Part shown: in pieces, positions 1 to 64,000 of the stretch
Layout: each line of letters starts with the position of its first letter
Numbering within the stretch: the first letter of the stretch is position 1
Origin: an uncultured delta proteobacterium
Lineage (GTDB): Bacteria; Desulfobacterota; Binatia; Binatales; Binataceae
Direction of reading: 5' to 3'
Assembly: GCA_963789835.1 (NCBI GenBank)
Contig: CAWBMF010000006.1
Span: 73,491 to 137,490 of the forward strand
Length of the DNA: 64,000 bases
Program-made: the position numbers and the translations under genes
Notes under the pieces: generated by a model
Told to the model about the DNA's origin: nothing
Databases searched by the model: none
Seen by the model: the letters and a program-made list of their open reading frames with translations, nothing else

Positions 1-98
1 CGGCCATCCTGTAGGCACGATCATGGCCGTCGCCGATCGCGCCGGCGATATCCTCGCTGCCCGATGGAGCTAGATTAGCGGAACCGGAATGATTTGAT

Positions 99-199
99 GA
101 CCGAGAGCAAAGTAGTGCGCTGCGCACAACTTTGCGCTTGATACCGGGTGCAGGGGTCACCCCTGCCGAAGGAAGCGTGAAACCCACCGCGGGTTTCAC
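99..199 (-). repeat. REP-A copy 1 (modules H3-H2-H1)
   Basis: gcaaagtagtgcgctgcgcacaactttgc (H3), ggtgcaggggtcacccctgcc (H2), gtgaaacccaccgcgggtttcac (H1). 101 bp identical by eye to 7648..7748. Confidence 0.9.
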
Positions 200-214
200 A
201 TTAAATAAAGTGAT

Positions 215-1315
215 CTAAACGATCCTCTTCTGCCCGTGCTTGAATCCCCCCTGCTCGCCAATCGCTTCATTCCCCCGCTCCGGCTCGATCCTCTGTACTT
301 CACGCTCGCGCTCAGGATCACTCCGCTCGGGATTACCGCGCTGAGGCTGAGGATGATTGCCGCGATCACCGTCGCGCCGACGCCCGCGATTCTGCCCGCC
401 GCCGCGATTCTCGGGACGCCCGCTGCTGTCAGTCGGCATGATCTCGATCGAGCGCATCAAGCCCTCGCCCGCCGACCGCGTCGTGATCATCGGATCTTCC
501 TTGAGCGCCAGATGCACGACGCGGCGGTCGCGCGGCGCCATCGGCTCAAGCCGCACCGGCTTATGCTCGCGCTTGGCCTTTTCGCCCATCGACAGCGCCA
601 TCCGATGCAATTGCTGGCGCCGCCGCGCGCGATACGATTCGGTCTCCAGTGAAATCGGCGCCGCATCCTTGATTCGACGCGCCAGGATCCGATTCACGAT
701 GTACTCGAGCGCGTCGAGCGTCTGCCCATGCCGCCCGATGAGAATCCCCGATCCGTCGCCCTTGATTTCCAGCTCGACCGTCTCGGCGTCCACTTCGATC
801 TGCCGAACTTCCGTGCCCTCGCCCATCTGCTCGAGGATCTGCTTGAGGATTTCGATCGCCTCGAGCCGCTGCTCGTCGACTCCGACGCTCTTGCGGCCGG
901 GCGCGCTGCTGTCGTCGTCACCCGCGGGCGCCGCCTGATTCTGCCGCGGCGGATTTTCGTTTCCGTTTCCGCTGCCGCGCCCGCGCCGCGGATTCTCGCG
1001 TCTGCGCCCGCGCCCTTGGCCTTGGGGGCGAGGCTGGGAGTCTTGCGCGCGACGCTCCGGCGCTCGACGGTCGACATTGCCGTCTGGCACGCGCGGCGCG
1101 ACGTTGCCCTCCGGCTCCGGCGCTTCTTCCTCGGCCGGCACGCTCTTGCGCGTAACTCGCACCCGCGCCTCGCGCGCGCCCAGTCCGAGCACGCCCGCCC
1201 GCGCTGTCGCGAGCACTTCGACGTCGACCTCGTCCTTGCGCGCGCCGAGCTGCACCAGCGCTTCCAGTACTGCTTCTTCGACCGATTCGCCCGATGTCTC
1301 TATTGAATTGCTCAT
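215..1315 (-). CDS. jag: Jag/KhpB-type RNA-binding protein (Jag_N, KH, R3H) with Arg/Gly/Pro-rich low-complexity inserts
   Basis: Inner ATG at 1315 of track ORF 215..1720 (the upstream 135 codons overlap yidC). MSNSIETSGESVEEAVLEALVQLG = Jag_N; GDGSGILIGRHGQTLDALEYIV = KH GxxG loop; RRVVHLALKED = R3H-like. ATG overlaps the yidC stop (ACATGAG). Conserved yidC-jag synteny. Confidence 0.85.
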   Translation of the reverse strand: MSNSIETSGESVEEAVLEALVQLGARKDEVDVEVLATARAGVLGLGAREARVRVTRKSVPAEEEAPEPEGNVAPRVPDGNVDRRAPERRAQDSQPRPQGQGRGRRRENPRRGRGSGNGNENPPRQNQAAPAGDDDSSAPGRKSVGVDEQRLEAIEILKQILEQMGEGTEVRQIEVDAETVELEIKGDGSGILIGRHGQTLDALEYIVNRILARRIKDAAPISLETESYRARRRQQLHRMALSMGEKAKREHKPVRLEPMAPRDRRVVHLALKEDPMITTRSAGEGLMRSIEIMPTDSSGRPENRGGGQNRGRRRDGDRGNHPQPQRGNPERSDPEREREVQRIEPERGNEAIGEQGGFKHGQKRIV

Positions 1316-3030
1316 GTCGCCGGCGTGTATTGTTTGAATTCGAGGTTGAGAAAATATTGCTGGATCACTCCCAGCAGGTTCGACGAAAAATAGTACAAAG
1401 CGAGCCCGGCCGGAAAGTTTATCAGCATGATTGTAAAAATCAGCGGCGTCAGCATCATCATACGCTGCTGATTCGGGTCCGGCGTCGTCGGCGTCATGTA
1501 CTGCTGCAGGAAACTCGTCAGCCCCATCAGCAACACGAGCACCGGCAGGCCGTGGCAATGGATCAGCGGCAGCTGCGGCAGACCCGGGATGTGCAAGCAG
1601 TCGGGCACAGACAGGTCGTTGATCCATCCGACGAACGGCGCATGCCGCAGCTCGATCGAGTTGCGCAGCGCCTCGTACAGCCCGATAAAAATCGGTAACT
1701 GCAGCGCCATCGGCGCGCATCCGCCCAGCGGATTGACGTGATTGCGCTTGTAGAGATCGACCATCTCCTTCTGCAGCTGCTCGTTGTTGTCCTTATGCTT
1801 CTCGCGCAGCCGCTCGATTTGCGGCGCGAGTCGCTGCATCTTCATCATCGAGCGCTGGCTTCTGATCGATATCGGCAGGAACGCAATTCTGATCGACACC
1901 GTCAGCAAAATAATGTCGACGCCGTAGTTGGGCGCGATGTAATGAAACAGCTTCAGCGTGCGCAGAAAAATCAGCGCGAGGATTCCCGCCCAGCCGAAAT
2001 CGATCGCCTTGTGCAGCGCCGGGTTCACCTGCTCGAGCGCGTCGAGCAGCTTCGGCCCCATGTAAACGTCGCTATGGATTTGCGTGGCGCCGTCGAACAG
2101 CAGCCGCGCGATCGCCTCGTCACCCGTGTACGCCATCGCCAGCGTGCCGGTGGTCGGCGATTTCGGCAGAAACACCGCCAGGAAATATAAATCGCCGAAG
2201 CCCGCATAGGTGATCGGACCCGCCACCGGCGGCACTCCGGTCTTCAGCTTCTTTTCAGTCTCGGTCAAAACCTTGTCGCCGATATCCGCCTGCAGCTCCG
2301 GGATATCGTAATATCCCCCGCGCGCTGTCAGCGGCCGGCCGATCGAGATGCCCAGCTGATCCGGCGCCTTGCCGCCCGTCTCCGTCACGTCCATCGAAAA
2401 CACATAGCTCGACGGCTGGAAGGTAAACGTCTTGGTGATATTGCTGCCGTCCGCCGTCTTCGCCGTGAAAACCGCGGTGGACGTCGCACCCTTCGCCGGC
2501 GTGATCACAGCCGGCGCGGTCGTGTCGTAAGGCACATCGCTATCGTCGGAAAGCTGCCCGCCGCGAGTCGTCACGACCCCGAGCGGCAGATGCCCCCCTG
2601 GCTGCACTTGCACCATCTCATACGGCGGACTGTCCTTGGCCGCTTCCTGCCGATAACGATTCAGCACGAAACTCTTGAGGCGCGCGCCACGCGTCGTGAA
2701 CACTGCGACGTAGTAGTCGGTGTCCACCTCGACCGTCCTCTCCGGCACCAGCGCCATCGAGGGCGTGGTAGTCATCGCACTGGATTGCTGCCCGCTCGGT
2801 GCGCCGGGGCTAGCGACCGCTCCAGGAGCCAACGCCCCCGTCATCGAGGCCATCGGGCTTGCGGCCATCCCATTGCCCAGCGCCTGCTGCTGCGCCGCCT
2901 TGGCCTGCTCGGCCTGATGCTGCTGCTGTTCCGAAGGCGGCGGAAAAAATCGCTTGAGCACCAACTCCTGGTAAGCGACCACCAGGATGATAGACAAAAC
3001 CACCGCAATCAAAACCCGACTGGTATCCAC
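1312..3030 (-). CDS. yidC: membrane protein insertase YidC
   Basis: 572-aa ORF: N-terminal TM (VLIAVVLSIILVVAY), long periplasmic domain, C-terminal insertase core (LFHYIAPNYGVDIILLTVSIRIAFLPISIRSQRSMMKMQRLAPQIERLREK...). Sits after rpmH-rnpA-yidD. Confidence 0.95.
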   Translation of the reverse strand: MDTSRVLIAVVLSIILVVAYQELVLKRFFPPPSEQQQHQAEQAKAAQQQALGNGMAASPMASMTGALAPGAVASPGAPSGQQSSAMTTTPSMALVPERTVEVDTDYYVAVFTTRGARLKSFVLNRYRQEAAKDSPPYEMVQVQPGGHLPLGVVTTRGGQLSDDSDVPYDTTAPAVITPAKGATSTAVFTAKTADGSNITKTFTFQPSSYVFSMDVTETGGKAPDQLGISIGRPLTARGGYYDIPELQADIGDKVLTETEKKLKTGVPPVAGPITYAGFGDLYFLAVFLPKSPTTGTLAMAYTGDEAIARLLFDGATQIHSDVYMGPKLLDALEQVNPALHKAIDFGWAGILALIFLRTLKLFHYIAPNYGVDIILLTVSIRIAFLPISIRSQRSMMKMQRLAPQIERLREKHKDNNEQLQKEMVDLYKRNHVNPLGGCAPMALQLPIFIGLYEALRNSIELRHAPFVGWINDLSVPDCLHIPGLPQLPLIHCHGLPVLVLLMGLTSFLQQYMTPTTPDPNQQRMMMLTPLIFTIMLINFPAGLALYYFSSNLLGVIQQYFLNLEFKQYTPAT

Positions 3031-3037
3031 GTAATTC

Positions 3038-3448
3038 CTATTCTGTCTTTGCCGAGAGGCGAGAGTATGAAGGTTCTGTCTGCTCTCCCCGTGAGGGAGA
3101 GGATGAAGGTGAGGGTCGAATTAGGGTGTCGCGTTCCGCGCCACTGATTGCCCGCCTCGCCCGCTTGGTTGCGGGAGAAGCCGCGCCTGAGCGCGGGTGA
3201 GGGTGTTCATTGAGCGCGCGATTCACGATTCTGTCCGGCACGGGATCAAACCCATGCCCGCCCACCGGATTACATCGCGCGATTCGCCAAATCGCCATCG
3301 CGCCACCGCGAACCATCCCATGCATCGCGATCGCATCGCGCGCATACTCCGAGCAACTCGGCTCGAACCGGCACGCCGGCCCATTCAGCGCATGAATCAC
3401 CGGCGATATCGCCGCCCGATAAATCGCAACGATACCGACCCCCACCAT
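3038..3448 (-). CDS. yidD: membrane protein insertion efficiency factor YidD with REP-derived C-terminal extension
   Basis: ATG at 3448 inside track ORF 3038..3763: MVGVGIVAIYRAAISPVIHALNGPACRFEPSCSEYARDAIAMHGMVRGGAMAIWRIARCNPVGGHGFDPVP is the YidD signature. No stop until 3038, so about 65 extra codons run through REP-B copy 3084..3117. Confidence 0.8.
   Translation of the reverse strand: MVGVGIVAIYRAAISPVIHALNGPACRFEPSCSEYARDAIAMHGMVRGGAMAIWRIARCNPVGGHGFDPVPDRIVNRALNEHPHPRSGAASPATKRARRAISGAERDTLIRPSPSSSPSRGEQTEPSYSRLSAKTE
3084..3117 (+). repeat. REP-B copy (CTCTCCC-N4-GGGAGAG + GATGAAGGTGAGGGT)
   Basis: ctctccccgtgagggagaggatgaaggtgagggtc, inside the 3' extension of yidD. Confidence 0.85.
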
Positions 3449-3472
3449 GCGCGGCGCCCATTTTGCTGTCCC

Positions 3473-3508
3473 CTCTCCCTGTGAGGGAGAGGATGAAGGT
3501 GAGGGTCC
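3473..3508 (+). repeat. REP-B copy
   Basis: ctctccctgtgagggagaggatgaaggtgagggtcc. A direct repeat of 3084..3117, in the rnpA|yidD spacer. Confidence 0.85.
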
Positions 3509-3600
3509 GAATACGGCGCTACCGCGCGATTCACGATTCCGCTCCTCGCACGCGTTCCGCGCGCGACTAAAGATTCTGTCCGATGTATTATCGAGCGCCA

Positions 3601-3981
3601 TCACTTGCGACCAGCCAGCGCGATTCGCCCGCTCAAATTGCGCGCCGCCATCGCCAGCTCGCTGCCGATAGCCGCCGTCGCGAGTCCGCCCGCTCCGCCC
3701 CGCGCGATCACCACCATCGACGTCCCCGCCGGCAGCTGCGCCCGCAACTCTTTCCTGAAACATTCGCGCACGCGACGCTTGACCCGGTTGCGCACGACCG
3801 CGATACCGACTCGGCGCGACACCGTCACGCCCAGCCGCGAGCGCTCGGGCTCATTCTCAAGACTCCCCGCATAGACCACGAAATGAGGTCCCGAAAATCG
3901 CACGCCGTTTCGCTGGAGGCGCAAAAACTCGGCGCTCCGATGCAGCCGGTCGGCCGCGGCGAAGCTCAACTGCGAGCGCAC
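3601..3981 (-). CDS. rnpA: ribonuclease P protein component
   Basis: 126-aa basic ORF with GTG start at 3981, a few nt after the rpmH stop. FLRLQRNGVRFSGPHFVVYA...RLGVTVSRRVGIAVVRNRVKRRVRE is typical RnpA. rpmH-rnpA synteny. Confidence 0.9.
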   Translation of the reverse strand: MRSQLSFAAADRLHRSAEFLRLQRNGVRFSGPHFVVYAGSLENEPERSRLGVTVSRRVGIAVVRNRVKRRVRECFRKELRAQLPAGTSMVVIARGGAGGLATAAIGSELAMAARNLSGRIALAGRK

Positions 3982-3986
3982 TCGGC

Positions 3987-4145
3987 TCAGCCCGGTTGCT
4001 TGGCCGGTATCGAGATTGCGAGGCGTGCTCGGCCCTTCGCGCGGCGGCGCTTGAGGATCTTGCGGCCCCCCGGCGTGGCCATCCGCGCCAGGAATCCATG
4101 GGTTCGTTTGCGTCGGCGGTTATGCGGTTGGTAGGTCCTTTTCAT
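3987..4145 (-). CDS. rpmH: 50S ribosomal protein L34
   Basis: Absent from the ORF track (<60 aa). The reverse strand from 4145 reads [52 protein letters not shown], a textbook L34 sequence. Confidence 0.95.
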
Positions 4146-4354
4146 TGCTCGGGCTCGCGGTCAGCGTCTCTCGGTTTCGAATTCCGACCGGCAAGGTCGG
4201 TTAGTAGGTCGGGCGTTCTCTTCGATGGGTAATATGTTGGAACAACTCCGAACACGCAATCGAACCATACCGCGCGCCATTGAGCAAGCACCCAAGTCCA
4301 AAACGTCCTGTCTTAATTCGAGACTGAGTGTCTGAGTTTGAAAAGTGAAGTGGC

Positions 4355-4711
4355 TTATTTTGATTTGAGGCGGGGATCGTCGGTCGAAATGCAGAGCGCT
4401 TCCGTCGCGTATTCGAGTTGGTCAGCGACCAGAAACCCTTGATCGCTGAAGTTATTGGGCCAGAGGCCCTGACGTTGCTCCGCTAAATGGTGCTGTTTAT
4501 CCACATTCGTCGTCGCTGTATCCCGATCTTTCTGTTTGGCAGCTTCGCACGCCTGCGCTGAATCGTAAGAATTCCGAATTGTCCACTGATTGAGCGGCGC
4601 GTTGTCATTCGGTGGCGCGGTGTTGGCGCCCGTCGAACGTGGCGGACCTGGTGGCGGCACAATCAGATACCAGCCTACAAGTGCGAGCGCGGCTGCATGG
4701 CGCGGCTTCAT
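4355..4711 (-). CDS. small secreted two-Cys protein, C-terminal DDPRL motif (paralogue of 5149..5415)
   Basis: 118-aa ORF with a signal-like N-terminus (AAALALVGWYLIV), ...NQWTIRNSYDSAQACEAAK... and C-terminal CISTDDPRLKSK. Same W/..S..CE/C..DDPRL..K pattern as the neighbour. Confidence 0.55.
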   Translation of the reverse strand: MKPRHAAALALVGWYLIVPPPGPPRSTGANTAPPNDNAPLNQWTIRNSYDSAQACEAAKQKDRDTATTNVDKQHHLAEQRQGLWPNNFSDQGFLVADQLEYATEALCISTDDPRLKSK

Positions 4712-4837
4712 ACGCTCGGTTTACCAGAACGCAGAAGCACGGAACAGCGGTTAGCGCGTGCCGCACGCAGCGATACAACTGCGGGGGCATAACTGTCCCC
4801 ACACCTCGGGAACACTCTAGCGTCGCGCGTCGGCGGA

Positions 4838-4975
4838 CTAGACTTTATGAAGTTCTGACGAGTGGCTCGCGCGCTCGTCCCTGCTTTCCCTGGGTGGCCG
4901 TTCTGCCGCTTTCCAAAAGAGAAAGGCGAGCACTACGAATGTACCGACGATCACCAGGAGTCCTTCAAACATCAT
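4838..4975 (-). CDS. hypothetical 45-aa single-pass membrane protein
   Basis: Inner ATG-ATG at 4975 of track ORF 4838..5098, preceded by GGAGGA (4984..4989, 8-nt spacer). MMFEGLLVIVGTFVVLAFLFWKAAERPPRES... is one TM helix plus a charged tail. No family recognised. Confidence 0.4.
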   Translation of the reverse strand: MMFEGLLVIVGTFVVLAFLFWKAAERPPRESRDERASHSSELHKV

Positions 4976-5075
4976 TGTTGGAATCCTCCGTGTCGAGATT
5001 AGAATTTCTTTATCGCCGAACAAGGCAAACTGCAATAGCGAGAACAGGCAAAGAAGAAGCGGAACTTGATTAAAC

Positions 5076-5140
5076 GTGAAACCCGCGATGGGTTTCACAC
5101 TTCCTTCGGCAGGGGTGACCCCTGCACCCAGTGTTAAGAG
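5076..5140 (+). repeat. REP-A copy 2 (H1-H2 + tail)
   Basis: gtgaaacccgcgatgggtttcac acttccttc ggcaggggtgacccctgcacc cagtgttaagag. Confidence 0.9.
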
Positions 5141-5148
5141 ATCGCCCC

Positions 5149-5415
5149 TTATTTCGCGGTTAGCCGGGGATCATCCTCGCGCACGCAAATCGAATACGAA
5201 TACCTCTGATTGTAAACGTTCTCGCTGTCGCTCTTCTCCGCCGCGATCACCGCCGTCCGATAGCTCTCGCAATTCTCCTGCGACTCGAACCTCTCCACCT
5301 GATCCCACTCCGACATCGGCGTCTCGCGCTGCAACCCCTGCCTCGCACAATCAATCGACGGCGCCACCAGGATCCACGCAACCAACACCGCCACCGCGCT
5401 ATCTTTGAATCTCAC
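5149..5415 (-). CDS. small secreted two-Cys protein, C-terminal DDPRL motif (paralogue of 4355..4711)
   Basis: 88-aa ORF (GTG start) with a signal-like AVAVLVAWILVAPS, ...SEWDQVERFESQENCESYR... and C-terminal CVREDDPRLTAK. Confidence 0.55.
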   Translation of the reverse strand: MRFKDSAVAVLVAWILVAPSIDCARQGLQRETPMSEWDQVERFESQENCESYRTAVIAAEKSDSENVYNQRYSYSICVREDDPRLTAK

Positions 5416-5470
5416 TCAATCGCTTATCCCGATAATTCCCCGTATCCGCAAGCGCCCTCATCATCGGAGC

Positions 5471-5700
5471 CGGGATTCTTCGCTCCGCAGACTCCGCTCT
5501 GAATGACACAAAAGAAAAGGCCAAAGATAAAGACACCGGGATTCTTCGCTTCGCTCTAGAATGACACAAAGAAAATGACACAAAGAAAAGAAAAGCCGTG
5601 ACGAATCGACCAACACGAGCGAGCACTTCCGCGTGCCATTCAGAGCGGAACCCGAGTCCCCGTGTCATTCGGACCGGAGCCCATTCCTTGTGTCAGAGAG
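5471..5700. repeat. REP-C cluster (GGGATTCTTCGCT...TGAATGACACAAAG units, direct and inverted)
   Basis: ccgggattcttcgctccgcagactccgctctgaatgacacaaaag (5471-), ccgggattcttcgcttcgctctagaatgacacaaagaaaatgacacaaag (5536-), and inverted pieces gtgccattcagagcgg / cgtgtcattcgg / ttgtgtcagag. Another unit, gactccggtctgaatgacacaaag, is at 14381..14404. Confidence 0.75.
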
Positions 5701-5774
5701 CGGTACTCCATCTTCTAAAACCCGAGAGCAAAATGTCGTCCTCGACATTTTGCGATTCTCTTCCTCCTAACCCT

Positions 5775-5828
5775 GGGTGCAGGGGTCACCCCTGCCCAGG
5801 GAGGTGTGGAACCTACGGCGGGTTCCAC
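5775..5828 (-). repeat. REP-A copy 3 (H2-H1)
   Basis: gggtgcaggggtcacccctgccc ... gtggaacctacggcgggttccac, immediately upstream of the mnmE start. Confidence 0.85.
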
Positions 5829-5843
5829 TACAATCGTGTTCCC

Positions 5844-7296
5844 ATGTACGCCACCGACACGATCGTCGCCCCAGCCACCGCCCCCGGCATCGGCGCCGTC
5901 GCGATCGTCCGCCTCTCCGGCCCGCGCGCTTTCGAAATCCTCGACGCTCTCTTCCGCCCTGCGCATTCCGCCGAGCGCGCGCCGCGCACGATGCGCCTCG
6001 GCGACGTCGTCGATCCCGCGACCGGCGCGCACATCGACCGTGCGCTGGCGGTCGCGATGCCTCATCCTGCCAGCCTCACCGGCGAAGACGTCGCCGAAAT
6101 CCAATGCCACGGCGGGCCCTTCGTCGTGCGCCGCATCGTGGCGCTCGCCCTCGACGCGGGCGCGCGCCTGGCAGAGCCGGGTGAATTCACCCGTCGCGCA
6201 TTCCTGAACGGACGCATCGATCTCGCCGAGGCCGAAGCCATCGCCGACATCGTCGCCGCGCGTAGCGATTCTGCACTGGCCAATGCGCTCTCGCAGCTTT
6301 CCGGCGCCCTTTCAGCGCGCGTCGAGGAGTTGCGCGCGCAAGTCGTAGCAATTCGCGCACATCTCGAGGTCGAGATCGATTTCTCCGACGAGGACATTCG
6401 CCTGCCGTCGCGTCGCGAAGTCGCGAACGAGATGGAACGCCTGATCGCCGACGTTGCAATGCTGCACGACAGCTTCGCGCGCGGCCTCATGATGCGTGCA
6501 GGAGTGCACGCGACGATAATCGGCAAGCCCAACGCCGGAAAATCCTCCCTGATGAATCTGCTGCTCGGTGCCGACCGCGCCATCGTTACCGCGATTGCCG
6601 GCACTACCCGCGACGTGATCGAAGACTCGGTTCAGCTCGGTCCCTACGCCCTGGTTCTCAACGATACCGCTGGCGTCCGCCAATCGACCGACGACGTCGA
6701 GCGCATCGGCATCGAGCGCACGCTCCGCTCGGCGCGCGCGGCCGACCTGTTGATCGCGATGTTCGACGGGTCGCGTCCGCTCGAGCCCGCCGACCTCGAC
6801 GTAATCCGCCTGACCGCCGACCGCCCCGGCCTCGCTATCCTCAACAAGCGCGACCTGCCCGCCGCAATCTCAGCCGACGATCTCCGTGAGCAAGGCCTGC
6901 GCATCCCAATCCTGCCCTTCTCCGCAATCAACCTCGAACAAGCGGCCCCCCTCCGCGCCGAGCTGACCAAGGCAGTCGCCGCACTAGTTTCCGGCGCAGA
7001 TGCCGCGCCCGTTATTTCACCTGAGAGTTCAGAGAAGGGCCTCTGCGCCCTCAAGCACGATGCCATCTGACAATCAAAACCAAATCGCAATCTCCCGCGA
7101 GCGTCATCGCGACGCGCTCGCGATAGCTCTGGAAGCCCTCAAGAACGCACGAACATCCGCGCTCTCGCTGATGCCCCCGGAAATCGTCGCCGTCGACATA
7201 ATGGCCGCAGCCGCCGCGCTCGCCTCAATCACCGGCGAAGTCAGCAACGAAGACATCCTCGACGCCATCTTCCAAAACTTCTGCATCGGCAAATAA
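5844..7296 (+). CDS. mnmE: tRNA modification GTPase MnmE (apparent frameshift near 7000-7070)
   Basis: ATG 5844: MYATDTIVAPATAPGIGAVAIVRLSG. G-domain motifs GKPNAGKSSLMNLL, DTAG, NKRDL. The frame stops at 7070, but the obligatory C-terminus ...SRERHRDAL...ITGEVSNEDILDAIFQNFCIGK* continues in the next frame (track ORF 7000..7296). Confidence 0.9.
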
Positions 7297-7328
7297 TCGC
7301 GATAGGCGCGAAGAGAGCTTGATTAAAC

Positions 7329-7431
7329 GCGGAACCCTCCGTGGGTTCCGCACCTCCTTGGGCAGGGGTGACCCCTGCACCCGGTATCAAGCGCAAAGTT
7401 GCGCGCAGCGCACTACTTTGCTCTCGGTCAG
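7329..7431 (+). repeat. REP-A copy 4 (H1-H2-H3)
   Basis: gcggaaccctccgtgggttccgc ... ggcaggggtgacccctgcacc ... gcaaagttgcgcgcagcgcactactttgc tctcggtcag. Inverted partner of copy 5. Confidence 0.9.
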
Positions 7432-7551
7432 TTCATACTTCTCACTCCGAAAGGGCGCCGAGATTTTGCATCGATGCTTGGCCATTCACTGGTTCCGGTT
7501 CATCCGGACACAGCGAGGTCGGAATCTTGAATCGCGCAGGGCGCTGTCAAT

Positions 7552-7590
7552 GGACCCTCATCTTCGTCCTCGCTCTAACAGGGCGAGGAG
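7552..7590 (-). repeat. REP-B copy (diverged)
   Basis: ggaccctcatcttcgtcctcgctctaacagggcgaggag is the reverse complement of the hairpin+GATGA(A/G)G..GAGGGTCC pattern. Confidence 0.65.
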
Positions 7591-7647
7591 ACAGCGAGGA
7601 ACCGAAATTTTAAAAAGCGAAGCGGAACCGCACTCACGATTTTATGC

Positions 7648-7748
7648 GACCGAGAGCAAAGTAGTGCGCTGCGCACAACTTTGCGCTTGATACCGGGTGC
7701 AGGGGTCACCCCTGCCGAAGGAAGCGTGAAACCCACCGCGGGTTTCAC
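7648..7748 (-). repeat. REP-A copy 5 (H3-H2-H1)
   Basis: Identical to copy 1. Together with copy 4 it brackets 216 bp of other repeat modules. Confidence 0.9.
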
Positions 7749-7848
7749 ATACAAATCTTATTGTATGATTTTCCTACTTTCCGACGATGCGAAGTTTTCG
7801 CGCCACTTTGCGCGCAGCGCCCTCGCAAGCCATAATCGCTGATTCGCC

Positions 7849-9727
7849 ATGAACTACGACGTCATCATCGTCGGCGCCGGCCACGCCGGAATCGAAGCCG
7901 CGCTCGCCTCGGCCCGGATGGGCGCGAGCACGCTGATGCTCACGCTCAACCTCGATCACATCGGCCAGATGTCCTGCAACCCTGCCATCGGCGGTATCGG
8001 CAAGGGCCACCTGGTCCGCGAGATCGACGCCCTCGGCGGCGAGATGGGCCTGGCGGCCGACGAGACCGGAATCCAGTTTCGATTTCTGAACACGCGCAAA
8101 GGGCCTGCCGTTCGCGCCCGCCGCGCGCAGGCCGACAAGGCCGCGTATCGCAGCGCGCAGCAAGCGCGTGCTCGAGCGCACCGCCAACTTGCAGGTGCGT
8201 CAGGCGAGCGTCGAGCGCCTGATCGTCGAGGACGGTGTCGTGCGCGGCGTCGAGTCGCAGATAGGCGAGGTCTTCGAAGCGCCGACCGTCATCCTCACGA
8301 CCGGCACGTTCCTCAAGGGCCTCGTCCATATCGGGATGAAGAATTATTCGGCGGGCCGCGCGGGCGACTTCGCCGCGATGGGTCTCAGCGAGCATCTGGC
8401 GGAGTTGGGCTTTCGCATCGGGCGGCTCAAGACGGGCACCTGCCCGCGACTGGACGGACGCACGATCGACTACTCGGCGTTGGAGATCCAGCCGGGCGAC
8501 GAGCCGCCGCCGCCGTTCTCGTTCCGCACGGCGCGAATCACGCAGGACCAGATTCCCTGCCACCTGACCTTCACCAACTCGCGCACTCACGAGATAATCC
8601 GCGGCGGTATCGACCGCTCGCCGATGTACTCGGGCGTTATCCAGAGCAAGGGTCCGCGCTACTGTCCGTCGGTCGAGGACAAGGTGATGCGCTTTCGGGA
8701 CAAGGAGCGCCACCAGATTTTCCTCGAGCCCGAGGGCCGCGACACCGTCGAGGTTTATCCCAACGGCCTGTCGACCAGCCTGCCGCTCGACGTGCAGCTC
8801 GCGATGGTGCGCTCGATCGCCGGCCTCGAGCGCGCCGAGATAATGCGGCCCGGCTACGCGATCGAGTATGATTTCTCGGACCCGACCCAGTTGACCTCGT
8901 CGCTCGAGACCAAGCTGGTGCGCGGGCTGTTCTTCGCCGGTCAGATCAACGGGACCACCGGCTATGAAGAGGCGGGCGCGCAGGGCCTGATCGCGGGAAT
9001 CAACGCGGCGCTCAAGGTCCGCGGCGAGCCGGCGCTGATCCTGCGGCGCGACCAGGCTTATATCGGCGTGATGATCGACGACCTGGTGACGCGCGGTATC
9101 GGCGGCGAGCCGTACCGGATGTTCACCTCGCGGGCCGAGTACCGGCTGCTGCTGCGCGAGGACAATGCGGACCGGCGGCTGTCGCCGATTGGCGAGCGGC
9201 TGGGACTGCTCGACGCGTCGGCGGGCGCGCGCGTCCGCGCCAAGACGGAAGCCGTCCGCGGCGAGATCGAACGGCTCAAGGCGGCGCTGATACCGGCGTC
9301 CGCCGAGGTCAACGCGGCGCTCGCGGCGCATGGCTCGACGCCGATTGCGCAGCCGGTGCGCGCAATCGAGCTGCTCAAGCGGCCCGAGGTCGGCTACGAC
9401 GCGCTGATGAAGATGAGCGGCGCGGAGACCACGCTGAACCTCGACGAGGCGGCCGAGCTCGAGACCGAAATCAAATACGAGGGCTACGTGCGGCGGCAGG
9501 CGGACGCGGTCGAGCGGTTCGCGCGCCTCGAGGACACGACGATACCGGACTGGGTCGATTTCAAGGGCGTGATGGGCCTCTCGACCGAGGTCTGCGAGCG
9601 GCTATCTGCCGTGCGGCCGCGGTCGCTGGGGCAGGCGGCGCGGATGCCGGGAATCACGCCGGCGGCAATCTCAATCCTGGCGGTCCATATCAAGAGCCGG
9701 CGTGAGCGCAACGCCCGCGCGATTTGA
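7849..9727 (+). CDS. mnmG: tRNA uridine 5-carboxymethylaminomethyl modification enzyme MnmG/GidA (apparent frameshift near 8155-8160)
   Basis: [25 protein letters not shown]...[23 protein letters not shown] lies in the frame of 7849. The rest ([45 protein letters not shown]) lies in track ORF 8168..9727. The junction YRSAQ|[10 protein letters not shown] implies one extra base. Confidence 0.92.
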
Positions 9728-9749
9728 GCTGATTCTGCTCCGACCCCGA

Positions 9750-9765
9750 TGTTTCACGTGAAACA
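9750..9765. promoter_or_regulatory. parS: parS centromere site 1
   Basis: TGTTTCACGTGAAACA, a perfect match to the palindromic parS consensus, embedded in the 18-bp palindrome ATGTTTCACGTGAAACAT. Intergenic between mnmG and rsmG. Confidence 0.9.
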
Positions 9766-9815
9766 TTTTTCGAAATAATCCAGCAAATTCAATATCTATT
9801 TCGACTCAACACGGA

Positions 9816-9831
9816 CGTTTCACGTGAAACA
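9816..9831. promoter_or_regulatory. parS: parS centromere site 2 (one mismatch)
   Basis: CGTTTCACGTGAAACA, 15/16 to the perfect palindrome. It overlaps the first GTG (9824) of the rsmG ORF. Confidence 0.8.
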
Positions 9832-10562
9832 TCAGGTCAAAGCGCCGCCCAAAAAACCGAAGAAAAAGAAGGCGGCGACGCCCGACGATATTGCGGCCGA
9901 GGTGCGGGCTCAGCTCGCACCGGCGATTGCTCCGCTCGGCGTCGTCGGCAATACGGTTCAGTTCCTGAATCGGATGGAGCGGATGGCGGCGACGCTGGCC
10001 GTGTGGGGGCCGAAGATCAATCTGACGGCGAATCCGCGCGACCCCGCCGAAATCGTGTTCCACGTCTTCGACAGTATTATCCCAATCTCGATTTCCGCCA
10101 GCGCGAGGATCATCCGGCTCGACCGGGTCCATCGCATTCTCGATATCGGCAGCGGCGCCGGCTTCCCGGGGCTGGTGATCGCGGCGGCGCTCAACGGGAG
10201 CGTCACGCTGGTCGAGGCGCGGCGCAAACGCGCGACCTATCTGAGCGAGGCCGCGATCGAGATGGGACTGCAGAACGTCCTCGTCGAATGCGCGCGCGCC
10301 GAGTCGCTCGACCTCCGCGACAGCTTCGACCTGGTGACGGCGCGGGCGGTTGGAAATCCCGCCGGGATTTTCGAAATAGCCGGCAGGGTCCTGCATCGCG
10401 AGGGCGTGCTGATGATCTACGCGAGCGCCGATCAGAAGTTCGACGATGAGGCGGCCGCCGCGGCCGGCGTCGGGACTCGTCGATGCGTCCGTTGCCGGCT
10501 ACGACTTGCGCCATGGCAAACAGGTGATGCGGCGCGCCGTCGCCACCTGGACTCGCCGCTAG
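9824..10562 (+). CDS. rsmG: 16S rRNA (guanine527-N7)-methyltransferase RsmG/GidB (apparent frameshift near 10455-10472; start uncertain)
   Basis: INLTANPRDPAEIVFHVFDSI, ILDIGSGAGFPGLVIAAAL (SAM motif), VTLVEARRKRATYL. After ...DDEAAAAA the listed frame turns into Arg/Cys junk. The other frame gives ASGLVDASVAGYDLRHGKQVMRRAVATWTRR* (stop 10560..10562). GTG 9824 lies inside parS-2, and GTG 9902 is an alternative start. Confidence 0.85.
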
Positions 10563-10588
10563 AACGCTTCGCCGTAGTTCAGCAGGAA

Positions 10589-10604
10589 TGTTTCACGTGA
10601 AACA
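10589..10604. promoter_or_regulatory. parS: parS centromere site 3
   Basis: TGTTTCACGTGAAACA inside ATGTTTCACGTGAAACAT (18-bp perfect palindrome). Intergenic between rsmG and parA. Confidence 0.9.
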
Positions 10605-10705
10605 TTGCTGCTCGAAAAGCTCAACAATACAAGTACTTGCGCGAATGTGATCGCGCGATTTGATCTTTTCCAACCGCGAGGCATTTAATGATCGCCGAGC
10701 CCGCA

Positions 10706-10721
10706 TGTTTCACGTGAAACG
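10706..10721. promoter_or_regulatory. parS: parS centromere site 4 (one mismatch)
   Basis: TGTTTCACGTGAAACG, 15/16, about 20 nt upstream of the parA start. Confidence 0.8.
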
Positions 10722-10742
10722 TTCCGCTGCGGCTCAGTCGAG

Positions 10743-11540
10743 GTGGTGGTTGTCGTGGGGCGGGTAATCGCAATAGCCAATCAGAAAGGCGGCGTCGGCA
10801 AGACTACAACCGCAGTTAATCTGGCGGTCGCGCTGGCCGATACCGGGCGGCGCGTGCTGCTGGTCGACCTCGACCCCCAGGGCAACGCCACCTCCGGTAT
10901 CAGCACGCCGGAAGACGTCGCCGCCGCGCGCGGCGAGGGCAAGACTATCTACCAGGCGCTGGTCGGCGGCCTCCCGATCGCTGAAATCCTTCGCCAGGTG
11001 CGGCCGATGCTGTCGCTGGCGCCGGCGGGCGACGATCTGGTCGGCGCCGAGATCGAGCTGGTGACGATGGAGGGCCGCGAACGACGCTTGCGTGCGCTCC
11101 TAGAGCCAGTGCGGCAGGAATATAACTACGTTTTAATCGATACGCCGCCGTCGCTCGGCATCCTTACGTTGAACGCGCTCGTCGCCGCAGACTCGGTGCT
11201 GGTGCCGATGCAATGCGAGTACTACGCGCTCGAAGGTCTGAGCGCTCTCCTCGGTACGATCAACAAGGTTAAGGCGGCGCTGCGGCCCACACTCGAACTC
11301 GAAGGCCTGGTGCTCACGATGTTCGACTCGCGAAATCGACTGAGCCACGAAATCTCAGACGAGGTCAGAAAGCATTTCCCGGAAAAAGTTTTTCGCAGCG
11401 TGATCCCGCGCAGCGTGCGGATGTCGGAGAGCCCGAGCCATGGATTGTCGGTGCTGGAATACGGGCCGAAGTCGGCAGGAGCGGAAGGCTATCGCGCGCT
11501 GGCGGCGGAGATCGTCGCGCGGGGGGAGGAGCGGGCGTGA
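10743..11540 (+). CDS. parA: chromosome partitioning ATPase ParA/Soj
   Basis: IAIANQKGGVGKTTTAVNLA (deviant Walker A), LLVDLDPQGNAT, VLIDTPPSLG. Possible starts in the GTG run 10743/10746/10755. Followed by parB. Confidence 0.92.
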   Translation: MVVVVGRVIAIANQKGGVGKTTTAVNLAVALADTGRRVLLVDLDPQGNATSGISTPEDVAAARGEGKTIYQALVGGLPIAEILRQVRPMLSLAPAGDDLVGAEIELVTMEGRERRLRALLEPVRQEYNYVLIDTPPSLGILTLNALVAADSVLVPMQCEYYALEGLSALLGTINKVKAALRPTLELEGLVLTMFDSRNRLSHEISDEVRKHFPEKVFRSVIPRSVRMSESPSHGLSVLEYGPKSAGAEGYRALAAEIVARGEERA

Positions 11541-11565
11541 TGGGGGAAGACAAAATCACATTTCC

Positions 11566-11666
11566 GTGGAACCCGCGGTGGGTTCCACACCTCCTTCGGC
11601 AGGGGTGACCCCTGCACCCGGTATCCAGAGAAGGAAATCGCGAAATGTTGCGGACAACATTTCGCT
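11566..11666 (+). repeat. REP-A copy 6 (H1-H2-H3')
   Basis: gtggaacccgcggtgggttccac ... ggcaggggtgacccctgcacc ... cgcgaaatgttgcggacaacatttcgc (alternative third hairpin). Fills the parA|parB spacer. Confidence 0.9.
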
Positions 11667-11686
11667 CACTGTGAGGATGAAAGAGC

Positions 11687-12604
11687 ATGATTCGGAAACC
11701 GTTGGGGCGCGGGCTTGATGCGCTGATTGGGAATGCGGCGTCGCCTATCGAGGCTGTCGCTGGCGCCGAAGATAGTGCCGGCGGGCAATTCAGAATGGCG
11801 CCCGTCGGGAGTATCACGCCTGGCGCGTTTCAGCCGAGGATTAATTTCGACAAGGAGCGGCTCGCCGAACTGACGCTCGCGATCCAGAGCCAGGGGATTA
11901 TCGAGCCGCTGATCGTGCGGCGAATCGACGCGCCCGAAAACGACGGGCCACGCTACGAGCTGATCGCGGGCGAGCGGCGACTCCGCGCGGCGCGTGCTGC
12001 CGGTCTCGAGACCGTTCCAGTCGTCGTGCGCGAGCTCGACGATCGCGCGGCGCTGGAAATGTCGCTGGTCGAGAATATCGTGCGCGAGAATCTCAACGCG
12101 GTCGAAGAAGGACTCGCGTTTTTTCGCCTGGTCGACCATTTCGGACTCACCCACGACCAGGTTGCCGCGCGCGTCGGCAAAAGCCGCTCCTACGTCAGCA
12201 ACTCGATTCGATTGCTCGAGCTGCCGCAGGAAATCCTCAATATGATCGCGAAGGGGCAGCTCAACGCGGGACAGGCGCGGCCGCTCCTCTCGATCGCCTC
12301 GGTCGATGCGCAACTGTCTGCAGCGCGGCGAATCGCGGCGGTCGGAATCTCAGCGCGCGGCGCCGAAGAAATCGCGACCGCGTCGCGTCCCCGCACGAAG
12401 ACCACTGCCGCCCGCTCGGCAGGCGATGCGAATCTGAACGCACTCGCCGAAGGCCTGCAGCGCGCGCTCAAGCGCAAGGTCAGAATTTTCAAGCGCCGCG
12501 GTCGAAGTCCCGGGAGGATCGAGATCGATTACTACGACGATAACGATTTGACAGCGGTGGCGGAGATACTATTGGGCAATGCGCGCGCTTCGATGCGGGC
12601 GTGA
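11687..12604 (+). CDS. parB: chromosome partitioning protein ParB/Spo0J
   Basis: MIRKPLGRGLDALI, GIIEPLIVRR, ELIAGERRLRAARAAG (ParB box), HTH region THDQVAARVGKSRSYVSNSIRLLEL. Confidence 0.95.
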   Translation: MIRKPLGRGLDALIGNAASPIEAVAGAEDSAGGQFRMAPVGSITPGAFQPRINFDKERLAELTLAIQSQGIIEPLIVRRIDAPENDGPRYELIAGERRLRAARAAGLETVPVVVRELDDRAALEMSLVENIVRENLNAVEEGLAFFRLVDHFGLTHDQVAARVGKSRSYVSNSIRLLELPQEILNMIAKGQLNAGQARPLLSIASVDAQLSAARRIAAVGISARGAEEIATASRPRTKTTAARSAGDANLNALAEGLQRALKRKVRIFKRRGRSPGRIEIDYYDDNDLTAVAEILLGNARASMRA

Positions 12605-12623
12605 TGAAATCACGTCATTTAAT

Positions 12624-12718
12624 GTGGAACCCGCGGTGGGTTCCACACCTCCTTCGGCAGGGGTGACCCCTGCACCCGGGGTTAAGAGAATCGCGAAATG
12701 TTGCGGACAACATTTCGC
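12624..12718 (+). repeat. REP-A copy 7 (H1-H2-H3')
   Basis: Same three hairpins as copy 6, immediately after the parB stop. Confidence 0.9.
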
Positions 12719-12741
12719 TCGGGGTTTTTTGGGCGACGGAG

Positions 12742-13107
12742 ATGATCGTTCATATCGTCGAGCGGAGTGAGTGGGTTAAGGCCGTTGGGCGCGGGAGTTA
12801 TGCGCCTCCTAGTTTGGCGGCGGAGGGGTTTGTTCATTGCTCGACTTTGGCGCAGGTGATCGCAACTGCGAACAGGTTTTATCGCGGGAAGAAGGGGTTG
12901 GTGGTGTTGTGTATTGAGGAGGAGCGGCTGCGGGTGGAGATGAGGTATGAAGCTTCGACGGGGGCGCGGGGCGAAGGGGCGGGTGAGCTGTTTCCGCATT
13001 TGTACGGCGAGTTGAATGTCGATGCGGTGGTTCAGGTGGTCGAGTTGCCGTGTGAGGCGGATGGATCGTTTCGATTGCCTGAGGGGTTGAGAAGACTCGG
13101 CGTCTAG
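12742..13107 (+). CDS. DUF952 family protein
   Basis: MIVHIVERSEWVKA...SLAAEGFVHCSTLAQV...LVVLCIEEERL...LFPHLYGELNVDAV matches the DUF952 pattern (W, EGFIHCS, FPHIYG). Confidence 0.75.
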   Translation: MIVHIVERSEWVKAVGRGSYAPPSLAAEGFVHCSTLAQVIATANRFYRGKKGLVVLCIEEERLRVEMRYEASTGARGEGAGELFPHLYGELNVDAVVQVVELPCEADGSFRLPEGLRRLGV

Positions 13108-13130
13108 GTTGAGGTGCAGAGATTTCAAGT

Positions 13131-14172
13131 ATGAGAAATAAGTTTGGCTTGCTCGGCGTTTCGATTTTTGTTGTCGCGCTTTTGGCTGGTGTGGTGTTGG
13201 CGGCGGATGCGGTGCCTCCGGCTTATAAGCTGACTGCCACCTTCAAGGTTGGCGGCGATGGGGGATGGGACCTTGCCACGCTCGGGCCTGATGGTCGCGT
13301 GCTCTATGTCACTCGCGGCACGCATACGATGGCGGTGGATGTCGCGACCGGGAAAATAGTCGCGGATATTGGGCCGCAGCAGAGATCGCATGGCGTGGCG
13401 CTGGTGCCGGAGGTGAAGCGCGGATTTATCAGCGACGGCGGCGCCGGGACGGTGCAGATTTTCGATATGAAGACTCATGCGATCCTGGGCAGTGTCCCGG
13501 CCGCGCCCGATGCTGACAGTATTATCTATGACCGCGCCAGCAATCGGGTGCTCGTGATGTGTGGCGATGCGCATCGAGCTGGTCGCCTTCGCGCCCGACG
13601 TGAATCCGTCAGGCGGCAAGGCGGCGGCGACTGTTGACCTGGACGGCTCGCCGGAGTTTGCGGTCGCGGATGGGAAGGGCAAGGTGTTCGTCAATATCGC
13701 GGACAAGGACGAGGTCGCGGTGGTCGATACGCGCGCGATGAAGGTGGTCGCGCGCTGGCCGACGGCGCCGGGCGCGCGGCCGACGGGGATATCGATGGAT
13801 CGCGCGACGCGGCGCCTGTTTATCGGATGCCGCAATCAGAAGCTAATCGTGATGGACGCTGACAGCGGGAAGGTCGTCGCGGATTTTCCGATCGGCGCAT
13901 TCGTGGACGCGACGGCGTTTCGCGACGGCCTCGTGTTCGCGAGTTGCGGCGACGGCACCTTGACGATTATCCGCGAAGTGTCGGCGGACAAATTCGAGCT
14001 GGCGCAGGTGGTGAAGACCGAGTTGGGCGCGCGGACAATGGCGGTCGCGTCGACCGGCGCAATGGTTTATCTGCCGACGGCGGATTTGAAGTTCGCGCCC
14101 GGATCGACGCCGGCGCATCCGCGGCCGCTGCCAGTCCCCGGGACGTTTCGGATATTGGTGGTGACGCAGTAG
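13131..14172 (+). CDS. YncE-like beta-propeller (YVTN repeat) secreted protein (apparent frameshift near 13555-13575)
   Basis: Signal peptide MRNKFGLLGVSIFVVALLAGVVLA. Repeats of the type GRVLYVTRGTHTMAVDVATGKIV, GTVQIFDMKTH, KVFVNIADKDEVAVVDTRAMKVV, RLFIGCRNQKLIVMDADSGKVV. Split between overlapping track ORFs 13131..13637 and 13561..14172. Confidence 0.7.
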
Positions 14173-14213
14173 GGGAGGAATTCGCGACGCGGGGCTGCGC
14201 GCCCCGCACCCGC

Positions 14214-14284
14214 GGCAGGGGTGACCCCTGCACCCGGTATCAAGCGCAAAGTTGTGCGCAGCGCACTACTTTGCTCTCGGTCAG
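14214..14284 (+). repeat. REP-A copy 8 (H2-H3; H1 replaced by another GC hairpin)
   Basis: ggcaggggtgacccctgcacccggtatcaagcgcaaagttgtgcgcagcgcactactttgctctcggtcag, preceded by gcggggctgcgcgccccgc. Confidence 0.85.
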
Positions 14285-14460
14285 TTACAGATCCGGTTTC
14301 CACTTCCAATTATTCGAATGGGTTGGAGGCATCTAAAATTCCGGCAGCGAGGCGGAATCTTGAGTCGCGCGCGTAGCGCGGACTCCGGTCTGAATGACAC
14401 AAAGACCGGGGAAGGAGACAGAGGACGCGCGCCGTTGGCATCGAGCATGAGCCGCAGAAC

Positions 14461-14503
14461 CCTCACCTAACCTCTCCCGTGAAATAACGGGCGAGGGATT
14501 AGA
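14461..14503 (-). repeat. REP-B copy (variant)
   Basis: cctcacctaacctctcccgtgaaataacgggcgagggattag: hairpin CCTCTCCCG/CGGGCGAGG plus CCTCACCTAA tail. Confidence 0.65.
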
Positions 14504-14570
14504 AGCTTCGCGGACTCGCGCTTAAAACTGCCAGACAGGGACGAAGTCCTGCATCTTTTTCTTATCACTG

Positions 14571-14617
14571 GGTGCAGGGGTCACCCCTGCCGCGGGGGCG
14601 GGGCGCGCAGCCCCCGC
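14571..14617 (-). repeat. REP-A copy 9 (H2 + GC hairpin)
   Basis: ggtgcaggggtcacccctgcc then gcgggggcggggcgcgcagcccccgc. Inverted relative to copy 8. Confidence 0.8.
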
Positions 14618-14622
14618 GTCTT

Positions 14623-15204
14623 CTACGCGACGATGCGGTCGGAGAAGCCGGCTACGTCGTAGGTCATTATCAGGAGATCGCGGGAGCGGCCGCGGCGGTC
14701 TTCGACCCAATCGGACAGGACTGCTTCGACCTGGAAGCCGAGGTGCTCGAAGGCGGCGCGGGCGGAGGTTTGCTCCGTCGTCATCTGGGCGGTGATTTTC
14801 TTGAGGCCGAGCGAGCGTGCGAGATCGAATACTTCGGCGGCGAGGCGGCGGCCGAGGCCTGCGCCGCGGTAGCGCGACGACGTGATGATGCGGATTTCGC
14901 CGACCCGGCGGGTCCATCGCGCCTGTTCGAGGTGGACGCTGGCGTAGGCAGCCAGTTCGCCGTCGACTTCGGCGAGTAGCGTGATCGTGTGTCCGGCCCT
15001 GATGTTATCGACCCAGCTTTGGACGACGGCGCGGTCGGTGATGTCGGTGCGGAGGAAGAGCAGGTCGTCGACGGGAAGGTTGCGGGCGAAGTCGATTATC
15101 TTGTCGAGGTCATCGGGTTCCATGACGCGGATGACGGCGTTGTGTCCGTCGCGCAGTTTAAGCTGCATCGGATAGGGGCGATTGGTTTTTATCTGTTCGG
15201 ACAT
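14623..15204 (-). CDS. GNAT family N-acetyltransferase
   Basis: Inner ATG 15204 (MSEQIKTN) preceded by GGGGAG. Acetyl-CoA site SSRYRGAGLGRRLAAEVFDLARSLG (R/Q-x-x-G-x-G/A) and ...AAFEHLGFQ. Confidence 0.85.
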   Translation of the reverse strand: MSEQIKTNRPYPMQLKLRDGHNAVIRVMEPDDLDKIIDFARNLPVDDLLFLRTDITDRAVVQSWVDNIRAGHTITLLAEVDGELAAYASVHLEQARWTRRVGEIRIITSSRYRGAGLGRRLAAEVFDLARSLGLKKITAQMTTEQTSARAAFEHLGFQVEAVLSDWVEDRRGRSRDLLIMTYDVAGFSDRIVA

Positions 15205-15469
15205 TGGATGCTCCCCGAGTACCTCGAACTGAACTACTATGCGCAAGCGCTGCTGACGAGATTGCTCGTAAAACAGTCGTAAGCCTTGCGCGGAACGTTA
15301 TCCTTGATCAGAGCGGACGATCCGGCAAGCGCAGCAGCAAGAAAATACTGCTTGCGCTTTGGTGAGGATGGCTGCCAAACTTCGATGACCGCGGCACTGT
15401 CATTTCCAGGATTTTCTCGGCTGGACTCGGGCACTAGCCAGGGGAAATCCGGCACGGAGGTGAATTCGA

Positions 15470-17015
15470 ATGGCCGAAAAATCCGCATTTCCATCGTCGT
15501 CCAGCTACCGGCTGTCCACCCAGGACGCGACGTTCATATATGGCGAATCGCAGAGCGGACCGCTGCATATCGGATCGATCGGACTGTTCGAAGGGCGGGT
15601 CGATTTCAACGGCCTGCTGGGGCACTTTGAGGAACGGATGCATCTGGTGCCGCGCTACCGGCAGCGGCTGATCGAAGTCCCGCTGAACCTGGCGCATGCG
15701 ATGATGGAGGACGACCCGGAGTTCGCGATCGAAAACCATGTGCATCAGCATGAGCTGCCCGACGGGATGGGCGAAGGCGACGCGCTCGGCGAGATGATGC
15801 GGGTGTTTCAGAAACCGCTCGACCGCAAGCATCCGCTGTGGGCGCTGCACGTGTTCTACAACCTGGACGGGAATCGCACGGCGCTCATGTGGAAGGTGCA
15901 TCATTGCTTGGTCGACGGCGTGTCGGGGGTCGAGCTGCTGAAAGTGATGTACGACTTTCGCGCCGAGCCCGACGATATCCCGCAGCCGTCGGAGCCGTGG
16001 GTGGCGGCCAAGCCGTCGAGCCTGATACGGCGAATGGCGGATGCGCTGCGGAGTCAGATTCAAGGCGCGGTGAACGCGACGATCGACGCTGCGGTTGAGG
16101 CGATCGAGGATCCGGCGTCGGTGGCAGAGCGCGCGCGGCAGTTGGGCGAGGCGTCGCGAGTGATGACGGAGCTGGCGACGCGGCGAATCGTGCAGACGCC
16201 GTGGAATTCGACGCCGGTGACGCAGGACCGGCAGGTAGCATGGACGCGGCAGACGTTCGCGGACTTTCGCGCGATCAGGACGGCGTTCGGCGGCTCGGTC
16301 AACGATGTCGTACTGGCTATGTTGACCGAGGGTGCGGCGCGCTATCTCGAGCATCATGGGTACCCGGTCGAGGGACAGCAACTGTGTATCGGATGTCCGG
16401 TCAATGTGCGGCATCGCGACGAGCGGAGCTCGCTGGGGAATCGGGTTTCGATGATGTTCCCGACAGCGCCGGCGGCGCCGATGGATATCGTCGAGCGGCT
16501 GAAGTTGATTCATGAGGAGACTGAGCGAATCAAGGCTGCGGGGTCGGCGCAGGCTCTGGAAGCCATGATGGGGCTCGGCGACACGATTCCACCGAGTCTG
16601 ATCGGGCCGGCCTCGCGCGTGGCGACGACGATGCTGGACGTCGGGCGGACGGCTGGCGAAGTGGACCGACTGGAAGCCGCGGCCGGACGGCTTCGGGCTG
16701 CCGGCCTTCGGGATAAATTTTATCGCGACCAACGTGCCGGGCGTGCAGGTGCCGCAATATATTAACGGGCACGTATGTCTGGACATGGTACCGCTGGTGC
16801 CGCTCGGCGCGACGATGGGGTATGCAGTCGCAATACTCAGTTACTATAAGAGTTTATACTTCGGAATGATGGCGGACCCGCGCGTGATGCCCGACGTGGC
16901 GCTGATGAAGGCGTTCGTGGACGACGCCTTCGCGGAGCTGAAGCGTCGCTGCGTGGAGAAATCGATGGAGGCGTCTAGCGAGGAGCCGGAGCGGAAGAGC
17001 GCTAGCGGGGCGTAA
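15470..17015 (+). CDS. wax ester synthase/diacylglycerol acyltransferase family protein (apparent frameshift near 16630-16660)
   Basis: GGAGG SD. Catalytic HHCLVDGVSG (HHxxxDG). The C-terminal NFIATNVPGVQVPQYINGHVCLDMVPLVPL... continues in track ORF 16734..17015, whereas the listed tail of 15470..16765 is out of frame. Confidence 0.85.
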
Positions 17016-17057
17016 GAGAAGACACTTCATTTGTAAGAGAAGACATTCACATTTAAT

Positions 17058-17156
17058 GTGGAACCACGGTGGTTCCACACCTCCTCGGCAGGGGTGACCC
17101 CTGCACCCGGGGTAAAGAGAAAAGAGAATCGCGAAATGTCGCGGACGACATTTCGC
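17058..17156 (+). repeat. REP-A copy 10 (H1-H2-H3')
   Basis: gtggaaccacggtggttccac ... ggcaggggtgacccctgcacc ... cgcgaaatgtcgcggacgacatttcgc. Confidence 0.9.
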
Positions 17157-17183
17157 TCCGAAGGGGTGGGAAGAGACCGAGTT

Positions 17184-17217
17184 CCCCTTCCCGTGCGGGA
17201 AGGGGTTAGGGGTTAGG
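17184..17217 (+). repeat. REP-B copy (CCCCTTCCC-N4-GGGAAGGGG + TTAGGGGTTAGG)
   Basis: ccccttcccgtgcgggaaggggttaggggttagg. The tail overlaps the stop codon of the VOC gene. Confidence 0.8.
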
Positions 17218-17602
17218 TGCTTCCCGTGTACGTGGCTATCCACCAGGTGTTGCCGAAGGAGTCTTTAATGCCGGCGGCGCGTTCCTGGTAGGGCTTGTCT
17301 TCGGGGGCGGCGACGGAGGTTGCGCCGGCGGTTAGGGCGCGGGAGTAGGCGGCGTCGACGTCTTCGACGTACACATATATCGACGCGGGCTTGGCGCTGG
17401 GATGGGGCGGGTCGGCTACTTCCATCACGATTACCGAGTCGCCGATTTTCGCCTCGACGTGAAAGCCTTTGCCGGCTTCGAGGTGTTCCAGTTCGACTGC
17501 GCCGAAGGCGCGTCTGACCAGTTCCAGCATATCGAGGCGGCCGTAGAGGTAGGGGCGGACCGAGCCGACTCCGTGACGGATGTGCTTGGTGGCAGGATTC
17601 AT
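17213..17602 (-). CDS. VOC (glyoxalase/bleomycin-resistance fold) family protein
   Basis: 129 aa. VRPYLYG...FHVEAKIGDSVIVMEVADP...IYVYVEDVDAAYSRALTAGATSVAAPEDKPYQERAAGIKDSFGNTWWIA is typical of PhnB/VOC proteins. Confidence 0.75.
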   Translation of the reverse strand: MNPATKHIRHGVGSVRPYLYGRLDMLELVRRAFGAVELEHLEAGKGFHVEAKIGDSVIVMEVADPPHPSAKPASIYVYVEDVDAAYSRALTAGATSVAAPEDKPYQERAAGIKDSFGNTWWIATYTGST

Positions 17603-17772
17603 GGCTATTCTCTCCGGCGAAAGTGTTGTATCCGTATCAACCCGCGCATCGTCCTACTAGTTACGGTCTCGCTACCGCGGGGCTTGGCTTTAGTCCGGCG
17701 CGGTTCATATTCTAATGGCCGGTTGCCAAGGCTCGCAGCTTGAATCTACAATTAGTGTCGGGAGATTAACGA

Positions 17773-19080
17773 ATGGCCGATCCGCTTAGCTTCGATGCGC
17801 TGGCGAGCAGCGAGCATGTGCTGTCCAGCGCGGAAAACTTCGTCCTCTACGTCCTGCTCGAAGCGGTCGCCCGCGGTGCGGGTGGTCCGGGGGGAGGCAG
17901 CCGCCTGCCGCTTAATCTCGGCGTCGTGATCGATCGATCGGGATCGATGTACGACGAGCGGCGGCTGGAATTCGTCGTCGAAGCGGTCAAATTCCTGGCA
18001 GACAACCTGACCGCCGACGACAAGATTTCAATCGTCGCGTTCGCCGACAAGGCCAAGGTGCTGATAACGCCGGAGGCGGCGCGCGACAAGAGCGCGATCA
18101 AGCGCGCGATCGACGATATCGATCTGCTGGAAATCGGCGGCGGCACGCAGATGGCGCTCGGGATGCGCGCGGCGATCGACGAGGTCAAGAAGAATCTGAG
18201 TCCCGATCGGCTGAATCGCGTGCTGGTGCTCACCGACGGACAGACCTACGAAGAGACGGCGTGTATCGAGCTGGCCGAGAAGAACCGCGACCAGATTTCG
18301 TTCTCGACGATGGGCGTCGGAGTCGAGTTCAACGAGAAGCTGCTGCAGCGGATCGCGCAGGACTCGAACGGCAAATATCATTTCATCGGCGACCCGGCCG
18401 AGATTCCGCAGATTTTCGAAGACGAGCTCGAGGGCCTGCGCTCGGTTAGCGTGCGTAATGGGCGAATCGAGGTGACGCTGTCGCAGGGCGTGCAGGTGCG
18501 CGAGGCCTTTCGCGCGTCGCCGGAAATTTACGTGCTCGGCACGCCGCTGGTCGGCGAGGATCGCAAAATCGGCTACGAGATTGGCGACTTGCAGGCCGGC
18601 GTGCCCGGCTCGGTGCTGCTGACGCTGGTGCTGCCGCCGCGCAAGCCGGGGCAGGTCAGAATTCTGCAGAGCAATTTCCATTACGAAGTGCCGGGCGGCG
18701 CCGAAGGAACTGTCGCGTGCGATCTGACGGTCGATTACACGCTCGATCGCACGCTGACCAGCAAGCGCAACGGGCGCGTGATGAACCTGGTCGACCAGGT
18801 CTCGATCGCCAAGCTGCAATCGAAGGCGGAAGAGGAGCTGAAGGCGGGCAACGTCGATCGCGCGACCCGGCTGCTCGGCAATGCGCTGCAGGGCACGCAG
18901 CGGATGGGCAACGTCAAGGCGACGCAGGCGCTGTCGGGTCTGATCGATCAGATCAAGAAGACGCAGACGCTGCAGACCAAGGCGGCGAAGACCACGCTGC
19001 TGCAGGCGCAGGCGGTCGTGCGCAAGACGCAGATGCTCGATCCCGAAGCGTTGAAGGATTTCCAGAAGCCGGGTGATTAA
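17773..19080 (+). CDS. von Willebrand factor type A (vWA) domain protein with intact MIDAS and Q/T/K-rich helical tail
   Basis: GGGAGA SD. MIDAS residues DRSGSM ... GGGTQM ... LTDGQ. The C-terminal 200 aa are not recognised and end in KATQALSGLIDQIKKTQTLQTKAAKTTLLQAQ. Confidence 0.9.
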   Translation: MADPLSFDALASSEHVLSSAENFVLYVLLEAVARGAGGPGGGSRLPLNLGVVIDRSGSMYDERRLEFVVEAVKFLADNLTADDKISIVAFADKAKVLITPEAARDKSAIKRAIDDIDLLEIGGGTQMALGMRAAIDEVKKNLSPDRLNRVLVLTDGQTYEETACIELAEKNRDQISFSTMGVGVEFNEKLLQRIAQDSNGKYHFIGDPAEIPQIFEDELEGLRSVSVRNGRIEVTLSQGVQVREAFRASPEIYVLGTPLVGEDRKIGYEIGDLQAGVPGSVLLTLVLPPRKPGQVRILQSNFHYEVPGGAEGTVACDLTVDYTLDRTLTSKRNGRVMNLVDQVSIAKLQSKAEEELKAGNVDRATRLLGNALQGTQRMGNVKATQALSGLIDQIKKTQTLQTKAAKTTLLQAQAVVRKTQMLDPEALKDFQKPGD

Positions 19081-19145
19081 ATTTTTTACGACATGAAGAT
19101 ATTTGCAGTGACAACACTTCGAACTTACCTGCGAGGACTTAGACC

Positions 19146-19794
19146 ATGATCAAATGCGGCGAATGCGGCTACGAAAATATGGACGGACTTGACTACTGCG
19201 ACGGATGCGGCGCGAAGCTCGCCGCCGCCGCTCCTGGCGCAGCGCCGGCCGCCGAGGCGCCCCCCGCGGCAGCTCCCGAAACAGCTCCGGCACCGGCAGC
19301 AGCTCCCGCTGAAACCGCATCGGCAGACGGAGCGCCGGCTCCGAGCGCCGAAGCGCCCGCGGCTGGAACTACCCAAGTCGGAAGCGCCTACCGGTGAGAT
19401 CAAGCCTGAGGCGGCGCCCGAGAGCGCGCCCGCAGCAGTCGCTGCCGGAGCACCGTTCAAGGCGAAGCTGTCTGTCGTTCGCGGCGGCCGCAAGGGACAG
19501 GAATTTCCGCTCGAAGACGGCAACAATCTGATTGGCAGATGGGATCCGGAGACGGGATCGTTTCCGGAAGTGGATCTCGACGCCGACGATCCCGAAGCGA
19601 AGATCTCGCGCAAGCATGCGTTGATTCGAATCGACGCCGGCAAGATCACGATCGAGGATATCGGCAGTCTCAACGGCACCTACGTGAATCGTCAGCCGCG
19701 GCTTTCGCCGGGGAGTCCCGCCGAAATCAAGTCGGGCGACGAAGTGATCATCGGGAAAACGTTCTTAAAGCTGGTGGTAGAACCGATATCTTGA
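19146..19794 (+). CDS. zinc-ribbon + Pro/Ala linker + FHA domain protein (apparent frameshift near 19355-19385)
   Basis: MIKCGECGYENMDGLDYCDGCGAKL (CxxC..CxxC) in track ORF 19146..19397. FHA NLIGRWDPE...ISRKHALIRIDAGKITIEDIGSLNGTYVN in track ORF 19189..19794, which has no credible start codon of its own. Confidence 0.8.
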
Positions 19795-19865
19795 CCGCTA
19801 TCCCTCCAGGCGCGCCCGGAAGTACGCGCGTGCGCGGAAGTTGAGGAGGGCCTTAGACAATCGCC

Positions 19866-21621
19866 ATGAATGCGGGTGAGGAGCTCACCGAGGGCCATCT
19901 GCTCGACGGTCGATACCGTGTCAAAAAGGTAATCGGCGTGGGCGGGATGGGACGCGTGTACCTGTCCAACGACACGCGGCTGGCGAACCGGCCGGTGGCG
20001 GTCAAGGAGATGATCGTCGGCGACGGGATCCAGGAGAAGAAGGCCGTCGAGGATTTCACGCGCGAGGCCAACGTGCTCGCGCGCCTGTCGCATCCGGGGA
20101 TACCGACGCTGATCGATCACTTCGCCGAGAACTCGCGGCAATACCTGGTGATGGAATTTGTCGCGGGCGGCGATTTGCAGGGCGTGCTCGACAAGCTGGG
20201 GCCCAAGGGCAAAGTCGCCGAGGACAAGGTGCTGCGCTGGGCGCGGCAGATGCTCGAGGTGCTCGAGTTCCTGCATGCGCAGAAGCCGCCGATAATTTAT
20301 CGCGACCTGAAGCCCGGCAATATCATGATCGACAAGGACGGGCGCGCGATGCTGATTGATTTCGGAATCGCGCGCTTCCTGCCGCCGGGCGGACGCGGCA
20401 CGCAAATCGGTTCGGTCGGCTACGCGCCGCCCGAGCAATACATGGGCAAGGTCGAGCCGCGATCGGATTTATATTCGCTGGCCGCCACCATGCATCATCT
20501 GCTGACCGGGCGCGACCCGCAGCTCGAGCCGCCGTTCAGCTTTCCTCCGCTGCGCGCGCTGGCGCCGGAAGTGTCGGTCAAGACGGCCGACGCGATCATG
20601 CGGGCGCTCGAGCAGGACGTGACCAAGCGGCCGGCGTCGGCAAAAGAATTCAAGCGCGCTCTTCCGGAGCCGCCGCCGGATAATCGGTCGGGGCAATTGG
20701 GGAGCGCGGGACTGGCAGGCTCGTCGAGTCCGATGTCGACGCAAGCGACGGTGGTGTTGAACAGCGAGCCGGAGCCGCCGCCGGCGCCACTCCGAACGAT
20801 GACGCCGTGGAAGCAGGAGGTGCCGTCGAAGCCGGCGGCGTCATCCAAACCTGCGACGGCATCCAAGCCTGCGGCGTCATCAAAGCCTGCGGCGCCGGCG
20901 TCGTCGATGCCGACGATCGTGTTGAGCGAGCCGGTCGCGGCGGCGGACAGAATCAAGAGCCGGCAGCGCGGCGGCCAAGATAGCGCCGCAGATCAAACGC
21001 GCGATGGAGCTGACGGGCCGCGCGCGCAGCATGATCGAGCGCGGGCTCAAGGCGGGGATGTCGTCGATCGCGTCGCCGAGTGCGTCGTCGACGGCCAAGA
21101 CGCAGGAGCTGAAGCCGGCGGTGGCGGCCTCGTCGTACCGGTCGCACCTCGGCTTGACCGACGACTCCGAAAAGGCGGACACGAAATCGCGGACGGGGTC
21201 GCGGGTGTCTTCGTCGCGCACTTATAAGCCGCCGATTTCGAGCGGCGCGCGTTCCGGCGCGAGCAGCAGCAACAACAACCATCGCCCCGACGCGTCGGTC
21301 GCGCCGGCCAGGCTGGTCTCGCGCGGCGACGAGATCGAGTTCGGCATTTTCGGGATGCGCACGATTATCGGACGATCGCTCGACGGGACCGACAAGCTCG
21401 ATATCGATCTGAAGAAGATCGCGCAGAACGGCGATCGAGTGTCGCGGCGGCATGCGGAGATCGTGCTGCGCGGCTCGGACTACTATATCCGCGATCTCGG
21501 CAGCCTGAACGGCACCTATATCGCGGGGCTCGGCAAGCTCGGGCGCGACCAACTCTACAAATTGAAGGATCGCGACCAGGTGGTGCTTGGTGGTGCTATA
21601 TTGCAGTTTCGGAGAGGCTAG
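19866..21621 (+). CDS. Ser/Thr protein kinase fused to C-terminal FHA domain (apparent frameshift in 20926-21000)
   Basis: GVGGMGRVY, VAVKEM, IIYRDLKPGNIM, DFGIAR, GSVGYAPPE. Then a KPAASS-repeat linker. FHA IIGRSLDG...VSRRHAEIVLRGSDYYIRDLGSLNGTYI in track ORF 21004..21621. The tail of 19866..21227 is out-of-frame junk. Confidence 0.85.
20829..20900 (+). repeat. 4 x 18-bp coding tandem repeat (KPAASS units) in the kinase-FHA linker
   Basis: aagccggcggcgtcatcc / aaacctgcgacggcatcc / aagcctgcggcgtcatca / aagcctgcggcgccggcg encode KPAASS KPATAS KPAASS KPAAPA. Confidence 0.8.
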
Positions 21622-21627
21622 CGGCGC

Positions 21628-23683
21628 ATGATCACGTGTCCCGAATGCGGCCAGGAGGCGCCCGACGACGCCAAGTTTTGCGATCGATGCGGCCAGGGGC
21701 TGTCGAAAGCGGCTTCCTCGGTGGCGAATTACACGCCGACGCGGCCGACGCCGTTGACGGCGGGCGCGCAGCTGAAGGGCGGAATCGAGATCGTCGCGCT
21801 GACGAGTCAGACCTCGATTGAAAATCGCTACAGCGCGAAGCGGGTGCGCGACGGCAAGACCGAATCGATCGCATTGCGCGAGCGGCTGGGGCCGAATCCG
21901 GCAGAAGACGTCGTCGAAGAAGCGCCGATAGTCGAGGCGCCCAAGCCGGCGCCGGCTGCGCGTGTCGAAGATCCCAACGGGCCGAGCGCGAAGACGGCGG
22001 AGCTGAAACCGCCGGCGGCGCAGACCAACGGGACCGCCTCGCCGCCGCAGACGCACGCCGCGAGTGCGCCGGTCGCGGCGTCGGCGAGCGCGGAGTCGTC
22101 GGGCGGCGAGGGAATCCAGTCAGCGGTCGAGGCCGCAGGCGAGTCCCGCGGCGATCGAGGAAGCTGCGGAAGAAGCGTCGCCGGATGAAGCGAGCGAGGC
22201 GGCCGAGGCCGCCGTCGTCGCGGAAACCGAGCAAGCTCCAAGTAATAACGACGGCGCTGATGAAGATGCGCCGCCGATGGCCGGTGAGGATCTCGGCGAA
22301 GTGTTCGGGCGGGTGCTCGCGCTGTCGCAAACGATCAGTCATCCGGCGTTTCAGCGCGCGACCGAAGGGTTCGCCGAGAACGGGCGCGTGTACCTGGTCT
22401 ATGCCGACGAGGAACTTAAGCCGCTGCGGCGCGGTTCTTCTAAGATGAGCGAGCCGGAAGCGATAGCGAGCGCAATTCAGATCTGCCAGGCGATTTCGTT
22501 TGTGCATCGCCGGGCCCTGCGGCTCAACGACATCTGCCCCGAATCGATTGCGGTGGCGAAGGACGGCCGTCTCAAGCTGACGGGGCTCGATTACGTCAGC
22601 AACGACAACGAGCTGCAGAGCGAACCGATTTTCAACGACGGCTACACGGCGCCCGAGATTTATCGCGGCAAGAAAGTGGACAAGCGCGCCGATATTTTTT
22701 CCGCCGGCGCGATTCTCTACACGTGGCTGACGGGTGCGCGGATTCCCAGCGAGAGCTGGCGCGAAGAGGCGGGGCTGGTGCAATTCTATCCGCCGCATGT
22801 GGTCGCGCCGCGGCTGGAGAAGGCGATTCGCCGCGCGATCGCGTTCAGTCCGGCCGACCGTTTTCATACGATCGACGAGTTCAAGGCCGAGCTGATTGCG
22901 CTTAGCGGAACTATCCGGCTGCGCGCGGCCGCGATGACCGACGTCGGCCGCGTGCGCGAGCATAACGAGGACTCGGTGCTGGCGGTCGAGTACGTGCGCG
23001 AGTCGCTGATCGAGCCGGCGCAGAGTCATTTGTTCGTCGTGGCGGACGGGATGGGCGGGGCGGAGGCGGGCGAAGTCGCTTCTGCAATTGCCGTCGAAAC
23101 AATCCGGAGTTATGTTGAGGGTCAGCTCGAAACCGCACGTGGAGAGGTTAAAAACGTGTCGGAGCTGCTGACGGGCGCGCTCGAAGAAGCCAATTCGAAG
23201 ATTATCGAGTATGTCGCGAGCCATCCGGAGTCGCGCGGAATGGGTTCGACCGGCGTGTGCGCGATCGTCACGCCCGCCGATGCCGCGGTGGCGTGGGTCG
23301 GAGACAGCCGCGGCTACCTGATGGAGGGCGCGGCGCTGCGCCAGGTGACGAAGGATCATTCACTGGTGGCGCGACTGGTCGAAATCGGGCAGATAACCGC
23401 CGAGGAAGCGCTGACGCATGAGCATAAGAACGTGATCACGCGATCGCTCGGCGCGCGCCAGAGCGGGCCGGCCGGAGCCGAGGCGATTGCGTCAAAGCTC
23501 AAGCGCGGAGACAAACTGCTGCTCTGCAGCGACGGGCTGACGGCGCATGTGATGGACAATCAGATCCGCGACATCCTGGGGCGCAATGCCGATCCGTTCG
23601 ACGCGGCGCGCGAGTTGATCGCCGCGGCCAACGCCGGCGGCGGTACCGATAACATTTCCGTGATTGTAGTGTATGCGAGCTAA
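21628..23683 (+). CDS. zinc-ribbon + degenerate (pseudo)kinase + PP2C phosphatase fusion (apparent frameshift near 22100-22150)
   Basis: MITCPECGQEAPDDAKFCDRCG. Kinase-like lobes with key residues replaced (IALRE for VAIKE, LNDICPES for YRDLKPGN, TGLDY for DFG) but YTAPEIY retained. PP2C motifs GRVREHNEDS, VADGMGG, CSDGLT, GGTDNISVIVV. Track ORFs 21628..22188 and 22064..23683. Confidence 0.85.
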
Positions 23684-23715
23684 GGCGGGAGCGACGCGCA
23701 AGTAAATATCGACGA

Positions 23716-26115
23716 ATGGCAACCTCGCCCAAAGATTCAGCGGCGCAGCAGACCGGACCGCTCGAGGCCGGCACTCTCCTGCAGGCGCGCTACAAAGTCG
23801 AGCGGCTGCTCGGCGGCGGCGGGATGGGGATGGTGTATCTCGCGCACGATCAGCGCCTGGCGAATCGTCCGTGCGCGATCAAAGAGATGGTCGATCATTT
23901 TATCGACCAGGCGCAGCGGATCGAGGCCAACGAATATTTCGCGCGCGAAGCCGACACGCTCGCGCAACTGAAGCATCAGGCAATTCCCGCGATCACCGAT
24001 CGCTTCGAGCTCGCCAATCGCCATTACCTGGTGATGGAGTACGTCGAGGGGCGCAACCTCGAGGAAGAACTGGCGGCGCGCGGCGAGCCTCTGCCCGAGG
24101 GGCTGGTGATCGATATCGCGCGCCAGTTGTGCGACGTGCTCGTGTACCTGCACGGGCTGGTGCCGCCGATAATCTACCGGGACATGAAGCCGTCGAACGT
24201 GATGCTCAATTCGAACGGGCGCGTCGTGCTGGTGGATTTCGGAATCGCGCGGCTGTTCAAGGCAGCGCGCAAGGGCACGATGATCGGCACGCTGGGCTTC
24301 GCGCCGCCGGAGCAGTACCAGGGATTGGTCGATCCGCGCAGCGATATTTATTCGCTCGGCGCGACGCTGCATTACGTGCTGACCGGGCGCGACCCGGAGA
24401 AATTTCCGCCGTTCAGCTTTCCGCCGGTGCGCGAGCTGCGGCCGGGAGTGTCGAGCAACCTGGCCGGCGCGATCGATGCGGCGCTCGCCTACGAGATGGA
24501 CGGGCGGCCGCCGCGAGTACAGGATTTCCGCGACATGATGCTCTACGGGCGCGGGCTCGCGGAGGACGGCGGGCGGGTGAGCTCGACCAGCGGCACGGGC
24601 GGGCTGTCGCAGCTCGATCAATCATTCGAATACGACGAGCCGCCGATCGCGTACAGCGAAGCCGCGCAGCCGGTGCGGCGATCGATCGGTTTGGTGATTT
24701 TCCTGATGATACTGGGCGGCGCCGCGTTCGGCGGCACGTACCTTTATTCCAGCCCGGAACTGCAGTTGCGGCTCGGGCTGAAGCCGCTGTTCGACGGACT
24801 GCCGTGGAAGCATGAGCAGTTGCTGGCCAAGGCGCGCGAGAATCCGCTCGAATTTTCACAGCTGACGCTGGCGCTTTCGACTCGCGAGGGTATCGCGCTG
24901 GGAGCGCCGCAAGCGCAATTCAAGGACACCGAACTGACCAACGCGCGCTACCTGAAGTGGACGGCGAGCTTCAAGAATCTGCTGGCGGGGCTGGAGGGGC
25001 GCGACGAAAAAGTCGAGGCGCGCTTTTTCGATCCGAACGGGCTGCAGATCGCGGTCAGCGACGTAAATGCTTTTATCGGGCCGGCGCAGACGACCGCCGA
25101 CTTCAGCGGAGTGGCGCTGATGCCGACGATGACCGATGAACCGCCCGGCACCTACAAGGTGGCGCTCTACTCGGGCGACAACCTGCTGCAGCAGGAAGGC
25201 TTCGTCGTCAACCAGGACACGAGCGCGAAGAATGCGGCGGCGGCAGCTGATGCGGCGGCCGCGGCGGCGGCGAAAGAGGAAGAGCGCAAGCGCGACGAGG
25301 AAGCGCGCAAGATAGCGATGATCGACGAGCGGCGCGCCAAGCCGTTGCAGCTTCGCAATATCAACTTTCTCAACACCACCAAGACGGGGACGGCGCTGTC
25401 GGGCGCGACCGACTCGTTCAACGTGTCGAAGGTGCTGTTCGTCGGCTGGCAGGTCAGCTTCCAAAACCGGCTGTACCAGCTGGAGCCGGGCCAGTACCGC
25501 GTCGATGCGGCGTATATCGGGCCGGACGGCCGCACGCTGGGCAGCGTCGACGACTATCAGCCGGTTTCGATGAGCATGAAGACGGTGACGTTCAGCGGAC
25601 GCGTCGGCAACTCGCACGGCGGAGCGTTTCTGCCGGGCATCTACACGGTCAACTTTTATTTGAACGGACAATATTTTAGCGCGAAGAAATTCGAGGTCAT
25701 CGCCGACGCGGGCGGCAATCCGTACGCGACGTATCCGGGCTCGAGCGGCGCGATTGGCAGCACGATGAGCGGCGGCAGTTCGGGGTCGGCGTCGTCGTCG
25801 GGCGGCGGCATGCTGGGGCCGGTGATCGCGACCGGCACTATCAGCGGGCTGCGCAGCGGCGGCAATCCCGAGATGGATCTGAGGCTGCGTCCGCAGCCCA
25901 ATGGATTTCTGCATGGCGAGCTGGTGATCCATCAGGCGGGCTTTGGGATGACGCCGATCGACGGCTACGTGCGCGGCGACCATCTGCAGTTCCAGGTCCC
26001 GTACGGCACCGAGACGTACTACTTCGAGGGCGAGCGGCGGAGCGATCAGATCAGCGGGACATTCGAATCGACGCCGTCGGGTGAGCGCGGCACCTGGGTC
26101 ACCCAGGCGAACTGA
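23716..26115 (+). CDS. receptor-type Ser/Thr protein kinase (kinase, one TM helix, about 450-aa extracytoplasmic region)
   Basis: GGGGMGMVY, CAIKEM, IIYRDMKPSNVM, DFGIAR, GTLGFAPPE. TM helix SIGLVIFLMILGGAAFGGTYLY. The ectodomain has two similar modules separated by an Ala/Glu/Lys-rich helix, plus a C-terminal small beta-domain. Confidence 0.92.
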   Translation: MATSPKDSAAQQTGPLEAGTLLQARYKVERLLGGGGMGMVYLAHDQRLANRPCAIKEMVDHFIDQAQRIEANEYFAREADTLAQLKHQAIPAITDRFELANRHYLVMEYVEGRNLEEELAARGEPLPEGLVIDIARQLCDVLVYLHGLVPPIIYRDMKPSNVMLNSNGRVVLVDFGIARLFKAARKGTMIGTLGFAPPEQYQGLVDPRSDIYSLGATLHYVLTGRDPEKFPPFSFPPVRELRPGVSSNLAGAIDAALAYEMDGRPPRVQDFRDMMLYGRGLAEDGGRVSSTSGTGGLSQLDQSFEYDEPPIAYSEAAQPVRRSIGLVIFLMILGGAAFGGTYLYSSPELQLRLGLKPLFDGLPWKHEQLLAKARENPLEFSQLTLALSTREGIALGAPQAQFKDTELTNARYLKWTASFKNLLAGLEGRDEKVEARFFDPNGLQIAVSDVNAFIGPAQTTADFSGVALMPTMTDEPPGTYKVALYSGDNLLQQEGFVVNQDTSAKNAAAAADAAAAAAAKEEERKRDEEARKIAMIDERRAKPLQLRNINFLNTTKTGTALSGATDSFNVSKVLFVGWQVSFQNRLYQLEPGQYRVDAAYIGPDGRTLGSVDDYQPVSMSMKTVTFSGRVGNSHGGAFLPGIYTVNFYLNGQYFSAKKFEVIADAGGNPYATYPGSSGAIGSTMSGGSSGSASSSGGGMLGPVIATGTISGLRSGGNPEMDLRLRPQPNGFLHGELVIHQAGFGMTPIDGYVRGDHLQFQVPYGTETYYFEGERRSDQISGTFESTPSGERGTWVTQAN

Positions 26116-26143
26116 TTCAGAAGGGAAAATCACTTCATTAAAT

Positions 26144-26209
26144 GTGAAACCCGCGGTGGGTTTTCACACTTCCTTCGGCAGGGGTGACCCCTGCACCCAG
26201 TGTTAAGAA
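26144..26209 (+). repeat. REP-A copy 11 (H1-H2 + tail)
   Basis: gtgaaacccgcggtgggttttcac acttccttc ggcaggggtgacccctgcacc cagtgttaagaa. Lies inside the signalling operon, between the receptor kinase and the membrane FHA gene. Confidence 0.9.
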
Positions 26210-26265
26210 ATTGTGCTTGAACCTGGACCTATGCGCGCGTAATGCTGAAGAGTGACACGTAAATC

Positions 26266-27135
26266 ATGGCGAGTAACGTCTCACAAGAAAAGCTTCTCTT
26301 CTACGCTGCTGCCGGTGCGCTCGGCGGTTTCGCCGCGTGGGGCGTGTCGGAGCCAATCCTGGGTATCCGCCAGGTTTACGCGCGCGACATTCTGTTCGGT
26401 GCGCTGATCGGCGCGCTCATCAGCGCGTTCCTCGCGTCGATCGAAACGCTGAGCGTCGGGCAGATGCGCCAGGCGGCGCGGCGATTCGTAGTCGGCGGTC
26501 TTATCGGCGCAGCGGGCGGAGCGTTGGGTTTGATTGTCGGCGAATTTGCGTTCGACCTGTTGGGCGGACTCAACGGCCGAATCCTCGGATGGAGCGTGCT
26601 CGGAATCGCGGTCGGGCTCGGCGTCGGATCGGCGTCGGGATCGGCGGCGCGGCGGCGCAATGGCGCAATCGGCGGCGTGCTCGGCGGTGCGCTCGGTGGA
26701 TTTTTCTACCAGAGCCTGACGACCACCTTTCCGCAGGCGTTCGGGCGCGCGATCGCGATCATCATCCTCGGCGCGCTGATCGGATTCTTCATCGGGCTGG
26801 TCGGCGAGCTGCTCAAGCGCGGCTGGCTGATGGTCGTGCGCTCCCAGAGCCGCAATGCGCGCGAGGGCCGCGAATATCCGTTGATCAAGGGCGTGACGAT
26901 CATCGGACGCGCCGAGGAAAGCGATATCGGACTGTTCGGCGATCAGTCGGTGCTCGGCAGTCATGCGATCATCCGGCGCGAAGGCAAGAATTTCATAATC
27001 AGTCCGACCGGCGGCCAGATATTCGTGAATCGACAACCGGTCGCGGGCCGCTATGCGCTGAAGAGCGGCGATCGGCTCGAGGTGGGCGGCACGCTGTTTC
27101 TCTTCCGCGAGCGAGCCCAGGCGGCGCAGCGATAG
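26266..27135 (+). CDS. polytopic Gly-rich membrane protein with C-terminal FHA-like domain
   Basis: Several hydrophobic Gly/Ala-rich helices (AAGALGGFAAWGV, ILFGALIGALISAFLA, GGLIGAAGGALGLIVG, AIAIIILGALIGFFIGLVG). Then TIIGRAEESDIGLFGDQSVLGSHAIIRREGKNFII...FVNRQPV, FHA-like but lacking the S-x-NGT turn. Confidence 0.75.
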   Translation: MASNVSQEKLLFYAAAGALGGFAAWGVSEPILGIRQVYARDILFGALIGALISAFLASIETLSVGQMRQAARRFVVGGLIGAAGGALGLIVGEFAFDLLGGLNGRILGWSVLGIAVGLGVGSASGSAARRRNGAIGGVLGGALGGFFYQSLTTTFPQAFGRAIAIIILGALIGFFIGLVGELLKRGWLMVVRSQSRNAREGREYPLIKGVTIIGRAEESDIGLFGDQSVLGSHAIIRREGKNFIISPTGGQIFVNRQPVAGRYALKSGDRLEVGGTLFLFRERAQAAQR

Positions 27136-27153
27136 AGAGGGCTGAGCAGAATC

Positions 27154-27927
27154 GTGGGGAGCCAGCCGACCTTCAGAATTCGAACCGCGCTCCTCGTCAC
27201 GATCTTTTCGATTCTAAGTTCGATGCTGGCGGGGTGCTCGACCGTCAACGAAGGCGGCGGCACGGCCGCGGCGCCGGCGACCTCGATGCAAAAGCTCGAG
27301 TACTACCCGTACCAGGTCAAGGGCTACCAAAACAGTTATCCCAAAAAGACCATCCTGATTTTGATACCGACCGACGCGCGCGATGTGACCGGCAACGCGG
27401 CGCCGCTCAACGGCAATCCCGCGATTGGCGTAATCACGGATTCGAACGGCAACGTTACCGAACGGATGTACAGCTCGCCGCTCGGCCCAATCGTGCAGGG
27501 AGCGATCGGCCGCTCGGCCGATGAGGCGGGGATGAGCGCGTCGGCGTCGAGCGAGACGGCGTACCAGCCGAGTATCAAGAACACCACCGAGTACGTGCTC
27601 GCGAGCAAGATTCGCCGATGCTGGGCGAAGAAGGCTCCCGGCCCGAGCAGCCAGTACGGTCCGGTCTGGCGGACGACGGCGGATTTCGTGCTGGACGTTT
27701 CAATCTACAAGCCGCCGTTCAGCGTGCCGTTCTGGACCGGGAGCACCAGCGATACCTACGACGATCCGCCGGTGGGGTCGTTCGGGCTCGGTTCCGAGGA
27801 CGAAGCGGGCATCTACGACGAGCCGGGCGAGGTGCTGTCGGTCGCGCTGACGCGATCGGTGGCGGCGATATTCCAGCGCCAGGACTTGCGTAATCTGATG
27901 CTCGAAGACGACATAAAATCCCAGTAG
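27154..27927 (+). CDS. lipoprotein of unknown function
   Basis: GTG start. Signal FRIRTALLVTIFSILSSMLAGC has a lipobox (L-A-G-C). The mature part is not recognisable. 18 nt after the preceding gene. Confidence 0.7.
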   Translation: MGSQPTFRIRTALLVTIFSILSSMLAGCSTVNEGGGTAAAPATSMQKLEYYPYQVKGYQNSYPKKTILILIPTDARDVTGNAAPLNGNPAIGVITDSNGNVTERMYSSPLGPIVQGAIGRSADEAGMSASASSETAYQPSIKNTTEYVLASKIRRCWAKKAPGPSSQYGPVWRTTADFVLDVSIYKPPFSVPFWTGSTSDTYDDPPVGSFGLGSEDEAGIYDEPGEVLSVALTRSVAAIFQRQDLRNLMLEDDIKSQ

Positions 27928-28018
27928 CCGTGCGGTTGCGCGCGGTCTTTGAACAACCGGTAGGTTCGAATACCCTAGGCGGAGCGCCGTATCGTCGTCG
28001 CAATTGGGGAAGTGCTTG

Positions 28019-28924
28019 ATGGAAATCGGATTCGTTGGTCTCGGCAAAATGGGCATGAACATGGTCGAGCGGCTGCGGCGCGACAACCATCAGATAGTCG
28101 CGTTCGACCTCGACGATGCAAAACGCAAAGAGGTCTCGACCTTCGGCGCCGACGGCGTCAATTCGCTCAAGGACCTGGTCGCGCGCCTCGCGCCGCCGCG
28201 CGGCGTGTGGGTGATGGTGCCGGCGGGCGAGCCGACCGACAGCACGATTACCCAACTGGCGGAATTGCTCGAGCCCGGCGACGCGATCATCGACGGCGGC
28301 AACACCAACTTCCACGACGACGTGCGCCGCGCCGCAGTGCTCGGCGCCAAGGGGCTGCACCTGGTCGATGTGGGCACCAGCGGCGGCATTTGGGGGCTCA
28401 AGCTCGGTTACTGCCTGATGATCGGCGGCGAGCTGGAAATTTTCCGGCGCTATGAGCCGATTTTCAAAACGCTCGCGCCGCCCGACGGCTACGACCACGT
28501 CGGCGGCCACGGCGCGGGGCATTACGTGAAGATGGTCCACAACGGGATCGAATACGGGCTGATGCAGGCTTATGCCGAGGGCTTCGAGGCGATGCACAAG
28601 TCGGAGTACAAGCTCGACTTGCCGAATATCGCGAACCTGTGGGGGCGCGGCAGCGTCGTGCGATCGTGGCTGTTGATGCTGACGGCAAAAGCGCTCGAAA
28701 AAGATCCGGGGCTCAAGCAAATCCGCGGCTACGTCGAGGATTCGGGCGAGGGCCGCTGGGCGGTACAGGACGCAATCGACAAAAACATCTCGATGCCGGT
28801 GATCACGATGGCGCTGTTCACGCGCTTTCGATCGCGCGCCGACAAGGGCGAGGGCACCTTCGGCGAGAAGCTGCTCGCTGCTCTGCGCGACGAGTTCGGC
28901 GGCCACGGCGTCGTCAAGGAATAG
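28019..28924 (+). CDS. gnd: 6-phosphogluconate dehydrogenase (decarboxylating), short YqeC/Gnd-like form
   Basis: ATG 28019 after GGGGAAG. MEIGFVGLGKMGMNMVERL (NAD(P) GxGxxG), DGGNTNF, GHYVKMVHNGIEYGLMQAYAEGF. Confidence 0.9.
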   Translation: MEIGFVGLGKMGMNMVERLRRDNHQIVAFDLDDAKRKEVSTFGADGVNSLKDLVARLAPPRGVWVMVPAGEPTDSTITQLAELLEPGDAIIDGGNTNFHDDVRRAAVLGAKGLHLVDVGTSGGIWGLKLGYCLMIGGELEIFRRYEPIFKTLAPPDGYDHVGGHGAGHYVKMVHNGIEYGLMQAYAEGFEAMHKSEYKLDLPNIANLWGRGSVVRSWLLMLTAKALEKDPGLKQIRGYVEDSGEGRWAVQDAIDKNISMPVITMALFTRFRSRADKGEGTFGEKLLAALRDEFGGHGVVKE

Positions 28925-28947
28925 AGTTCGAGAGGGTTAGTTGTTTT

Positions 28948-30486
28948 ATGGCTGGGACTGCAAACAGGACCGCAGATTTCAATCATCTCCATCCAGTGAA
29001 GGAGCGCAATCACTACGATCCGTGCATCATCGTGATTTTCGGCGGCGCCGGCGACCTGAGTCATCGCAAGCTGATTCCGGCGCTGTACAATCTTTCGATC
29101 GACGGCGAATTGCCCGACAAGTTCGCGATCCTCGGCTTCTCGATGGAGGATCTGGACGACGAGAAGTATCGTCAGTTCGCGCTCAGCGGCATCGAGCAGT
29201 TCTCGCGCCGCAAAGTCGAGAACGAGCACTGGGCGAAGTTCGCGCCGATGCTGCATTTCAATCGCGGATCGTTCACCGAGGCGGCCGACTACGAGAACCT
29301 GCGCAAGCGCTGCGAGACGATCGATGCCGAGCGCGGCACGGCGGGCAATCGCGCGTACTACTTTGCGATTCCGCCGGCGTTCATCGACACCTGCTCGGAA
29401 GGATTGACGGCGGCGGGCATGATTCATCCGCCCGAAAAGGGCCATGCGTTTACGCGGGTGGTGGTGGAGAAGCCGATCGGATCCGATCTGGCGAGCGCGT
29501 CGGAGATAAATGCCGAGCTGGCGCGCCATTTCGATGAGAGCCAGATTTTCAGAATCGACCACTACCTGGGCAAGGAAACGGTCGAGAACCTGATGGTGCT
29601 GCGCTTCGCCAACGCGATCTTCGAACCGATCTGGACTGCGCGCTTCGTCGATCACGTGCAGATTACGGTGGCCGAGGCCGAGGGCGTCGGCACGCGCGCC
29701 GCCTATTACGATCACGCGGGCGCGCTGCGCGACATGGTGCAGAGCCATCTGCTGCAGACGCTTTGCATGATCGCGACCGAGCCGCCCAACACCACCGGCG
29801 CCGAGTCGATGCGCGACGCGAAGCTCGACGTGCTGCGCGCGCTGCGTCCGCTCGGCGACGAGGACATCGAGAAATGGGTGGTGCGCGGACAGTACGGCGA
29901 AGGGCTGATCGGCGGCGTGCCGGTCAAGGCGTATCGCGACGAGGAGCATATCGCGCCGGACTCGCAGGTCGAGACGTTTGTCGCGCTGCGATGCTGGATC
30001 GACAACTGGCGCTGGGCGGGAGTGCCGTTCTACCTGCGCACCGGCAAGCGGCTGCCCAAGCGCTCGAGCGAAATCGCGATCTACTTCAACAACGTGCCGC
30101 GAATCCTGTATAACGCAAATCCGCGCGCGCCGTTGGCGCCCAATATGCTGACGATCAGGATTCAGCCCGACGAAGGCCTGGCGCTGCACATCATGTCGAA
30201 GGTGCCGGGCTCGGCGACCAAGCTGCAGCAGGTCAAGGTCGATTTCCACTACGTCACGTCGACGCCGGAAGCGTACGAGACGCTGCTCAACGACGTGATC
30301 GTCGGCGACCAGACGCTCTTCATGCGGCGCGACACGGTCGAAGAAGCGTGGAAGTTCGTGCAGCCGATACTCGACGCGTGGGATCAGTCGCCGATGGATC
30401 CGCCGATCTATGCGGCGGGATCGTGGGGACCGCTCGAAGCGGCGCTGATGATCGCGAGTGACGGACGCACCTGGCGAACGCTATAG
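28948..30486 (+). CDS. zwf: glucose-6-phosphate dehydrogenase
   Basis: Inner ATG 28948 of track ORF 28639..30486. IVIFGGAGDLSHRKLIPALYNL, RIDHYLGKETVENLMVLRFAN (active-site motif), QSHLLQ. Confidence 0.95.
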   Translation: MAGTANRTADFNHLHPVKERNHYDPCIIVIFGGAGDLSHRKLIPALYNLSIDGELPDKFAILGFSMEDLDDEKYRQFALSGIEQFSRRKVENEHWAKFAPMLHFNRGSFTEAADYENLRKRCETIDAERGTAGNRAYYFAIPPAFIDTCSEGLTAAGMIHPPEKGHAFTRVVVEKPIGSDLASASEINAELARHFDESQIFRIDHYLGKETVENLMVLRFANAIFEPIWTARFVDHVQITVAEAEGVGTRAAYYDHAGALRDMVQSHLLQTLCMIATEPPNTTGAESMRDAKLDVLRALRPLGDEDIEKWVVRGQYGEGLIGGVPVKAYRDEEHIAPDSQVETFVALRCWIDNWRWAGVPFYLRTGKRLPKRSSEIAIYFNNVPRILYNANPRAPLAPNMLTIRIQPDEGLALHIMSKVPGSATKLQQVKVDFHYVTSTPEAYETLLNDVIVGDQTLFMRRDTVEEAWKFVQPILDAWDQSPMDPPIYAAGSWGPLEAALMIASDGRTWRTL

Positions 30487-30500
30487 GCGAGGTAACTCAG

Positions 30501-31499
30501 ATGGCGGGCGGCATCACACTCACGCGGCATATCATGACCAAGAGCGCGACTGCGATTCGGCCCGTGGACCTGGCGCTGATAATGGAGCGCATCGAGCTGA
30601 TCGCCAAGCGCATCACGCGCCAGCTGGCGGCCGCGGGTCTGACCGGCGAGATCGGCTACACGGGCGCGACCAACGTGCAGGGCGAGCAGGTCAAGAAGCT
30701 CGACGAGTGGGGCAACCAGGTTTTCCTGGACGCATTCGAGCAGGGATACCCGGTATGCAGTCTCATTTCCGAGGAAATGGACGAGCCGCACCATTACTCA
30801 GTCAGCTGCGGCGACAATAGCTACTGCGTACTCTACGATCCGATCGACGGGTCATCGAATACCGACGTCAACGGATCGCTCGGCACTATCTTCGCGGTGA
30901 AGAAACGCGCGCCCGGGCATGCGAAGGGAATCGAAGACATCCTCGCGCCGGGAAGTCAGCAACTCGTCGCGGGCTATGTATTATATGGTCCGGCGGCGCA
31001 GCTGGTGTATTGCGCGGGCGCGGGCGTCGACATTTTCACGCTCGATCGAAGCCTCGGCGAGTTCATTCTCTGGAAAGAAAACGTGAAGATGCCCGCGCAC
31101 GGGACTATCTACGCCGTCAACCAGGCCAATGCGGCAAAGTGGCATGAGGGTGCGCGCAAATTCCTGGCGCATATCACCAGTCGCAAAGACAAACGGACTA
31201 GCTATTCGCTGCGCTACTGCGGCGCATTCGCCGCCGACTTCCATCGATTCCTGCTCGAGGGCGGAATCTACATGTATCCCGGCGAAGTCGCCGAGGGCGG
31301 CAAGGCCAAGGGCAAGCTCCGCCTCATGTATGAGCTGGCGCCGCTCTCGATGATTGCGGAGCAGGCGGGCGGGCGCGGCACGACCGGCAAGCGGCGGATT
31401 CTCGATATCGCAGCCAGCGGGATTCACGAGCGGCATCCGATCTACATCGGCAGCGCGGAGGAAGTGGCGCTGGCCGAATCGTTCAACGTCGAAGGTTGA
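30501..31499 (+). CDS. fbp: class 1 fructose-1,6-bisphosphatase
   Basis: 332 aa. ITLTRHIM..., NVQGEQVKKLD, LISEEMDE, VLYDPIDGSSNTDVNGSLGTIF, YSLRYCGAFAADFHRFLLEGGIYMYPG. Confidence 0.92.
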   Translation: MAGGITLTRHIMTKSATAIRPVDLALIMERIELIAKRITRQLAAAGLTGEIGYTGATNVQGEQVKKLDEWGNQVFLDAFEQGYPVCSLISEEMDEPHHYSVSCGDNSYCVLYDPIDGSSNTDVNGSLGTIFAVKKRAPGHAKGIEDILAPGSQQLVAGYVLYGPAAQLVYCAGAGVDIFTLDRSLGEFILWKENVKMPAHGTIYAVNQANAAKWHEGARKFLAHITSRKDKRTSYSLRYCGAFAADFHRFLLEGGIYMYPGEVAEGGKAKGKLRLMYELAPLSMIAEQAGGRGTTGKRRILDIAASGIHERHPIYIGSAEEVALAESFNVEG

Positions 31500-31515
31500 A
31501 GCGATCGAGGTTCCG

Positions 31516-32502
31516 ATGGAGCGACAAATCCTGGCCGGCGATGTCGGTGGAACCAAAACCGATCTCGGGCTCTTCAAGTATTCGGCAGGCACGCTCGAAC
31601 TCGTGCGCGAGCATCGCTACGCGACCGCGAAGTTCGACAGCCTCGAGGCGGTGTGCGCGGATTTTCTTGGCGCCAGCGCGACGGTGAATGCGGCCTGCCT
31701 CGGTGTGCCGGGGCCGATCATCGACGGCAGCGCGCATGCCACCAACGTACCGTGGGAGCTGTCGAGCGCCGCGCTGTCGCGTGTGCTGAAGGGAGTTCCG
31801 GTTCGCCTGCTCAACGATCTCGCGGCGATCGCGCACGGCATGGTTAATCTGAAGCCGGCCGAGTTCGTCGTGCTGCATCGCGCAGAAAATCCGCCCGCGC
31901 ACGGCAACATCGCGGTGATTGCCGCGGGGACAGGGCTGGGCGAATCGTCGCTGGTGTGGGAGGGCGACAGATATTACGCGGTCGCGTCCGAAGGCGGCCA
32001 CAGCGATTTCGCGCCGCACGACGCGGAGCAGATCGAGTTGCTGCGATCCCTCGCGGCCGAGTTCGGACACGTCAGCTACGAGCGCGTCCTCTCGGGTCCA
32101 GGCCTGTGGAACATTTATAAATTTTTGCGGCGCGAGAGCCACGCCGAAGAGCCCGCATGGCTGAGCGCGCAGATCGCCGCCGGCGACGCATCGGCGGCAG
32201 TGAGCGAGGCGGCGATTGCGGGACGCGACCCGGTATGCGTTCACGCGCTCACGATGTTCTGCGACATTTACGGATCCGAGGCGGCCAACCTCGCGCTCAA
32301 AGTGCTGGCGCTCGGTGGCGTCTACCTGGGCGGAGGTATCGCGCCGAAAATTCTGCCGATGCTCACCAATGGCACGTTTGTGCGGGGATTCCTGGCGAAG
32401 GGCAGGCTCAACGAAATTTTGAAACGAATCGAGGTCCGCGTCTCGCTGAATCCGTCCGCCGGACTGCTCGGCGCGGCTCACGTCGCGGCCGCGATGTTGT
32501 GA
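31516..32502 (+). CDS. glk: glucokinase
   Basis: Inner ATG 31516 of track ORF 31354..32502. ILAGDVGGTKTDLGLF (ATP-binding), LLNDLAAIAHG, EGGHSDFAP, YLGGGIAPKILP. Confidence 0.9.
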   Translation: MERQILAGDVGGTKTDLGLFKYSAGTLELVREHRYATAKFDSLEAVCADFLGASATVNAACLGVPGPIIDGSAHATNVPWELSSAALSRVLKGVPVRLLNDLAAIAHGMVNLKPAEFVVLHRAENPPAHGNIAVIAAGTGLGESSLVWEGDRYYAVASEGGHSDFAPHDAEQIELLRSLAAEFGHVSYERVLSGPGLWNIYKFLRRESHAEEPAWLSAQIAAGDASAAVSEAAIAGRDPVCVHALTMFCDIYGSEAANLALKVLALGGVYLGGGIAPKILPMLTNGTFVRGFLAKGRLNEILKRIEVRVSLNPSAGLLGAAHVAAAML

Positions 32503-33396
32503 CATCTCAAACAAACATCCCGCTGCGTCATGCGCTCGTCGTGGTGACCGGGGCCTCGACGGGAATCGGGGCAGCCACCGCCCGCGAACTCGGCCAGCGC
32601 GGCTTTCACGTCCTCGCCGGCGTACGTCGGCGATGCAGACGCCGACGCTATCCGATCGGCGAATGTCGAGCCGAGCCGACTCGACATCACCAACGAGGCC
32701 GAGATCGCGATGCTCGTGAAGCGCATCGCCGACGACCCCGACCGCCGTCCGCTGCGCGCCCTCGTCAACAACGCCGGAATCCAGATCAACGCGCCGGTGG
32801 AGGCGCTGCCGCTCTCCGAGTGGCGCCGCCTGTTCGACGTCAACCTCTTCGGCCACGTCGCGATGACGCAAGCACTCCTGCCCGCGCTCATCGAGAGCCG
32901 CGGGACGGTTGTCAACGTGACGTCAGTCGGGGGCAAGCTGGCGATGGCAGGCTACGGACCCTACGCCGGTACCAAGTTCGCGCTCGAGGCTGTCAGCGAT
33001 GCGTTGCGCCGCGAGGTCGCCGCTTTCGGCGTGAAAGTCGTCGTCATCGAACCGGGCGCGGTCACCACCGAGATGACTGGTCGCCTGGTCATCGCCTCCG
33101 AGCGCATCACCGGCGGCATGAGTGCGGAACAGCACGGTCGCTACGACGCGCTCATGCAAGCCGTCATCGCACAGGCCCGGACGTTCACGCGCGAAGGCGC
33201 AGGGCGGCCAGCCGAGGAGGTCGGACGAGTCATAGCAGACGCGATCATCAGCGAGCGGCCTCGCACTCGCTATACCGTCGGCCGCGACGCTGCGATTGGC
33301 GTTCGCCTCGCTCGGTTCGTCTCCGACCGCATGCTGGACAGCATGCTCGCCCGCGCCCTCAAACCCTACTTCGCCAAAGCCCGGCAGACGCCGTGA
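32499..33396 (+). CDS. SDR family oxidoreductase (apparent frameshift near 32620-32640)
   Basis: GTG 32499 overlaps the glk stop (GTGA). ALVVVTGASTGIGAATARELGQRGFHVLAGVR (TGxxxGxG) lies in one frame. NNAG, catalytic YAGTKFALEAV (YxxxK) and the rest lie in track ORF 32710..33396. Confidence 0.85.
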
Positions 33397-33501
33397 GCGA
33401 ACGACCGCGCTTCAGTATGGGATTGAGAGTTTCAGGGCCAGTTGTTTGAGTGATATAGGAATGCAAACTGCGGTGACACTCCCGACGGGAGACAGAGGAA
33501 T

Positions 33502-34416
33502 ATGACGAAGCGAGTTCGAGAGATTCTTGGCTATTACGATTCGGAAAACGGCAGCGTGCGGAACAACCTGTCGCGGATGCTGAACCATGGCAAGCTGGCG
33601 GGCACGGGCAAATTCGTGATCCTGCCGGTGGACCAGGGCTTCGAGCATGGACCGGCGCGCAGCTTTGCGATGAATCCGCCGGCGTACGATCCGCGCTACC
33701 ATTTTCAGCTCGCTATCGACGCGGGCTGCAACGCGTTCGCGGCGCCGCTCGGAATGCTCGAGGCGGGAGTAGCCGAATTCGTCGGTGAGATTCCGCTCAT
33801 CCTCAAGGTCAACAATCACGACGTGCTCAACGATGAAAAAGATCCGGCGCCGTCGATGACGGCGAGCGTCAAGGACGCGATGCGGCTCGGCGCCTGCGCG
33901 GTTGGACTGACAATCTACCCGGGGTCGGCGAAGGAAAAGTCGATGTACGAGGAGGCGCGCGCGATTGGTGAAGAGGCCAAGGCGCACGGTCTGCCGCTGG
34001 TCATCTGGTCGTACCCGCGCGGATCCGGCATCAGCAAGCAGGGCGAGACGGCGCTCGACGTGGTCGCGTATGCGGCGCAAATCGCGGCGCAGCTGGGAGC
34101 CAACATCATCAAGGTCAAGCCGCCGACGGCGTTCATCGAACAGGCCGAGGCCAAAAAGGCGTACGACGCCAACAAGGTCCCGGTCGAGCCGCTCTCCGCG
34201 CGCATCAAGCACGTCATGCAGTCGGCGTTCAACAGCCGGCGCATCGTGATTTTTTCCGGCGGCGTAAAGGAGACCGACGAGTCGCTGCTCAACACCGTGC
34301 GCGGGATTCACGACGGCGGCGGTTACGGCTCAATCATCGGGCGCAACAGTTTCCAGCGCCCGAAGGCCGACGCGATCGCGCTGCTGGGCAAAGTGATCGA
34401 CATTTACAGTAGCTGA
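33502..34416 (+). CDS. fbaB: class I fructose-bisphosphate aldolase (FbaB/DhnA type)
   Basis: AGAGGAA SD. GKLAGTGKFVILPVDQGFEHGPARSF...YDPRYHFQLAIDAGCNAFAAPLGML...IPLILKVNNH aligns with E. coli FbaB ([25 protein letters not shown]...). Confidence 0.88.
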   Translation: MTKRVREILGYYDSENGSVRNNLSRMLNHGKLAGTGKFVILPVDQGFEHGPARSFAMNPPAYDPRYHFQLAIDAGCNAFAAPLGMLEAGVAEFVGEIPLILKVNNHDVLNDEKDPAPSMTASVKDAMRLGACAVGLTIYPGSAKEKSMYEEARAIGEEAKAHGLPLVIWSYPRGSGISKQGETALDVVAYAAQIAAQLGANIIKVKPPTAFIEQAEAKKAYDANKVPVEPLSARIKHVMQSAFNSRRIVIFSGGVKETDESLLNTVRGIHDGGGYGSIIGRNSFQRPKADAIALLGKVIDIYSS

Positions 34417-34422
34417 ACGAGC

Positions 34423-35233
34423 ATGAAATACAGCGAGTACCAGCATCTCCTGTTCGAGCAGAAGGGCGACGGCATCCTGCTCATCACGATCAACCGTCCC
34501 GAAGTGCTCAACGCCACCAACAGCCCGCCTGCATTGGGAGTTGAGCCGCGTGTGGCTGGACATCGCCGACGACGACGAAACCAACGTCATCGTCGTGACG
34601 GGCGCGGGGCGCGCGTTCTCGGCCGGCGGCGACCTCGAGATGATTCAGAATATGGCGGCGAGCGCGGCGAATATCGGCAAGGCGTGGAAGGAAGCCGGCG
34701 ACATCGTCTACAACATGATCAATCTCGACAAGCCGATCATCTCGGCGATCAACGGCGTCGCGGTCGGCGCGGGATTGGCAGTCGCGTTCATGGCGGATAT
34801 CAGCATCGCGTCGGAGTCGATGCGAATCACGGACGGTCACCTGCGCCTCGGCGTCGCGGCGGGAGATCACGCGGTGATCGTATGGCCGCTGCTATGCGGC
34901 ATGGCCAAGGCGAAGTACTACCTGATGACGGCGGATTTTATCGACGGCAAGGAGGCAGAGCGCATCGGGTTGGTGAGCCTGTGCGTCCCGGCCGACAAGC
35001 TGATGGACAAAGCGATGGAAGTGGCGCGCAAGCTGGCGCGCGGCCCGCAGCAGGCGGTGCGATTCACGAAACGCTCGCTCAACAACTGGCTGCGCGTAGC
35101 AGGCCCGGCATTCGACGCATCGCTGGCGCTCGAGATGATGGGATTTTTCAGCGCCGATTTGTCGGAGGGCGTCGCCGCGCTGCAGGAGAAACGCCAACCG
35201 TCGTTCCCGGGTTTCAACAAACCCAAGTCGTAG
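34423..35233 (+). CDS. enoyl-CoA hydratase/isomerase family protein (apparent frameshift near 34505-34525)
   Basis: MKYSEYQHLLFEQKGDGILLITINRPEVLNATN lies in the frame of 34423. ARLHWELSRVWLDIADDDETNVIVVTGAGRAFSAGGDL...AINGVAVGAGLAVAF lies in track ORF 34541..35233. Confidence 0.88.
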
Positions 35234-35315
35234 GAACAGCGCGGAACACGACCGCTAGTTACTGTTCGATGCTTCCGCGCTCTGGTAAATCGAGCTAACA
35301 GGCTGCGCCAGATAA

Positions 35316-35567
35316 ATGCGCGACTCCAAACGCGATCAATGGAAGCGCGATCCGGACCGCACCATAGTTCAGTCGGATGCTTGGAACCGCGCAGCGCTGA
35401 TTTGGTCAATGACCTCGCCCCTTATCGTCTTGTTCCTGGTTCTCGTGTTTGCGCCCGATTGGGACTGGAGGGCACTGACCGGAATAATGATGTTTGCCTT
35501 TGCCTCTGGCAGCGTCGTGCTGATTTTGGGGTGGGTGTACGAACTCGTTAGGTATCGTGACCCATAA
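35316..35567 (+). CDS. hypothetical small two-TM membrane protein
   Basis: 83-aa ORF in the A/T-richer islet with two hydrophobic stretches (SPLIVLFLVLVFAP, GIMMFAFASGSVVLILGWVY). No SD and no family recognised. Confidence 0.3.
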   Translation: MRDSKRDQWKRDPDRTIVQSDAWNRAALIWSMTSPLIVLFLVLVFAPDWDWRALTGIMMFAFASGSVVLILGWVYELVRYRDP

Positions 35568-35987
35568 ATTTTAAACTGAGACACGACCGGATTTTTGGTA
35601 CTGGCGATATTCGAGAGCGTGAGCGATTGACTGGCGTCTTTTGAACATCGAAGTGGCGTCCTTTGCCTCAATTCGCAGTGTTGGTAAGTTGGAAAGTACA
35701 TCGGCTGGTTTACACGCCCGTTGCTAGTCGGCGTCGGGCTGGCGATTTCTGCTGGCCCGTTTTCTTCTCTACAAAATCAACCCGTATGCAGTGTTACAAA
35801 AGGAACTCGCTCGGAATAAAAGTGGTGCAAACATCTGGAATCGTTCCTCTCAGAACGCAGCGCAGATAGCGACAATTGTACATGGCTATTACAAGACGAT
35901 CGTCGGCTCTCATCCCCCTGAAGCCGAAGGCACGCTTGGTCCATATGCCCTCATGGTGAAGCCAGCGTGCCTTTCTTTTTGGGCGCA

Positions 35988-36015
35988 GTGGCGTCTTTTG
36001 GTCGAATGACGCCAC
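35988..36015. repeat. hairpin GTGGCGTC-N12-GACGCCAC; third copy of the TGGCGTC(T/C)TTTG motif
   Basis: TGGCGTCTTTTG at 35632..35643, TGGCGTCCTTTG at 35654..35665 and TGGCGTCTTTTG at 35989..36000, the last paired with the inverted GACGCCA at 36008..36014. All are non-coding. Confidence 0.6.
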
Positions 36016-36104
36016 TACCCGATTTCGCCCCCCTTTTGATGCGGCGGGGATTCTGAAATAATCTTGCGCGCTTGAAAACGACCTTAACTGGAGCGGGGAC
36101 CAAA

Positions 36105-36449
36105 ATGTTGACGAAGAAAGTTGTGCTTGCTGCTGCCTCATCGATGCTGGCGGCGACTCTCGTGTTCGCGGCGGCTGCTCAGCCGGCTTACGCCACGAGC
36201 AAAGTCGATTGCGACGCCGTGATGAACGAGGTCAACAGCGGGAAGCATGCCAAGGACATCGCCAAGGACCTGAACATCTCGACCTCGAGCGTGTATCGCT
36301 GCAAGAAGCACGCGAAGGAAGCGGCGAAAGCCTCGACCAAGTCGCGAGTACAGGCGTCCGCGATGGCTGCTATGCCTTCGCCTGCAATGGCTGCGATGAA
36401 GCCGGCCGCGGCGGCGTCGGCGGCACCGGCGGCGGCTCCGTCGAAGTAG
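36105..36449 (+). CDS. small secreted protein with HTH-like segment and Ala/Pro/Met-rich tail
   Basis: ATG 36105 after GGGGA. Signal peptide MLTKKVVLAAASSMLAATLVFAAAAQPAYA. Mature SKVDCDAVMNEVNSGKHAKDIAKDLNISTSSVYRCKKHAKE resembles a resolvase/IS-type HTH. Confidence 0.5.
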   Translation: MLTKKVVLAAASSMLAATLVFAAAAQPAYATSKVDCDAVMNEVNSGKHAKDIAKDLNISTSSVYRCKKHAKEAAKASTKSRVQASAMAAMPSPAMAAMKPAAAASAAPAAAPSK

Positions 36450-36500
36450 GAATTGGCGAAGTAGAAATTTGTGAAGTAGGAATCGGCGCCTCGATCCGAT

Positions 36501-36530
36501 GCGTCGCGAGTCGCCGATGGCTCGCGACGC
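36501..36530 (+). terminator. possible stem-loop terminator (10-bp GC stem)
   Basis: GCGTCGCGAG tcgccgatgg CTCGCGACGC followed by TTCAT, 50 nt after the stop of 36105..36449. There is no long U-tract, so this is weak. Confidence 0.3.
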
Positions 36531-36560
36531 TTCATCCCGCGCCGTGAATTTTTAATCGCG

Positions 36561-36854
36561 ATGGCGAAGTGCGAACTGTGCGAGCTGCGTGACTACACGC
36601 AGCGCTATGCCGATTTCGTTCACCCTTTCAAATTTACAATTCTCGATTGCGATTCGTGCGACACTCCGATGGCCGTGCTCGGAGACCATCGCGCGGTGCC
36701 GACTGACGAGGAAAAGGCCTTCATGATCGAGGCGCTCTCGCTGGTCGCGCGCGCGAAGTACGGCGCCGACAAATTCGGCATCGACGACGTCATGCGACAG
36801 ATTCCCGACCACTGCCACATGCACGCCCGTCCTATTCGGCGCTGGCAATATTAG
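36561..36854 (+). CDS. HIT-like mini protein (CxxC..CxxC plus H-x-H-x-H)
   Basis: 97 aa. MAKCELCEL...[24 protein letters not shown]...[11 protein letters not shown] ends with a histidine-triad-like HxHxH followed by xRP, as in HIT hydrolases, but is much shorter. Confidence 0.4.
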
Positions 36855-37050
36855 CCGCTGCAATCCGGCATTCTCGATCGTCAAACATATTACGGCGTTG
36901 TTTCTTGCGTTTTACCCATTTGGTAAGCGCCTCATCTTATGCTATATGCCCGCCGTTACGCGCGCTGCCGTGGGAAGCAGCGTCGCCGTCCGGGGCAACG
37001 GTCTGTGGGGCGCTCCGGCTCGGTTTTTCTTCCAGGGAGGTACGGGGGAA

Positions 37051-37251
37051 ATGGCTAACGGTACGGTCAAGTGGTTTAGTCCGAAAAAGGGCTACGGCTT
37101 CATCACGATGGAGGACGGACAGGAAGTGTTCGTTCATTACAGCGCGATTGATGGGGCAGGTTTCCGCTCGCTCGAACAGGGCGAGCGCGTTGAGTTCGAG
37201 GTCGCGCAGGGCCCCAAGGGGCTGCAGGCGTCCAACGTCAACAAGGGATAG
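37051..37251 (+). CDS. cspA: cold-shock protein (CspA family)
   Basis: Inner ATG 37051 after [45 protein letters not shown] carries the RNP1 (KGYGFI) and RNP2 (VFVHY) motifs. 66 aa. Confidence 0.95.
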
Positions 37252-37372
37252 GACTTCACGCGGGGGAGGTTTGCGGGGAAAGGGGGAACGTTTCTACTAC
37301 CGGTGATACGGCGCGCCACGGTCTGCGCGGGAGCGTCGGCACGCTCGTCCGGTTTGTGCTACAGAATCCGGC

Positions 37373-38320
37373 ATGAGTGACGCGGTTCCGCTCGGCGAGC
37401 GGCTTCGATTCGGCACGATGGTTTCGACTTCGAGCCGCGAGGAAGCGACGCGCGGGCTCGAGTCGATCGCGCGATGGGGCTACGAAGTTCTGTGGGCGCC
37501 CGACCACGTCGCGTTCACGGGGCCAGTCAACGATCCGCTGACAACACTCGCATACCTGTCGGCGCTGGAACCCAAACTCACCTTCGGCACCAGCGTGTAC
37601 CTGCTGCCGCTGCGGCATCCGGTGCCCGTCGCCAAGATGGTCGCGACGCTCGACCGCTTGCTCGGCGCCGGTCATTTCATTTTCGGCGTGGGCGTCGGCG
37701 GCGAGTTCCCGCGCGAGTACGAAGCGTGCGGCGTGCCGATACACGAACGCGGCGGGCGCGCGACCGAGGCTATCCAGGTGATGAAGCGGCTGTGGAGCGG
37801 CGAGCGCGTCGAGCATCGCGGCAAATATTTCAGCTTCGGCGAAGTCAGCATGCAGCCGCGGCCGAAGACTCCCGGCGGACCGCCGGTATGGATAGGAGGG
37901 CGCGCCGAAGGTCCGCTCAAGCGCGCGGCGCGCTACGGCGACGGCTGGATGCCGTACGTCGTGACGCCGAAGCGCTTCGCCGACGGGCTGGATTTCATCG
38001 GCAAGGAAGCAGAGCGCGCCGGCCGGACGCTGACGTCGTTCGGCACCTGCATCCAGATATTCTGCAGGCTCGGCGACAGCGTCGAAGCGGCGCACGCGGT
38101 CGCGGGCAAATTTCTAAGCAAGCGCTACGCGACCGACATGAACGATGCGGCGAAACGCTACGGCGCACTGGGCCGTCCGGCGGACGTGGCGGCGAAAGTG
38201 AGCGAGTATATCAAGGCGGGCGCGCGCGACATCGGAATCGACGCGATCACGCATCCGTCGGAGCGCACCGCGCAGCTCGAGCAATTCGCCAAAGAAGTAA
38301 TCCCGCTCCTGAGCCTCTGA
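37373..38320 (+). CDS. LLM-class (luciferase-like) flavin/F420-dependent oxidoreductase
   Basis: 315 aa. GYEVLWAPDHVAF, TSVYLLPLRHPVPVAKMVATLDRLLGAGHFIFGVGVGG, PPVWIGGRA, GDGWMP are typical LLM features. Confidence 0.8.
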   Translation: MSDAVPLGERLRFGTMVSTSSREEATRGLESIARWGYEVLWAPDHVAFTGPVNDPLTTLAYLSALEPKLTFGTSVYLLPLRHPVPVAKMVATLDRLLGAGHFIFGVGVGGEFPREYEACGVPIHERGGRATEAIQVMKRLWSGERVEHRGKYFSFGEVSMQPRPKTPGGPPVWIGGRAEGPLKRAARYGDGWMPYVVTPKRFADGLDFIGKEAERAGRTLTSFGTCIQIFCRLGDSVEAAHAVAGKFLSKRYATDMNDAAKRYGALGRPADVAAKVSEYIKAGARDIGIDAITHPSERTAQLEQFAKEVIPLLSL

Positions 38321-38332
38321 TCGCTCGCACAG

Positions 38333-39406
38333 CTAGACCAATTCGATTGGATGCTCGCGCTTGGGCGTGACGCGGCCGACGATGGCGGCCTCGCGATGGC
38401 CGCAGTTCTGAAGTTCGGCGAGCAGGGCGAGAGCTTGATCGTCGGGGAGCGCGATCAGCAGGCCGCCCGAGGTTTGGGGGTCGAATGCGATCGTCGCGAT
38501 CTCGTCGGAGACTTCGTCGGAGATGCGGACGCTGGGCGCGTAGAACTCGCGATTGCGCTCGCCGCCGCCGGGGATCATTCCGGCGCGGCATTGCTCGAGC
38601 ACGCCCGGCAGCAGCGGCAAGTCGGATTCCTCGAACACGAAGGTGACGCGGCTGCCCTCGGCCATTTTGAGCGCGTGGCCGACGAGGCCGAAACCGGTGA
38701 CGTCGGTGGCGGCGTGGACGTCGTAGTTGAGCATCGCGGATGCGGCGGCGGCGTTGAGTTGCGTCATCGAGCGGACGGCGGCCTGGTAGGATTCGTCGCC
38801 GAGGGCGTCGCGCTTGAACGCGGTCATCAGGATTCCCGTGCCGAGCGCCTTGGTCAGCACGAGCGCGTCACCGACTTGCGCGCCGACATTGCGGACGATT
38901 CGACGCGGATCGATCACGCCGGTGATGGCCATGCCGAATTTCACTTCTTCGTCGGCGACAGTGTGACCGCCGACGATCACGACGCCTGCCTCGCGCGCTT
39001 TCTCGGCGGCGCCGCGCAAAATATCGGCGAGCATCTCGCCGGGCAGACCGCTTTGCGGCCAGCATACGATGTTGAGCGCCGTGCGCGGCACCCCGCCCAT
39101 CGCATAGACGTCCGACAACGCGTTGGCCGCGGATATTTGGCCGTAGGTGAAAGGATCGTCGACCACCGGCGTGAAAAAATCGACGGTGTTGACGATTGCG
39201 AGGTCGTCGGAAAGACGGAACACTCCGGCGTCGTCGCCCGTGGAGATTCCGACGAGCAAATCAGGGTGGCTCGGCAACTCGAGCCGCGCGAGGACTGCGG
39301 AGAGGTCCGCCGGACCGAGCTTACCGGCTCAACCCGCAGCCTTGCACCGCGCAGTCAGGCGAACGAGATCGCCCCGCGAGGGATTGTTGTCCTTGTTCCT
39401 GGACAT
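38333..39406 (-). CDS. selD: selenide, water dikinase SelD, Sec-containing form (in-frame UGA at 39331..39329)
   Basis: Track ORF 38333..39277 begins at an internal TTG. The same frame upstream reads MSRNKDNNPSRGDLVRLTARCKAAG-TGA-AGKLGPADLSAVLARLEL-PSHPDLLVGISTGDDAGVF. TGA occupies the catalytic G(C/U)xxK position. Downstream motifs: DFFTPVVDDPFTYGQISAANALSDVYAMGG, VIVGGHT. Confidence 0.9.
39309..39328 (-). promoter_or_regulatory. candidate SECIS-type hairpin immediately 3' of the selD UGA
   Basis: The mRNA reads UGA GCCGG UAAGCUCGGU CCGGC, a 5-bp GC stem with a G/U-containing loop. It is a short stem and has not been checked against a covariance model. Confidence 0.35.
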
Positions 39407-39477
39407 CGCGGCTATTGTCGCGCATCGGGCAGGCGAAGTCAGCCGCGCACCAGACAAAAATGTTTTTCATTCGATCC

Positions 39478-39510
39478 AGGGTTCGCCTTGCTCCGGTGGC
39501 AAGGCGAACC
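39478..39510 (-). terminator. 13-bp perfect stem-loop between the orphan secreted-protein gene and selD
   Basis: GGGTTCGCCTTGC tccggtg GCAAGGCGAACCC, 54 nt downstream of the stop at 39564. No adjacent U-tract, so terminator function is uncertain. Confidence 0.35.
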
Positions 39511-39563
39511 CGCGTTCACGGTTCAGTCGCGCGTTGGTTTTAGTTGCTCGTGGTTGGACGCAA

Positions 39564-40028
39564 TCACAAGCCAACTTTGATACGAAACGCGTTTGGCGCC
39601 AGATTAGTAACGGTGGCCTGGCCGGTGGGCGGCGAGATGAAGATGTTGGTGGAACCGATAATGGTCTGCGGATAGGTTGCCGTAGTCTCGGTCGGTCCCG
39701 TGGTGTCAAAGGCGCCCTGGCCGTTGATGCGGAAATGCCAAACCACATACAACGAATCGGTCGGGCTTGCCTTGGGCAGCTCGCTAACCGCGACGCCCTG
39801 GGCAAAGAACGTCCCGATCGGGCTCGCGCTGAGCGCTGAACATTCGACCCCCGCGGTGGACTTGCTGACGGTGCCGCCAGGATACACGGACGCGACCGCG
39901 GCAAAGTTGAATCCATTGACTACGTCGTCGCCCTGGTCGAGGCAGACGTCGTAACTGTTGGCAAGCGCTGGAAGGGCGGTGAAGAGCACCAGCGCCGCCG
40001 CGAATCCGTAACTGAGTATCTTGTTCAT
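39564..40028 (-). CDS. hypothetical secreted protein
   Basis: 154 aa. Signal peptide MNKILSYGFAAALVLFTALPALA. The mature part is Thr/Gly/Ser-rich with two Cys, and no family is recognised. Flanked by A/T-richer spacers. Confidence 0.6.
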   Translation of the reverse strand: MNKILSYGFAAALVLFTALPALANSYDVCLDQGDDVVNGFNFAAVASVYPGGTVSKSTAGVECSALSASPIGTFFAQGVAVSELPKASPTDSLYVVWHFRINGQGAFDTTGPTETTATYPQTIIGSTNIFISPPTGQATVTNLAPNAFRIKVGL

Positions 40029-40107
40029 AACATCCTCCGTATAAAGTTACTGGCAGCATTGGTACTCAACTATCTGAGAGTCAACACGGAAAGTTGCTAT
40101 TCATCGT

Positions 40108-40133
40108 GCGCGAACTGAGTACTCAGTTCGCGC
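40108..40133. repeat. 26-bp perfect palindrome GCGCGAACTGAGT|ACTCAGTTCGCGC
   Basis: Read directly from the sequence. It lies in the A/T-rich spacer, about 100 nt downstream of the selB stop and 80 nt upstream of the 39564..40028 start. Confidence 0.85.
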
Positions 40134-40231
40134 GACTGCATATTCGACATACTAGTGTCAATAATGAATTTTTAATGGAGTCAGAAGCCGGCGAAACGCA
40201 AGCGCGTGCGAAATAGGTAAGAGGAGTGGTT

Positions 40232-42169
40232 TCAGGAGGACGGAGCGGGCGACCGGAGGCGGCGGGTGTCGCCTACCCGGGTGGTCACGCCCGTGTGGTC
40301 GAAGTGATCGAGCAGGGCGATCGCGAATTTGCGCGAGGCGCCGAGCAGGTCGCGGAAGGTCGCGGCGGTGATGGCGTCGTGAGTTTTCAGATAGTCGACG
40401 AGGCGGGTGCGCGCGGCGTCGGCGGCGGCGCGGGAGAAATACAAGTCGCTGGCGATTTTGACTACGCGGCCTTCGCGTTCCATCGCGACCAGCACGGTTC
40501 TCAGGTGCGGCAATTGGCTGGTGGGAATTTTCAGTGACTCGGCCAGTTGCTTGAGATCGGGGGGCTGGAATTCGGCGTGCTCGAGCGCGGCCGCCACCCT
40601 CGTGCCGAGCGTTTCTGCCGCGCCGCCCAGTTGCACGCGATGGCTCTTCAGGCGCAGCGTGCTTTCCTCGCGCACGATTTCGGATTCGTGGCTGATGCGA
40701 TCGACGATCGGACGGAATGCGCGCGCGCCGATTTCGTACGGCAGCCGCGTGCGCAGCGCTTCCATCTCGAGTCCGGGAGACAGGGGCTCGCGCTTGTGAT
40801 GCGCCGCGAGCGCGTCGAGCGCGAAGTGTTTCAGCGCATCCCACCTGGTCCGCGTCGTGAATGCCACTTCGTCGCCAATCGAGAGCTTGATGAAGCGCGG
40901 CGTTTCGCGCAGGGCAGCGTCGGCCTCGGCGATTGGGATGTTCATGAGCGTCGCGATCCGGCTGGGGCCGAGGGCGAAGCTTTCCTGCAAGTTGATCAGC
41001 GCTTCGATAGCGTCGGCGCCCGACGAATTTTTGAGCATCAGGAGATTGGCGCGATAGGCCTCGAGCGGCTTGCGGACGCGGCGGCCGAGCGGGTTCAGCA
41101 CGATGCCGCCGCCGAGAGTGCGCGAGTTGGTTTCGTCGCGGATGACGAAGCGATCGCCCGCAAGCGCGACGACGGGATCTTCCGCGACGAGCTGCGCGAG
41201 GCCGGCGGCCTTGGGCGCGATCGTGCCGGCCTCATCGAGGACGATTGCGCGCGCGATGGTTTCCGCCGTGCCGATGAAGAGCCGCACGCGGGTGTTGTTC
41301 TTGAGTGCGCGCTTGGCGGCGGGGCGAATTTCGAGCCATGCGTCGAAACGCGCGGTGGCGGAGTCCACGCGCTCGTCGGCGAGGACGTCGCCGCGAGCGA
41401 GGTCGAGTTTCTCGGCGCCGGTGAGATTGAGCGCGACGCGCTGGCATAGCCCGGCGCTCTCGACCGAATCGGAATGCACCTGGATCGAGCGCACGCGCAC
41501 TTCATTGCCCGAGGGCAGCACGCGGAGCTTGTCGCCGACGTGGACCTCGGCGCCCATCGCAGTGCCGGTGACGACGATGCCGTGTCCCTTGATGACGAAC
41601 GCGCGATCGAGTGGCAGGCGGAAGACGCCGGTGGCGCGGCGCGCCTGGAAGCCGTCGAGCTGGCGGACGATTTCGGCGCGCAATTGCTCGAGGCCGGCGC
41701 CGGTGGTCGACGAGACCTCGATGACGGGCGCGCCGGCGAGGGTGGTGCCGTCGGCCAGCAGTTCGATTTCGTCGCGCACGTCGCGGAGGCGGGCGGTGTC
41801 GGCGAGGTCGGCCTTGGTGATCACGAAGATGCCGCGGCGCGCGCCGAGCAGATGGAGGATGTCGAGATGCTCCTCGGTCTGCGGCATCACGCCGTCGTCG
41901 GCCGCGACGGTGAAGAGCACGAGGTCGATGCCGTGGGCGCCGGCGAGCATGTTGCGGATGAAGCGCTCGTGGCCGGGGACGTCGATGACGCCGGCGCGGG
42001 TGCCGTCGGGGAGGGTGAAGTAGGCGAAGCCGAGATCGATCGAGATGCCGCGTTCTTTTTCTTCCTTGAGGCGATCGGTGTCCTGGCCGGTGAGGGCTTT
42101 GATGAGCGCGGTTTTGCCGTGATCGATGTGGCCGGCGGTGCCGATGATGGCGTGGGTGGTGGTGGCCAT
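40232..42169 (-). CDS. selB: selenocysteine-specific translation elongation factor SelB
   Basis: 645 aa. [39 protein letters not shown] (GTPase G1/G3/G4), then a long winged-helix C-terminal region as in SelB. Confidence 0.92.
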
Positions 42170-42180
42170 CGTGGGAAGAA

Positions 42181-42216
42181 CCTAACCCCTAACCCCTTCC
42201 CATGGATGGGAAGGGG
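42181..42216 (-). repeat. REP-B copy
   Basis: cctaacccctaaccccttcccatggatgggaagggg, inverted version of 17184..17217, in the spacer upstream of selB. Confidence 0.8.
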
Positions 42217-42239
42217 GACAATCTAGGCGGGGATCAGGG

Positions 42240-42614
42240 TCAGGACATTTGTTTCATGTACATTTGCATGTCGAAGTAGTCGCGCCAGGCGCTGATTTTT
42301 GAACCCGTCACTTCGAAGACGCCGGCGACCGGGAGTTCTATTTTTTTGCCGTTGCCGAGGTCGAAGATGTCGACGCGTTCGTTGAAGACCACGTTGCCGT
42401 TGCCGGCGGAGTTCAGGATTTTGAAATGCAGCGACTTGGCCATCGGCAAGAAGGTGTTGATGACGCCGCGGATGGCGTCTTTGCCCTTGGCGGGTTCGAG
42501 CGGGATGTTGTGATAGACGGCGTCGTCGGTGAAGAAGCCGAGCAGTTCGTCGACGTTCTTGCGCGGCCATGCGTTGCAGAATTCGGTCACGATTTTTTCA
42601 GCATCGGTAGCCAT
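42240..42614 (-). CDS. SnoaL/NTF2-like protein, limonene-1,2-epoxide hydrolase family-like
   Basis: 124 aa. EKIVTEFCNAWPRKNVDELLGFFTDDAVYHNIPLEPAKGKDAIRGVI...AWRDYFDM is an LEH-type pattern. Confidence 0.65.
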   Translation of the reverse strand: MATDAEKIVTEFCNAWPRKNVDELLGFFTDDAVYHNIPLEPAKGKDAIRGVINTFLPMAKSLHFKILNSAGNGNVVFNERVDIFDLGNGKKIELPVAGVFEVTGSKISAWRDYFDMQMYMKQMS

Positions 42615-42628
42615 GACGGTTTCTCCTT

Positions 42629-43117
42629 TTATTCGTGGTCGAGATAGAAGCGGTCCTCGTCCTTGTTATAGCCGAACAGCTCGGCATAACGCCCCCAGTT
42701 CACCAACGCCATAAATTGTCGCTCGGGCTTCTCGCTGGGCAGGAGCATCGCGAGGTGTTCGAGCACGATTTCCTTGGTCAGGGACTTGTCCTCCTGGCCG
42801 TGCAGCAGGCGGATGAAGTAGCTGAAGAGGCTGTGCTTCTTCAACTGCTCGCGCAGCATGAGCTTGCGATCGTTGACCTGGGCGGCGAGAAATTGCTTGC
42901 CGAGAGGTTCAAGCACGACGTCTCCGGCGGGAGTCGACACGAGCCCGAGGATTTCCCCGGCCTTCATCACCTTGAGCAGATCGCTGAACTTGAAATTGAG
43001 ATCGCGCGCGATCTTGTAGCCGTCCTCGCGGCCGCCGCGATCCTCGAGGAATTCGAGCAGGCCGAAGACCAGAGTCAGCCCGCAATCGGGCAGCGGAGTT
43101 ATGGCCGGGGCCGCCAT
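42629..43117 (-). CDS. AAA-associated (ABC ATPase C-terminal accessory) domain protein
   Basis: Inner ATG 43117 of track ORF 42629..43747. LPDCGLTLVFGLLEFLEDRGGREDGYKIARDLNFKFSDLLKVMKAGEILGLVSTPAGDVVLEPLGKQF. The ATG overlaps the ATPase stop by 1 nt (TGATG). Confidence 0.65.
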   Translation of the reverse strand: MAAPAITPLPDCGLTLVFGLLEFLEDRGGREDGYKIARDLNFKFSDLLKVMKAGEILGLVSTPAGDVVLEPLGKQFLAAQVNDRKLMLREQLKKHSLFSYFIRLLHGQEDKSLTKEIVLEHLAMLLPSEKPERQFMALVNWGRYAELFGYNKDEDRFYLDHE

Positions 43118-43875
43118 CAGCCGCGCTCCTCGATCATCGAGAAGACCTTGTCGGTGAGGGCGTTGAAGGCTTCGGCGCGGCGATCGCGCGGACGGGGCAA
43201 TTCGACCTTGAGATCCTGGACGATGCGGCCGGGACTCGCCGCCATCACGATGATTCGATCGGCCAGCTCGATCGCCTCCTCGATGATGTGGGTGACGATG
43301 ATGAGATTTTTCACCGGCATGTCGGGCGACTGCCAGATGTCGAGCAATTCTTCGCGCAGCGTGATCGCGGTCAGGGCGTCGAGCGCGGAGAACGGCTCGT
43401 CGAGCATCAGCACCTTGGGCTCGACCGCGAGCGCTCGCGCGAAACCGACGCGCTGCTTCATGCCGCCGGACAGCTCGCGCGGGTAAGCCTCTTCGAAGCC
43501 GTCGAGTCCGACCTTGTCGATGTAGAAGCCCGCGCGCTTTTCGCGCTCGGCCAGCGGCAATCCCTGCGCTTCGAGGCCGAGCTCGACGTTGGCCTTGACC
43601 GAGAGCCATGGCAGGAGCGCGAACGACTGGAACACGAGCGCGCATTCGAGATTGATCCCGTCGACCTGGCGGCCGCGGTACAACACCTGTCCGGAAGTCA
43701 TCGGCACGATGCCGTTGATGATGCGCAGGAGGGTTGACTTGCCGCATCCCGAGGGGCCGACGATGGCGACGAACTCGCCCTCGTTGACGTCGAAGCTGAC
43801 GTCATTGAGCACCTGCAGCGTGCCCTTGGCATGCGCGAAACTTTTCGAAATGTGTTTGAGCTCGAGGAGGGCCAT
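43117..43875 (-). CDS. ABC transporter ATP-binding protein (NitT/TauT nitrate/sulfonate/bicarbonate family-like)
   Basis: GPSGCGKSTLLR (Walker A), LSGGMKQRVGFARAL (signature), LMLDEPFSALD (Walker B), VTHIIEEA (H-loop). Confidence 0.92.
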   Translation of the reverse strand: MALLELKHISKSFAHAKGTLQVLNDVSFDVNEGEFVAIVGPSGCGKSTLLRIINGIVPMTSGQVLYRGRQVDGINLECALVFQSFALLPWLSVKANVELGLEAQGLPLAEREKRAGFYIDKVGLDGFEEAYPRELSGGMKQRVGFARALAVEPKVLMLDEPFSALDALTAITLREELLDIWQSPDMPVKNLIIVTHIIEEAIELADRIIVMAASPGRIVQDLKVELPRPRDRRAEAFNALTDKVFSMIEERG

Positions 43876-43910
43876 GGGTCAGGTTCAGGTGAGGGCGAGT
43901 CGCACATGCG

Positions 43911-45638
43911 TCAGTAGTCCAGCCTGTAGCGCTCCGTGGCCAGGTTGTACAAGGGGCGCCACATGAGACGGTTCAAGGTTAGCACGACCGCAATCATTGA
44001 TAAGAGGCTCAGCAGAATCATCACGCCGTTGCCGGTTTGGTAGGTCGCGGCGTCGAGCAGCGAGCCGATTCCGAGGACCTGGTGGGTCGTACCTTTGTAG
44101 ACGAAATATTCGGAGAGGATCAGCGCGTTCCATCCTCCGCCCCATGCGGTGATGCTGCCGGTGATCAGCGACGGCGTGACGGCCGGGAGAATCAGCTTGC
44201 GCCATCGCGCGACGCGGGAGAGTCCGAACGAGCGCGCCGCTTCCTTCAAATCCTCGGGCACCTGGTTGATACCGGCGAGCAGATTGAACAGCAGGTACCA
44301 TTGCATGCCGGTGAGGATGAGCAGGATCGAGGCGAGATTCATGCCGCCGGTGAATTCGATCACGAAGATGACGATGATCGGGAACAGCGCCGTCGCCGGC
44401 ATCGAGCCGACGATTTCCGCAATCGGCGAGAGGATGCGGTTGAAGCGGGCGTTCTCGCTCGCCGCCAGCGCGCAGGGCACCGTCCACGCCAGCGAGATCG
44501 CGTAAGCGATCGTCATGCGAATGGTCGAAAGCACGATCGCTTCCGGAATCTGTTTCGCGTCGGACGGCCACGGCTGTGACAGCGTCCTGACCAATGCGAA
44601 GAAGCCGCTGACGAGCGCCCACAGCGTGAAGATCACGATGGAGCCGATTATCAGCGTCCGCACGACCGCGCCGACGCGCTTGCTCTGTTCGGGCGTAAGC
44701 TGCGGGCCGCTCGGCAAAGCCTCGATCGCGCGGACAATCGCTCTGTACGGCGGCACCAGCACTGCGCGTAGCGCTCGCGTGACGGCGGGACCGACGCCAG
44801 ACAACGCATCGAACATCCCGAGCGATTGCGCAGCGGTGGATGACGCCGCAAATTCGTACTTGAACTTTTCAGCCCAGGTGGAGAGCGGCTGCCATACGAT
44901 CATGTCCATCGCCACGATGATCGCGAGCAAGGTGAGCAGGCCCGTCGCGAGATCGAAGGTGCGGCCCTTTTCGGCCGCCTCCCACAAAAAACTGCCCAGC
45001 CCCGGCAGCCGGTAACTGGCGGGACCGACCGTGATGATTTCGCACGCGATCAGAAAGTACCATCCCGCGACCCACGACAGGATCGAGTTGTAGACCAGTT
45101 TCGGCACGCTCGCGGGCAGCAGCAGGCGCTTGAACTTGAGCCATCCGCGCCCGCCGAACGAATCGAGCGCGTCCTTCGAATCCTCGGGGATCGTCTTGAC
45201 CGCTTCGTAAACGCCGAGCGCCATGTTCCACGCCTGGCTGGTGAAGATGAGAAAAACGGCGGCCATCTCGACTCCGAGCCGGCTGCCGTGCGCGAGCGCG
45301 ACGAAAAAATAAACGGCGGCGGGAAAAAAGCCGACCACCGGCACCGACTGCGCGATGTCGATCGCGGGAATCAGGATGCGCTCGTAGAGGCCGCCGCGCG
45401 CGGCAGCCATGCCGTAGATGATCGAAAAGATCAGCGCGATGATGTAGGCGGCGAGCATCCGGTAAAACGAGCAGAACGCGTAGTATGGAAGATGCGACAG
45501 CGAAGCGGGCACATTGTGCGGAATCAGGTGTTGGGCGTGGCTCCGATAGGCGAAGAACAGCGCGATGATCGCGGCCAGCGCGAGGAACGATAGCGTGCCG
45601 TTGATCAAACGGCGGGTGTTTATTTCAAACTTGAACAT
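43911..45638 (-). CDS. ABC transporter permease, duplicated (two fused permease modules)
   Basis: Inner ATG 45638 (MFKFEINTRRL) of track ORF 43911..45770. Two EAA-loop-like regions (VKTIPEDSKDALDSFGGRGWLKFKRLLLPASVP and INQVPEDLKEAARSFGLSRVARWRKLILPAVTP). Confidence 0.85.
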   Translation of the reverse strand: MFKFEINTRRLINGTLSFLALAAIIALFFAYRSHAQHLIPHNVPASLSHLPYYAFCSFYRMLAAYIIALIFSIIYGMAAARGGLYERILIPAIDIAQSVPVVGFFPAAVYFFVALAHGSRLGVEMAAVFLIFTSQAWNMALGVYEAVKTIPEDSKDALDSFGGRGWLKFKRLLLPASVPKLVYNSILSWVAGWYFLIACEIITVGPASYRLPGLGSFLWEAAEKGRTFDLATGLLTLLAIIVAMDMIVWQPLSTWAEKFKYEFAASSTAAQSLGMFDALSGVGPAVTRALRAVLVPPYRAIVRAIEALPSGPQLTPEQSKRVGAVVRTLIIGSIVIFTLWALVSGFFALVRTLSQPWPSDAKQIPEAIVLSTIRMTIAYAISLAWTVPCALAASENARFNRILSPIAEIVGSMPATALFPIIVIFVIEFTGGMNLASILLILTGMQWYLLFNLLAGINQVPEDLKEAARSFGLSRVARWRKLILPAVTPSLITGSITAWGGGWNALILSEYFVYKGTTHQVLGIGSLLDAATYQTGNGVMILLSLLSMIAVVLTLNRLMWRPLYNLATERYRLDY

Positions 45639-45781
45639 TATCCGAATGGCCCGAACCTCCCAGCATAACTGCGAACAGATTTGGCTCAAGGGCAAATCGC
45701 ATTGCGAGCGAATTAATTTTGCGGGCGGCGGCGTTGACAACGCGCATCGCGGGCAATAGCGAAGTCGCAAGAGCGAAAAAA

Positions 45782-47435
45782 ATGGCGACGGCCGACAAAA
45801 TTCCAGACGACGAATGGCGGTTGGACGATGGAACCGACGAGCCGGAGCCGCAGCCCGCGCCGCCGCCGGCGGTGGCCGTCACCAACTTGAGCGCAGAGAG
45901 GCTCGCGCGCGCCGTTTACGTCGTCACGGTCGAGCATCTCGCGTGGTACGTCGTCGCAGCATACGCAATCGTCACGCGTATAGCGGCTCTGGGAGCACGT
46001 CCGCTCGATCCGGCACAGGCACGCGACGCGCTCGCGGCGTTCTACATCGCGGCGCATGGGCGAGCAGCCTTCGCGCTGGCGGATGCGTCGTGGGTCACGA
46101 TACTCGAGGGCTGGATCTTCGCGGCGGCGGGCGCCAACGACGCCAATGCGCGAATCGTCGTGACGCTATGCGGTCTCGTCCTCGTCGCGACCGCATTTGC
46201 GATGCGGCCAGTGCTCGGCCGCGCGGGCGCGCTCGCCTTCGGCGCGATAGTCGCAATCTCGCCGAGCCTGACTTACTTCTCGCGCGGCGGTTCGACCGCG
46301 ATCGCATCGGTCACGTTCATGGTAGTGGCGATCGCAATCGCGGAAAGCATGCGCCGGCGTCCAACCATCGTGCGTGCGGCGGGACTCGGCGCCGCGATCG
46401 CGCTGTGGCTCACGGCAGATCCGATCGGCTACGTGACCGCAGCGGCGATAGTCGCGTCGCTACTGCTCGTCGGTGCGGTCGATGCGATTCGCCTCGACCA
46501 TCGCCGCTTGCGCGTGCGCGTATGGTGGGATCGGCGCCGCGCGCAGGTGATCGTCGGCGCGATCGTCGCGATTGGCTTGTGGCTCGTGCTGGCGACGGCG
46601 TTTTTCCATCGGCCGCTGTTCGCCGCGGTCGAATATTTCGCCGATGCCGCATTCGCACCGCCGGCGATTGCCGTTCACCGCGCAACTCACACGCTCGTCC
46701 CAATCCTGGTGTTTTACGAATTCATCGCCGTGAAGCTCGCACTCTTCGGCATCTTCGCGATCGTCACGCGGCGTATCGGTGATCGATTCGCTGCGTGGGC
46801 ACTGGTATGGGCGATGGTCAGTCTCGCGATTTTTGGGTCGCTGAGTTCGAATCGATCCGATGCAGTAGTCGCGATCATTCTGCCATTGGCAATCGTCGGT
46901 GCTTACGCCGTCGACTGGATGCATCGGTCGGAGCGCTGGCGATCGATTCGCTACGCGATGGCCGGCGTGATCGGGTTGACGATCTACGTTCAGCTCACTC
47001 GTCAACTTCGTCTATCCCGCGCCGGACGTCAGTGAGGCGCCGTGGCGGCGGCACGCGCTGCTGTTCTGGTCCGATCCTGCGACGTCGATTCAGACGGTGC
47101 GCGAATGCGCGCGCGCGCGAAATGCAGTGCCGCCGGCCGGCGCGACCGCGATGGTTCCCGACGATGCGCCGCAAGTACAATGGTACCTGCGCGATTATAC
47201 GCCGACCGCTTCGCCCGACGGCGCGAGCATCGTGGTGACTGTGGGCAAGACGCGAAGCGGATCGCTGGCGGCGAATCCCGACGCGCCGCAGTTCGGCTTC
47301 GAGGAGTCGTGGACGCCGAATTTCCACGCGCTGACGCCGGCCGCCGCGATCAGTTACCTGCTGACGCAACGAGCATGGAGCGAAGTCGAGATTCGCGATC
47401 TTCAAATCGTGATCGCGCCTGCCAAGGCTCCCTAA
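45782..47435 (+). CDS. polytopic membrane protein, GT-C/ArnT-like (TIGR03663-like) (apparent frameshift near 46990-47003)
   Basis: ATG 45782 (MATADKIPDDEW). At least 8 hydrophobic helices. LTIYVQLT then shifts to VNFVYPAPDVSEAPWRRHALLFWSDP...VQWYLRDYTP (frame of track ORF 47097..47435). The family assignment is from memory. Confidence 0.55.
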
Positions 47436-47590
47436 TCAGGTTTTCGCGAATCATTCGCCCAGGCGATTCTTCGGCCTTCCGCAGATTTGCGTGCTGGCCG
47501 TAGCTTTGCGATAAACTGCACAGACCGCGCATCGCGCACTCGTTTCCGCGCCCGCGCGTACTTGTATCCCGCTCAATTCAAGGAGTGCCG

Positions 47591-48277
47591 ATGGACTCAG
47601 TGGTCAAATTCCTTCAACCCTACCAACTGCATCCGGTCATCGACCATTTCTCGGTCGCCCTGCTCTTCACCGCCGTGCTGATCGATCTCGTCGCGAGCAC
47701 GGCGCCTAACCGCATCTGGCTTCGCTACACCGCTGTGCTGCTGATGATCCTGGGCGCGCTCGCAGCCGGCGGATCGTATTTCACCGGCGACGCGGAGGCC
47801 GATCGCATTTGGGACGCGCTCGGACCACCCGCCAAGGAAGTGCTGAAGCGGCATGCACAGCTCGGGGAATATCTCGCGATCGGCTTCGGCGTGCTGGCCG
47901 TGTGGCGAATCATGATCCAGGCGTTCGGCTTCATGGCGGGGTCGCGCGCGATTTATCTGATCGTCGCCCTCCTGGGGATCGCGACGCTCGGCTACTCGGC
48001 CCATCTCGGCGGCGTGCTGGTGTACGACTACGGCGCAGGCACGGCGCTGATGGGGTCCCAGCCGGTGCCGTCGGAAAACGCGACTCCCGCGGCGGTGCCG
48101 ACTTCCTCCGGACCCTTGCCGACGGTTTCCGTGCCGACTCCGGAAGCGAGCGCGAGCGCAGCGCCGCCGCCGGTCACTGCGGCTCCAGCTTCATCTATAG
48201 CGTCGCCCAGCCCGGCCAGCGTGCCGACCGCGAATCCGTCGGTTCAGCCGTCGACAGTGCCGAGTGCGAGCATGTGA
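47591..48277 (+). CDS. DUF2231 domain membrane protein with Pro/Ser/Ala-rich tail
   Basis: AAGGAG SD 5 nt before ATG 47591. LHPVIDHFSVALLFTAVLIDL, four TM helices, HLGGVLVYDYG. Confidence 0.75.
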   Translation: MDSVVKFLQPYQLHPVIDHFSVALLFTAVLIDLVASTAPNRIWLRYTAVLLMILGALAAGGSYFTGDAEADRIWDALGPPAKEVLKRHAQLGEYLAIGFGVLAVWRIMIQAFGFMAGSRAIYLIVALLGIATLGYSAHLGGVLVYDYGAGTALMGSQPVPSENATPAAVPTSSGPLPTVSVPTPEASASAAPPPVTAAPASSIASPSPASVPTANPSVQPSTVPSASM

Positions 48278-48349
48278 TCCGATCGAAGTTGAAAATAACG
48301 GCGCGGTCTTGATTCGAACCGCGCCGCCAGCAGGAGTTTCAAAAAGAAA

Positions 48350-49516
48350 ATGACACAGCGACTCGGCTTTGGCGTGTTCCTCGCGCCGCATCATCCTATC
48401 GGCGAGCATCCGACGCTCCAGTTTCAGCGCGATCTCGAACTCGCCGAATTGCTCGATGAGCTTCACTACGACGAGTTCTGGGTCGGCGAGCATCATTCGG
48501 CGGGATGGGAAACCATTGCGTCGCCGGAAATGTTCCTGGTCGCCGCGGCCGAACGCACCAAGCGAATCAAGCTCGGCACCGGCGTTGTCTCGATTCCGTA
48601 CCATCATCCGTTCAACGTCGCACAGCGCATCGTGATGCTCGACCATCTGAGCCACGGGCGCGCGATGCTCGGCGTCGGGCCCGGCGCGCTGCCGTCGGAC
48701 GCCGTCATGCTCGGCATCGATCCGATGACGCAGCGCGACAAAATGGACGAAGGCCTCGGCGTTATCCTGCGGCTGCTCACGACCGACGAGCCCTTCAGCC
48801 ACAGCGGCTCATGGTTCGAGCTGAACAACGCCGCGCTGCAGATTCGGCCGCTGCAGGAAAAAATCCCGGTCGCAGTGGCGTCGACGATTTCGCCGTCGGG
48901 GATGAAGACCGCGGGCAAATACGGCGCCGGCGTGTTGTCGGTCGCGTCGTACTCCGAGGAAGGGCTGATGGCGTTGCCGACGCAATGGAATTTCGGCGAG
49001 ACCTCGGCCAAGGAACACGGGCAGACGATCGATCGCGCGAAATGGCGAATCGTCATGCCGTTTCATCTTGCCGAGTCGAAAGAGCAGGCGATGCGCGAAG
49101 TCGCGGCCGGGCTCCAGCGCTGGCAGAACGAATACATCGTCGGGATTCTCGGCACGCCGAATCGGCCGCAATTTCCCGACGGCTACGAAGCCGCCAAGCG
49201 GATGAGCGATTACGGCGGCGCAATTTTCGGCACGCCCGACGACGCGCTCGAACGCATCGCGCGGCTGCAGAAACTCTCGGGCGGCTTCGGCACGATCCTC
49301 GTGTTCGCGCACGACTGGGCGACGCGTCCGCAGATGCTGCGCAGCTACGAGCTGCTCGCGCGCTACGTGATGCCGCGATGCCAGGGGCTGATCGCGCCGA
49401 TCGAAGCGTCGGCAGCCCGCGTGACCGCCAACAAGGAAGCGCTGATGGAAAAATCCACCGGCGCAATCCTCAAAGCAATTCGCGACTACAACGCCGTGCA
49501 CCCGCGACAGAAATGA
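48350..49516 (+). CDS. LLM-class flavin-dependent monooxygenase (limonene monooxygenase LimB-like)
   Basis: 388 aa. FGVFLAPHHPIGEHPTLQFQRDLELAELLDELHYDEFWVGEHHSAGWETIASPEMF... Close paralogue of 49989..51218. Confidence 0.85.
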   Translation: MTQRLGFGVFLAPHHPIGEHPTLQFQRDLELAELLDELHYDEFWVGEHHSAGWETIASPEMFLVAAAERTKRIKLGTGVVSIPYHHPFNVAQRIVMLDHLSHGRAMLGVGPGALPSDAVMLGIDPMTQRDKMDEGLGVILRLLTTDEPFSHSGSWFELNNAALQIRPLQEKIPVAVASTISPSGMKTAGKYGAGVLSVASYSEEGLMALPTQWNFGETSAKEHGQTIDRAKWRIVMPFHLAESKEQAMREVAAGLQRWQNEYIVGILGTPNRPQFPDGYEAAKRMSDYGGAIFGTPDDALERIARLQKLSGGFGTILVFAHDWATRPQMLRSYELLARYVMPRCQGLIAPIEASAARVTANKEALMEKSTGAILKAIRDYNAVHPRQK

Positions 49517-49525
49517 GGAGGGCAG

Positions 49526-49900
49526 ATGGTCAAGTTCGATCACATGAACCTTCCCGTGACGAACTACCAGGCATCGCGCGACTGGTACGTGCGCAACTTC
49601 GGCTTCAAGGTTGAATTCGAGGTCGCCGCGCGCAAGACCTCCGCGATCCAGGACGACGCCGGCTTCACGATTTTCCTCTACGAGCAACCGGCGCAACTCT
49701 CGGGCGCGAAATGCTCGCTGACGCTGCAGGTCGAAGACGTCGATTCGAAGTACAAAGAACTGCAATCGAAGGGCGTCGCGTTCGTAAATCCACCCGGCAA
49801 ATATTTCTGGGGCTACGGCGCCGAACTCCGCGACCCCGACGGCTACCAGATCCTGCTGTGGGACGAAGTCTCGATGAAAGAAAAAGGCGGCTCGAACTAG
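49526..49900 (+). CDS. VOC family protein (glyoxalase-like)
   Basis: 124 aa. MVKFDHMNLPVTNYQASRDWYVRNFGFKV...LRDPDGYQILLWD. Confidence 0.8.
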   Translation: MVKFDHMNLPVTNYQASRDWYVRNFGFKVEFEVAARKTSAIQDDAGFTIFLYEQPAQLSGAKCSLTLQVEDVDSKYKELQSKGVAFVNPPGKYFWGYGAELRDPDGYQILLWDEVSMKEKGGSN

Positions 49901-49988
49901 CCTGAAGCGGCTCTACATCACATAATTGCGATGTTGCGTTCGGCGGGTGCCCTGCGTAACACTCGTTTCTCAACTGAACGATTGTTTA

Positions 49989-51218
49989 ATGGAGGCCGTC
50001 GTGGACAACAGGCTTGGCTTTGGCGTTTTTCTCGCTCCGCATCATCCGATCGGCGAACATCCGATGCTCCAGCTCGAGCGCGACCTCGAACTCGCGACCC
50101 TGCTCGACGGCCTCGGCTACGACGAGTTCTGGGTCGGTGAGCATCATTCCGGCGGATGGGAGACCATCGCGTCGCCCGAGATGTTCCTCGCGGCGGCGGC
50201 GCAGCGCACGCAGCGCATCAAGCTCGGCACCGGCGTCGTCTCGATTCCTTATCATCACCCGTTCACCGTCGCGCAGAGAATCGTGATGCTCGATCTGCTG
50301 AGTCGCGGGCGCGCGATGCTTGGCGTTGGGCCCGGCGCGTTGCCGTCGGACGCGTTCATGCTCGGCATCGATCCGATGACGCAGCGCGACCAGATGGACG
50401 AAGGCCTCGGCGTGATCATCCGGCTGCTCACCGAGCGCGAGCCGATCACGGTCGAGGGTTCGTGGTATCTGCTGCGCGAGGCGGCGCTGCACCTGAAGCC
50501 GCTGCAGAAGCAGATGCCGATAGCAGTCGCGTCGATGATCTCGCCGGCCGGGATGAAGGCGGCGGGCAAGTACGGCGTGGGCGTGCTGTCGGTCGCGTCG
50601 TACATGCAGGAGGGTCTGACCGCGCTGAAGACGCAATGGAGTTTCGCCGAAAGCTCGGCCAAGGAGCACGGGCAGAAAGTCGATCGCGCGAACTGGCGTA
50701 TCGTCATGCCGTTTCACCTCGCCGATTCGAAAGAGCAGGCGTATCGCGACGTGGCTGACGGGCTCAAGCGATGGAACAACGAATACGTGGTGGGAATCAT
50801 CGGGCGCCCCGACGGACAGAATTTCGAGGACGGCTACCAGGCGGCGAAGTTCATGGACGAATTCGGCGGCGGAATTTTCGGCACGCCGGAAGACGCGCTC
50901 GAGAAGCTGGCCAAGCTGCAGGAGCTGTCGGGCGGCTTCGGCACAATCCTGAGCTTCGCGCACGACTGGGCGCCGAAAGAAAAAATGTGGCGCAGCTATG
51001 AACTGCTCGCGCGCTACGTGATGCCGCGATGCCAGGGGCTGCTCGATTCGATCGACGCGAGCGCTGCCCGCGTCACCGCAAGGCGGCACGAGCTGATGTC
51101 GGGCGCGACCGGCGCGATCATGAAGGCGATCGGATCCGACGAGAAAGCGATCGAGGCGATGACGAAGACAGTAGCCGGCCCGTTCAGCATCGCGCCTGCG
51201 CAAAGCACGAGCAAATAA
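49989..51218 (+). CDS. LLM-class flavin-dependent monooxygenase (paralogue of 48350..49516)
   Basis: Inner ATG 49989 (MEAVVDNRLGFGVFLAPHHPIGEHPMLQLERDLELATLLD...). Most positions are identical to the upstream paralogue on visual alignment. Confidence 0.85.
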   Translation: MEAVVDNRLGFGVFLAPHHPIGEHPMLQLERDLELATLLDGLGYDEFWVGEHHSGGWETIASPEMFLAAAAQRTQRIKLGTGVVSIPYHHPFTVAQRIVMLDLLSRGRAMLGVGPGALPSDAFMLGIDPMTQRDQMDEGLGVIIRLLTEREPITVEGSWYLLREAALHLKPLQKQMPIAVASMISPAGMKAAGKYGVGVLSVASYMQEGLTALKTQWSFAESSAKEHGQKVDRANWRIVMPFHLADSKEQAYRDVADGLKRWNNEYVVGIIGRPDGQNFEDGYQAAKFMDEFGGGIFGTPEDALEKLAKLQELSGGFGTILSFAHDWAPKEKMWRSYELLARYVMPRCQGLLDSIDASAARVTARRHELMSGATGAIMKAIGSDEKAIEAMTKTVAGPFSIAPAQSTSK

Positions 51219-51348
51219 GTCGCGCTGACATCGCGCGCGGCTGACAACCGTTGTCCGCGCTGTGGAAACAGCGCGGCGCGGCCCTTGAAGCTGCGATCCT
51301 CGGAGCACAGCATAGAGATGTGGCGCGGCATCGAGTCGCGCCGCGCCG

Positions 51349-54300
51349 ATGCCAGCTGCTCGTGAAATCATAATCTCCGCGCGCGCATCCGAGCGCGTCG
51401 CCGCCGCGCGCGCATGGCTCGAGTCGCAGCCGCCGGCGACCGAAGTCCTCGTCATCGCGTCGGTCAAGGAAGCCGCCGACGACCTCGTGCGCGCCTTCGC
51501 AGTCGCGCGCGGCGCGATGCTCGGAGTGCATCGCCTGACGCTCGACCGCCTCGTCGGCCTGCTCGCCGCCGAAGAACTCGCCGACGCGGGCCTCGCGCCG
51601 GCGGACGGACTGGCAGCCGAAGCCGTCGCCGCGCGGGCAGTCTTCCGCCTCGCGCCGTCGGGAGCGCTCGCCCATTTCGAGCCGGTGCTGGATCGCCCCG
51701 GTTTCTCGCGCGCGCTCGCGCGCACGCTGATCGAGCTGCGATGGAACAACATCGGCGCCGGCGACCTGCGCGCGCTGGGCGCCGCCGGCGAGGCAATCGC
51801 CGCGACGCTCGCGCAGTTCGACGCCGAGCTGGCCGAGGCGAAGCTGATCGACCGCGCCGGGATGCTGCAAGTCGCAACGCGCGCTGCGCTCGCGAGCGAA
51901 CCGCCGCGCTTTGTCGGACTGCCGATTTTATTGCTCGATCCTTCGGTCGACAGCGCACTCGACCGCGACTTTATCGCAGCGCTCGCCGCCCGCGCGCCAT
52001 CGGTTCTCGCGACGCTTCCCGCTGGCGACTCTCCCGTGCAGACCATCCTCGAAGATGCGCTCGGCGTTCGCGCAAATGCTCAGTCGCCGACCGTCGACGA
52101 GGCCACTGCGCCGTCGCTCGAACGCCTGCAGACACATCTGTTTGCCGACACCGCCCCGCCTGAGCGCGACGTCGATGAAACCGTCACGGTGATTTCCGCG
52201 CCGGGCGAGATGCACGAGTGCGTCGAGATCGCGCGGCGAATCGCGGCCGAAGCGCGCCGCGGCGTCCCGTTCGATCGAATCGCCGTGCTGCTGCACGACC
52301 CCGTCCGCTACGCGCCGTATCTGCAGGAAGCGCTCGCCCGCGCCGACATCCCCGCGTACTTCGCGCGCGGCACGCGGCGCCCCGAGCCCGGCGGCCGCGC
52401 GATGCTCGCGCTGCTTTGCTGCGCCTCGGAAAATCTCTCGGCGCGCCGCTTCGCCGAATATCTGTCGCTCGCTCAGGTGCCCGACGCCGATCGCCAGCGC
52501 GATGACCAGCCCGCCGTCAGTCCCGACGCCGAGCTCGCGCCAATATCGCTCGAGTCGGATCTCGAAGTTGAACGGAGCGCCACTCCAGTTGACGACGGCG
52601 ACGCGTCCGATCCGGTCCCGGTGATCGATGGAACGACGCGGGCGCCCTGGCGATGGGAACGCCTGCTGGTCGACGCGGCAGTGATCGGCAGCGCGCAGCG
52701 ATGGAAGAAAAGATTGGCCGGTTTGGGCAACGAGCTCATTTCGCGGCGCAAGGAGATTGCGGACGACGACGCCCGCGTCGCCGGCCTGGAGCGGCGAATC
52801 CTCGACCTCGCGCATCTCGGCGAAGTCGCGATGCCGATCATCTCGATGCTCGAAGCGGCGCCGCGCGATGCGACCTGGGGCGACTGGCTCAAGTTCCTGC
52901 GCGGTCTGGTCGACCTGGCGATTCGCGATCGCGAGCCGGTGCTGGCCGCGCTGGCGGAGCTCGAGCCGATGGCGCCGGTCGGTCCGGTCGGACTCGACGA
53001 GGTGCGCTTCGTGCTGAACGATCGGCTCGGGCGGCTGGAGGCGCCGCGGCGCGTTCGCCGCTACGGCGCCGTGTTCGTCGCGCCGCCGAATCGCGCGCGC
53101 GGCCTGGAGTTCGACGTCGTTATCGTCCCCGGTCTGGCCGAGCGGATGTTTCCGCGCAAGCTCACCGAGGATCCGATTCTTTCCGATGTGGCGCGCGCGC
53201 AGCTGAGTCCGTATCTCGCGCGCAATGAGCGGCGGGTCGGTGCGGAGCGGCTCGCGCTGCGAATTGCGGCGGGCGCGGCGCGCACGCGTGCGATGTTTTC
53301 TTATCCGCGCGTCGATCTCGACCAGGGCCGTCCGCGAGTGCCGTCGTTCTACGCGCTGGAAGTCCTGCGCGCGGCGGAGGGCAAGCTGCCCGGCTTCGAC
53401 GAGCTGGCGACTCGCGCGGCGTCTCAGCCGGTGACGCGATTGTCGTGGCCGGCGCCGGCGAATCCGGCCGACGCGATCGACGATGCGGAATTCGATCTGG
53501 CGGTGCTCGACAAACTGGTCGACGCCGATCCGCTGACCACGACCGGCGCCGCAAACTATCTGCTCGGCGCCAACGTGCATCTCGGCCGGGCGCTGCGGGC
53601 GCGGGCGCGGCGATGGCTCCGGCGATGGACGCCGGCGGACGGCCTGGTCGATCCCGACGCGGCTGCGCTGGCGGCGTTGGGGAAGCATCAGTTGAGCGCG
53701 CGATCGTACTCGCCGACGGCGCTGCAGCATTTCGCGGCGTGTCCGTATCGATTTTTTCTGCAAGCGATCCATCGCTTGGAACCGCGCGAGGAGCCCGAGG
53801 CGATCGAGACGCTCGACCCGCTGACGCGCGGCAGTATTTTCGCGGACGTGCAGTACGAAATCCTGTCGGCGCTCAGGGAGCTCGACGTGCTGCCGGTGAC
53901 GCCGGAGGACCTGGACGACGCGTCGGGGCTGCTCGACGAGAAGCTCGACGAAGTTGCGGCGGAGCGGCATGACGAGCTGGCGCCGGCGATCGAGCGCGTG
54001 TGGCTCGACGGAATCGAAAGTATCCGCGCCGATTTGCGCGAATGGCTGCGGCGCGCGGCGGAGGATTCGGAGCATTGGCGGCCCGAATGGTTCGAGCTCG
54101 GCTTTGGGCTGAGCGATCGCGCCAAGGCGGATCCCCATAGCTCGCCCGATCCGGTCGTTATCGAAGGCGGGCTCAGTTTGCGCGGATCGATCGATCTGCT
54201 CGAGCGCGATCCGGCGGGGCGAATCCGCGTGACCGATCACAAGACCGGGAAAGTGCGCGCGGAGAAGCACTTCGTGATCGGCGGCGGCAAGACGCTGCAG

Positions 54301-54618
54301 CCGGTGTTGTATGCGATCGCGGCGGAGCGCGTGCTCGACGAGAAGATTTCCGCGGGGCGGCTTTACTACTGCACCGCGGCGGGCGGCTACGAGGAGCGAG
54401 TTGTCGAAATCAACGACGACGCGCGAAAGGCGGCGCGCGATTTCGTCGCAATCGTGAAGGAGTCGCTCGAAACCGGATTTTTGCCGGCGGCGCCGGACGA
54501 TCGCGAGTGCGACTGGTGCGACTACAAGCGTGTGTGCGGGCCGTACGAGGAGCGGCGCTCGCGAATCAAACCGAAGGCGCGGCTCAATTCGTTGACGCGG
54601 CTGCGCGAGATGCCATGA
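51349..54618 (+). CDS. addB: AddB-type helicase-nuclease subunit (PD-(D/E)XK nuclease with Cys cluster)
   Basis: 1089 aa. C-terminal nuclease GSIDLLERDPAGRIRVTDHKTGK with four Cys (FAACPYRFF ... RECDWCDYKRVCGP), as in Fe-S AddB. The stop overlaps the addA ATG (ATGA). Confidence 0.8.
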   Translation: MPAAREIIISARASERVAAARAWLESQPPATEVLVIASVKEAADDLVRAFAVARGAMLGVHRLTLDRLVGLLAAEELADAGLAPADGLAAEAVAARAVFRLAPSGALAHFEPVLDRPGFSRALARTLIELRWNNIGAGDLRALGAAGEAIAATLAQFDAELAEAKLIDRAGMLQVATRAALASEPPRFVGLPILLLDPSVDSALDRDFIAALAARAPSVLATLPAGDSPVQTILEDALGVRANAQSPTVDEATAPSLERLQTHLFADTAPPERDVDETVTVISAPGEMHECVEIARRIAAEARRGVPFDRIAVLLHDPVRYAPYLQEALARADIPAYFARGTRRPEPGGRAMLALLCCASENLSARRFAEYLSLAQVPDADRQRDDQPAVSPDAELAPISLESDLEVERSATPVDDGDASDPVPVIDGTTRAPWRWERLLVDAAVIGSAQRWKKRLAGLGNELISRRKEIADDDARVAGLERRILDLAHLGEVAMPIISMLEAAPRDATWGDWLKFLRGLVDLAIRDREPVLAALAELEPMAPVGPVGLDEVRFVLNDRLGRLEAPRRVRRYGAVFVAPPNRARGLEFDVVIVPGLAERMFPRKLTEDPILSDVARAQLSPYLARNERRVGAERLALRIAAGAARTRAMFSYPRVDLDQGRPRVPSFYALEVLRAAEGKLPGFDELATRAASQPVTRLSWPAPANPADAIDDAEFDLAVLDKLVDADPLTTTGAANYLLGANVHLGRALRARARRWLRRWTPADGLVDPDAAALAALGKHQLSARSYSPTALQHFAACPYRFFLQAIHRLEPREEPEAIETLDPLTRGSIFADVQYEILSALRELDVLPVTPEDLDDASGLLDEKLDEVAAERHDELAPAIERVWLDGIESIRADLREWLRRAAEDSEHWRPEWFELGFGLSDRAKADPHSSPDPVVIEGGLSLRGSIDLLERDPAGRIRVTDHKTGKVRAEKHFVIGGGKTLQPVLYAIAAERVLDEKISAGRLYYCTAAGGYEERVVEINDDARKAARDFVAIVKESLETGFLPAAPDDRECDWCDYKRVCGPYEERRSRIKPKARLNSLTRLREMP

Positions 54619-57600
54619 CACTCATGAATCCGACTCTCATATCCGACCAGGCGGTGCGCGATCGGATTCGCGACGACCTCGACGTCACGCTCGTGATCGA
54701 GGCGGCGGCGGGCACCGGCAAGACGACGGCGCTGGTGAATCGAATCGTCTCGGTGATCGGGTCCGGGCGCGGCGAGCTGGCGCGAATCGTCGCGGTGACG
54801 TTTACCGAAAAGGCGGCCGGCGAGCTGAAGCTGCGCCTGCGCGCCGAAATCGAACGGGCGCGCCAGGGCACGGAACCTTCGAGCGAAGGGCGCGCGCGTT
54901 TCGACCTGGCGCTCAAGCAACTCGAGGAAGCGCGGATCGGAACGATTCATTCGTTTTGCGCCGACCTGCTGCGCGAGCGGCCGGTTGAGGCGCGCGTCGA
55001 TCCGATGTTCGAAGTCGCGCCCGAGGACGTTGCGGGCGAGATGTTCGACGCGGCGTTCGAGCGATGGTTCGAGCGTATCCTCGACCAGCCGGGCGAGGGC
55101 ATGCGGCGGCTGCTGCGGCGGCGCGATTTGTCGGCGCGCACCGGGCCGCGCGATATCGCACGGCACGCGGCGCTCGAGCTGATGAACTGGCGCGACTTCG
55201 ATTCGCCCTGGCAGCATTCGCCGTTCGCGCGCGACGCAGAAATCGACGCGATAATCGCGGAAGTCGAAGCGCTCGGCAAACTTGGCGAGCTCGGCGAGGA
55301 CGACGACTGGCTGGCGAAGAGCCTCCAGGATATTGCCAAGCCGGTAAACGAATCGACGCGGCTGGAACCGGTGCGCGGGCGCGACTATGACGCGCTCGAA
55401 TCCGTGCTGATCAGACTTTGCACGGGCCGGCATTGGAACTGGAAGGGATACGGCGGCGGCTTTGGCGAGGTCGAGCGCGACGAGATTTTCCGGCGGCGCG
55501 CCGCGTTGCATGAGCGGCTGAAGAAATTTCGCGACGACGCGGGCGCAAATCTCGCGCCTTTGCTGCGCGACGAGTTGTGGCCGGTGGTCGGCATTTACGA
55601 GGACCTCAAACGCCGCGCGGGGCGGCTCGACTTCCTCGATCTGCTGCTGGTCGCGCGCAACCTGGTTCGCGACAATCCGGCGGTGCGCGCCGAGTTGCAA
55701 CATCGCTTCACGCATATTTTTGTCGATGAATTCCAGGACACCGATCCGCTGCAGGCGGAAATCCTGCTGCTGCTTTCGGCCGCGGATGACGGCGAGACCA
55801 ATTGGCTGAAGGTCAGGCCGATTCCCGGCAAATTATTTATCGTCGGCGATCCGAAACAATCGATTTACCGTTTTCGGCGCGCCGACGTTTCGCTCTACCA
55901 GGCCGTCAAGCAACTGCTGCTGATGCATGGCGCGCAACTCGAACATCTGACGGTCAGCTTTCGCGCGACGCCGTCGATTCAGACGATGGTCAATGCGGCG
56001 TTCGCGCCGCTGATGAGCGCGGAATCGGGCACGCAGCCGCGGTATGCGCCGTTGACGCCGTATCGCGCGGAGCCCACGTCGCAGCCGTCGATCGTCGTGC
56101 TGCCGGTGCCGGAGCCGTACGGCGATTTTGGCCGGGTCGTGAATTGGAAAATCGACGACTCGCTTCCCGAGGCGATTGCCGCGTACGCGCGCTGGCTGGT
56201 GCATGAGAGCGGATGGACGGTGACCGAGCGCGAGGCGCCCGAGGTGCGCGTGCCGATTCGCCCGCGCCATATCTGCATCCTGTTTCGCCGCATGAATTCC
56301 TTCGGGCGCGACGTGACGCGGCCGTACCTGCGCGCGCTCGAAGCGCGGCATCTGCCGCACGTGCTGGTCAAGGGCGGGTCGTTCAACGAGCGCGAAGAAG
56401 TGATCGCGATGCGCAATCTGCTGGGCGCAATCGAGCGGCCCGACGACGAGCTGACGGTGTTCGCCGCGCTGCACGGTCCGGTGTTCGCGCTGTCGGACGC
56501 GGCGCTGCTCGAATTTCGCATGACGCTCGGCAGTCTGCATCCGTTTCGCCGGCTGCCCGACGACTTGCCCGAGAGTCTGAAGGAAGTGAAGGGCGCGCTC
56601 GAGGTGATCAAGGGATTGCATCGAGGGCGAAATCGAAGGCCGATCGCGGAGACGATCGCGACGCTGCTGGCGACTACGCGCGCGCATGCCGGATTCGCGA
56701 TTTGGCCGACGGGTGAGCAGGCGCTCGCGAACGTCATGCGAATCATGGACCAGGCGCGGCGCTACGAAGCGCGCGGCGGCACGACGTCGTTTCGCGCGTT
56801 CGTCGATGAGCTGGAAGCGCGGGCCGAGCGCGACGAGGCGAGCGAGACGCCGATCGTCGAGGAAGGGACCGAGGGCGTGCGCATAATGACGGTGCATCGC
56901 GCGAAAGGCCTCGAGTTCCCGGTCGTCATTCTGGCCGATATCACCTGCAACGAGACTCGCGAGCGCGCGTCGCGATATATCGAGCCCGCATCGAAGCTGG
57001 CCGCGATGGAACTTGCGGGATGCGCGCCGCGCGAGCTGCAGGTGAACCAGGCGCGAGAGCATGAGCGCGACCAGGAGGAAGCAATCCGGCTGCTGTATGT
57101 GGCGACGACGCGCGCGCGCGATCTGATCGTCGTGCCTGCGGTTGGCGACGACCCGCAGGAGAGCGACGGCTGGCTCGCGCGGCTGAACCCTGTGATCTAT
57201 CCGGCGAATGCGGAGCGGCGCGCGCCCGTGTCGTCGCATCCGGCGGGATGTCCCGAATTCGGCGACGACAGCGTGCTGACGCGGCCGCCGAAAGCGCCGG
57301 GCAAAGTGAAATCGGTGTCGCCGGGATTACATCGCGCGCAAACCGGCGAGCATCAAATCGTCTGGTGGGATCCGCGGCTGCTGATCCTGAACGTCGAAGA
57401 GAAGATGGGACTGCGGCAGGACAGGCTGCTGCAGGCCGACGAGAGTCGCCAAATTTCCGATCGCGGAATCAAGCTGCACGAGGATTGGAGCGCGCGCAGG
57501 GCGGAGATGCTCGCGGCGGGAACGACGCCGCGGTTAAACGTCGCGACGGCGACCGAGCTCGCGCTGGCGGCGCCGGCTGGCGGACCGGCGTCGGCGGAGA

Positions 57601-58082
57601 CGATCGCAATCGAAGAGACGAGCCGCCAAAGCGGCCGGCCTCATGGCAAGCGCTTCGGCACGCTCGTGCATCTGACGATGCTGCGCGCGCCGATCGACGC
57701 GGACGCGCGCCAGATTGGCAGGATCGCGGAGAGCGCGGCCAAGATGATCGGCGCGACGGAGGATGAGGTCGCGGCGGCTACGACTGCGGTGGAAGCGGCG
57801 CTCAAGTCTCCGCTGATGCTGCGCGCCAAAGCTGCGCAGACGGTGATGCGTGAATGTCCGCTGATGATCAAGCTCGAAGACGGCACCGCGGTTGAGGGAA
57901 TCGCGGACTTGGCGTTCGCGGAGAATACCGGCGATGGCGCAGTCTGGACGGTGGTCGATTTCAAGACCGACGTTGAGGTCGCGCCGCGGCTCGACGAATA
58001 TCGCACGCAGATCAGGTTCTATGTGCGCGCGGTCCGGGAGAGCACGGGGCGGCCGGCCAGCGGGGCTATATTGTGGATATGA
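54615..58082 (+). CDS. addA: AddA-type UvrD/Rep superfamily-1 helicase-nuclease
   Basis: Inner ATG 54615 of track ORF 54507..58082. EAAAGTGKTT (Walker A), VTFTEKAAGEL, FVDEFQDTDPLQ, IVGDPKQSIYRFRRAD, MTVHRAKGLEF, YVATTRAR. C-terminal nuclease IADLAF...VVDFKTD. Confidence 0.88.
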   Translation: MTLMNPTLISDQAVRDRIRDDLDVTLVIEAAAGTGKTTALVNRIVSVIGSGRGELARIVAVTFTEKAAGELKLRLRAEIERARQGTEPSSEGRARFDLALKQLEEARIGTIHSFCADLLRERPVEARVDPMFEVAPEDVAGEMFDAAFERWFERILDQPGEGMRRLLRRRDLSARTGPRDIARHAALELMNWRDFDSPWQHSPFARDAEIDAIIAEVEALGKLGELGEDDDWLAKSLQDIAKPVNESTRLEPVRGRDYDALESVLIRLCTGRHWNWKGYGGGFGEVERDEIFRRRAALHERLKKFRDDAGANLAPLLRDELWPVVGIYEDLKRRAGRLDFLDLLLVARNLVRDNPAVRAELQHRFTHIFVDEFQDTDPLQAEILLLLSAADDGETNWLKVRPIPGKLFIVGDPKQSIYRFRRADVSLYQAVKQLLLMHGAQLEHLTVSFRATPSIQTMVNAAFAPLMSAESGTQPRYAPLTPYRAEPTSQPSIVVLPVPEPYGDFGRVVNWKIDDSLPEAIAAYARWLVHESGWTVTEREAPEVRVPIRPRHICILFRRMNSFGRDVTRPYLRALEARHLPHVLVKGGSFNEREEVIAMRNLLGAIERPDDELTVFAALHGPVFALSDAALLEFRMTLGSLHPFRRLPDDLPESLKEVKGALEVIKGLHRGRNRRPIAETIATLLATTRAHAGFAIWPTGEQALANVMRIMDQARRYEARGGTTSFRAFVDELEARAERDEASETPIVEEGTEGVRIMTVHRAKGLEFPVVILADITCNETRERASRYIEPASKLAAMELAGCAPRELQVNQAREHERDQEEAIRLLYVATTRARDLIVVPAVGDDPQESDGWLARLNPVIYPANAERRAPVSSHPAGCPEFGDDSVLTRPPKAPGKVKSVSPGLHRAQTGEHQIVWWDPRLLILNVEEKMGLRQDRLLQADESRQISDRGIKLHEDWSARRAEMLAAGTTPRLNVATATELALAAPAGGPASAETIAIEETSRQSGRPHGKRFGTLVHLTMLRAPIDADARQIGRIAESAAKMIGATEDEVAAATTAVEAALKSPLMLRAKAAQTVMRECPLMIKLEDGTAVEGIADLAFAENTGDGAVWTVVDFKTDVEVAPRLDEYRTQIRFYVRAVRESTGRPASGAILWI

Positions 58083-58153
58083 GGGAGTCAAAATTCCGCG
58101 GTTGGTGCGTGTCGCCGGTTTGTGCTGAAATCCCGGCGCGAGGCTAACCGAAT

Positions 58154-59254
58154 ATGGCGATGGACATTATCTATGGCGAACGAGCGAATCCCGGCGTCGA
58201 GGCGGACGCTGCCGGCGGCGGCCTGTGGCTTAATCGCGCTGACCTCAAGCGCGTCGCGGGATGGGAGTACAAGCCGCAGGGATTCTGCAAGGGCGAGGTC
58301 TGCGTGCCGGTGCCCGACGCGCGCAAGGACGAGTTCGTCGACGCGGGGGGCCGATACAATCTGGCGGCGCTCGCGACTCTGATCGGACAGCCGGTCGTGG
58401 TCGACGCGGAGTTCAACGTAGCGTGCGTCGGCGAGGCCGCGTCAGAACGAAAGCGGATGCTGACGTCGCTCGACGCGCCGGATTTCACGCTGCCCGATCT
58501 CGACGGCAAGATGCATTCGCTCTCCGACTATCGCGGCAAGAAAGTTTTCGTCGTCTCATGGGCGTCGTGGTGAGGATGCCGCTTTGACCTGCCAGTCTGG
58601 CAGGCCCTTTACGAAGAACTCGGACCGAACGGATTCATGCCGATAGCGATCGCATTCGATAGCGGCGGCAACGCGGCGACCGAGCCGTGGATCAAAGCGG
58701 CCAAGCCCACCTACCCGTGCCTGATCGATCGGCGGCATATCGTTGCCGAGCTTTACGACATGGTCAATGTGCCGACTGCAGTGTGGATCGACGAGCGCGG
58801 GAAAATTGTGCGGCCCAGTGAGCCCGCCGGCGTGACCGACGCGTTCAGAAAAATGAACCGGACCAATTTTTCGATTCCCACCGACGCGATGAACGAGCTG
58901 CAGGCCAAGCGCAAGGCCTACCAGGACGCGATTCGCGATTGGGTGGCGAACGGATCGAACAGCCGCTTCGCGCTCAGCGAGGCGGAAGTGCTCAAGCGGA
59001 TGCATACGCCGGACGACAGCCAGGTTCGCGCGGCGGCGAATTTCCGGCTCGGCGAATACCTGTTCGAGAATGGACACGCGGAGGCGGCGAAGAAATATTT
59101 CGAGGAAGCCAAGCGGCTGCGGCCGGAAAGCTGGAACTACAAGCGGCAGGCATGGGCGCTCGAGGATCCGATGAAGGCAGGCGGCCCGGAGTTCTGGGCG
59201 GCGGTCGATTCGCTGGGTGACGGCAAGTATTACCCCGGACCGGAGGACATCTAA
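58154..59254 (+). CDS. thioredoxin-fold (TlpA/ResA/AhpC-TSA-like) selenoprotein candidate, in-frame UGA at 58571..58573
   Basis: Track ORFs 58154..58573 and 58637..59254 share one frame, separated by a single TGA and 21 sense codons. The joined sequence DFTLPDLDGKMHSLSDYRGKKVFVVSWASW-U-GCRFDLPVWQALYEELGPNGFMPIAIAFDS puts TGA where TlpA-like proteins have the first Cys of WCxxC. selD and selB lie 16-20 kb away. Confidence 0.75.
58588..58604 (+). promoter_or_regulatory. candidate bacterial SECIS hairpin
   Basis: CCTGCCA GTC TGGCAGG (7-bp stem with G/U in the apical loop) starts 14 nt after the UGA at 58571..58573, within the usual bacterial SECIS spacing. Confidence 0.5.
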
Positions 59255-59270
59255 GCGACCCCCGCACCGA

Positions 59271-60171
59271 ATGGTTAATCGCGAGATATTAGTTGTCGGC
59301 TACGGCTCGTTGCTCAGCGGGTACGGGTTGCTCGCCGAGCGGCGCGGCGGCGCGAGCCGGTTAGTCGCGCGCGATGTGCATCCGGTCGTGATTCATAATG
59401 CGCGGCGCGGACTCGCGAAGCCTTCGAGTCATGGCAAATATCTCGCGATGGATATCGAGCCGGTCGAGCGCAGTGCTCCGATCACAGCGTCGATTGCGGC
59501 CGATGACCGCGTCGGTGGGATTGGCGGGCTGCTGCTGACGTTCGCGCGTGATTGTGCACCGCTGATCGCGCGGCGCGAGGAATACGATCCTGATGCGTTC
59601 GAGCGGTTGATCGGGATTGCCGAGCGCGCGGGCAAGCCGCTGGGCGAGTATCTGATTGAGATCGCGCGCGCGACGAATTTCGATTTGCTCGACTATCGGA
59701 TCAAGCTGCGCTCGCTGCTCGACTACACGTCGCCGGGATATATTTTCCATCCGATCGAAATCGACGACGGTCGAATCGCCATCATTGCGATCGGTTCGGG
59801 CTTCGATGGCAGCGGCGATCCGAAGATCGTTTCGCGGCGGCGGGAATTCGGGATGGAGCGGCTGCTGTCGCTCGACGAGTCATTGCGTAGCTGAACTTCG
59901 CCAATTCGATCGCGCGGGACAAATCGGATACTACGCCGAGTGTATTCTCGGCGGGCTGCATGGGCTGGACGTTGGCGACCTGGCGGCGGGATTCGACGCC
60001 GATGCGGGATGCGCACGCGAGCTCGCCGATCATCTCGGGCCGATAGCGCGGGGCGAGCGCGAGCGCTTTCTCGAGGCCACCTCGCTCGACGCGGTCCGCT
60101 ACGGCGAGCGGTTTTCGAATCGACGACCGCCGAGCATGGCGACATTTCTGAAGCTGGCGGGAGTAGTATAG
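59271..60171 (+). CDS. hypothetical protein with GGCT/ChaC-like N-terminal YGSL motif (apparent frameshift near 59870-59895)
   Basis: ATG 59271: MVNREILVVGYGSLLSGYG... in track ORF 59217..59894. It continues as ...VAELRQFDRAGQIGYYAECILGGLHGLDVGDL... in track ORF 59656..60171. Function unknown. Confidence 0.5.
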
Positions 60172-60181
60172 TTACGAGTCG

Positions 60182-60682
60182 ATGGCAGCGAAATTTTCAA
60201 TTCATGTTGCGAAAGAAAATCTGAAATTTTCGGCGGCTCATTTTATTGCGTATCCGGGTTTTCGCGAGCCGCTCCATGGCCACAACTACCAGGTCGGCGT
60301 GTACGTCGAAGGGCGGCTGGCGCAGACCGGCTACGTGATCGATTTCGGGCTGATCAAGAAACTGACCAAGGAGATCGTCGACCGGCTCGACGAGCGCACG
60401 ATCATCCCCGGCAACAGCGACTGCCTTGCGCTCGACGGACCTGCCAATGGCGTCGTGCGAATCCGCTACGAGAAGGACGAGTTCGTGCTGCCGGCCGCCG
60501 ACGTGTGTGTCGTGCCGATTGTGCATAGCTCGGCCGAAGAACTCGCGCGCTATATCTGGGACGAGTTGGCGGCGGCGTTGCGCGCGCGCGGCGCGCTGTC
60601 GGAAGTGACGACGATGGAAATCTCGGTCGCCGAGGGGCCGGGACAATCGGCGCACTACCGCAACTCGACTGAAGACATCTGA
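60182..60682 (+). CDS. 6-pyruvoyl-tetrahydropterin synthase / QueD-like family protein
   Basis: 166 aa. FSAAHFIAYPGFREPLHGHNYQVGVYVEG (zinc-binding His triad pattern of PTPS), GYVIDFGLIK. Confidence 0.8.
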   Translation: MAAKFSIHVAKENLKFSAAHFIAYPGFREPLHGHNYQVGVYVEGRLAQTGYVIDFGLIKKLTKEIVDRLDERTIIPGNSDCLALDGPANGVVRIRYEKDEFVLPAADVCVVPIVHSSAEELARYIWDELAAALRARGALSEVTTMEISVAEGPGQSAHYRNSTEDI

Positions 60683-60830
60683 TCGTGTGTTCTGCTGGTA
60701 ACCATAAGACGACTTAGCTTTGTCTATTCTGCTCACTGGTAGTCATCGACCTGTCAACTACGCGGGCGGCATGAGACGATTCTGCACGTGACCTGGCGGG
60801 CAAAGATTTTACCGCCAGTTACGAAGCGGG

Positions 60831-61869
60831 ATGGCATTGCAACCGAAATTCGCGGAGGTCGAGACGCCGTTTGCGGTCGAGCGGGCGCTGGTCGGAGAGC
60901 ATCCGGCGATCGTGAAGCTGCGCGCGTTGATCGAGCGCGTCGCGCCGACCGAAGTGACGGTGCTTATAACCGGCGAGAGCGGCACCGGCAAGGAAGTTGT
61001 CGCGCAGGCGATACATACGCTGTCGCCGCGCAGCGCGCAGCCGTTCGTGCCGGTGAACTGCGCAGCGATTCCGCATGACCTGCTCGAGTCCGAGATGTTC
61101 GGGCATGAGCGGGGTGCGTTCACGGGCGCGGCGGGATCGCGTCACGGGCTGCTGACGACTGCCGATCGCGGCACGATCTTTCTTGACGAAATCGGCGAGA
61201 TGCCGGGTGCGCTGCAGGCCAAGTTGCTGCGCGTGCTCGAGGACGGCGTGGTGCGTCCGGTCGGCGCGGACCGGGGCGACGCGCGTCAACGTGCGCGTGA
61301 TCGCGGCGAGCAACGTCGATCTCGGCGCGGCGGTGGCGAAGGGCACGTTTCGCGAGGACCTCTTCTATCGATTGCAGGTGGTGCCGATAGTGATCGCGCC
61401 GGTGCGCGAGCGGCGCTCGGACATACCGCTGCTGACCGAGCACTTCCTCGAGCGCGTGCGCGATCGGACGCCGGCGCGCGAACTCGCGATCAGCCGGGAA
61501 GCGATGGTGGCGTTGTGGTCGTACGATTGGCCGGGCAATGTGCGCGAGCTCGAGAATATGATCGAGCGGCTCGCGATCATGTGCGAGGACTCGATTATCG
61601 ACACGTCGATTCTGCCTGAGAACCTGGTTGCGAGCGCGCGTCCCGCTACGGCTCCAATCAAGGTCAAGATGAATAACGGCGGAATGAACCTCAACAACTT
61701 GGTACGAGAATTGGAAGGAAGGTTGATCAACGACGCGCTGAAGCAAACCGGAGGGAACAAGCAGGCTGCGGCGCGGCTGCTTGGACTCAAGCGGACGACA
61801 TTTTCCGCGAAGCTGAGGCGCTGCGGTGTGATAGCCCCGGCATCTTTGGACGAAAGCCGGGAAGGCTAG
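60831..61869 (+). CDS. sigma-54-dependent transcriptional activator, AAA+ plus Fis-type HTH only (apparent frameshift near 61265-61275)
   Basis: [19 protein letters not shown] (Walker A), ERGAFTGA (GAFTGA sigma-54 contact loop), IFLDEIGEM. Then the frame shifts at a GGGG run into [11 protein letters not shown]...FREDLFYRL...[10 protein letters not shown]...[20 protein letters not shown] (track ORF 61183..61869). Confidence 0.88.
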
Positions 61870-61885
61870 GCGAGCAGGGAATCCT

Positions 61886-62338
61886 ATGGACGAACCAAAC
61901 AGGCCGCCACAGATATTGGTGGTCGACGACGATCAGGACACTATCGCGATCCTCGCCCGCCATTTGGAGCGCGAAGGCTTTGTCCCAATAGAGGCCAACT
62001 CGGGCGCCCAGTGTCTCAAAATGGTGCATGAGAACGAAGTCGACGTGATTCTGCTCGACCTGATGATGCCCGAGATGGACGGCTTCCAGGTCGTGAAGGC
62101 GCTCAGGGACGATCCGGTGACGGCGGAAATCCCGATCATCATGATTACCGCGCGCGACGATTTGGATGCGCGCGCCGAGGGGATGCGGCTGGGAGTCAGC
62201 GACTTTCTCGCCAAGCCGGTATTTCGGCGCCAGCTCGCGAGCCGCGTCCGCGCACAGCTCGAAGTGGTCGCGACGGCGCGCAATGCGACCGACACGATGG
62301 ATCGCCTCGAAGCGGCGCGCAAGAATCACTCGCCGTAA
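61886..62338 (+). CDS. stand-alone response-regulator receiver protein
   Basis: 150 aa. ILVVDDDQD, DVILLDLMMPEMDG (phospho-acceptor Asp), IIMITA, FLAKP. No output domain. Confidence 0.9.
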   Translation: MDEPNRPPQILVVDDDQDTIAILARHLEREGFVPIEANSGAQCLKMVHENEVDVILLDLMMPEMDGFQVVKALRDDPVTAEIPIIMITARDDLDARAEGMRLGVSDFLAKPVFRRQLASRVRAQLEVVATARNATDTMDRLEAARKNHSP

Positions 62339-62465
62339 GCCGGCTCGCCGCAGTGCGCGCGCTGCATCGGAGCGCATTGCGATCATCTCACCCATTCGAC
62401 TACAAATTAGTGCCTGACGATCGCTCCCACGATCATCGTTTCCGCATGGCAAGGAGAAATTCGCG

Positions 62466-62834
62466 ATGAACGGTGAGACCCGAAAACCGCAAGCCAACGT
62501 GATTGCGGCACTGGCATACCTGGTGTTCTTCGTCAGCGGGGTGATTTTTCTTTATCTCGAGCCCTACAACCAGGACGAGTTCATCCGGTTTCACGCGCGT
62601 CAATCGATCGGCTTCTCGCTGGCGTGGATCGGGATCAGTATCGTGTTCGCCGTTTTTATCGCCGTCATGCCGCATGGCATCGGCGCGCTGCTCGGTTTCA
62701 TTCAGACCTTGGTCGACATCGCGCTGGCGGTTTATTGGGTCTTCCTGATGTACGAAGCCTACAACGGCGAGCGCTACCGGATTCCCGAGCTGGCCGACAT
62801 CGTCGATAGCATCGCCGGCACTCCGGCCGCGTAA
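62466..62834 (+). CDS. DUF4870-like small membrane protein
   Basis: AAGGAG SD. 122 aa with three TM helices. AALAYLVFFVSGVIFLYLEPYNQDEFIRFHARQSIGF fits the DUF4870 pattern. Confidence 0.65.
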   Translation: MNGETRKPQANVIAALAYLVFFVSGVIFLYLEPYNQDEFIRFHARQSIGFSLAWIGISIVFAVFIAVMPHGIGALLGFIQTLVDIALAVYWVFLMYEAYNGERYRIPELADIVDSIAGTPAA

Positions 62835-62867
62835 CCAATCGCGTTCGCGCCGCGGCGACTCCGAAAT

Positions 62868-64000
62868 CTACTTTTGTGCCGGCGTGGTACCGGCGACGGC
62901 GATAGTCTTTGCTTCGATCGCCGCGTCCCCGGCCGCCTGTCCGTCGGCGGATTGCGCGTCGGCGGCGGCTACCACGGCTTCTTCAGGGTTGGCAGGCGGC
63001 GGAACCTGCGACTGGATATTCGCGGTTCCCTGCGGCGACAGGCACAGACGGGGCTCTTTGTTGATCGCGTCGAGCACGCGGCGCGAGATTTCGTCGGTGA
63101 TTTGCGGCGCCGTGTAAGTCTCGGCCGGATAGCGAATGATTATTTCCAGGCCGGACTGGCTCAGATGCAGCCGGCTCTGCGGCTTGGGCGTCTCGAGCAT
63201 GACGTTGAGATCGCGCTCGAGATGCCGGTAGTCGCGCATCACGCGATCGCGGTAGCGCGCGAACACTTCGTCGACCGCGTCGAGGATGCGCTTCTCGGCC
63301 AGCCGGTAGTCGACGTCGGGCGCGAGCGTCAGCCGCACCTCGTTCCACACAAAGCTGGTGCCGGGCGCCTGCTTGAAGAAGTTGCCCGACGGCTGAAACA
63401 CGATCGCGTTGGAGAACACCGCCACGCGGCCGGTGGGCTCGCGATGCGTCCCGGTGCCGCCGAGTTCCATCAGCGAGAGTTTCACCAGCCCGATGTCGAT
63501 CACGTCGCCAGTGACGCCGCCAATCTGGACGCGGTCGCCGGCTTTGATTCCGAATCGGCCGATTAAAAAAAAGTAGCCAGCGACCGACAGGATCACATTC
63601 TGCAGCGCCAGCGCGATGCCGGCGGCGGCGAATCCCACCACGGTCGCGGCCGATCCGATCTCGTCGGAGAAATTCAGCAGCAGGACGATCAGGATCATCA
63701 GGCCGATCGCGAGGCGGCGCGCCGCCATCACCTGCCCACGGCGGCGAATGTCGGTCACGTAGCGATTGGTGAGCCATCGCCACACCAGCCCGCCCGCGAA
63801 AATCAGCAGCAAGGAAGCGGCCAGCACAATCAGGCGGATTAAGAGCCTTCGGAGTTCCCGATTCCGGCGCTGTGAAACCGCGTCGTGCCATCTGCCGACA
63901 TTGTCGGTGTAAATCCCCAGCAGCACGATCTGCTTGCTGAGTGGGATCGCGGCGGCGCTCAGGAGCTTATGCTCCGCGAGCAGGTTCTCGAACGATTGCT
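62868..64000 (-). CDS. mechanosensitive ion channel (MscS family) protein, 5' end beyond window
   Basis: GYFFLIGRFGIKAGDRVQIGGVTGDVIDIGLVKLSLME is an MscS beta-domain motif. The frame stays open upstream of the listed GTG (63926) to position 64000 (...QSFENLLAEHKLLSAAAIPLSKQIVLLGIY), so the gene is probably truncated by the window. Confidence 0.8.
   Translation of the reverse strand, partial: QSFENLLAEHKLLSAAAIPLSKQIVLLGIYTDNVGRWHDAVSQRRNRELRRLLIRLIVLAASLLLIFAGGLVWRWLTNRYVTDIRRRGQVMAARRLAIGLMILIVLLLNFSDEIGSAATVVGFAAAGIALALQNVILSVAGYFFLIGRFGIKAGDRVQIGGVTGDVIDIGLVKLSLMELGGTGTHREPTGRVAVFSNAIVFQPSGNFFKQAPGTSFVWNEVRLTLAPDVDYRLAEKRILDAVDEVFARYRDRVMRDYRHLERDLNVMLETPKPQSRLHLSQSGLEIIIRYPAETYTAPQITDEISRRVLDAINKEPRLCLSPQGTANIQSQVPPPANPEEAVVAAADAQSADGQAAGDAAIEAKTIAVAGTTPAQK

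Follow-up and report, generated by a model that had tools for sequence, protein, structure and literature searches.

The seven co-directional genes at positions 17773-27927 of the 64,000-nt stretch of DNA analysed here (the window) are, taken as a whole, probably best explained as a Ser/Thr phospho-switch assembled around an ArnB-like vWA hub protein, g1. Judged by sequence, the core of this cluster is a bacterial counterpart of the archaeal ArnA/ArnB switch, extended by lineage-specific membrane parts. It would be a signalling module of an already known kind and no new kind of machine.

An ORF check of the window confirmed all seven genes, which are separated, in order from g1 to g7, by 65, 71, 6, 32, 150 and 18 nt (Table 1). 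These genes and their domains had been listed in an earlier note on this DNA, and each domain call was confirmed by Pfam. The host belongs to Candidatus Binatus (Binatota), an uncultured soil bacterium of the Binataceae. The candidate promoter matches the consensus at 10 of 12 positions and is a consensus match and nothing beyond it, in a region that holds three such sites against 2.2 expected.

Table 1. Features of the seven-gene cluster, in window positions; lengths marked as corrected refer to the repaired reading frame.
Feature	Position	Strand	Basis or remark
Sigma-70-like promoter candidate, TTGCCA-18-TACAAT	17723..17752	+	20 nt upstream of g1
g1, ArnB-like vWA protein, 435 aa	17773..19080	+	Pfam VWA
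g2, ArnA/FraH-like protein, ~216 aa corrected	19146..19794	+	Zinc ribbon + FHA
g3, soluble Hanks-type Ser/Thr kinase-FHA protein, ~583 aa corrected	19866..21621	+	Pfam
g4, zinc ribbon + pseudokinase + PP2C, ~685 aa corrected	21628..23683	+	Pfam
g5, receptor Hanks kinase, single TM	23716..26115	+	Pfam + TM prediction
REP/MITE-like intergenic repeat	26127..26208		In 150-nt g5-g6 spacer
g6, polytopic glycine-rich membrane protein with FHA-like domain	26266..27135	+	Pfam FHA/YscD-like
g7, lipoprotein, lipobox LAGC	27154..27927	+	Lipobox; no family

The seven-gene arrangement is not due to chance, since every one of the 60 complete loci, out of 80 species representatives, has all 12 domain segments on the same strand and in the same order, even where protein identity falls to 45-60%. 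Gene order is thus kept in about 60 species, and the chance juxtaposition that the earlier note had allowed for fails. The flanks vary across related loci as the order stays fixed: housekeeping enzymes adjoin the cluster in the window, as previously described, and stable housekeeping neighbours are found within the genus Binatus, with different flanks in more distant Binataceae. We found no T6SS, Ter or divisome genes in the flanks of related loci, and no known machine is consistently adjacent. We take the cluster to be chromosomal and vertically inherited. Its most conserved piece is the zinc-ribbon segment of g2 (median identity 96.6%), followed by g6 (92%); across relatives, identities range from 71 to 96% for g1 and from 68 to 97% for g6.

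The identity of the hub rests on several lines of similarity. [quoted passage not shown] Its MIDAS is intact, as the earlier note had proposed (DRSGS, 17932-17946; GGGT, 18136-18147; LTDG, 18229-18240), and these residues are invariant in 34 diverse members of the wider vWA family. Five T[Q/T]x[L/M] sites lie in the helical region at 18895-19038, a threonine cluster kept in 65 of 69 orthologues. Searched against PDB sequences with phmmer, g1 matched 4FX5 over nearly its full length (E 3e-15), ArnB over residues 51-402 (8S05_A, E 1e-11) and ArnE/vWA2 (5A8J, E 7e-7), and a profile of the g1 family matched the same three entries at 8e-37, 3.5e-34 and 3.8e-26, respectively. In the 8S05_A match, the LIETT/SIETT region of ArnB aligns to the TQ cluster of g1. 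The family of the ArnB C-terminal domain was not listed in Pfam scans of g1 (E 0.01) or its C-terminal half (E 10), in a library that may lack this model. With a MIDAS-bearing vWA domain, beta-sandwich and threonine-rich helical tail shared between the two proteins, g1 is a homologue of archaeal ArnB.

Similarly, g2 is a homologue of archaeal ArnA: both have a canonical FHA domain joined by a flexible linker to a CxxC-x10-CxxC zinc ribbon. The zinc ribbon (19155-19208) has the spacing of ArnA C21/C24/C35/C38 (PMC12852372), and the FHA domain (Pfam, E 8e-15), in which GR, SRKH and NGT are present, matches the ArnA entries 5A8I and 8S05_C in PDB sequences at E values of about 1e-10. The linker between them is rich in Ala and Pro and includes a conserved motif, PTGEIKP (19387-19407).

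Two of the three kinase-like proteins, g3 and g5, retain the Lys, catalytic Asp and DFG. In g3 (Pkinase, E 7e-41; FHA, E 2.5e-15), the kinase motifs VAVK, YRDLKPGN and DFG are joined to a canonical FHA domain by a low-complexity linker of ~200 aa containing the conserved AKTQELKP (21094-21117). In g5 (Pkinase, E 6e-36; CAIK, YRDMKPSN and DFG), a TM segment at 24685-24747 precedes a periplasmic part of ~450 aa, predicted (AF2, pLDDT 74) to form two beta-sandwich domains with an intervening long helix, then a C-terminal eight-stranded beta domain. This ectodomain gave only generic Ig/FnIII/MG-like matches in Foldseek, and its homologues were found only in Binatus-type sequences. The third, g4, is best described as a pseudokinase fused to a catalytic PP2C, in keeping with the kinase-like plus PP2C protein recognised previously. 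Pfam reports a zinc ribbon (21637-21690), a weak Pkinase match (E 1e-14) and PP2C. The N-lobe is degenerate (IALRE, with the beta3 Lys replaced by Arg), the C-lobe carries LRLNDICPES and GLDY with the catalytic-loop Asn replaced by Ser, and across the g4 family neither the catalytic Asp nor DFG is conserved; a low-complexity insert between the lobes contains AKTAELKP (21988-22011). An intact g4 orthologue passes the NCBIfam Stp1_PP2C cut-off (239.3 bits versus 230).

The linker motifs of g2, g3 and g4 conform to a common pattern, T-x-[E/D]-[L/I], within disordered sequence that is otherwise poorly conserved. Thr, the acidic residue and the final aliphatic position are kept in 67/71, 70/71 and 65/71 sequences of g2 (I/L), 70/71, 71/71 and 70/71 of g3 (Leu), and in all 67 of g4 (Leu), and the strict motif occurs in <0.5% of shuffled sequences. 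These motifs are probably FHA docking sites.

In Sulfolobus, the zinc finger of ArnA docks weakly on unphosphorylated ArnB, a Hanks kinase phosphorylates the helical tail of ArnB, the resulting pThr sites are clamped by the ArnA FHA domain and a phosphatase reverses the clamp, making ArnA/ArnB a structurally characterised, phosphorylation-dependent archaeal switch (PMC6509490, PMC12852372). By analogy, we propose that g5, as a receptor with a periplasmic Ig-like ectodomain, and the soluble g3 would be the active kinases, and would phosphorylate both the five T[Q/T]x[L/M] sites of the g1 tail and the T-x-[E/D]-[L/I] motifs of the g2, g3 and g4 linkers. These marks would be read by the g2 and g3 FHA domains, both canonical, and a multivalent complex would thereby form on g1, with the g2 and g4 zinc ribbons presumably serving as constitutive tethers to the hub. 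Resetting may fall to the g4 pseudokinase, which would dock its PP2C on the kinases or on the hub. As for the free MIDAS of g1, its ligand would be acidic and could be supplied by the Glu/Asp of those linker motifs.

The cluster has relatives, as shown by the homology of g1 and g2 to ArnB and ArnA and by the neighbourhoods of the wider vWA family: in Armatimonadota, Chloroflexota, Deinococcus-type and other contigs, members of this family adjoin ZnR-FHA, ZnR-kinase and ZnR- or pseudokinase-PP2C genes. End to end, g4 aligns with Armatimonadota and Deinococcus-type pseudokinase-PP2C proteins, the latter including that of L090, a Deinococcus-type contig whose vWA protein is identical to one from D. 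xinjiangensis. The Deinococcus operon DRA0331-0334 (vWA/STPK/FHA/PP2C), for which there is biochemical support for FHA-versus-PP2C antagonism (bioRxiv 10.64898/2026.01.23.701218), has the same composition as the present cluster, the likeness being one of composition. The Binataceae-specific parts are the g3 kinase-FHA fusion, the g5 receptor kinase with its Ig-like ectodomain, g6 and g7.

Some clusters of relatives also encode FHA-tagged effectors (an FHA-Trans_reg_C protein and a ZnR-FHA-FHA-ABC transporter), and g6-g7 may for this reason be the output of the cluster, in which the earlier note had recognised no output module. The polytopic g6 is glycine-rich, of GxxxG type, with an N-terminal 195 aa that matched no Pfam family and a C-terminal, cytoplasmic FHA/YscD-like domain (E 6e-10). 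That domain keeps the Arg and His and lacks the pThr-contacting Ser and Asn-Gly; of the three phospho-Thr readers counted previously, g2 and g3 are therefore canonical but the third is degenerate, and the absence of the two contacting residues weakens a phospho-regulated output role for g6. Always directly after it comes g7, whose lipobox, as first noted, is LAGC (27226-27237), with Ser at +2. Its AF2 model, of moderate confidence (pLDDT 67), predicts an alpha/beta fold like that of LptE/PqiC(DUF330)/CsgG/PelC, with Foldseek matches to 2IQI (E 1e-7) and then HpaA, FlgT, CsgG, LptE and PelC, suggestive of an outer-membrane-type lipoprotein. We found no family for g7 in Pfam, NCBIfam or PADLOC, and its homologues were found only in Binatus-type sequences. 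It is at the g5-g6 spacer that the cluster varies, with lengths between 79 nt and 4.2 kb, and as unrelated genes divide g6-g7 from g1-g5 in some relatives the pair is separable and may be functionally independent. The single operon of the earlier note is doubtful for g6-g7. More speculatively, this adjacent and highly conserved pair could be a lineage-specific envelope-facing effector or co-sensor, with the FHA-tagged ABC transporter and transcription regulator as its counterparts in relatives. The trans-envelope sensing machine envisaged at the outset is a plausible reading of the cluster.

Other functions were weighed against this phospho-switch. We consider it unlikely, though the least so of these, that the cluster controls envelope growth or division like the actinobacterial oriC-proximal PknA/PknB-PstP-FhaA/FhaB cluster, with g5 monitoring the envelope and FHA proteins, including a membrane-anchored g6 (like FhaB/FipA), regulating wall or division proteins encoded elsewhere. 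Two STKs, a PP2C and FHA proteins, one membrane-anchored, are present; there is weak NCBIfam likeness to FhaB_Rv0019c and PknB-type kinases, all below cut-offs; and the g5 ectodomain and outer-membrane-type g7 suit an envelope role. The mycobacterial kinase/FHA cluster sits near oriC, and yidC/mnmE/mnmG/rsmG/parAB and a GC-skew sign change lie ~10-15 kb from ours. This proximity is, however, limited to the genus Binatus, the actinobacterial system has no vWA hub and no zinc-ribbon partners, and neither the cluster nor any related locus contains PASTA domains, rodA/pbpA or other wall genes. The proposal is partly compatible with the phospho-switch, as it concerns output and not the switch.

Somewhat less probable is a TerY-P-type anti-phage or conflict system, in which the triad would detect infection and switch on an effector that disrupts membranes, a part that would be played here by the glycine-zipper-like g6. 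As recognised earlier, the vWA, kinase and PP2C composition is that of the TerY-P triad (PMC11090510), and TerY-P-like modules are described there as stand-alone defence systems, with reference to Gao et al. 2020. On one Deinococcus-type contig, a g1 relative lies amid a kinase-ZnR-SNF2 helicase, a NERD-UvrD protein and an integrase, the kinases have PADLOC kinase-family matches, although of a generic Hanks-kinase kind, and g6 is polytopic and glycine-rich. Against this, the active kinases are not fused to a zinc ribbon or OB domain as in TerY-P, the cluster is inherited vertically and colinearly outside any variable island, among stable neighbours within the genus, and the high conservation of its core proteins is unlike that of fast-evolving defence genes. 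The lack of a PADLOC match for g1, g2, g6 and g7 is weak evidence, as other vWA-family members also have none and the library may not include TerY-P.

In the window, single inserted bases near 19366, 20960 and 22137 break the frames of g2, g3 and g4, respectively. If real, these would mean an inactivated system in this particular strain, and a decaying locus of pseudogenes, which we think improbable, would accord with three of the seven genes being interrupted and with near-identical contigs being likewise broken, partly at nearby positions. The insertions are absent from near-identical contigs except L084, in which those at 20960 and 22137 are present but offset by a nearby 1-nt deletion. Break positions differ between near-identical assemblies, every break is an indel of 1-2 nt within GC-rich low-complexity linkers, WS/DGAT and mnmG of the same window are also broken, and the pattern is typical of long-read consensus error; L007, L019, L023, L024 and others, from assemblies with contig names that suggest short-read assemblers, read through. 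Because g2, g3 and g4 are intact in most relatives (single ORFs in 67-71 of 84 related loci, including 71 for g2, with the 583-aa form of g3 in L082 and L083), long-read assembly error is the probable cause of the breaks.

A T6SS post-translational regulator of the PpkA/PppA/Fha1/TagQ kind, with structural genes outside the window, is highly improbable: PpkA also carries a vWA domain, and the likeness drawn earlier to the P. aeruginosa pathway holds for composition (kinase, PP2C, FHA, lipoprotein), but no T6SS gene occurs in the window or the +/-10 kb flanks of annotated related loci, TIGR03354 VI_FHA reaches 26-36 bits where 120 are required, the vWA domain, instead of being a periplasmic part of the kinase, belongs to a cytoplasmic ArnB-like protein of its own, and the fold matches of g7 are generic outer-membrane lipoproteins.

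The 150-nt g5-g6 gap is occupied, as the earlier note had it, by a REP-like repeat, which recurs at least 10 more times in the window (90-100% identity) and many times in related loci.

The cluster comprises seven co-directional reading units, g1 to g7, spanning positions 17773 to 27927 of the window and separated by intergenic gaps of 65, 71, 6, 32, 150 and 18 nt, with a sigma-70-like hexamer pair, a consensus match only, 20 nt 5' of g1. The earlier note had assigned domains by eye and proposed a profile check, and each of its assignments was confirmed by Pfam: VWA in g1, a zinc ribbon and FHA domain in g2, Pkinase and FHA domains in g3, a zinc ribbon, a weak Pkinase match and PP2C in g4, Pkinase in g5, and an FHA/YscD-like domain in g6. 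No Pfam domain was found in g7.

In the window, g2, g3 and g4 are each broken across two frames, and alignment against four near-identical contigs revealed extra single bases near 19366, 20960 and 22137. The near-identical contigs either lack these three bases or compensate for them, and have indels of their own at other places. The WS/DGAT and mnmG genes are likewise broken by single-base indels: the former is a 514-aa open reading frame (ORF) in sister contigs and lies in fragments in the window, where the mnmG ORF begins at profile position 105. As the source is a long-read metagenome assembly, we treated the breaks in g2, g3 and g4 as probable consensus errors, and the frequency of indels in the window means that every gene call there needs frame correction against relatives. 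After correction, g1 to g7 encode proteins of about 435, 216, 583, 685, 799, 289 and 257 aa, and a single-ORF reading of each gene was obtained in 67-74 of 84 related loci. Real pseudogenisation of g2, g3 and g4 in this strain would also account for the breaks, and we consider it improbable. Programmed frameshifting was rejected, as the genes are read in one frame in approximately 60 species and the near-identical contigs break at different positions.

Features of the window and of contigs carrying relatives of the g1 vWA protein in other lineages (L085 to L092). ZnR, zinc ribbon.
Feature	Location	Strand	Description
yidC	1312-3030	-	
mnmE	5598-7070	+	mnmG, rsmG, parA and parB also on + strand
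mnmG	8168-9727	+	
WS/DGAT	14989-16786		
g1	17773-19080	+	vWA
g2	19146-19794	+	ZnR-FHA
g3	19866-21621	+	kinase-FHA
g4	21628-23683	+	ZnR-pseudokinase-PP2C (predicted)
g5	23716-26115	+	receptor kinase
REP/MITE-like repeat	26127-26208		~75 nt with hairpin GTGAAACCCGCGGTGGGTTTTCAC; inside g5-g6 spacer
g6	26266-27135	+	membrane protein, FHA-like
g7	27154-27927	+	lipoprotein
Other repeat copies	146-214, 5064-5139, 7695-7750, 11570-11619, 12607-12687, 14558-14592, 17085-17108		
Selenium-utilisation pair	38333-42169	-	AIR-synthase-family SelD-like protein; selenocysteine elongation factor SelB
vWA context, Armatimonadota	L085		kinase, ZnR-Pkinase-PP2C, vWA, ZnR-FHA
vWA context, Chloroflexota	L087		vWA and ZnR-FHA only
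vWA context	L088/L089		two ZnR-FHA, further FHA proteins including FHA-Trans_reg_C, PP2C, vWA, ZnR receptor kinase
vWA context, Deinococcus-type	L090		kinase-ZnR-SNF2, ZnR-kinase-PQQ, 658-aa PP2C protein, vWA; adjoins NERD-UvrD and integrase
vWA context	L091		Pkinase-PP2C, three ZnR/FHA proteins, vWA, two kinases
vWA context	L092		ZnR kinases, ZnR-PP2C, vWA, kinase, ZnR-FHA-FHA-ABC transporter
FHA and OmpR-type winged-helix protein	L088:7159-7842	-	putative output
Kinase-ZnR-SNF2 helicase fusion	L090:1-1134	+	putative output
658-aa PP2C protein	L090:6028-8004		
ZnR-FHA-FHA-ABC transporter	L092:13733-16741	+	putative output

When one genome per species was scanned with the pseudokinase-PP2C segment of g4, 80 related loci were obtained at 61-93% identity, nearly all labelled Candidatus Binatus, Binataceae or 'delta proteobacterium' MAGs. 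When twelve domain segments of the window were mapped onto these loci, all twelve were present, colinear and on a single strand in 60; the other 20, mostly short or truncated contigs, lacked one or more segments. Conservation of the flanks was confined to the genus, where glyoxalase precedes the cluster in 21 loci and gnd follows it in 40. The flanks of distant Binataceae loci were annotated by ORF calling and Pfam, and in L067 and L042, two such loci, the order of the cluster is kept while the neighbours differ (FAD monooxygenase, PAS-HisKA-REC, thiolase-like, phosphodiesterase, PaaA-like, dNK and pentapeptide proteins). The remainder of the window is housekeeping in nature, with yidC, mnmE, mnmG, rsmG, parA, parB and WS/DGAT upstream, and gnd, zwf, glucokinase, DeoC, luciferase-like oxidoreductases, SelD-like, SelB, an ABC permease and a UvrD-like helicase downstream; housekeeping flanks were found in all loci with annotated flanks. 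No type VI secretion system (T6SS), ter or divisome genes were found near the cluster in the window or in any locus with annotated flanks, which bears out the initial statement that no such machine adjoins it. That statement had been accompanied by two possible objections, namely that the seven genes are a chance juxtaposition or that a known machine lies just outside the window. Neither fits the related loci, where gene order is conserved and the annotated flanks hold no such machine, and the cluster is therefore a conserved unit rather than an appendage of a known machine. A plasmid origin was rejected after a megablast search of the region against PLSDB gave no match.

The spacer between g5 and g6 ranges from 79 nt to 4.2 kb across relatives. 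In several of them it holds unrelated genes, whose products resemble by eye a fatty-acid desaturase, a ZIP transporter and a PaaX-like regulator; in four related loci, L033, L030, L035 and L048, 2-4 kb of unrelated genes are inserted exactly between the g5 and g6 orthologues, and the inserts in distant Binataceae include a gene for a 619-aa polytopic membrane protein. The occurrence of inserts in several distant Binataceae marks this junction as a recurrent insertion point. g6 and g7 are never apart in relatives, with a median gap of 15 nt. Based on the variable spacer and its inserts, we read g1-g5 as a tight core and g6-g7 as a separable adjoining pair that probably has its own promoter, and the original description of all seven genes as one operon was too strong. 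The spacer in the window is also occupied by a copy of a REP/MITE-like repeat that is common to many related Binatus loci and has at least 11 copies in the window, almost all within its first 17 kb; changes in repeat copy number may lie behind the ~500-nt and ~800-nt spacer classes of relatives. An origin in Pseudomonas, an idea that arose from the term REP, was rejected, as all related loci are from Binataceae MAGs.

A PDB sequence search with g1 identified 4FX5, an actinobacterial vWA protein, over near full length (E 3e-15, g1 residues 33-404), as well as 8S05 chain A (E 1e-11, residues 51-402) and 5A8J (E 7e-7), which is vWA2/ArnE from Sulfolobus acidocaldarius. With a profile of 34 diverse g1 relatives, the corresponding E-values were 8e-37, 3.5e-34 and 3.8e-26, and these three matches ranked above all eukaryotic vWA domains. 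We take 8S05 to be the ArnA-ArnB co-crystal of PMC12852372, with two complexes per asymmetric unit and ArnA at its full length of 223 aa. g1 and ArnB share only low, twilight-zone identity, and Pfam scans, lenient ones included, listed no ArnB C-terminal domain family for g1 or its C-terminus. In ArnB, a vWA domain lies within a beta-sandwich and is followed by a C-terminal helical bundle bearing phosphorylation sites (PMC12852372, PMC6509490). Judging from its sequence, g1 has the layout of an ArnB-type hub, with its vWA domain in a predicted beta-sandwich and a C-terminal region predicted to be helical and Thr-rich. The g1 MIDAS is intact (DRSGS, GGGT, LTDG), its D, S, S, T and D residues being invariant among the 34 diverse vWA-family members, and the ArnB LIETT/SIETT threonines aligned to the g1 segment GTQRMGNVKATQALSGLIDQIKKTQTLQT using HMMER. 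The last 65 residues of g1 contain five T[Q/T]x[L/M] sites, all five of which are present in 65 of 69 orthologues; FHA domains classically prefer a hydrophobic residue at +3.

Adjoining g1, g2 begins with a zinc ribbon that a flexible linker joins to an FHA domain, in which the phosphothreonine-binding residues (GR/SRKH/NGT) are canonical. This FHA domain matches ArnA (5A8I and 8S05 chain C, E about 1e-10), and the CxxC-x10-CxxC spacing of the ribbon is that of the ArnA zinc finger. In Sulfolobus, unphosphorylated ArnB is bound weakly by the ArnA zinc finger, at the junction of its beta-sandwich and helical parts. Several threonines in the elongated pair of helices of ArnB are then phosphorylated by ArnC, a Hanks kinase, and the ArnA FHA domain engages these sites to give a tight complex that is reversed by PP2A (PMC12852372, PMC7472852). 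Neither archaellum nor flagellar genes were found in the window or the annotated flanks, and the host is a Binataceae bacterium; without an archaellum to control, the cluster would work like ArnAB but outside the Arn network.

An initial protein search with g1 was filled with near-identical Binatus sequences, and other phyla were reached when 1.8 billion cluster representatives were searched exhaustively. At E < 1e-30 this yielded 271 vWA-family representatives, most of them ~420 aa and aligned end-to-end at 28-42% identity, with named members in Armatimonadota, Chloroflexota and Deinococcus. The gene contexts of six of these proteins match the composition of the DRA0331-0334 operon, which has been studied biochemically in D. 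radiodurans, and that of the TerY-P triad, a name that, according to PMC11090510, was given by comparative genomics (Anantharaman, Iyer & Aravind 2012) to a TerY-like vWA protein, a PP2C and a Ser/Thr kinase. A small zinc ribbon recurs on whichever protein accompanies the vWA protein. By analogy with the crystal contact between the ArnA zinc finger and ArnB, we infer that the ribbon acts as an address tag for the vWA hub. Beside these homologous modules lie putative outputs, namely an FHA and OmpR-type winged-helix protein next to the vWA/ZnR/kinase/PP2C module of L088, an ABC transporter fusion reminiscent of mycobacterial Rv1747 on L092, and a kinase-SNF2 helicase fusion on L090. This variety suggests that one chassis has interchangeable effectors across lineages.

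The g4 protein aligned end-to-end with the 658-aa PP2C protein of L090 (E 6e-40) and with an Armatimonadota protein (E 2e-62). As these g4 homologues do not conserve the Asp of the catalytic loop or that of DFG and have Arg for the beta3 Lys, the sequences identify the kinase-like module as a pseudokinase family fused to a PP2C predicted to be active. The L090 protein has a kinase-like region at residues 250-391, before its PP2C domain, recognised by the PADLOC MkoA and PD-T4-6 models. The N-terminal module of DRA0334 (residues 210-368) has been called 'KI-FHA', in a study that describes antagonism in Deinococcus radiodurans between an FHA protein and a PP2C acting on kinases (bioRxiv 10.64898/2026.01.23.701218), whereas the same region in g4 and the L090 protein is kinase-like by Pfam and PADLOC. 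If DRA0334 and the L090 protein are orthologous, the DRA0334 module may also be a pseudokinase.

Other parts of the cluster are more specific to Binataceae. The linkers of g2, g3 and g4 are of low complexity and poorly conserved apart from one short motif each: APTGEIKP in g2, S[S]TAKTx[E/D]L in g3 and PxAKTAEL[K/R]P in g4. Over 67-71 orthologues, these motifs show next to no variation at the Thr, at the acidic +2 position or at the Leu/Ile in +3, and the strict pattern occurred in fewer than 0.5% of shuffled sequences. These motifs may be phospho-acceptor and FHA docking sites; alternatively or additionally, the conserved acidic residue may be a MIDAS ligand. g3 is a fusion of an apparently active kinase and a canonical FHA domain. 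The g5 ectodomain was modelled (pLDDT 74) as two beta-sandwiches with a long helix between them and a C-terminal beta domain; a structure search returned only generic Ig/FnIII/MG-like beta-sandwiches as neighbours, so no ligand can be proposed, and its homologues were Binatus-type among the matches listed (best 120 of 594). g6 has about five glycine-rich hydrophobic helices followed by a C-terminal FHA-like domain that retains the Arg and His but not the Asn-Gly, and in which Leu replaces the Ser that binds phosphate, such that the count of three phospho-Thr readers in the earlier note was overstated. The g7 lipoprotein has Ser at +2, and its model, of moderate confidence (pLDDT 67), resembles the LptE/PqiC(DUF330)/CsgG/PelC/FlgT class of outer-membrane lipoproteins, with a generic fold of this kind found by structure search; its homologues were also Binatus-type among the matches listed (best 120 of 418). 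Lenient Pfam scans assigned no meaningful family to the g6 N-terminus, g7, the g5 ectodomain or the g1 C-terminus. Median identity is 70% for the ectodomain and 66% for the lipoprotein, the periplasmic parts evolving faster than the cytoplasmic core, and g6 is the second most conserved piece of the cluster (92%).

By homology, the cluster has an ArnB-like hub and an ArnA-like reader, alongside two apparently active Hanks kinases and a PP2C that is likewise apparently active. In the mechanism we propose, the tail of g1 and the motifs in the linkers would be substrates of the kinases, g2 and g3 would clamp onto the phosphorylated sites through their FHA domains, the zinc ribbons of g2 and g4 would tether their proteins to g1, and the g4 pseudokinase would direct its PP2C to the kinases or the hub. 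More speculatively, g6-g7 may form a lineage-specific envelope effector or co-sensor, by analogy with the FHA-tagged ABC transporter and transcription factor beside the same chassis elsewhere. The likeness to the Arn system of S. acidocaldarius extends to the tripartite layout of ArnB and g1, the layout of ArnA and g2, the adjacency of the two genes, and the inclusion of Hanks kinases (ArnC/ArnD in Arn) and a Ser/Thr phosphatase. In contrast to Arn, the host is bacterial and has no archaellum, and a PP2C joined to a zinc ribbon and pseudokinase takes the place of PP2A. The kinases and phosphatase share a cluster with the switch, and this cluster has four additions: a fusion of kinase and FHA domain, a receptor kinase, an FHA-like membrane protein and a lipoprotein.

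Of the other roles considered, one in the envelope or division, like that of the mycobacterial PknB cluster, can be reconciled with the switch model. The PknA/PknB-PstP-FhaA/FhaB(FipA) cluster similarly groups a pair of Hanks kinases with a single PP2C and two FHA proteins, of which one is membrane-anchored, and is origin-proximal, as the cluster appears to be in the Binatus genus. However, the vWA hub and zinc ribbons of the Binataceae cluster are absent from the mycobacterial one, and its hallmarks are missing here: Pfam, model and structure search found no PASTA domains, the g5 ectodomain being a predicted beta-sandwich, and no rodA/pbpA genes were found in the cluster or related loci. PknB_PASTA_kin scored 183-199 bits against a cut-off of 450, and all NCBIfam equivalog scores were far under their cut-offs.

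A TerY-P-type defence role is unlikely. The TerY-P composition had been recognised in the earlier note, and Pfam and NCBIfam confirmed that vWA, PP2C and Ser/Thr kinase proteins are encoded together. The three-part composition is common to both, zinc ribbons are a recurring fusion partner, g1 relatives in other phyla form the triad, and g1 passed the Pfam vWA-TerF-like cut-off marginally (33.1 versus 29.4 bits). Similarly, the DRA0331-DRA0334 operon shares with the Binataceae cluster a four-part composition of vWA, STPK, FHA/FraH-like and PP2C proteins (bioRxiv 10.64898/2026.01.23.701218), and the D. xinjiangensis vWA protein, in a protein cluster 37% identical to g1, is that carried by L090. 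The L090 contig looks like a mobile or defence region; its genes carried no Pfam FHA domain, and no counterparts of g3, g6 or g7 were found on it. The Binataceae cluster, on the other hand, is vertically inherited and highly conserved in a stable housekeeping context, a syntenic chromosomal locus rather than an island, in which FHA proteins are integral. In TerY-P systems, as described in PMC11090510, the zinc ribbon (or OB fold in defence variants) is C-terminal on the kinase, while here it is N-terminal on g2 and g4, and the active kinases g3 and g5 carry an FHA domain, or a transmembrane segment and ectodomain, in its place. No link to ter, McrBC/CoCoNuT or other defence genes was found in the window and annotated flanks. 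PADLOC gave generic kinase matches only, and none for g1, g2, g6 or g7; it cannot decide TerY-P membership, since other vWA-family members gave no vWA match either. 

A T6SS regulatory role has no support: the P. aeruginosa pathway (PpkA/PppA/Fha1/TagQRST) likewise has a kinase, PP2C, FHA protein, outer-membrane lipoprotein and, somewhere, a vWA domain, yet here the vWA protein is cytoplasmic and ArnB-like, TagR/S/T counterparts are lacking, the FHA proteins are not TagH/Fha1-like (TIGR03354 26-36 bits versus a cut-off of 120), and no T6SS genes occur in the window and annotated flanks.

Collectively, the cluster is probably a bacterial ArnAB/TerY-P-type phospho-switch with Binataceae-specific envelope components, and does not constitute a new category of system. 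The earlier note was sound on its composition, its TerY-P link and the lack of a neighbouring machine; beyond the single operon and the three readers, it went too far in treating the cluster as an orphan, as g1 and g2 are homologues of ArnB and ArnA and the vWA family is widespread. Hanks-type kinase signalling in bacteria is poorly understood beyond a few model systems. To our knowledge, no mechanism has been established in bacteria for the vWA/PP2C/kinase triad, widespread as it is, and we know of no such pair other than ArnB/ArnA with both crystal structures and phosphorylation data. From homology to this pair, the bacterial modules gain a concrete mechanism that can be tested, a zinc-ribbon tether combined with a multisite pThr-FHA clamp on a vWA hub, while the approximately 60 species-level orthologous loci make short conserved motifs readable within otherwise disordered linkers, and the Binataceae version couples the switch to a receptor kinase and envelope proteins. 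Given that the category is not new and the host is uncultured, the cluster is of value mainly for comparison and for supplying constructs to in vitro studies.

These elements could be joined into a broader proposal, which we think unlikely to hold as a whole. The ArnB-like protein would be the hub of an ancient, prokaryote-wide signalling chassis, and clients (FHA adaptors, kinases and PP2C phosphatases) would be addressed to this hub by a small N-terminal zinc ribbon and then locked or released by multisite threonine phosphorylation. The T-x-[E/D]-[L/I] linker motifs would be dual ligands that bind FHA domains if phosphorylated and the MIDAS metal if not, and in Binataceae the chassis would gate a new envelope effector made up of the glycine-zipper protein g6 and the outer-membrane lipoprotein g7. 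If true, a single mechanism would underlie the Arn switch of archaea, the TerY-P triad of bacteria and the operon of Deinococcus, and g6-g7 would be a new class of output.

Two further observations concern the window itself. The gene content and GC skew of positions 1-13000, with a sign change in skew between about 6 and 8 kb and the G+C minimum of the window (0.574) at 4001-6000, suggest that the window adjoins a replication origin; dnaA was not identified in the window. Downstream of the cluster, the pairing of the SelD-like protein with SelB indicates that the organism probably makes selenoproteins.

Follow-up and report, generated by a model that had tools for sequence, protein, structure and literature searches.

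Two open reading frames on the forward strand of the 64,000-nucleotide stretch of DNA analysed here (hereafter the window), at 58154..58573 and 58637..59254, share one frame and are interrupted only by a TGA at 58571-58573, which raises the question of whether they are two genes, one broken gene or a single gene in which the UGA is decoded as selenocysteine (Sec). The sequence-only reading of this locus had favoured the last of these, and its description of the frame matches the sequence throughout 58154-59254, i.e. this TGA is the sole one in frame, 21 sense codons separate it from an ATG at 58637, and translation ends at a TAA at 59252-59254. The ATG at 58154 is preceded by GAGG 9-12 nt upstream, and the complete gene (58154..59254, forward strand) comprises 366 codons plus the TAA. 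Reading through the TGA gives a product of 366 residues, ...KKVFVVSWASW-U-GCRFDLPVWQALYEE..., in which the UGA would specify residue 140 (U140) of the motif W136-A-S-W-U140-G-C142. As set out below, the two reading frames form one continuous gene, which very probably encodes a soluble, likely cytoplasmic three-domain selenoprotein of the WAxxUGC_long family, the UGA being recoded as Sec by means of a hairpin.

Homologues were first sought among 5.8 billion proteins, using the joined protein with Sec replaced by Cys as the query. About 110 of the best 120 matches were C-terminal fragments of 205-226 aa, restricted to what follows the UGA, a pattern that results from gene callers stopping at the Sec codon; the cluster names of the relatives read 'hypothetical protein' only. 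Taken at face value, these separate 205-226-aa annotations, as well as the ATG available at 58637, would fit a TGA that acts as a real stop, i.e. either two genes, with products of 139 and 205 aa, or a pseudogene that a nonsense mutation has interrupted. However, the starts picked by the gene callers vary among the relatives (MDLPVWQ, MWQALY or MPIAIAF), and GCRFDLPVWQ, the peptide that is conserved best in the family, is encoded by the 21 codons that separate the TGA from the ATG at 58637. Moreover, the Pfam and NCBIfam matches described below run across the TGA, as does the thioredoxin fold (AhpC-TSA, residues 107-219), so that the homologues neither end at this position nor consist of two separate proteins.

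The best 120 matches also included 10 full-length proteins at 45-55 % identity, in whose alignment the Sec column was occupied by Cys in seven, by Ser in one and by 'W' in two. The seven Cys forms read WASWCGCR (P0010, P0016, P0071, P0098, P0113, P0116 and P0118), while in the remaining two, P0025 and P0085, the codon had been translated as W by JGI. Since the DNA of P0025 has TGA at this place, this protein is a Sec form to which the wrong translation code was applied.

When genomes were scanned, one for each species, more than 595 related places emerged; of these, the best 80 were retained, and all 80 loci have TGA at exactly the Sec column. They span Binataceae/Candidatus Binatus, Methylomirabilota/Rokubacteria, Dehalococcoidia, Burkholderiales, Gammaproteobacteria, Vulcanimicrobiota and others, and a further metagenome contig (L082) has TGA at the Sec column too. 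The closest relatives among these best 80 of more than 595 loci, at 84-88 % identity, are genes in MAGs of Candidatus Binatus/Binataceae. U140, G141 and C142 are invariant in 78 of 78 Sec-form genes, which does not hold for C189.

A TGA found at a single column in all 80 loci is explained neither by a nonsense mutation nor by a sequencing error. A nonsense mutation would not persist at the same column across phyla, and the real stop, already contradicted by the conserved peptide and the fold that cross the TGA, is thus extremely improbable. The other possibility, i.e. a TGC or TGG misread in sequencing or assembly, in a gene whose true product is the Cys (or Trp) form, could draw on the Cys forms that exist in the family and on at least one probable indel in the window (an extra G at about 61273-61276). 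Yet TGA is shared by all 80 independent assemblies, which differ in project, technology and phylum and include the closest relatives, and the probable error elsewhere in the window is of another kind, a run of G with an indel and not a substitution. We therefore regard such an error as having a practically negligible chance. Both Cys and Sec thus occur at the UGA column, the point on which the sequence-only reading had wanted homologues to be consulted; judging from the aligned genes, the predicted Sec clearly alternates with Cys, and the selenoprotein reading is strongly supported at the level of sequence comparison.

It could still be argued that readthrough of the UGA involves no selenium and relies on near-cognate insertion of Trp or Cys or on a reassigned genetic code, and the W given by JGI for the codon in P0025 and P0085 would be in line with this. 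However, the homologues alternate Sec with Cys, which is the usual signature of selenoproteins, and not with Trp, the 'W' of P0025 being TGA in the DNA. TGA is also the normal stop of five of the seven window genes checked (AddA, an AddB-like gene, orf207, a QueD-like gene and selB), so UGA is not reassigned. In addition, a SECIS-type hairpin under apparent RNA-level constraint follows the UGA, and both selB and selD are present. Selenium-free readthrough is therefore very improbable, and the recoding of UGA as Sec is retained as the preferred reading.

The two genes for Sec machinery lie in the window, where the sequence-only reading had placed them. The gene for the Sec-specific elongation factor, selB (40235..42169, reverse strand), scored 373 bits with TIGR00475 against a cutoff of 242 and is encoded 16 kb upstream of the selenoprotein gene on the opposite strand. 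The gene for a Sec-type selenophosphate synthetase, selD (38333..39406, reverse strand), scored 385 bits with TIGR00476 as a joined protein, as it carries an in-frame TGA of its own at 39329-39331. The 64-kb window contains no tRNA gene, and hence no tRNA-Sec, and selA was not seen in it. The joined gene, together with selB and a Sec-type selD, indicates that the Binataceae-like soil bacterium from which this DNA derives uses selenocysteine. The gene order AddA, selenoprotein gene, orf207 and QueD-like gene is conserved within Binataceae only; because the synteny is confined to this family, the neighbourhood says nothing on function and was rejected as functional evidence. Further along the window, the extra G at about 61273-61276, probably a homopolymer indel, splits a gene for a sigma-54 activator.

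Recoding of a UGA in bacteria would call for a SECIS element, and the sequence-only reading had pointed to a 7-bp hairpin 14 nt after the UGA. This hairpin, CCTGCCA GTC TGGCAGG, was found at 58588..58604 on the forward strand, beginning 14 nt past the TGA. As RNA (CCUGCCA-GUC-UGGCAGG), the stem has either 7 bp with the loop GUC or 6 bp with the 5-nt loop A-G-U-C-U, the A and U of which can pair; the family consensus is 6 bp. The apical loop contains GU and starts 20-21 nt after the UGA. In the published bSECIS model, the loop measures 3-9 nt and the stem 4-16 bp, a G stands within the first two loop positions in the pattern N1-G-[G|U]-N-N2, the distance from UGA to loop is 16-37 nt, and the minimum free energy is -7.5 kcal/mol or lower (PMC13188914). 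The hairpin at 58588-58604 agrees with all four requirements of this model, so modelling by published bacterial SECIS constraints, which had been proposed as a check, speaks for the element. It resembles the E. coli fdhF-type SECIS, and bSECIS elements in general, in lying inside the coding sequence just past the UGA, in the G-U that opens a small apical loop and in a spacing within 16-37 nt, while it differs from the E. coli fdhF SECIS in its unrelated sequence and its short stem of 6-7 bp.

Folding energies give a mixed picture of this element. On its own, the hairpin folds at -10.4 kcal/mol, and 1 of 200 shuffles folds equally well. When the 76-nt region around it, 58565-58640, was folded as a single sequence, on the other hand, it did no better than shuffles (z = 0.02), and the significance of the hairpin therefore rests on the comparison from gene to gene and not on thermodynamics. 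Rfam gave no match for the whole window at gathering thresholds, and with permissive settings the region 58450-58750 yielded nothing beyond a chance match to a snoRNA (E 7), so that no independent RNA model stands behind the hairpin.

The gene-to-gene comparison was made in two ways. In the first, base pairs were followed through 72 distinct sequences (alignment A2), and the six inner pairs were present in all 72. U-A replaces C-G at the outer pair of five sequences, and one sequence is changed at the pair beside it, i.e. six cells are changed on both sides; 91.5 % of the cells are paired, as compared with 26-58 % in controls with slid partner columns. Considering that only two pairs vary and that one of the slid controls equals the covariation score of the hairpin, the covariation is modest. 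A conserved extended lower stem was not found in the family.

The second comparison used the codon alignment of the 78 Sec-form genes and set the codons of the stem against other conserved columns of the same residue. Leu at position +6 after Sec is encoded by CTG in 74 genes and by TTG in four, never by CTC, CTT or CTA, with a normalized entropy of 0.11 (0.38-0.86 at other Leu columns), and Gln at +10 by CAG in 77 and by CAA in one (0.10, as against 0.52 at the other conserved Gln column). Similarly, Cys at +2 is TGC in 76 genes and TGT in two (0.17 versus 0.59-0.68 at other Cys columns), while Asp at +5, whose third base is part of the outer stem pair, is GAC in 70 and GAT in seven, its entropy of 0.44 being the lowest of the Asp columns (others 0.71-1.0). 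In L020, TTG at +6 occurs together with CAA at +10, a natural compensatory pair. Nowhere in the gene is synonymous entropy lower than at the stem codons, and the codons of the loop are free to vary (0.68 for Pro at +7 and 0.60 for Val at +8). This constraint on synonymous sites is stronger evidence for the hairpin than the covariation, and in these alignments the candidate SECIS appears clearly constrained at the RNA level. The stem also encodes the conserved peptide L-P-V-W-Q, and constraint on the protein therefore explains much of the stem conservation as well.

Further indications come from the presence of the hairpin in different members of the family. It is found in all Sec forms, and even L079, in which Pro is replaced by Ser, retains the stem via wobble pairs. 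Among the Cys-form genes, it is kept in three of five and lost in two of five (Fisher p = 0.003, a value uncorrected for phylogeny and drawn from about four clades), making the loss in Cys forms suggestive but not decisive.

Which protein the joined gene encodes is answered by its match to NF041054 (WAxxUGC_long, ResA-like WAxxUGC motif-containing protein), a curated equivalog model with a cutoff of 300 bits. With Sec changed to Cys in the query, the match reached 357.1 bits (E 1.1e-106) and covered residues 27-361 of the protein and positions 9-350 of the 354 in the profile. The W-A-x-x-U-G-C motif is present, its U deriving from the in-frame TGA at 58571-58573, as is the entire 'long' architecture of an N-terminal domain, a thioredoxin fold and a helical C-terminal domain. 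Motif with Sec, length and all three domains thus match, and nothing essential sets the window protein apart from the family; what differs is its source, a Binataceae-like genome from a soil lineage unsampled in 2008. The sequence-only reading had singled out three features as unusual, i.e. the U-G-C motif, an unrecognized N-terminal domain and a helical C-terminal domain. All three are indeed present, but as they are built into NF041054 they are traits of the family and not oddities of this gene.

The family itself goes back to Zhang and Gladyshev (2008), who listed it as 'Prx-like (UGC-containing)' under pfam00578 with the motif UGC, counting 46 Sec sequences and 855 Cys homologues (PMC2398784). 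A GOS read in the supplement of that study has the sequence ...KKVLLLTWASWUGCRLDVPVWQSIYEELK...NVPSGVWIDEQGKI...DWVKKGANS...FRLGGYY...SWNYLRQ, and another carries ...CRDDLCIPLNV... at its N-terminal side (PMC2398784). The window protein is 38 % identical to a '#Prx-like UGC-containing' GOS read over residues 68-343 (E 5e-63). It has in common with these reads TWASWUGCRLDVPVWQ, NVPxxVWIDExGKI and the C-terminal DWVxxGxxS...FRLG...SWNYxRQ, and in one read also the N-terminal C-x4-C, so that the reads extend over the regions of all three domains. A 2026 review lists the UGC family too, whereas the main text of Peng et al. (2016) does not mention it. A full-text search of the literature retrieved no paper that uses the name WAxxUGC, and the family was traced via selenoproteome reviews and the GOS supplement. 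The gene is therefore an ordinary, already known type of gene, a member of a family published in 2008, and since this family is covered by both the 2008 paper and NF041054, the finding amounts to an independent rediscovery that adds little new biology, the protein being a standard member of a known selenoprotein family. Its value lies in annotation: joining both reading frames gives the correct protein of the WAxxUGC_long, or UGC-containing TlpA-like, family, while public metagenome and MAG records mostly split the gene at the UGA into a "hypothetical" fragment of 205-226 aa and sometimes render the UGA as Trp.

The three domains could be delimited along the gene. The first, at 58154..58456 (forward strand), is an alpha/beta domain of about 100 residues with the cysteines C45 and C50 in a C-x4-C arrangement, both of which are invariant in 78 of 78 Sec-form genes. 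Modelled alone with AlphaFold2, residues 1-101 of the window protein reached a pLDDT of 91.9, and a Foldseek search with this domain against solved structures (PDB) gave no significant match (best E 0.28). The second, at 58472..58810 (forward strand; residues about 107-219), is a ResA/TlpA-like thioredoxin-fold domain that carries the U-G-C centre, as indicated by Pfam, PDB and Foldseek. The Pfam match is to AhpC-TSA (PF00578) at residues 107-219 (6.7e-19; 68.5 against a gathering score of 26), with a further match to Redoxin (6e-14). The third, at 58880..59251 (forward strand), is all-helical and TPR-like; Pfam TPR_8/TPR_2 match it weakly at residues 293-325, under the gathering score, and the NF041054 profile covers the region.

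For the whole protein, the Cys homologue P0016, which is 53 % identical to the window protein, served as the model (pLDDT 94.4, pTM 0.90). It shows three confident domains, with helices at 248-357 in the C-terminal one. Foldseek placed its thioredoxin domain on Bacillus ResA (E 1e-10, rmsd 1.2-1.6 A over 114-117 columns), and matches obtained with the full model were confined to this domain. At the sequence level, the PDB matches were likewise 3kcm, ResA and TlpA (1st9, 1su9, 1jfu and 3kcm; E 4e-17 to 1e-10). The alignment with 3kcm requires a gap of one residue, WASWCG-CR against WATWCPPCR, in keeping with the earlier remark that the motif falls short of CxxC by one residue.

Although ResA and TlpA are the closest solved relatives, the window protein is not one of them. 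It shares with ResA, TlpA and CcmG (DsbE) a thioredoxin fold with a ResA-type insert, a W-A-[ST]-W ahead of the nucleophile and an R/E-x-x-P after it. In contrast to their C-x-x-C, however, it has U-G-C with Sec as the predicted nucleophile, and it possesses the additional N-terminal and helical C-terminal domains. ResA, TlpA and CcmG are extracytoplasmic, whereas the window protein lacks a signal peptide or membrane anchor; no hydrophobic export segment was detected (the highest 19-residue Kyte-Doolittle mean is 1.23, and 0.63 within the first 60 residues), so that, going by its composition, it is probably soluble and, unlike ResA/TlpA, cytoplasmic. It also misses the curated cutoffs for ResA (NF002854, 74.8 versus 170) and TlpA (NF047696, 43.5 versus 230) and scores far under that of the StoA model.

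The likeness to peroxiredoxins (AhpC/TSA) is more distant. The Pfam domain is above gathering and the family was first filed as 'Prx-like', but the peroxiredoxin motif P-x-x-x-T-x-x-C is absent, the corresponding stretch being V-S-W-A-S-W-U with Ala137, not Thr, three residues before Sec, and the scores with peroxiredoxin equivalog models are far below their cutoffs. Of the TlpA/ResA/AhpC-TSA pattern proposed in the sequence-only reading, the ResA/TlpA part therefore stands, while the likeness to AhpC and the peroxiredoxins holds only at the level of the fold.

With gene, hairpin and family in place, a mechanism of recoding can be proposed. SelB, together with GTP and Sec-tRNA(Sec), would bind the hairpin at 58588-58604 inside the coding sequence and deliver the Sec-tRNA(Sec) when the UGA at 58571-58573 occupies the ribosomal A site, with SelD providing the selenophosphate; on these grounds, we infer that selenium is inserted at this codon.

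In the ResA-like fold, Sec140 would be situated at the N-terminus of the first helix, i.e. in the place of the nucleophilic Cys of CxxC. There, it would be the attacking nucleophile and form a selenenylsulfide with Cys142 in the U-G-C centre, and such a Sec140-Cys142 centre would make the protein a thiol/selenol oxidoreductase. C-x-C centres form strained, relatively oxidizing rings, and by analogy with these the chemistry may lean towards oxidation, isomerization or peroxide reduction over simple reduction. It is tempting to speculate further that the N-terminal domain represents an unseen fold and that its C45-x4-C50 dithiol serves as an internal redox relay or as a substrate-mimic for the strained U-G-C centre, which together would constitute a self-contained, cytoplasmic oxidoreductase that depends on Sec and has a substrate class unlike those of ResA, TlpA and the peroxiredoxins; we consider this model, built on the predicted structure and the invariant cysteines, unlikely to hold in full.

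The N-terminal domain of the selenoprotein (58154–58456, + strand) gave a confident model (pLDDT 92), and a PDB fold search with this model returned no significant match. Within this domain lies an invariant C-x4-C motif (C45 and C50). A second Sec-containing group of putative paralogues, around 51–53 % identical, is also present in Binataceae-type metagenome-assembled genomes (MAGs) (loci L044, L045, L047 and L049). In the alignment, the homologous protein P0010, a Cys form, has about 26 additional residues inserted behind the 'WIxxA' helix. The L044–L049 paralogues may carry a similar insertion, as their gene spans are longer.

In the homologues P0025 (metagenome contig L082) and P0085, the Sec TGA was rendered as Trp in JGI gene calls (WASWWGCR). 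The DNA of L082 has TGA at the very codon called Trp in P0025, which indicates that the 'Trp forms' of the family in protein databases are translation-table artefacts. Another Sec-form gene, 47 % identical, lies on a contig (L079) whose record title names a Klebsiella pneumoniae MAG; this label looks unlikely for the WAxxUGC_long family and may reflect a binning or labelling error.

Two genes directly precede the selenoprotein gene (together 51349–58082, + strand): one is AddB-like and carries a C-terminal Cas4-type nuclease domain, the other codes for an AddA/RecB-like helicase-nuclease. Since both score below the equivalog cutoffs, they are a divergent AddAB pair. Downstream follows a 207-aa ORF (MVNREILVVGYGSLLSGYG..., 59271–59894, + strand), which was matched by no NCBIfam model and whose synteny with the selenoprotein gene is conserved within the Binataceae; the GYGSL motif near its N-terminus may point to a resemblance to gamma-glutamylcyclotransferase-like proteins.

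The window contains a second selenoprotein gene, i.e. selD (38333–39406, − strand); the joined protein matches TIGR00476 with 385 bits. The gene is interrupted by an in-frame TGA at 39329–39331, in the context ...RLTARCKAAG-U-AGKLGPADL.... This codon apparently takes the place of the catalytic Cys found in Cys-type SelD proteins such as that of Escherichia coli. The window selD is a Sec-type SelD, a well-known variant.

In a sigma-54-dependent activator gene (about 60831–61869, + strand), a single surplus G within a run of Gs at about 61273–61276 shifts the reading frame and splits the gene (GACCGGGGCGAC in the window versus GACCGGGCGAC in the related locus L012). The surplus G is probably a homopolymer sequencing error, or the gene is possibly a pseudogene; in the relatives L003, L004, L012 and L013 the activator gene is uninterrupted.
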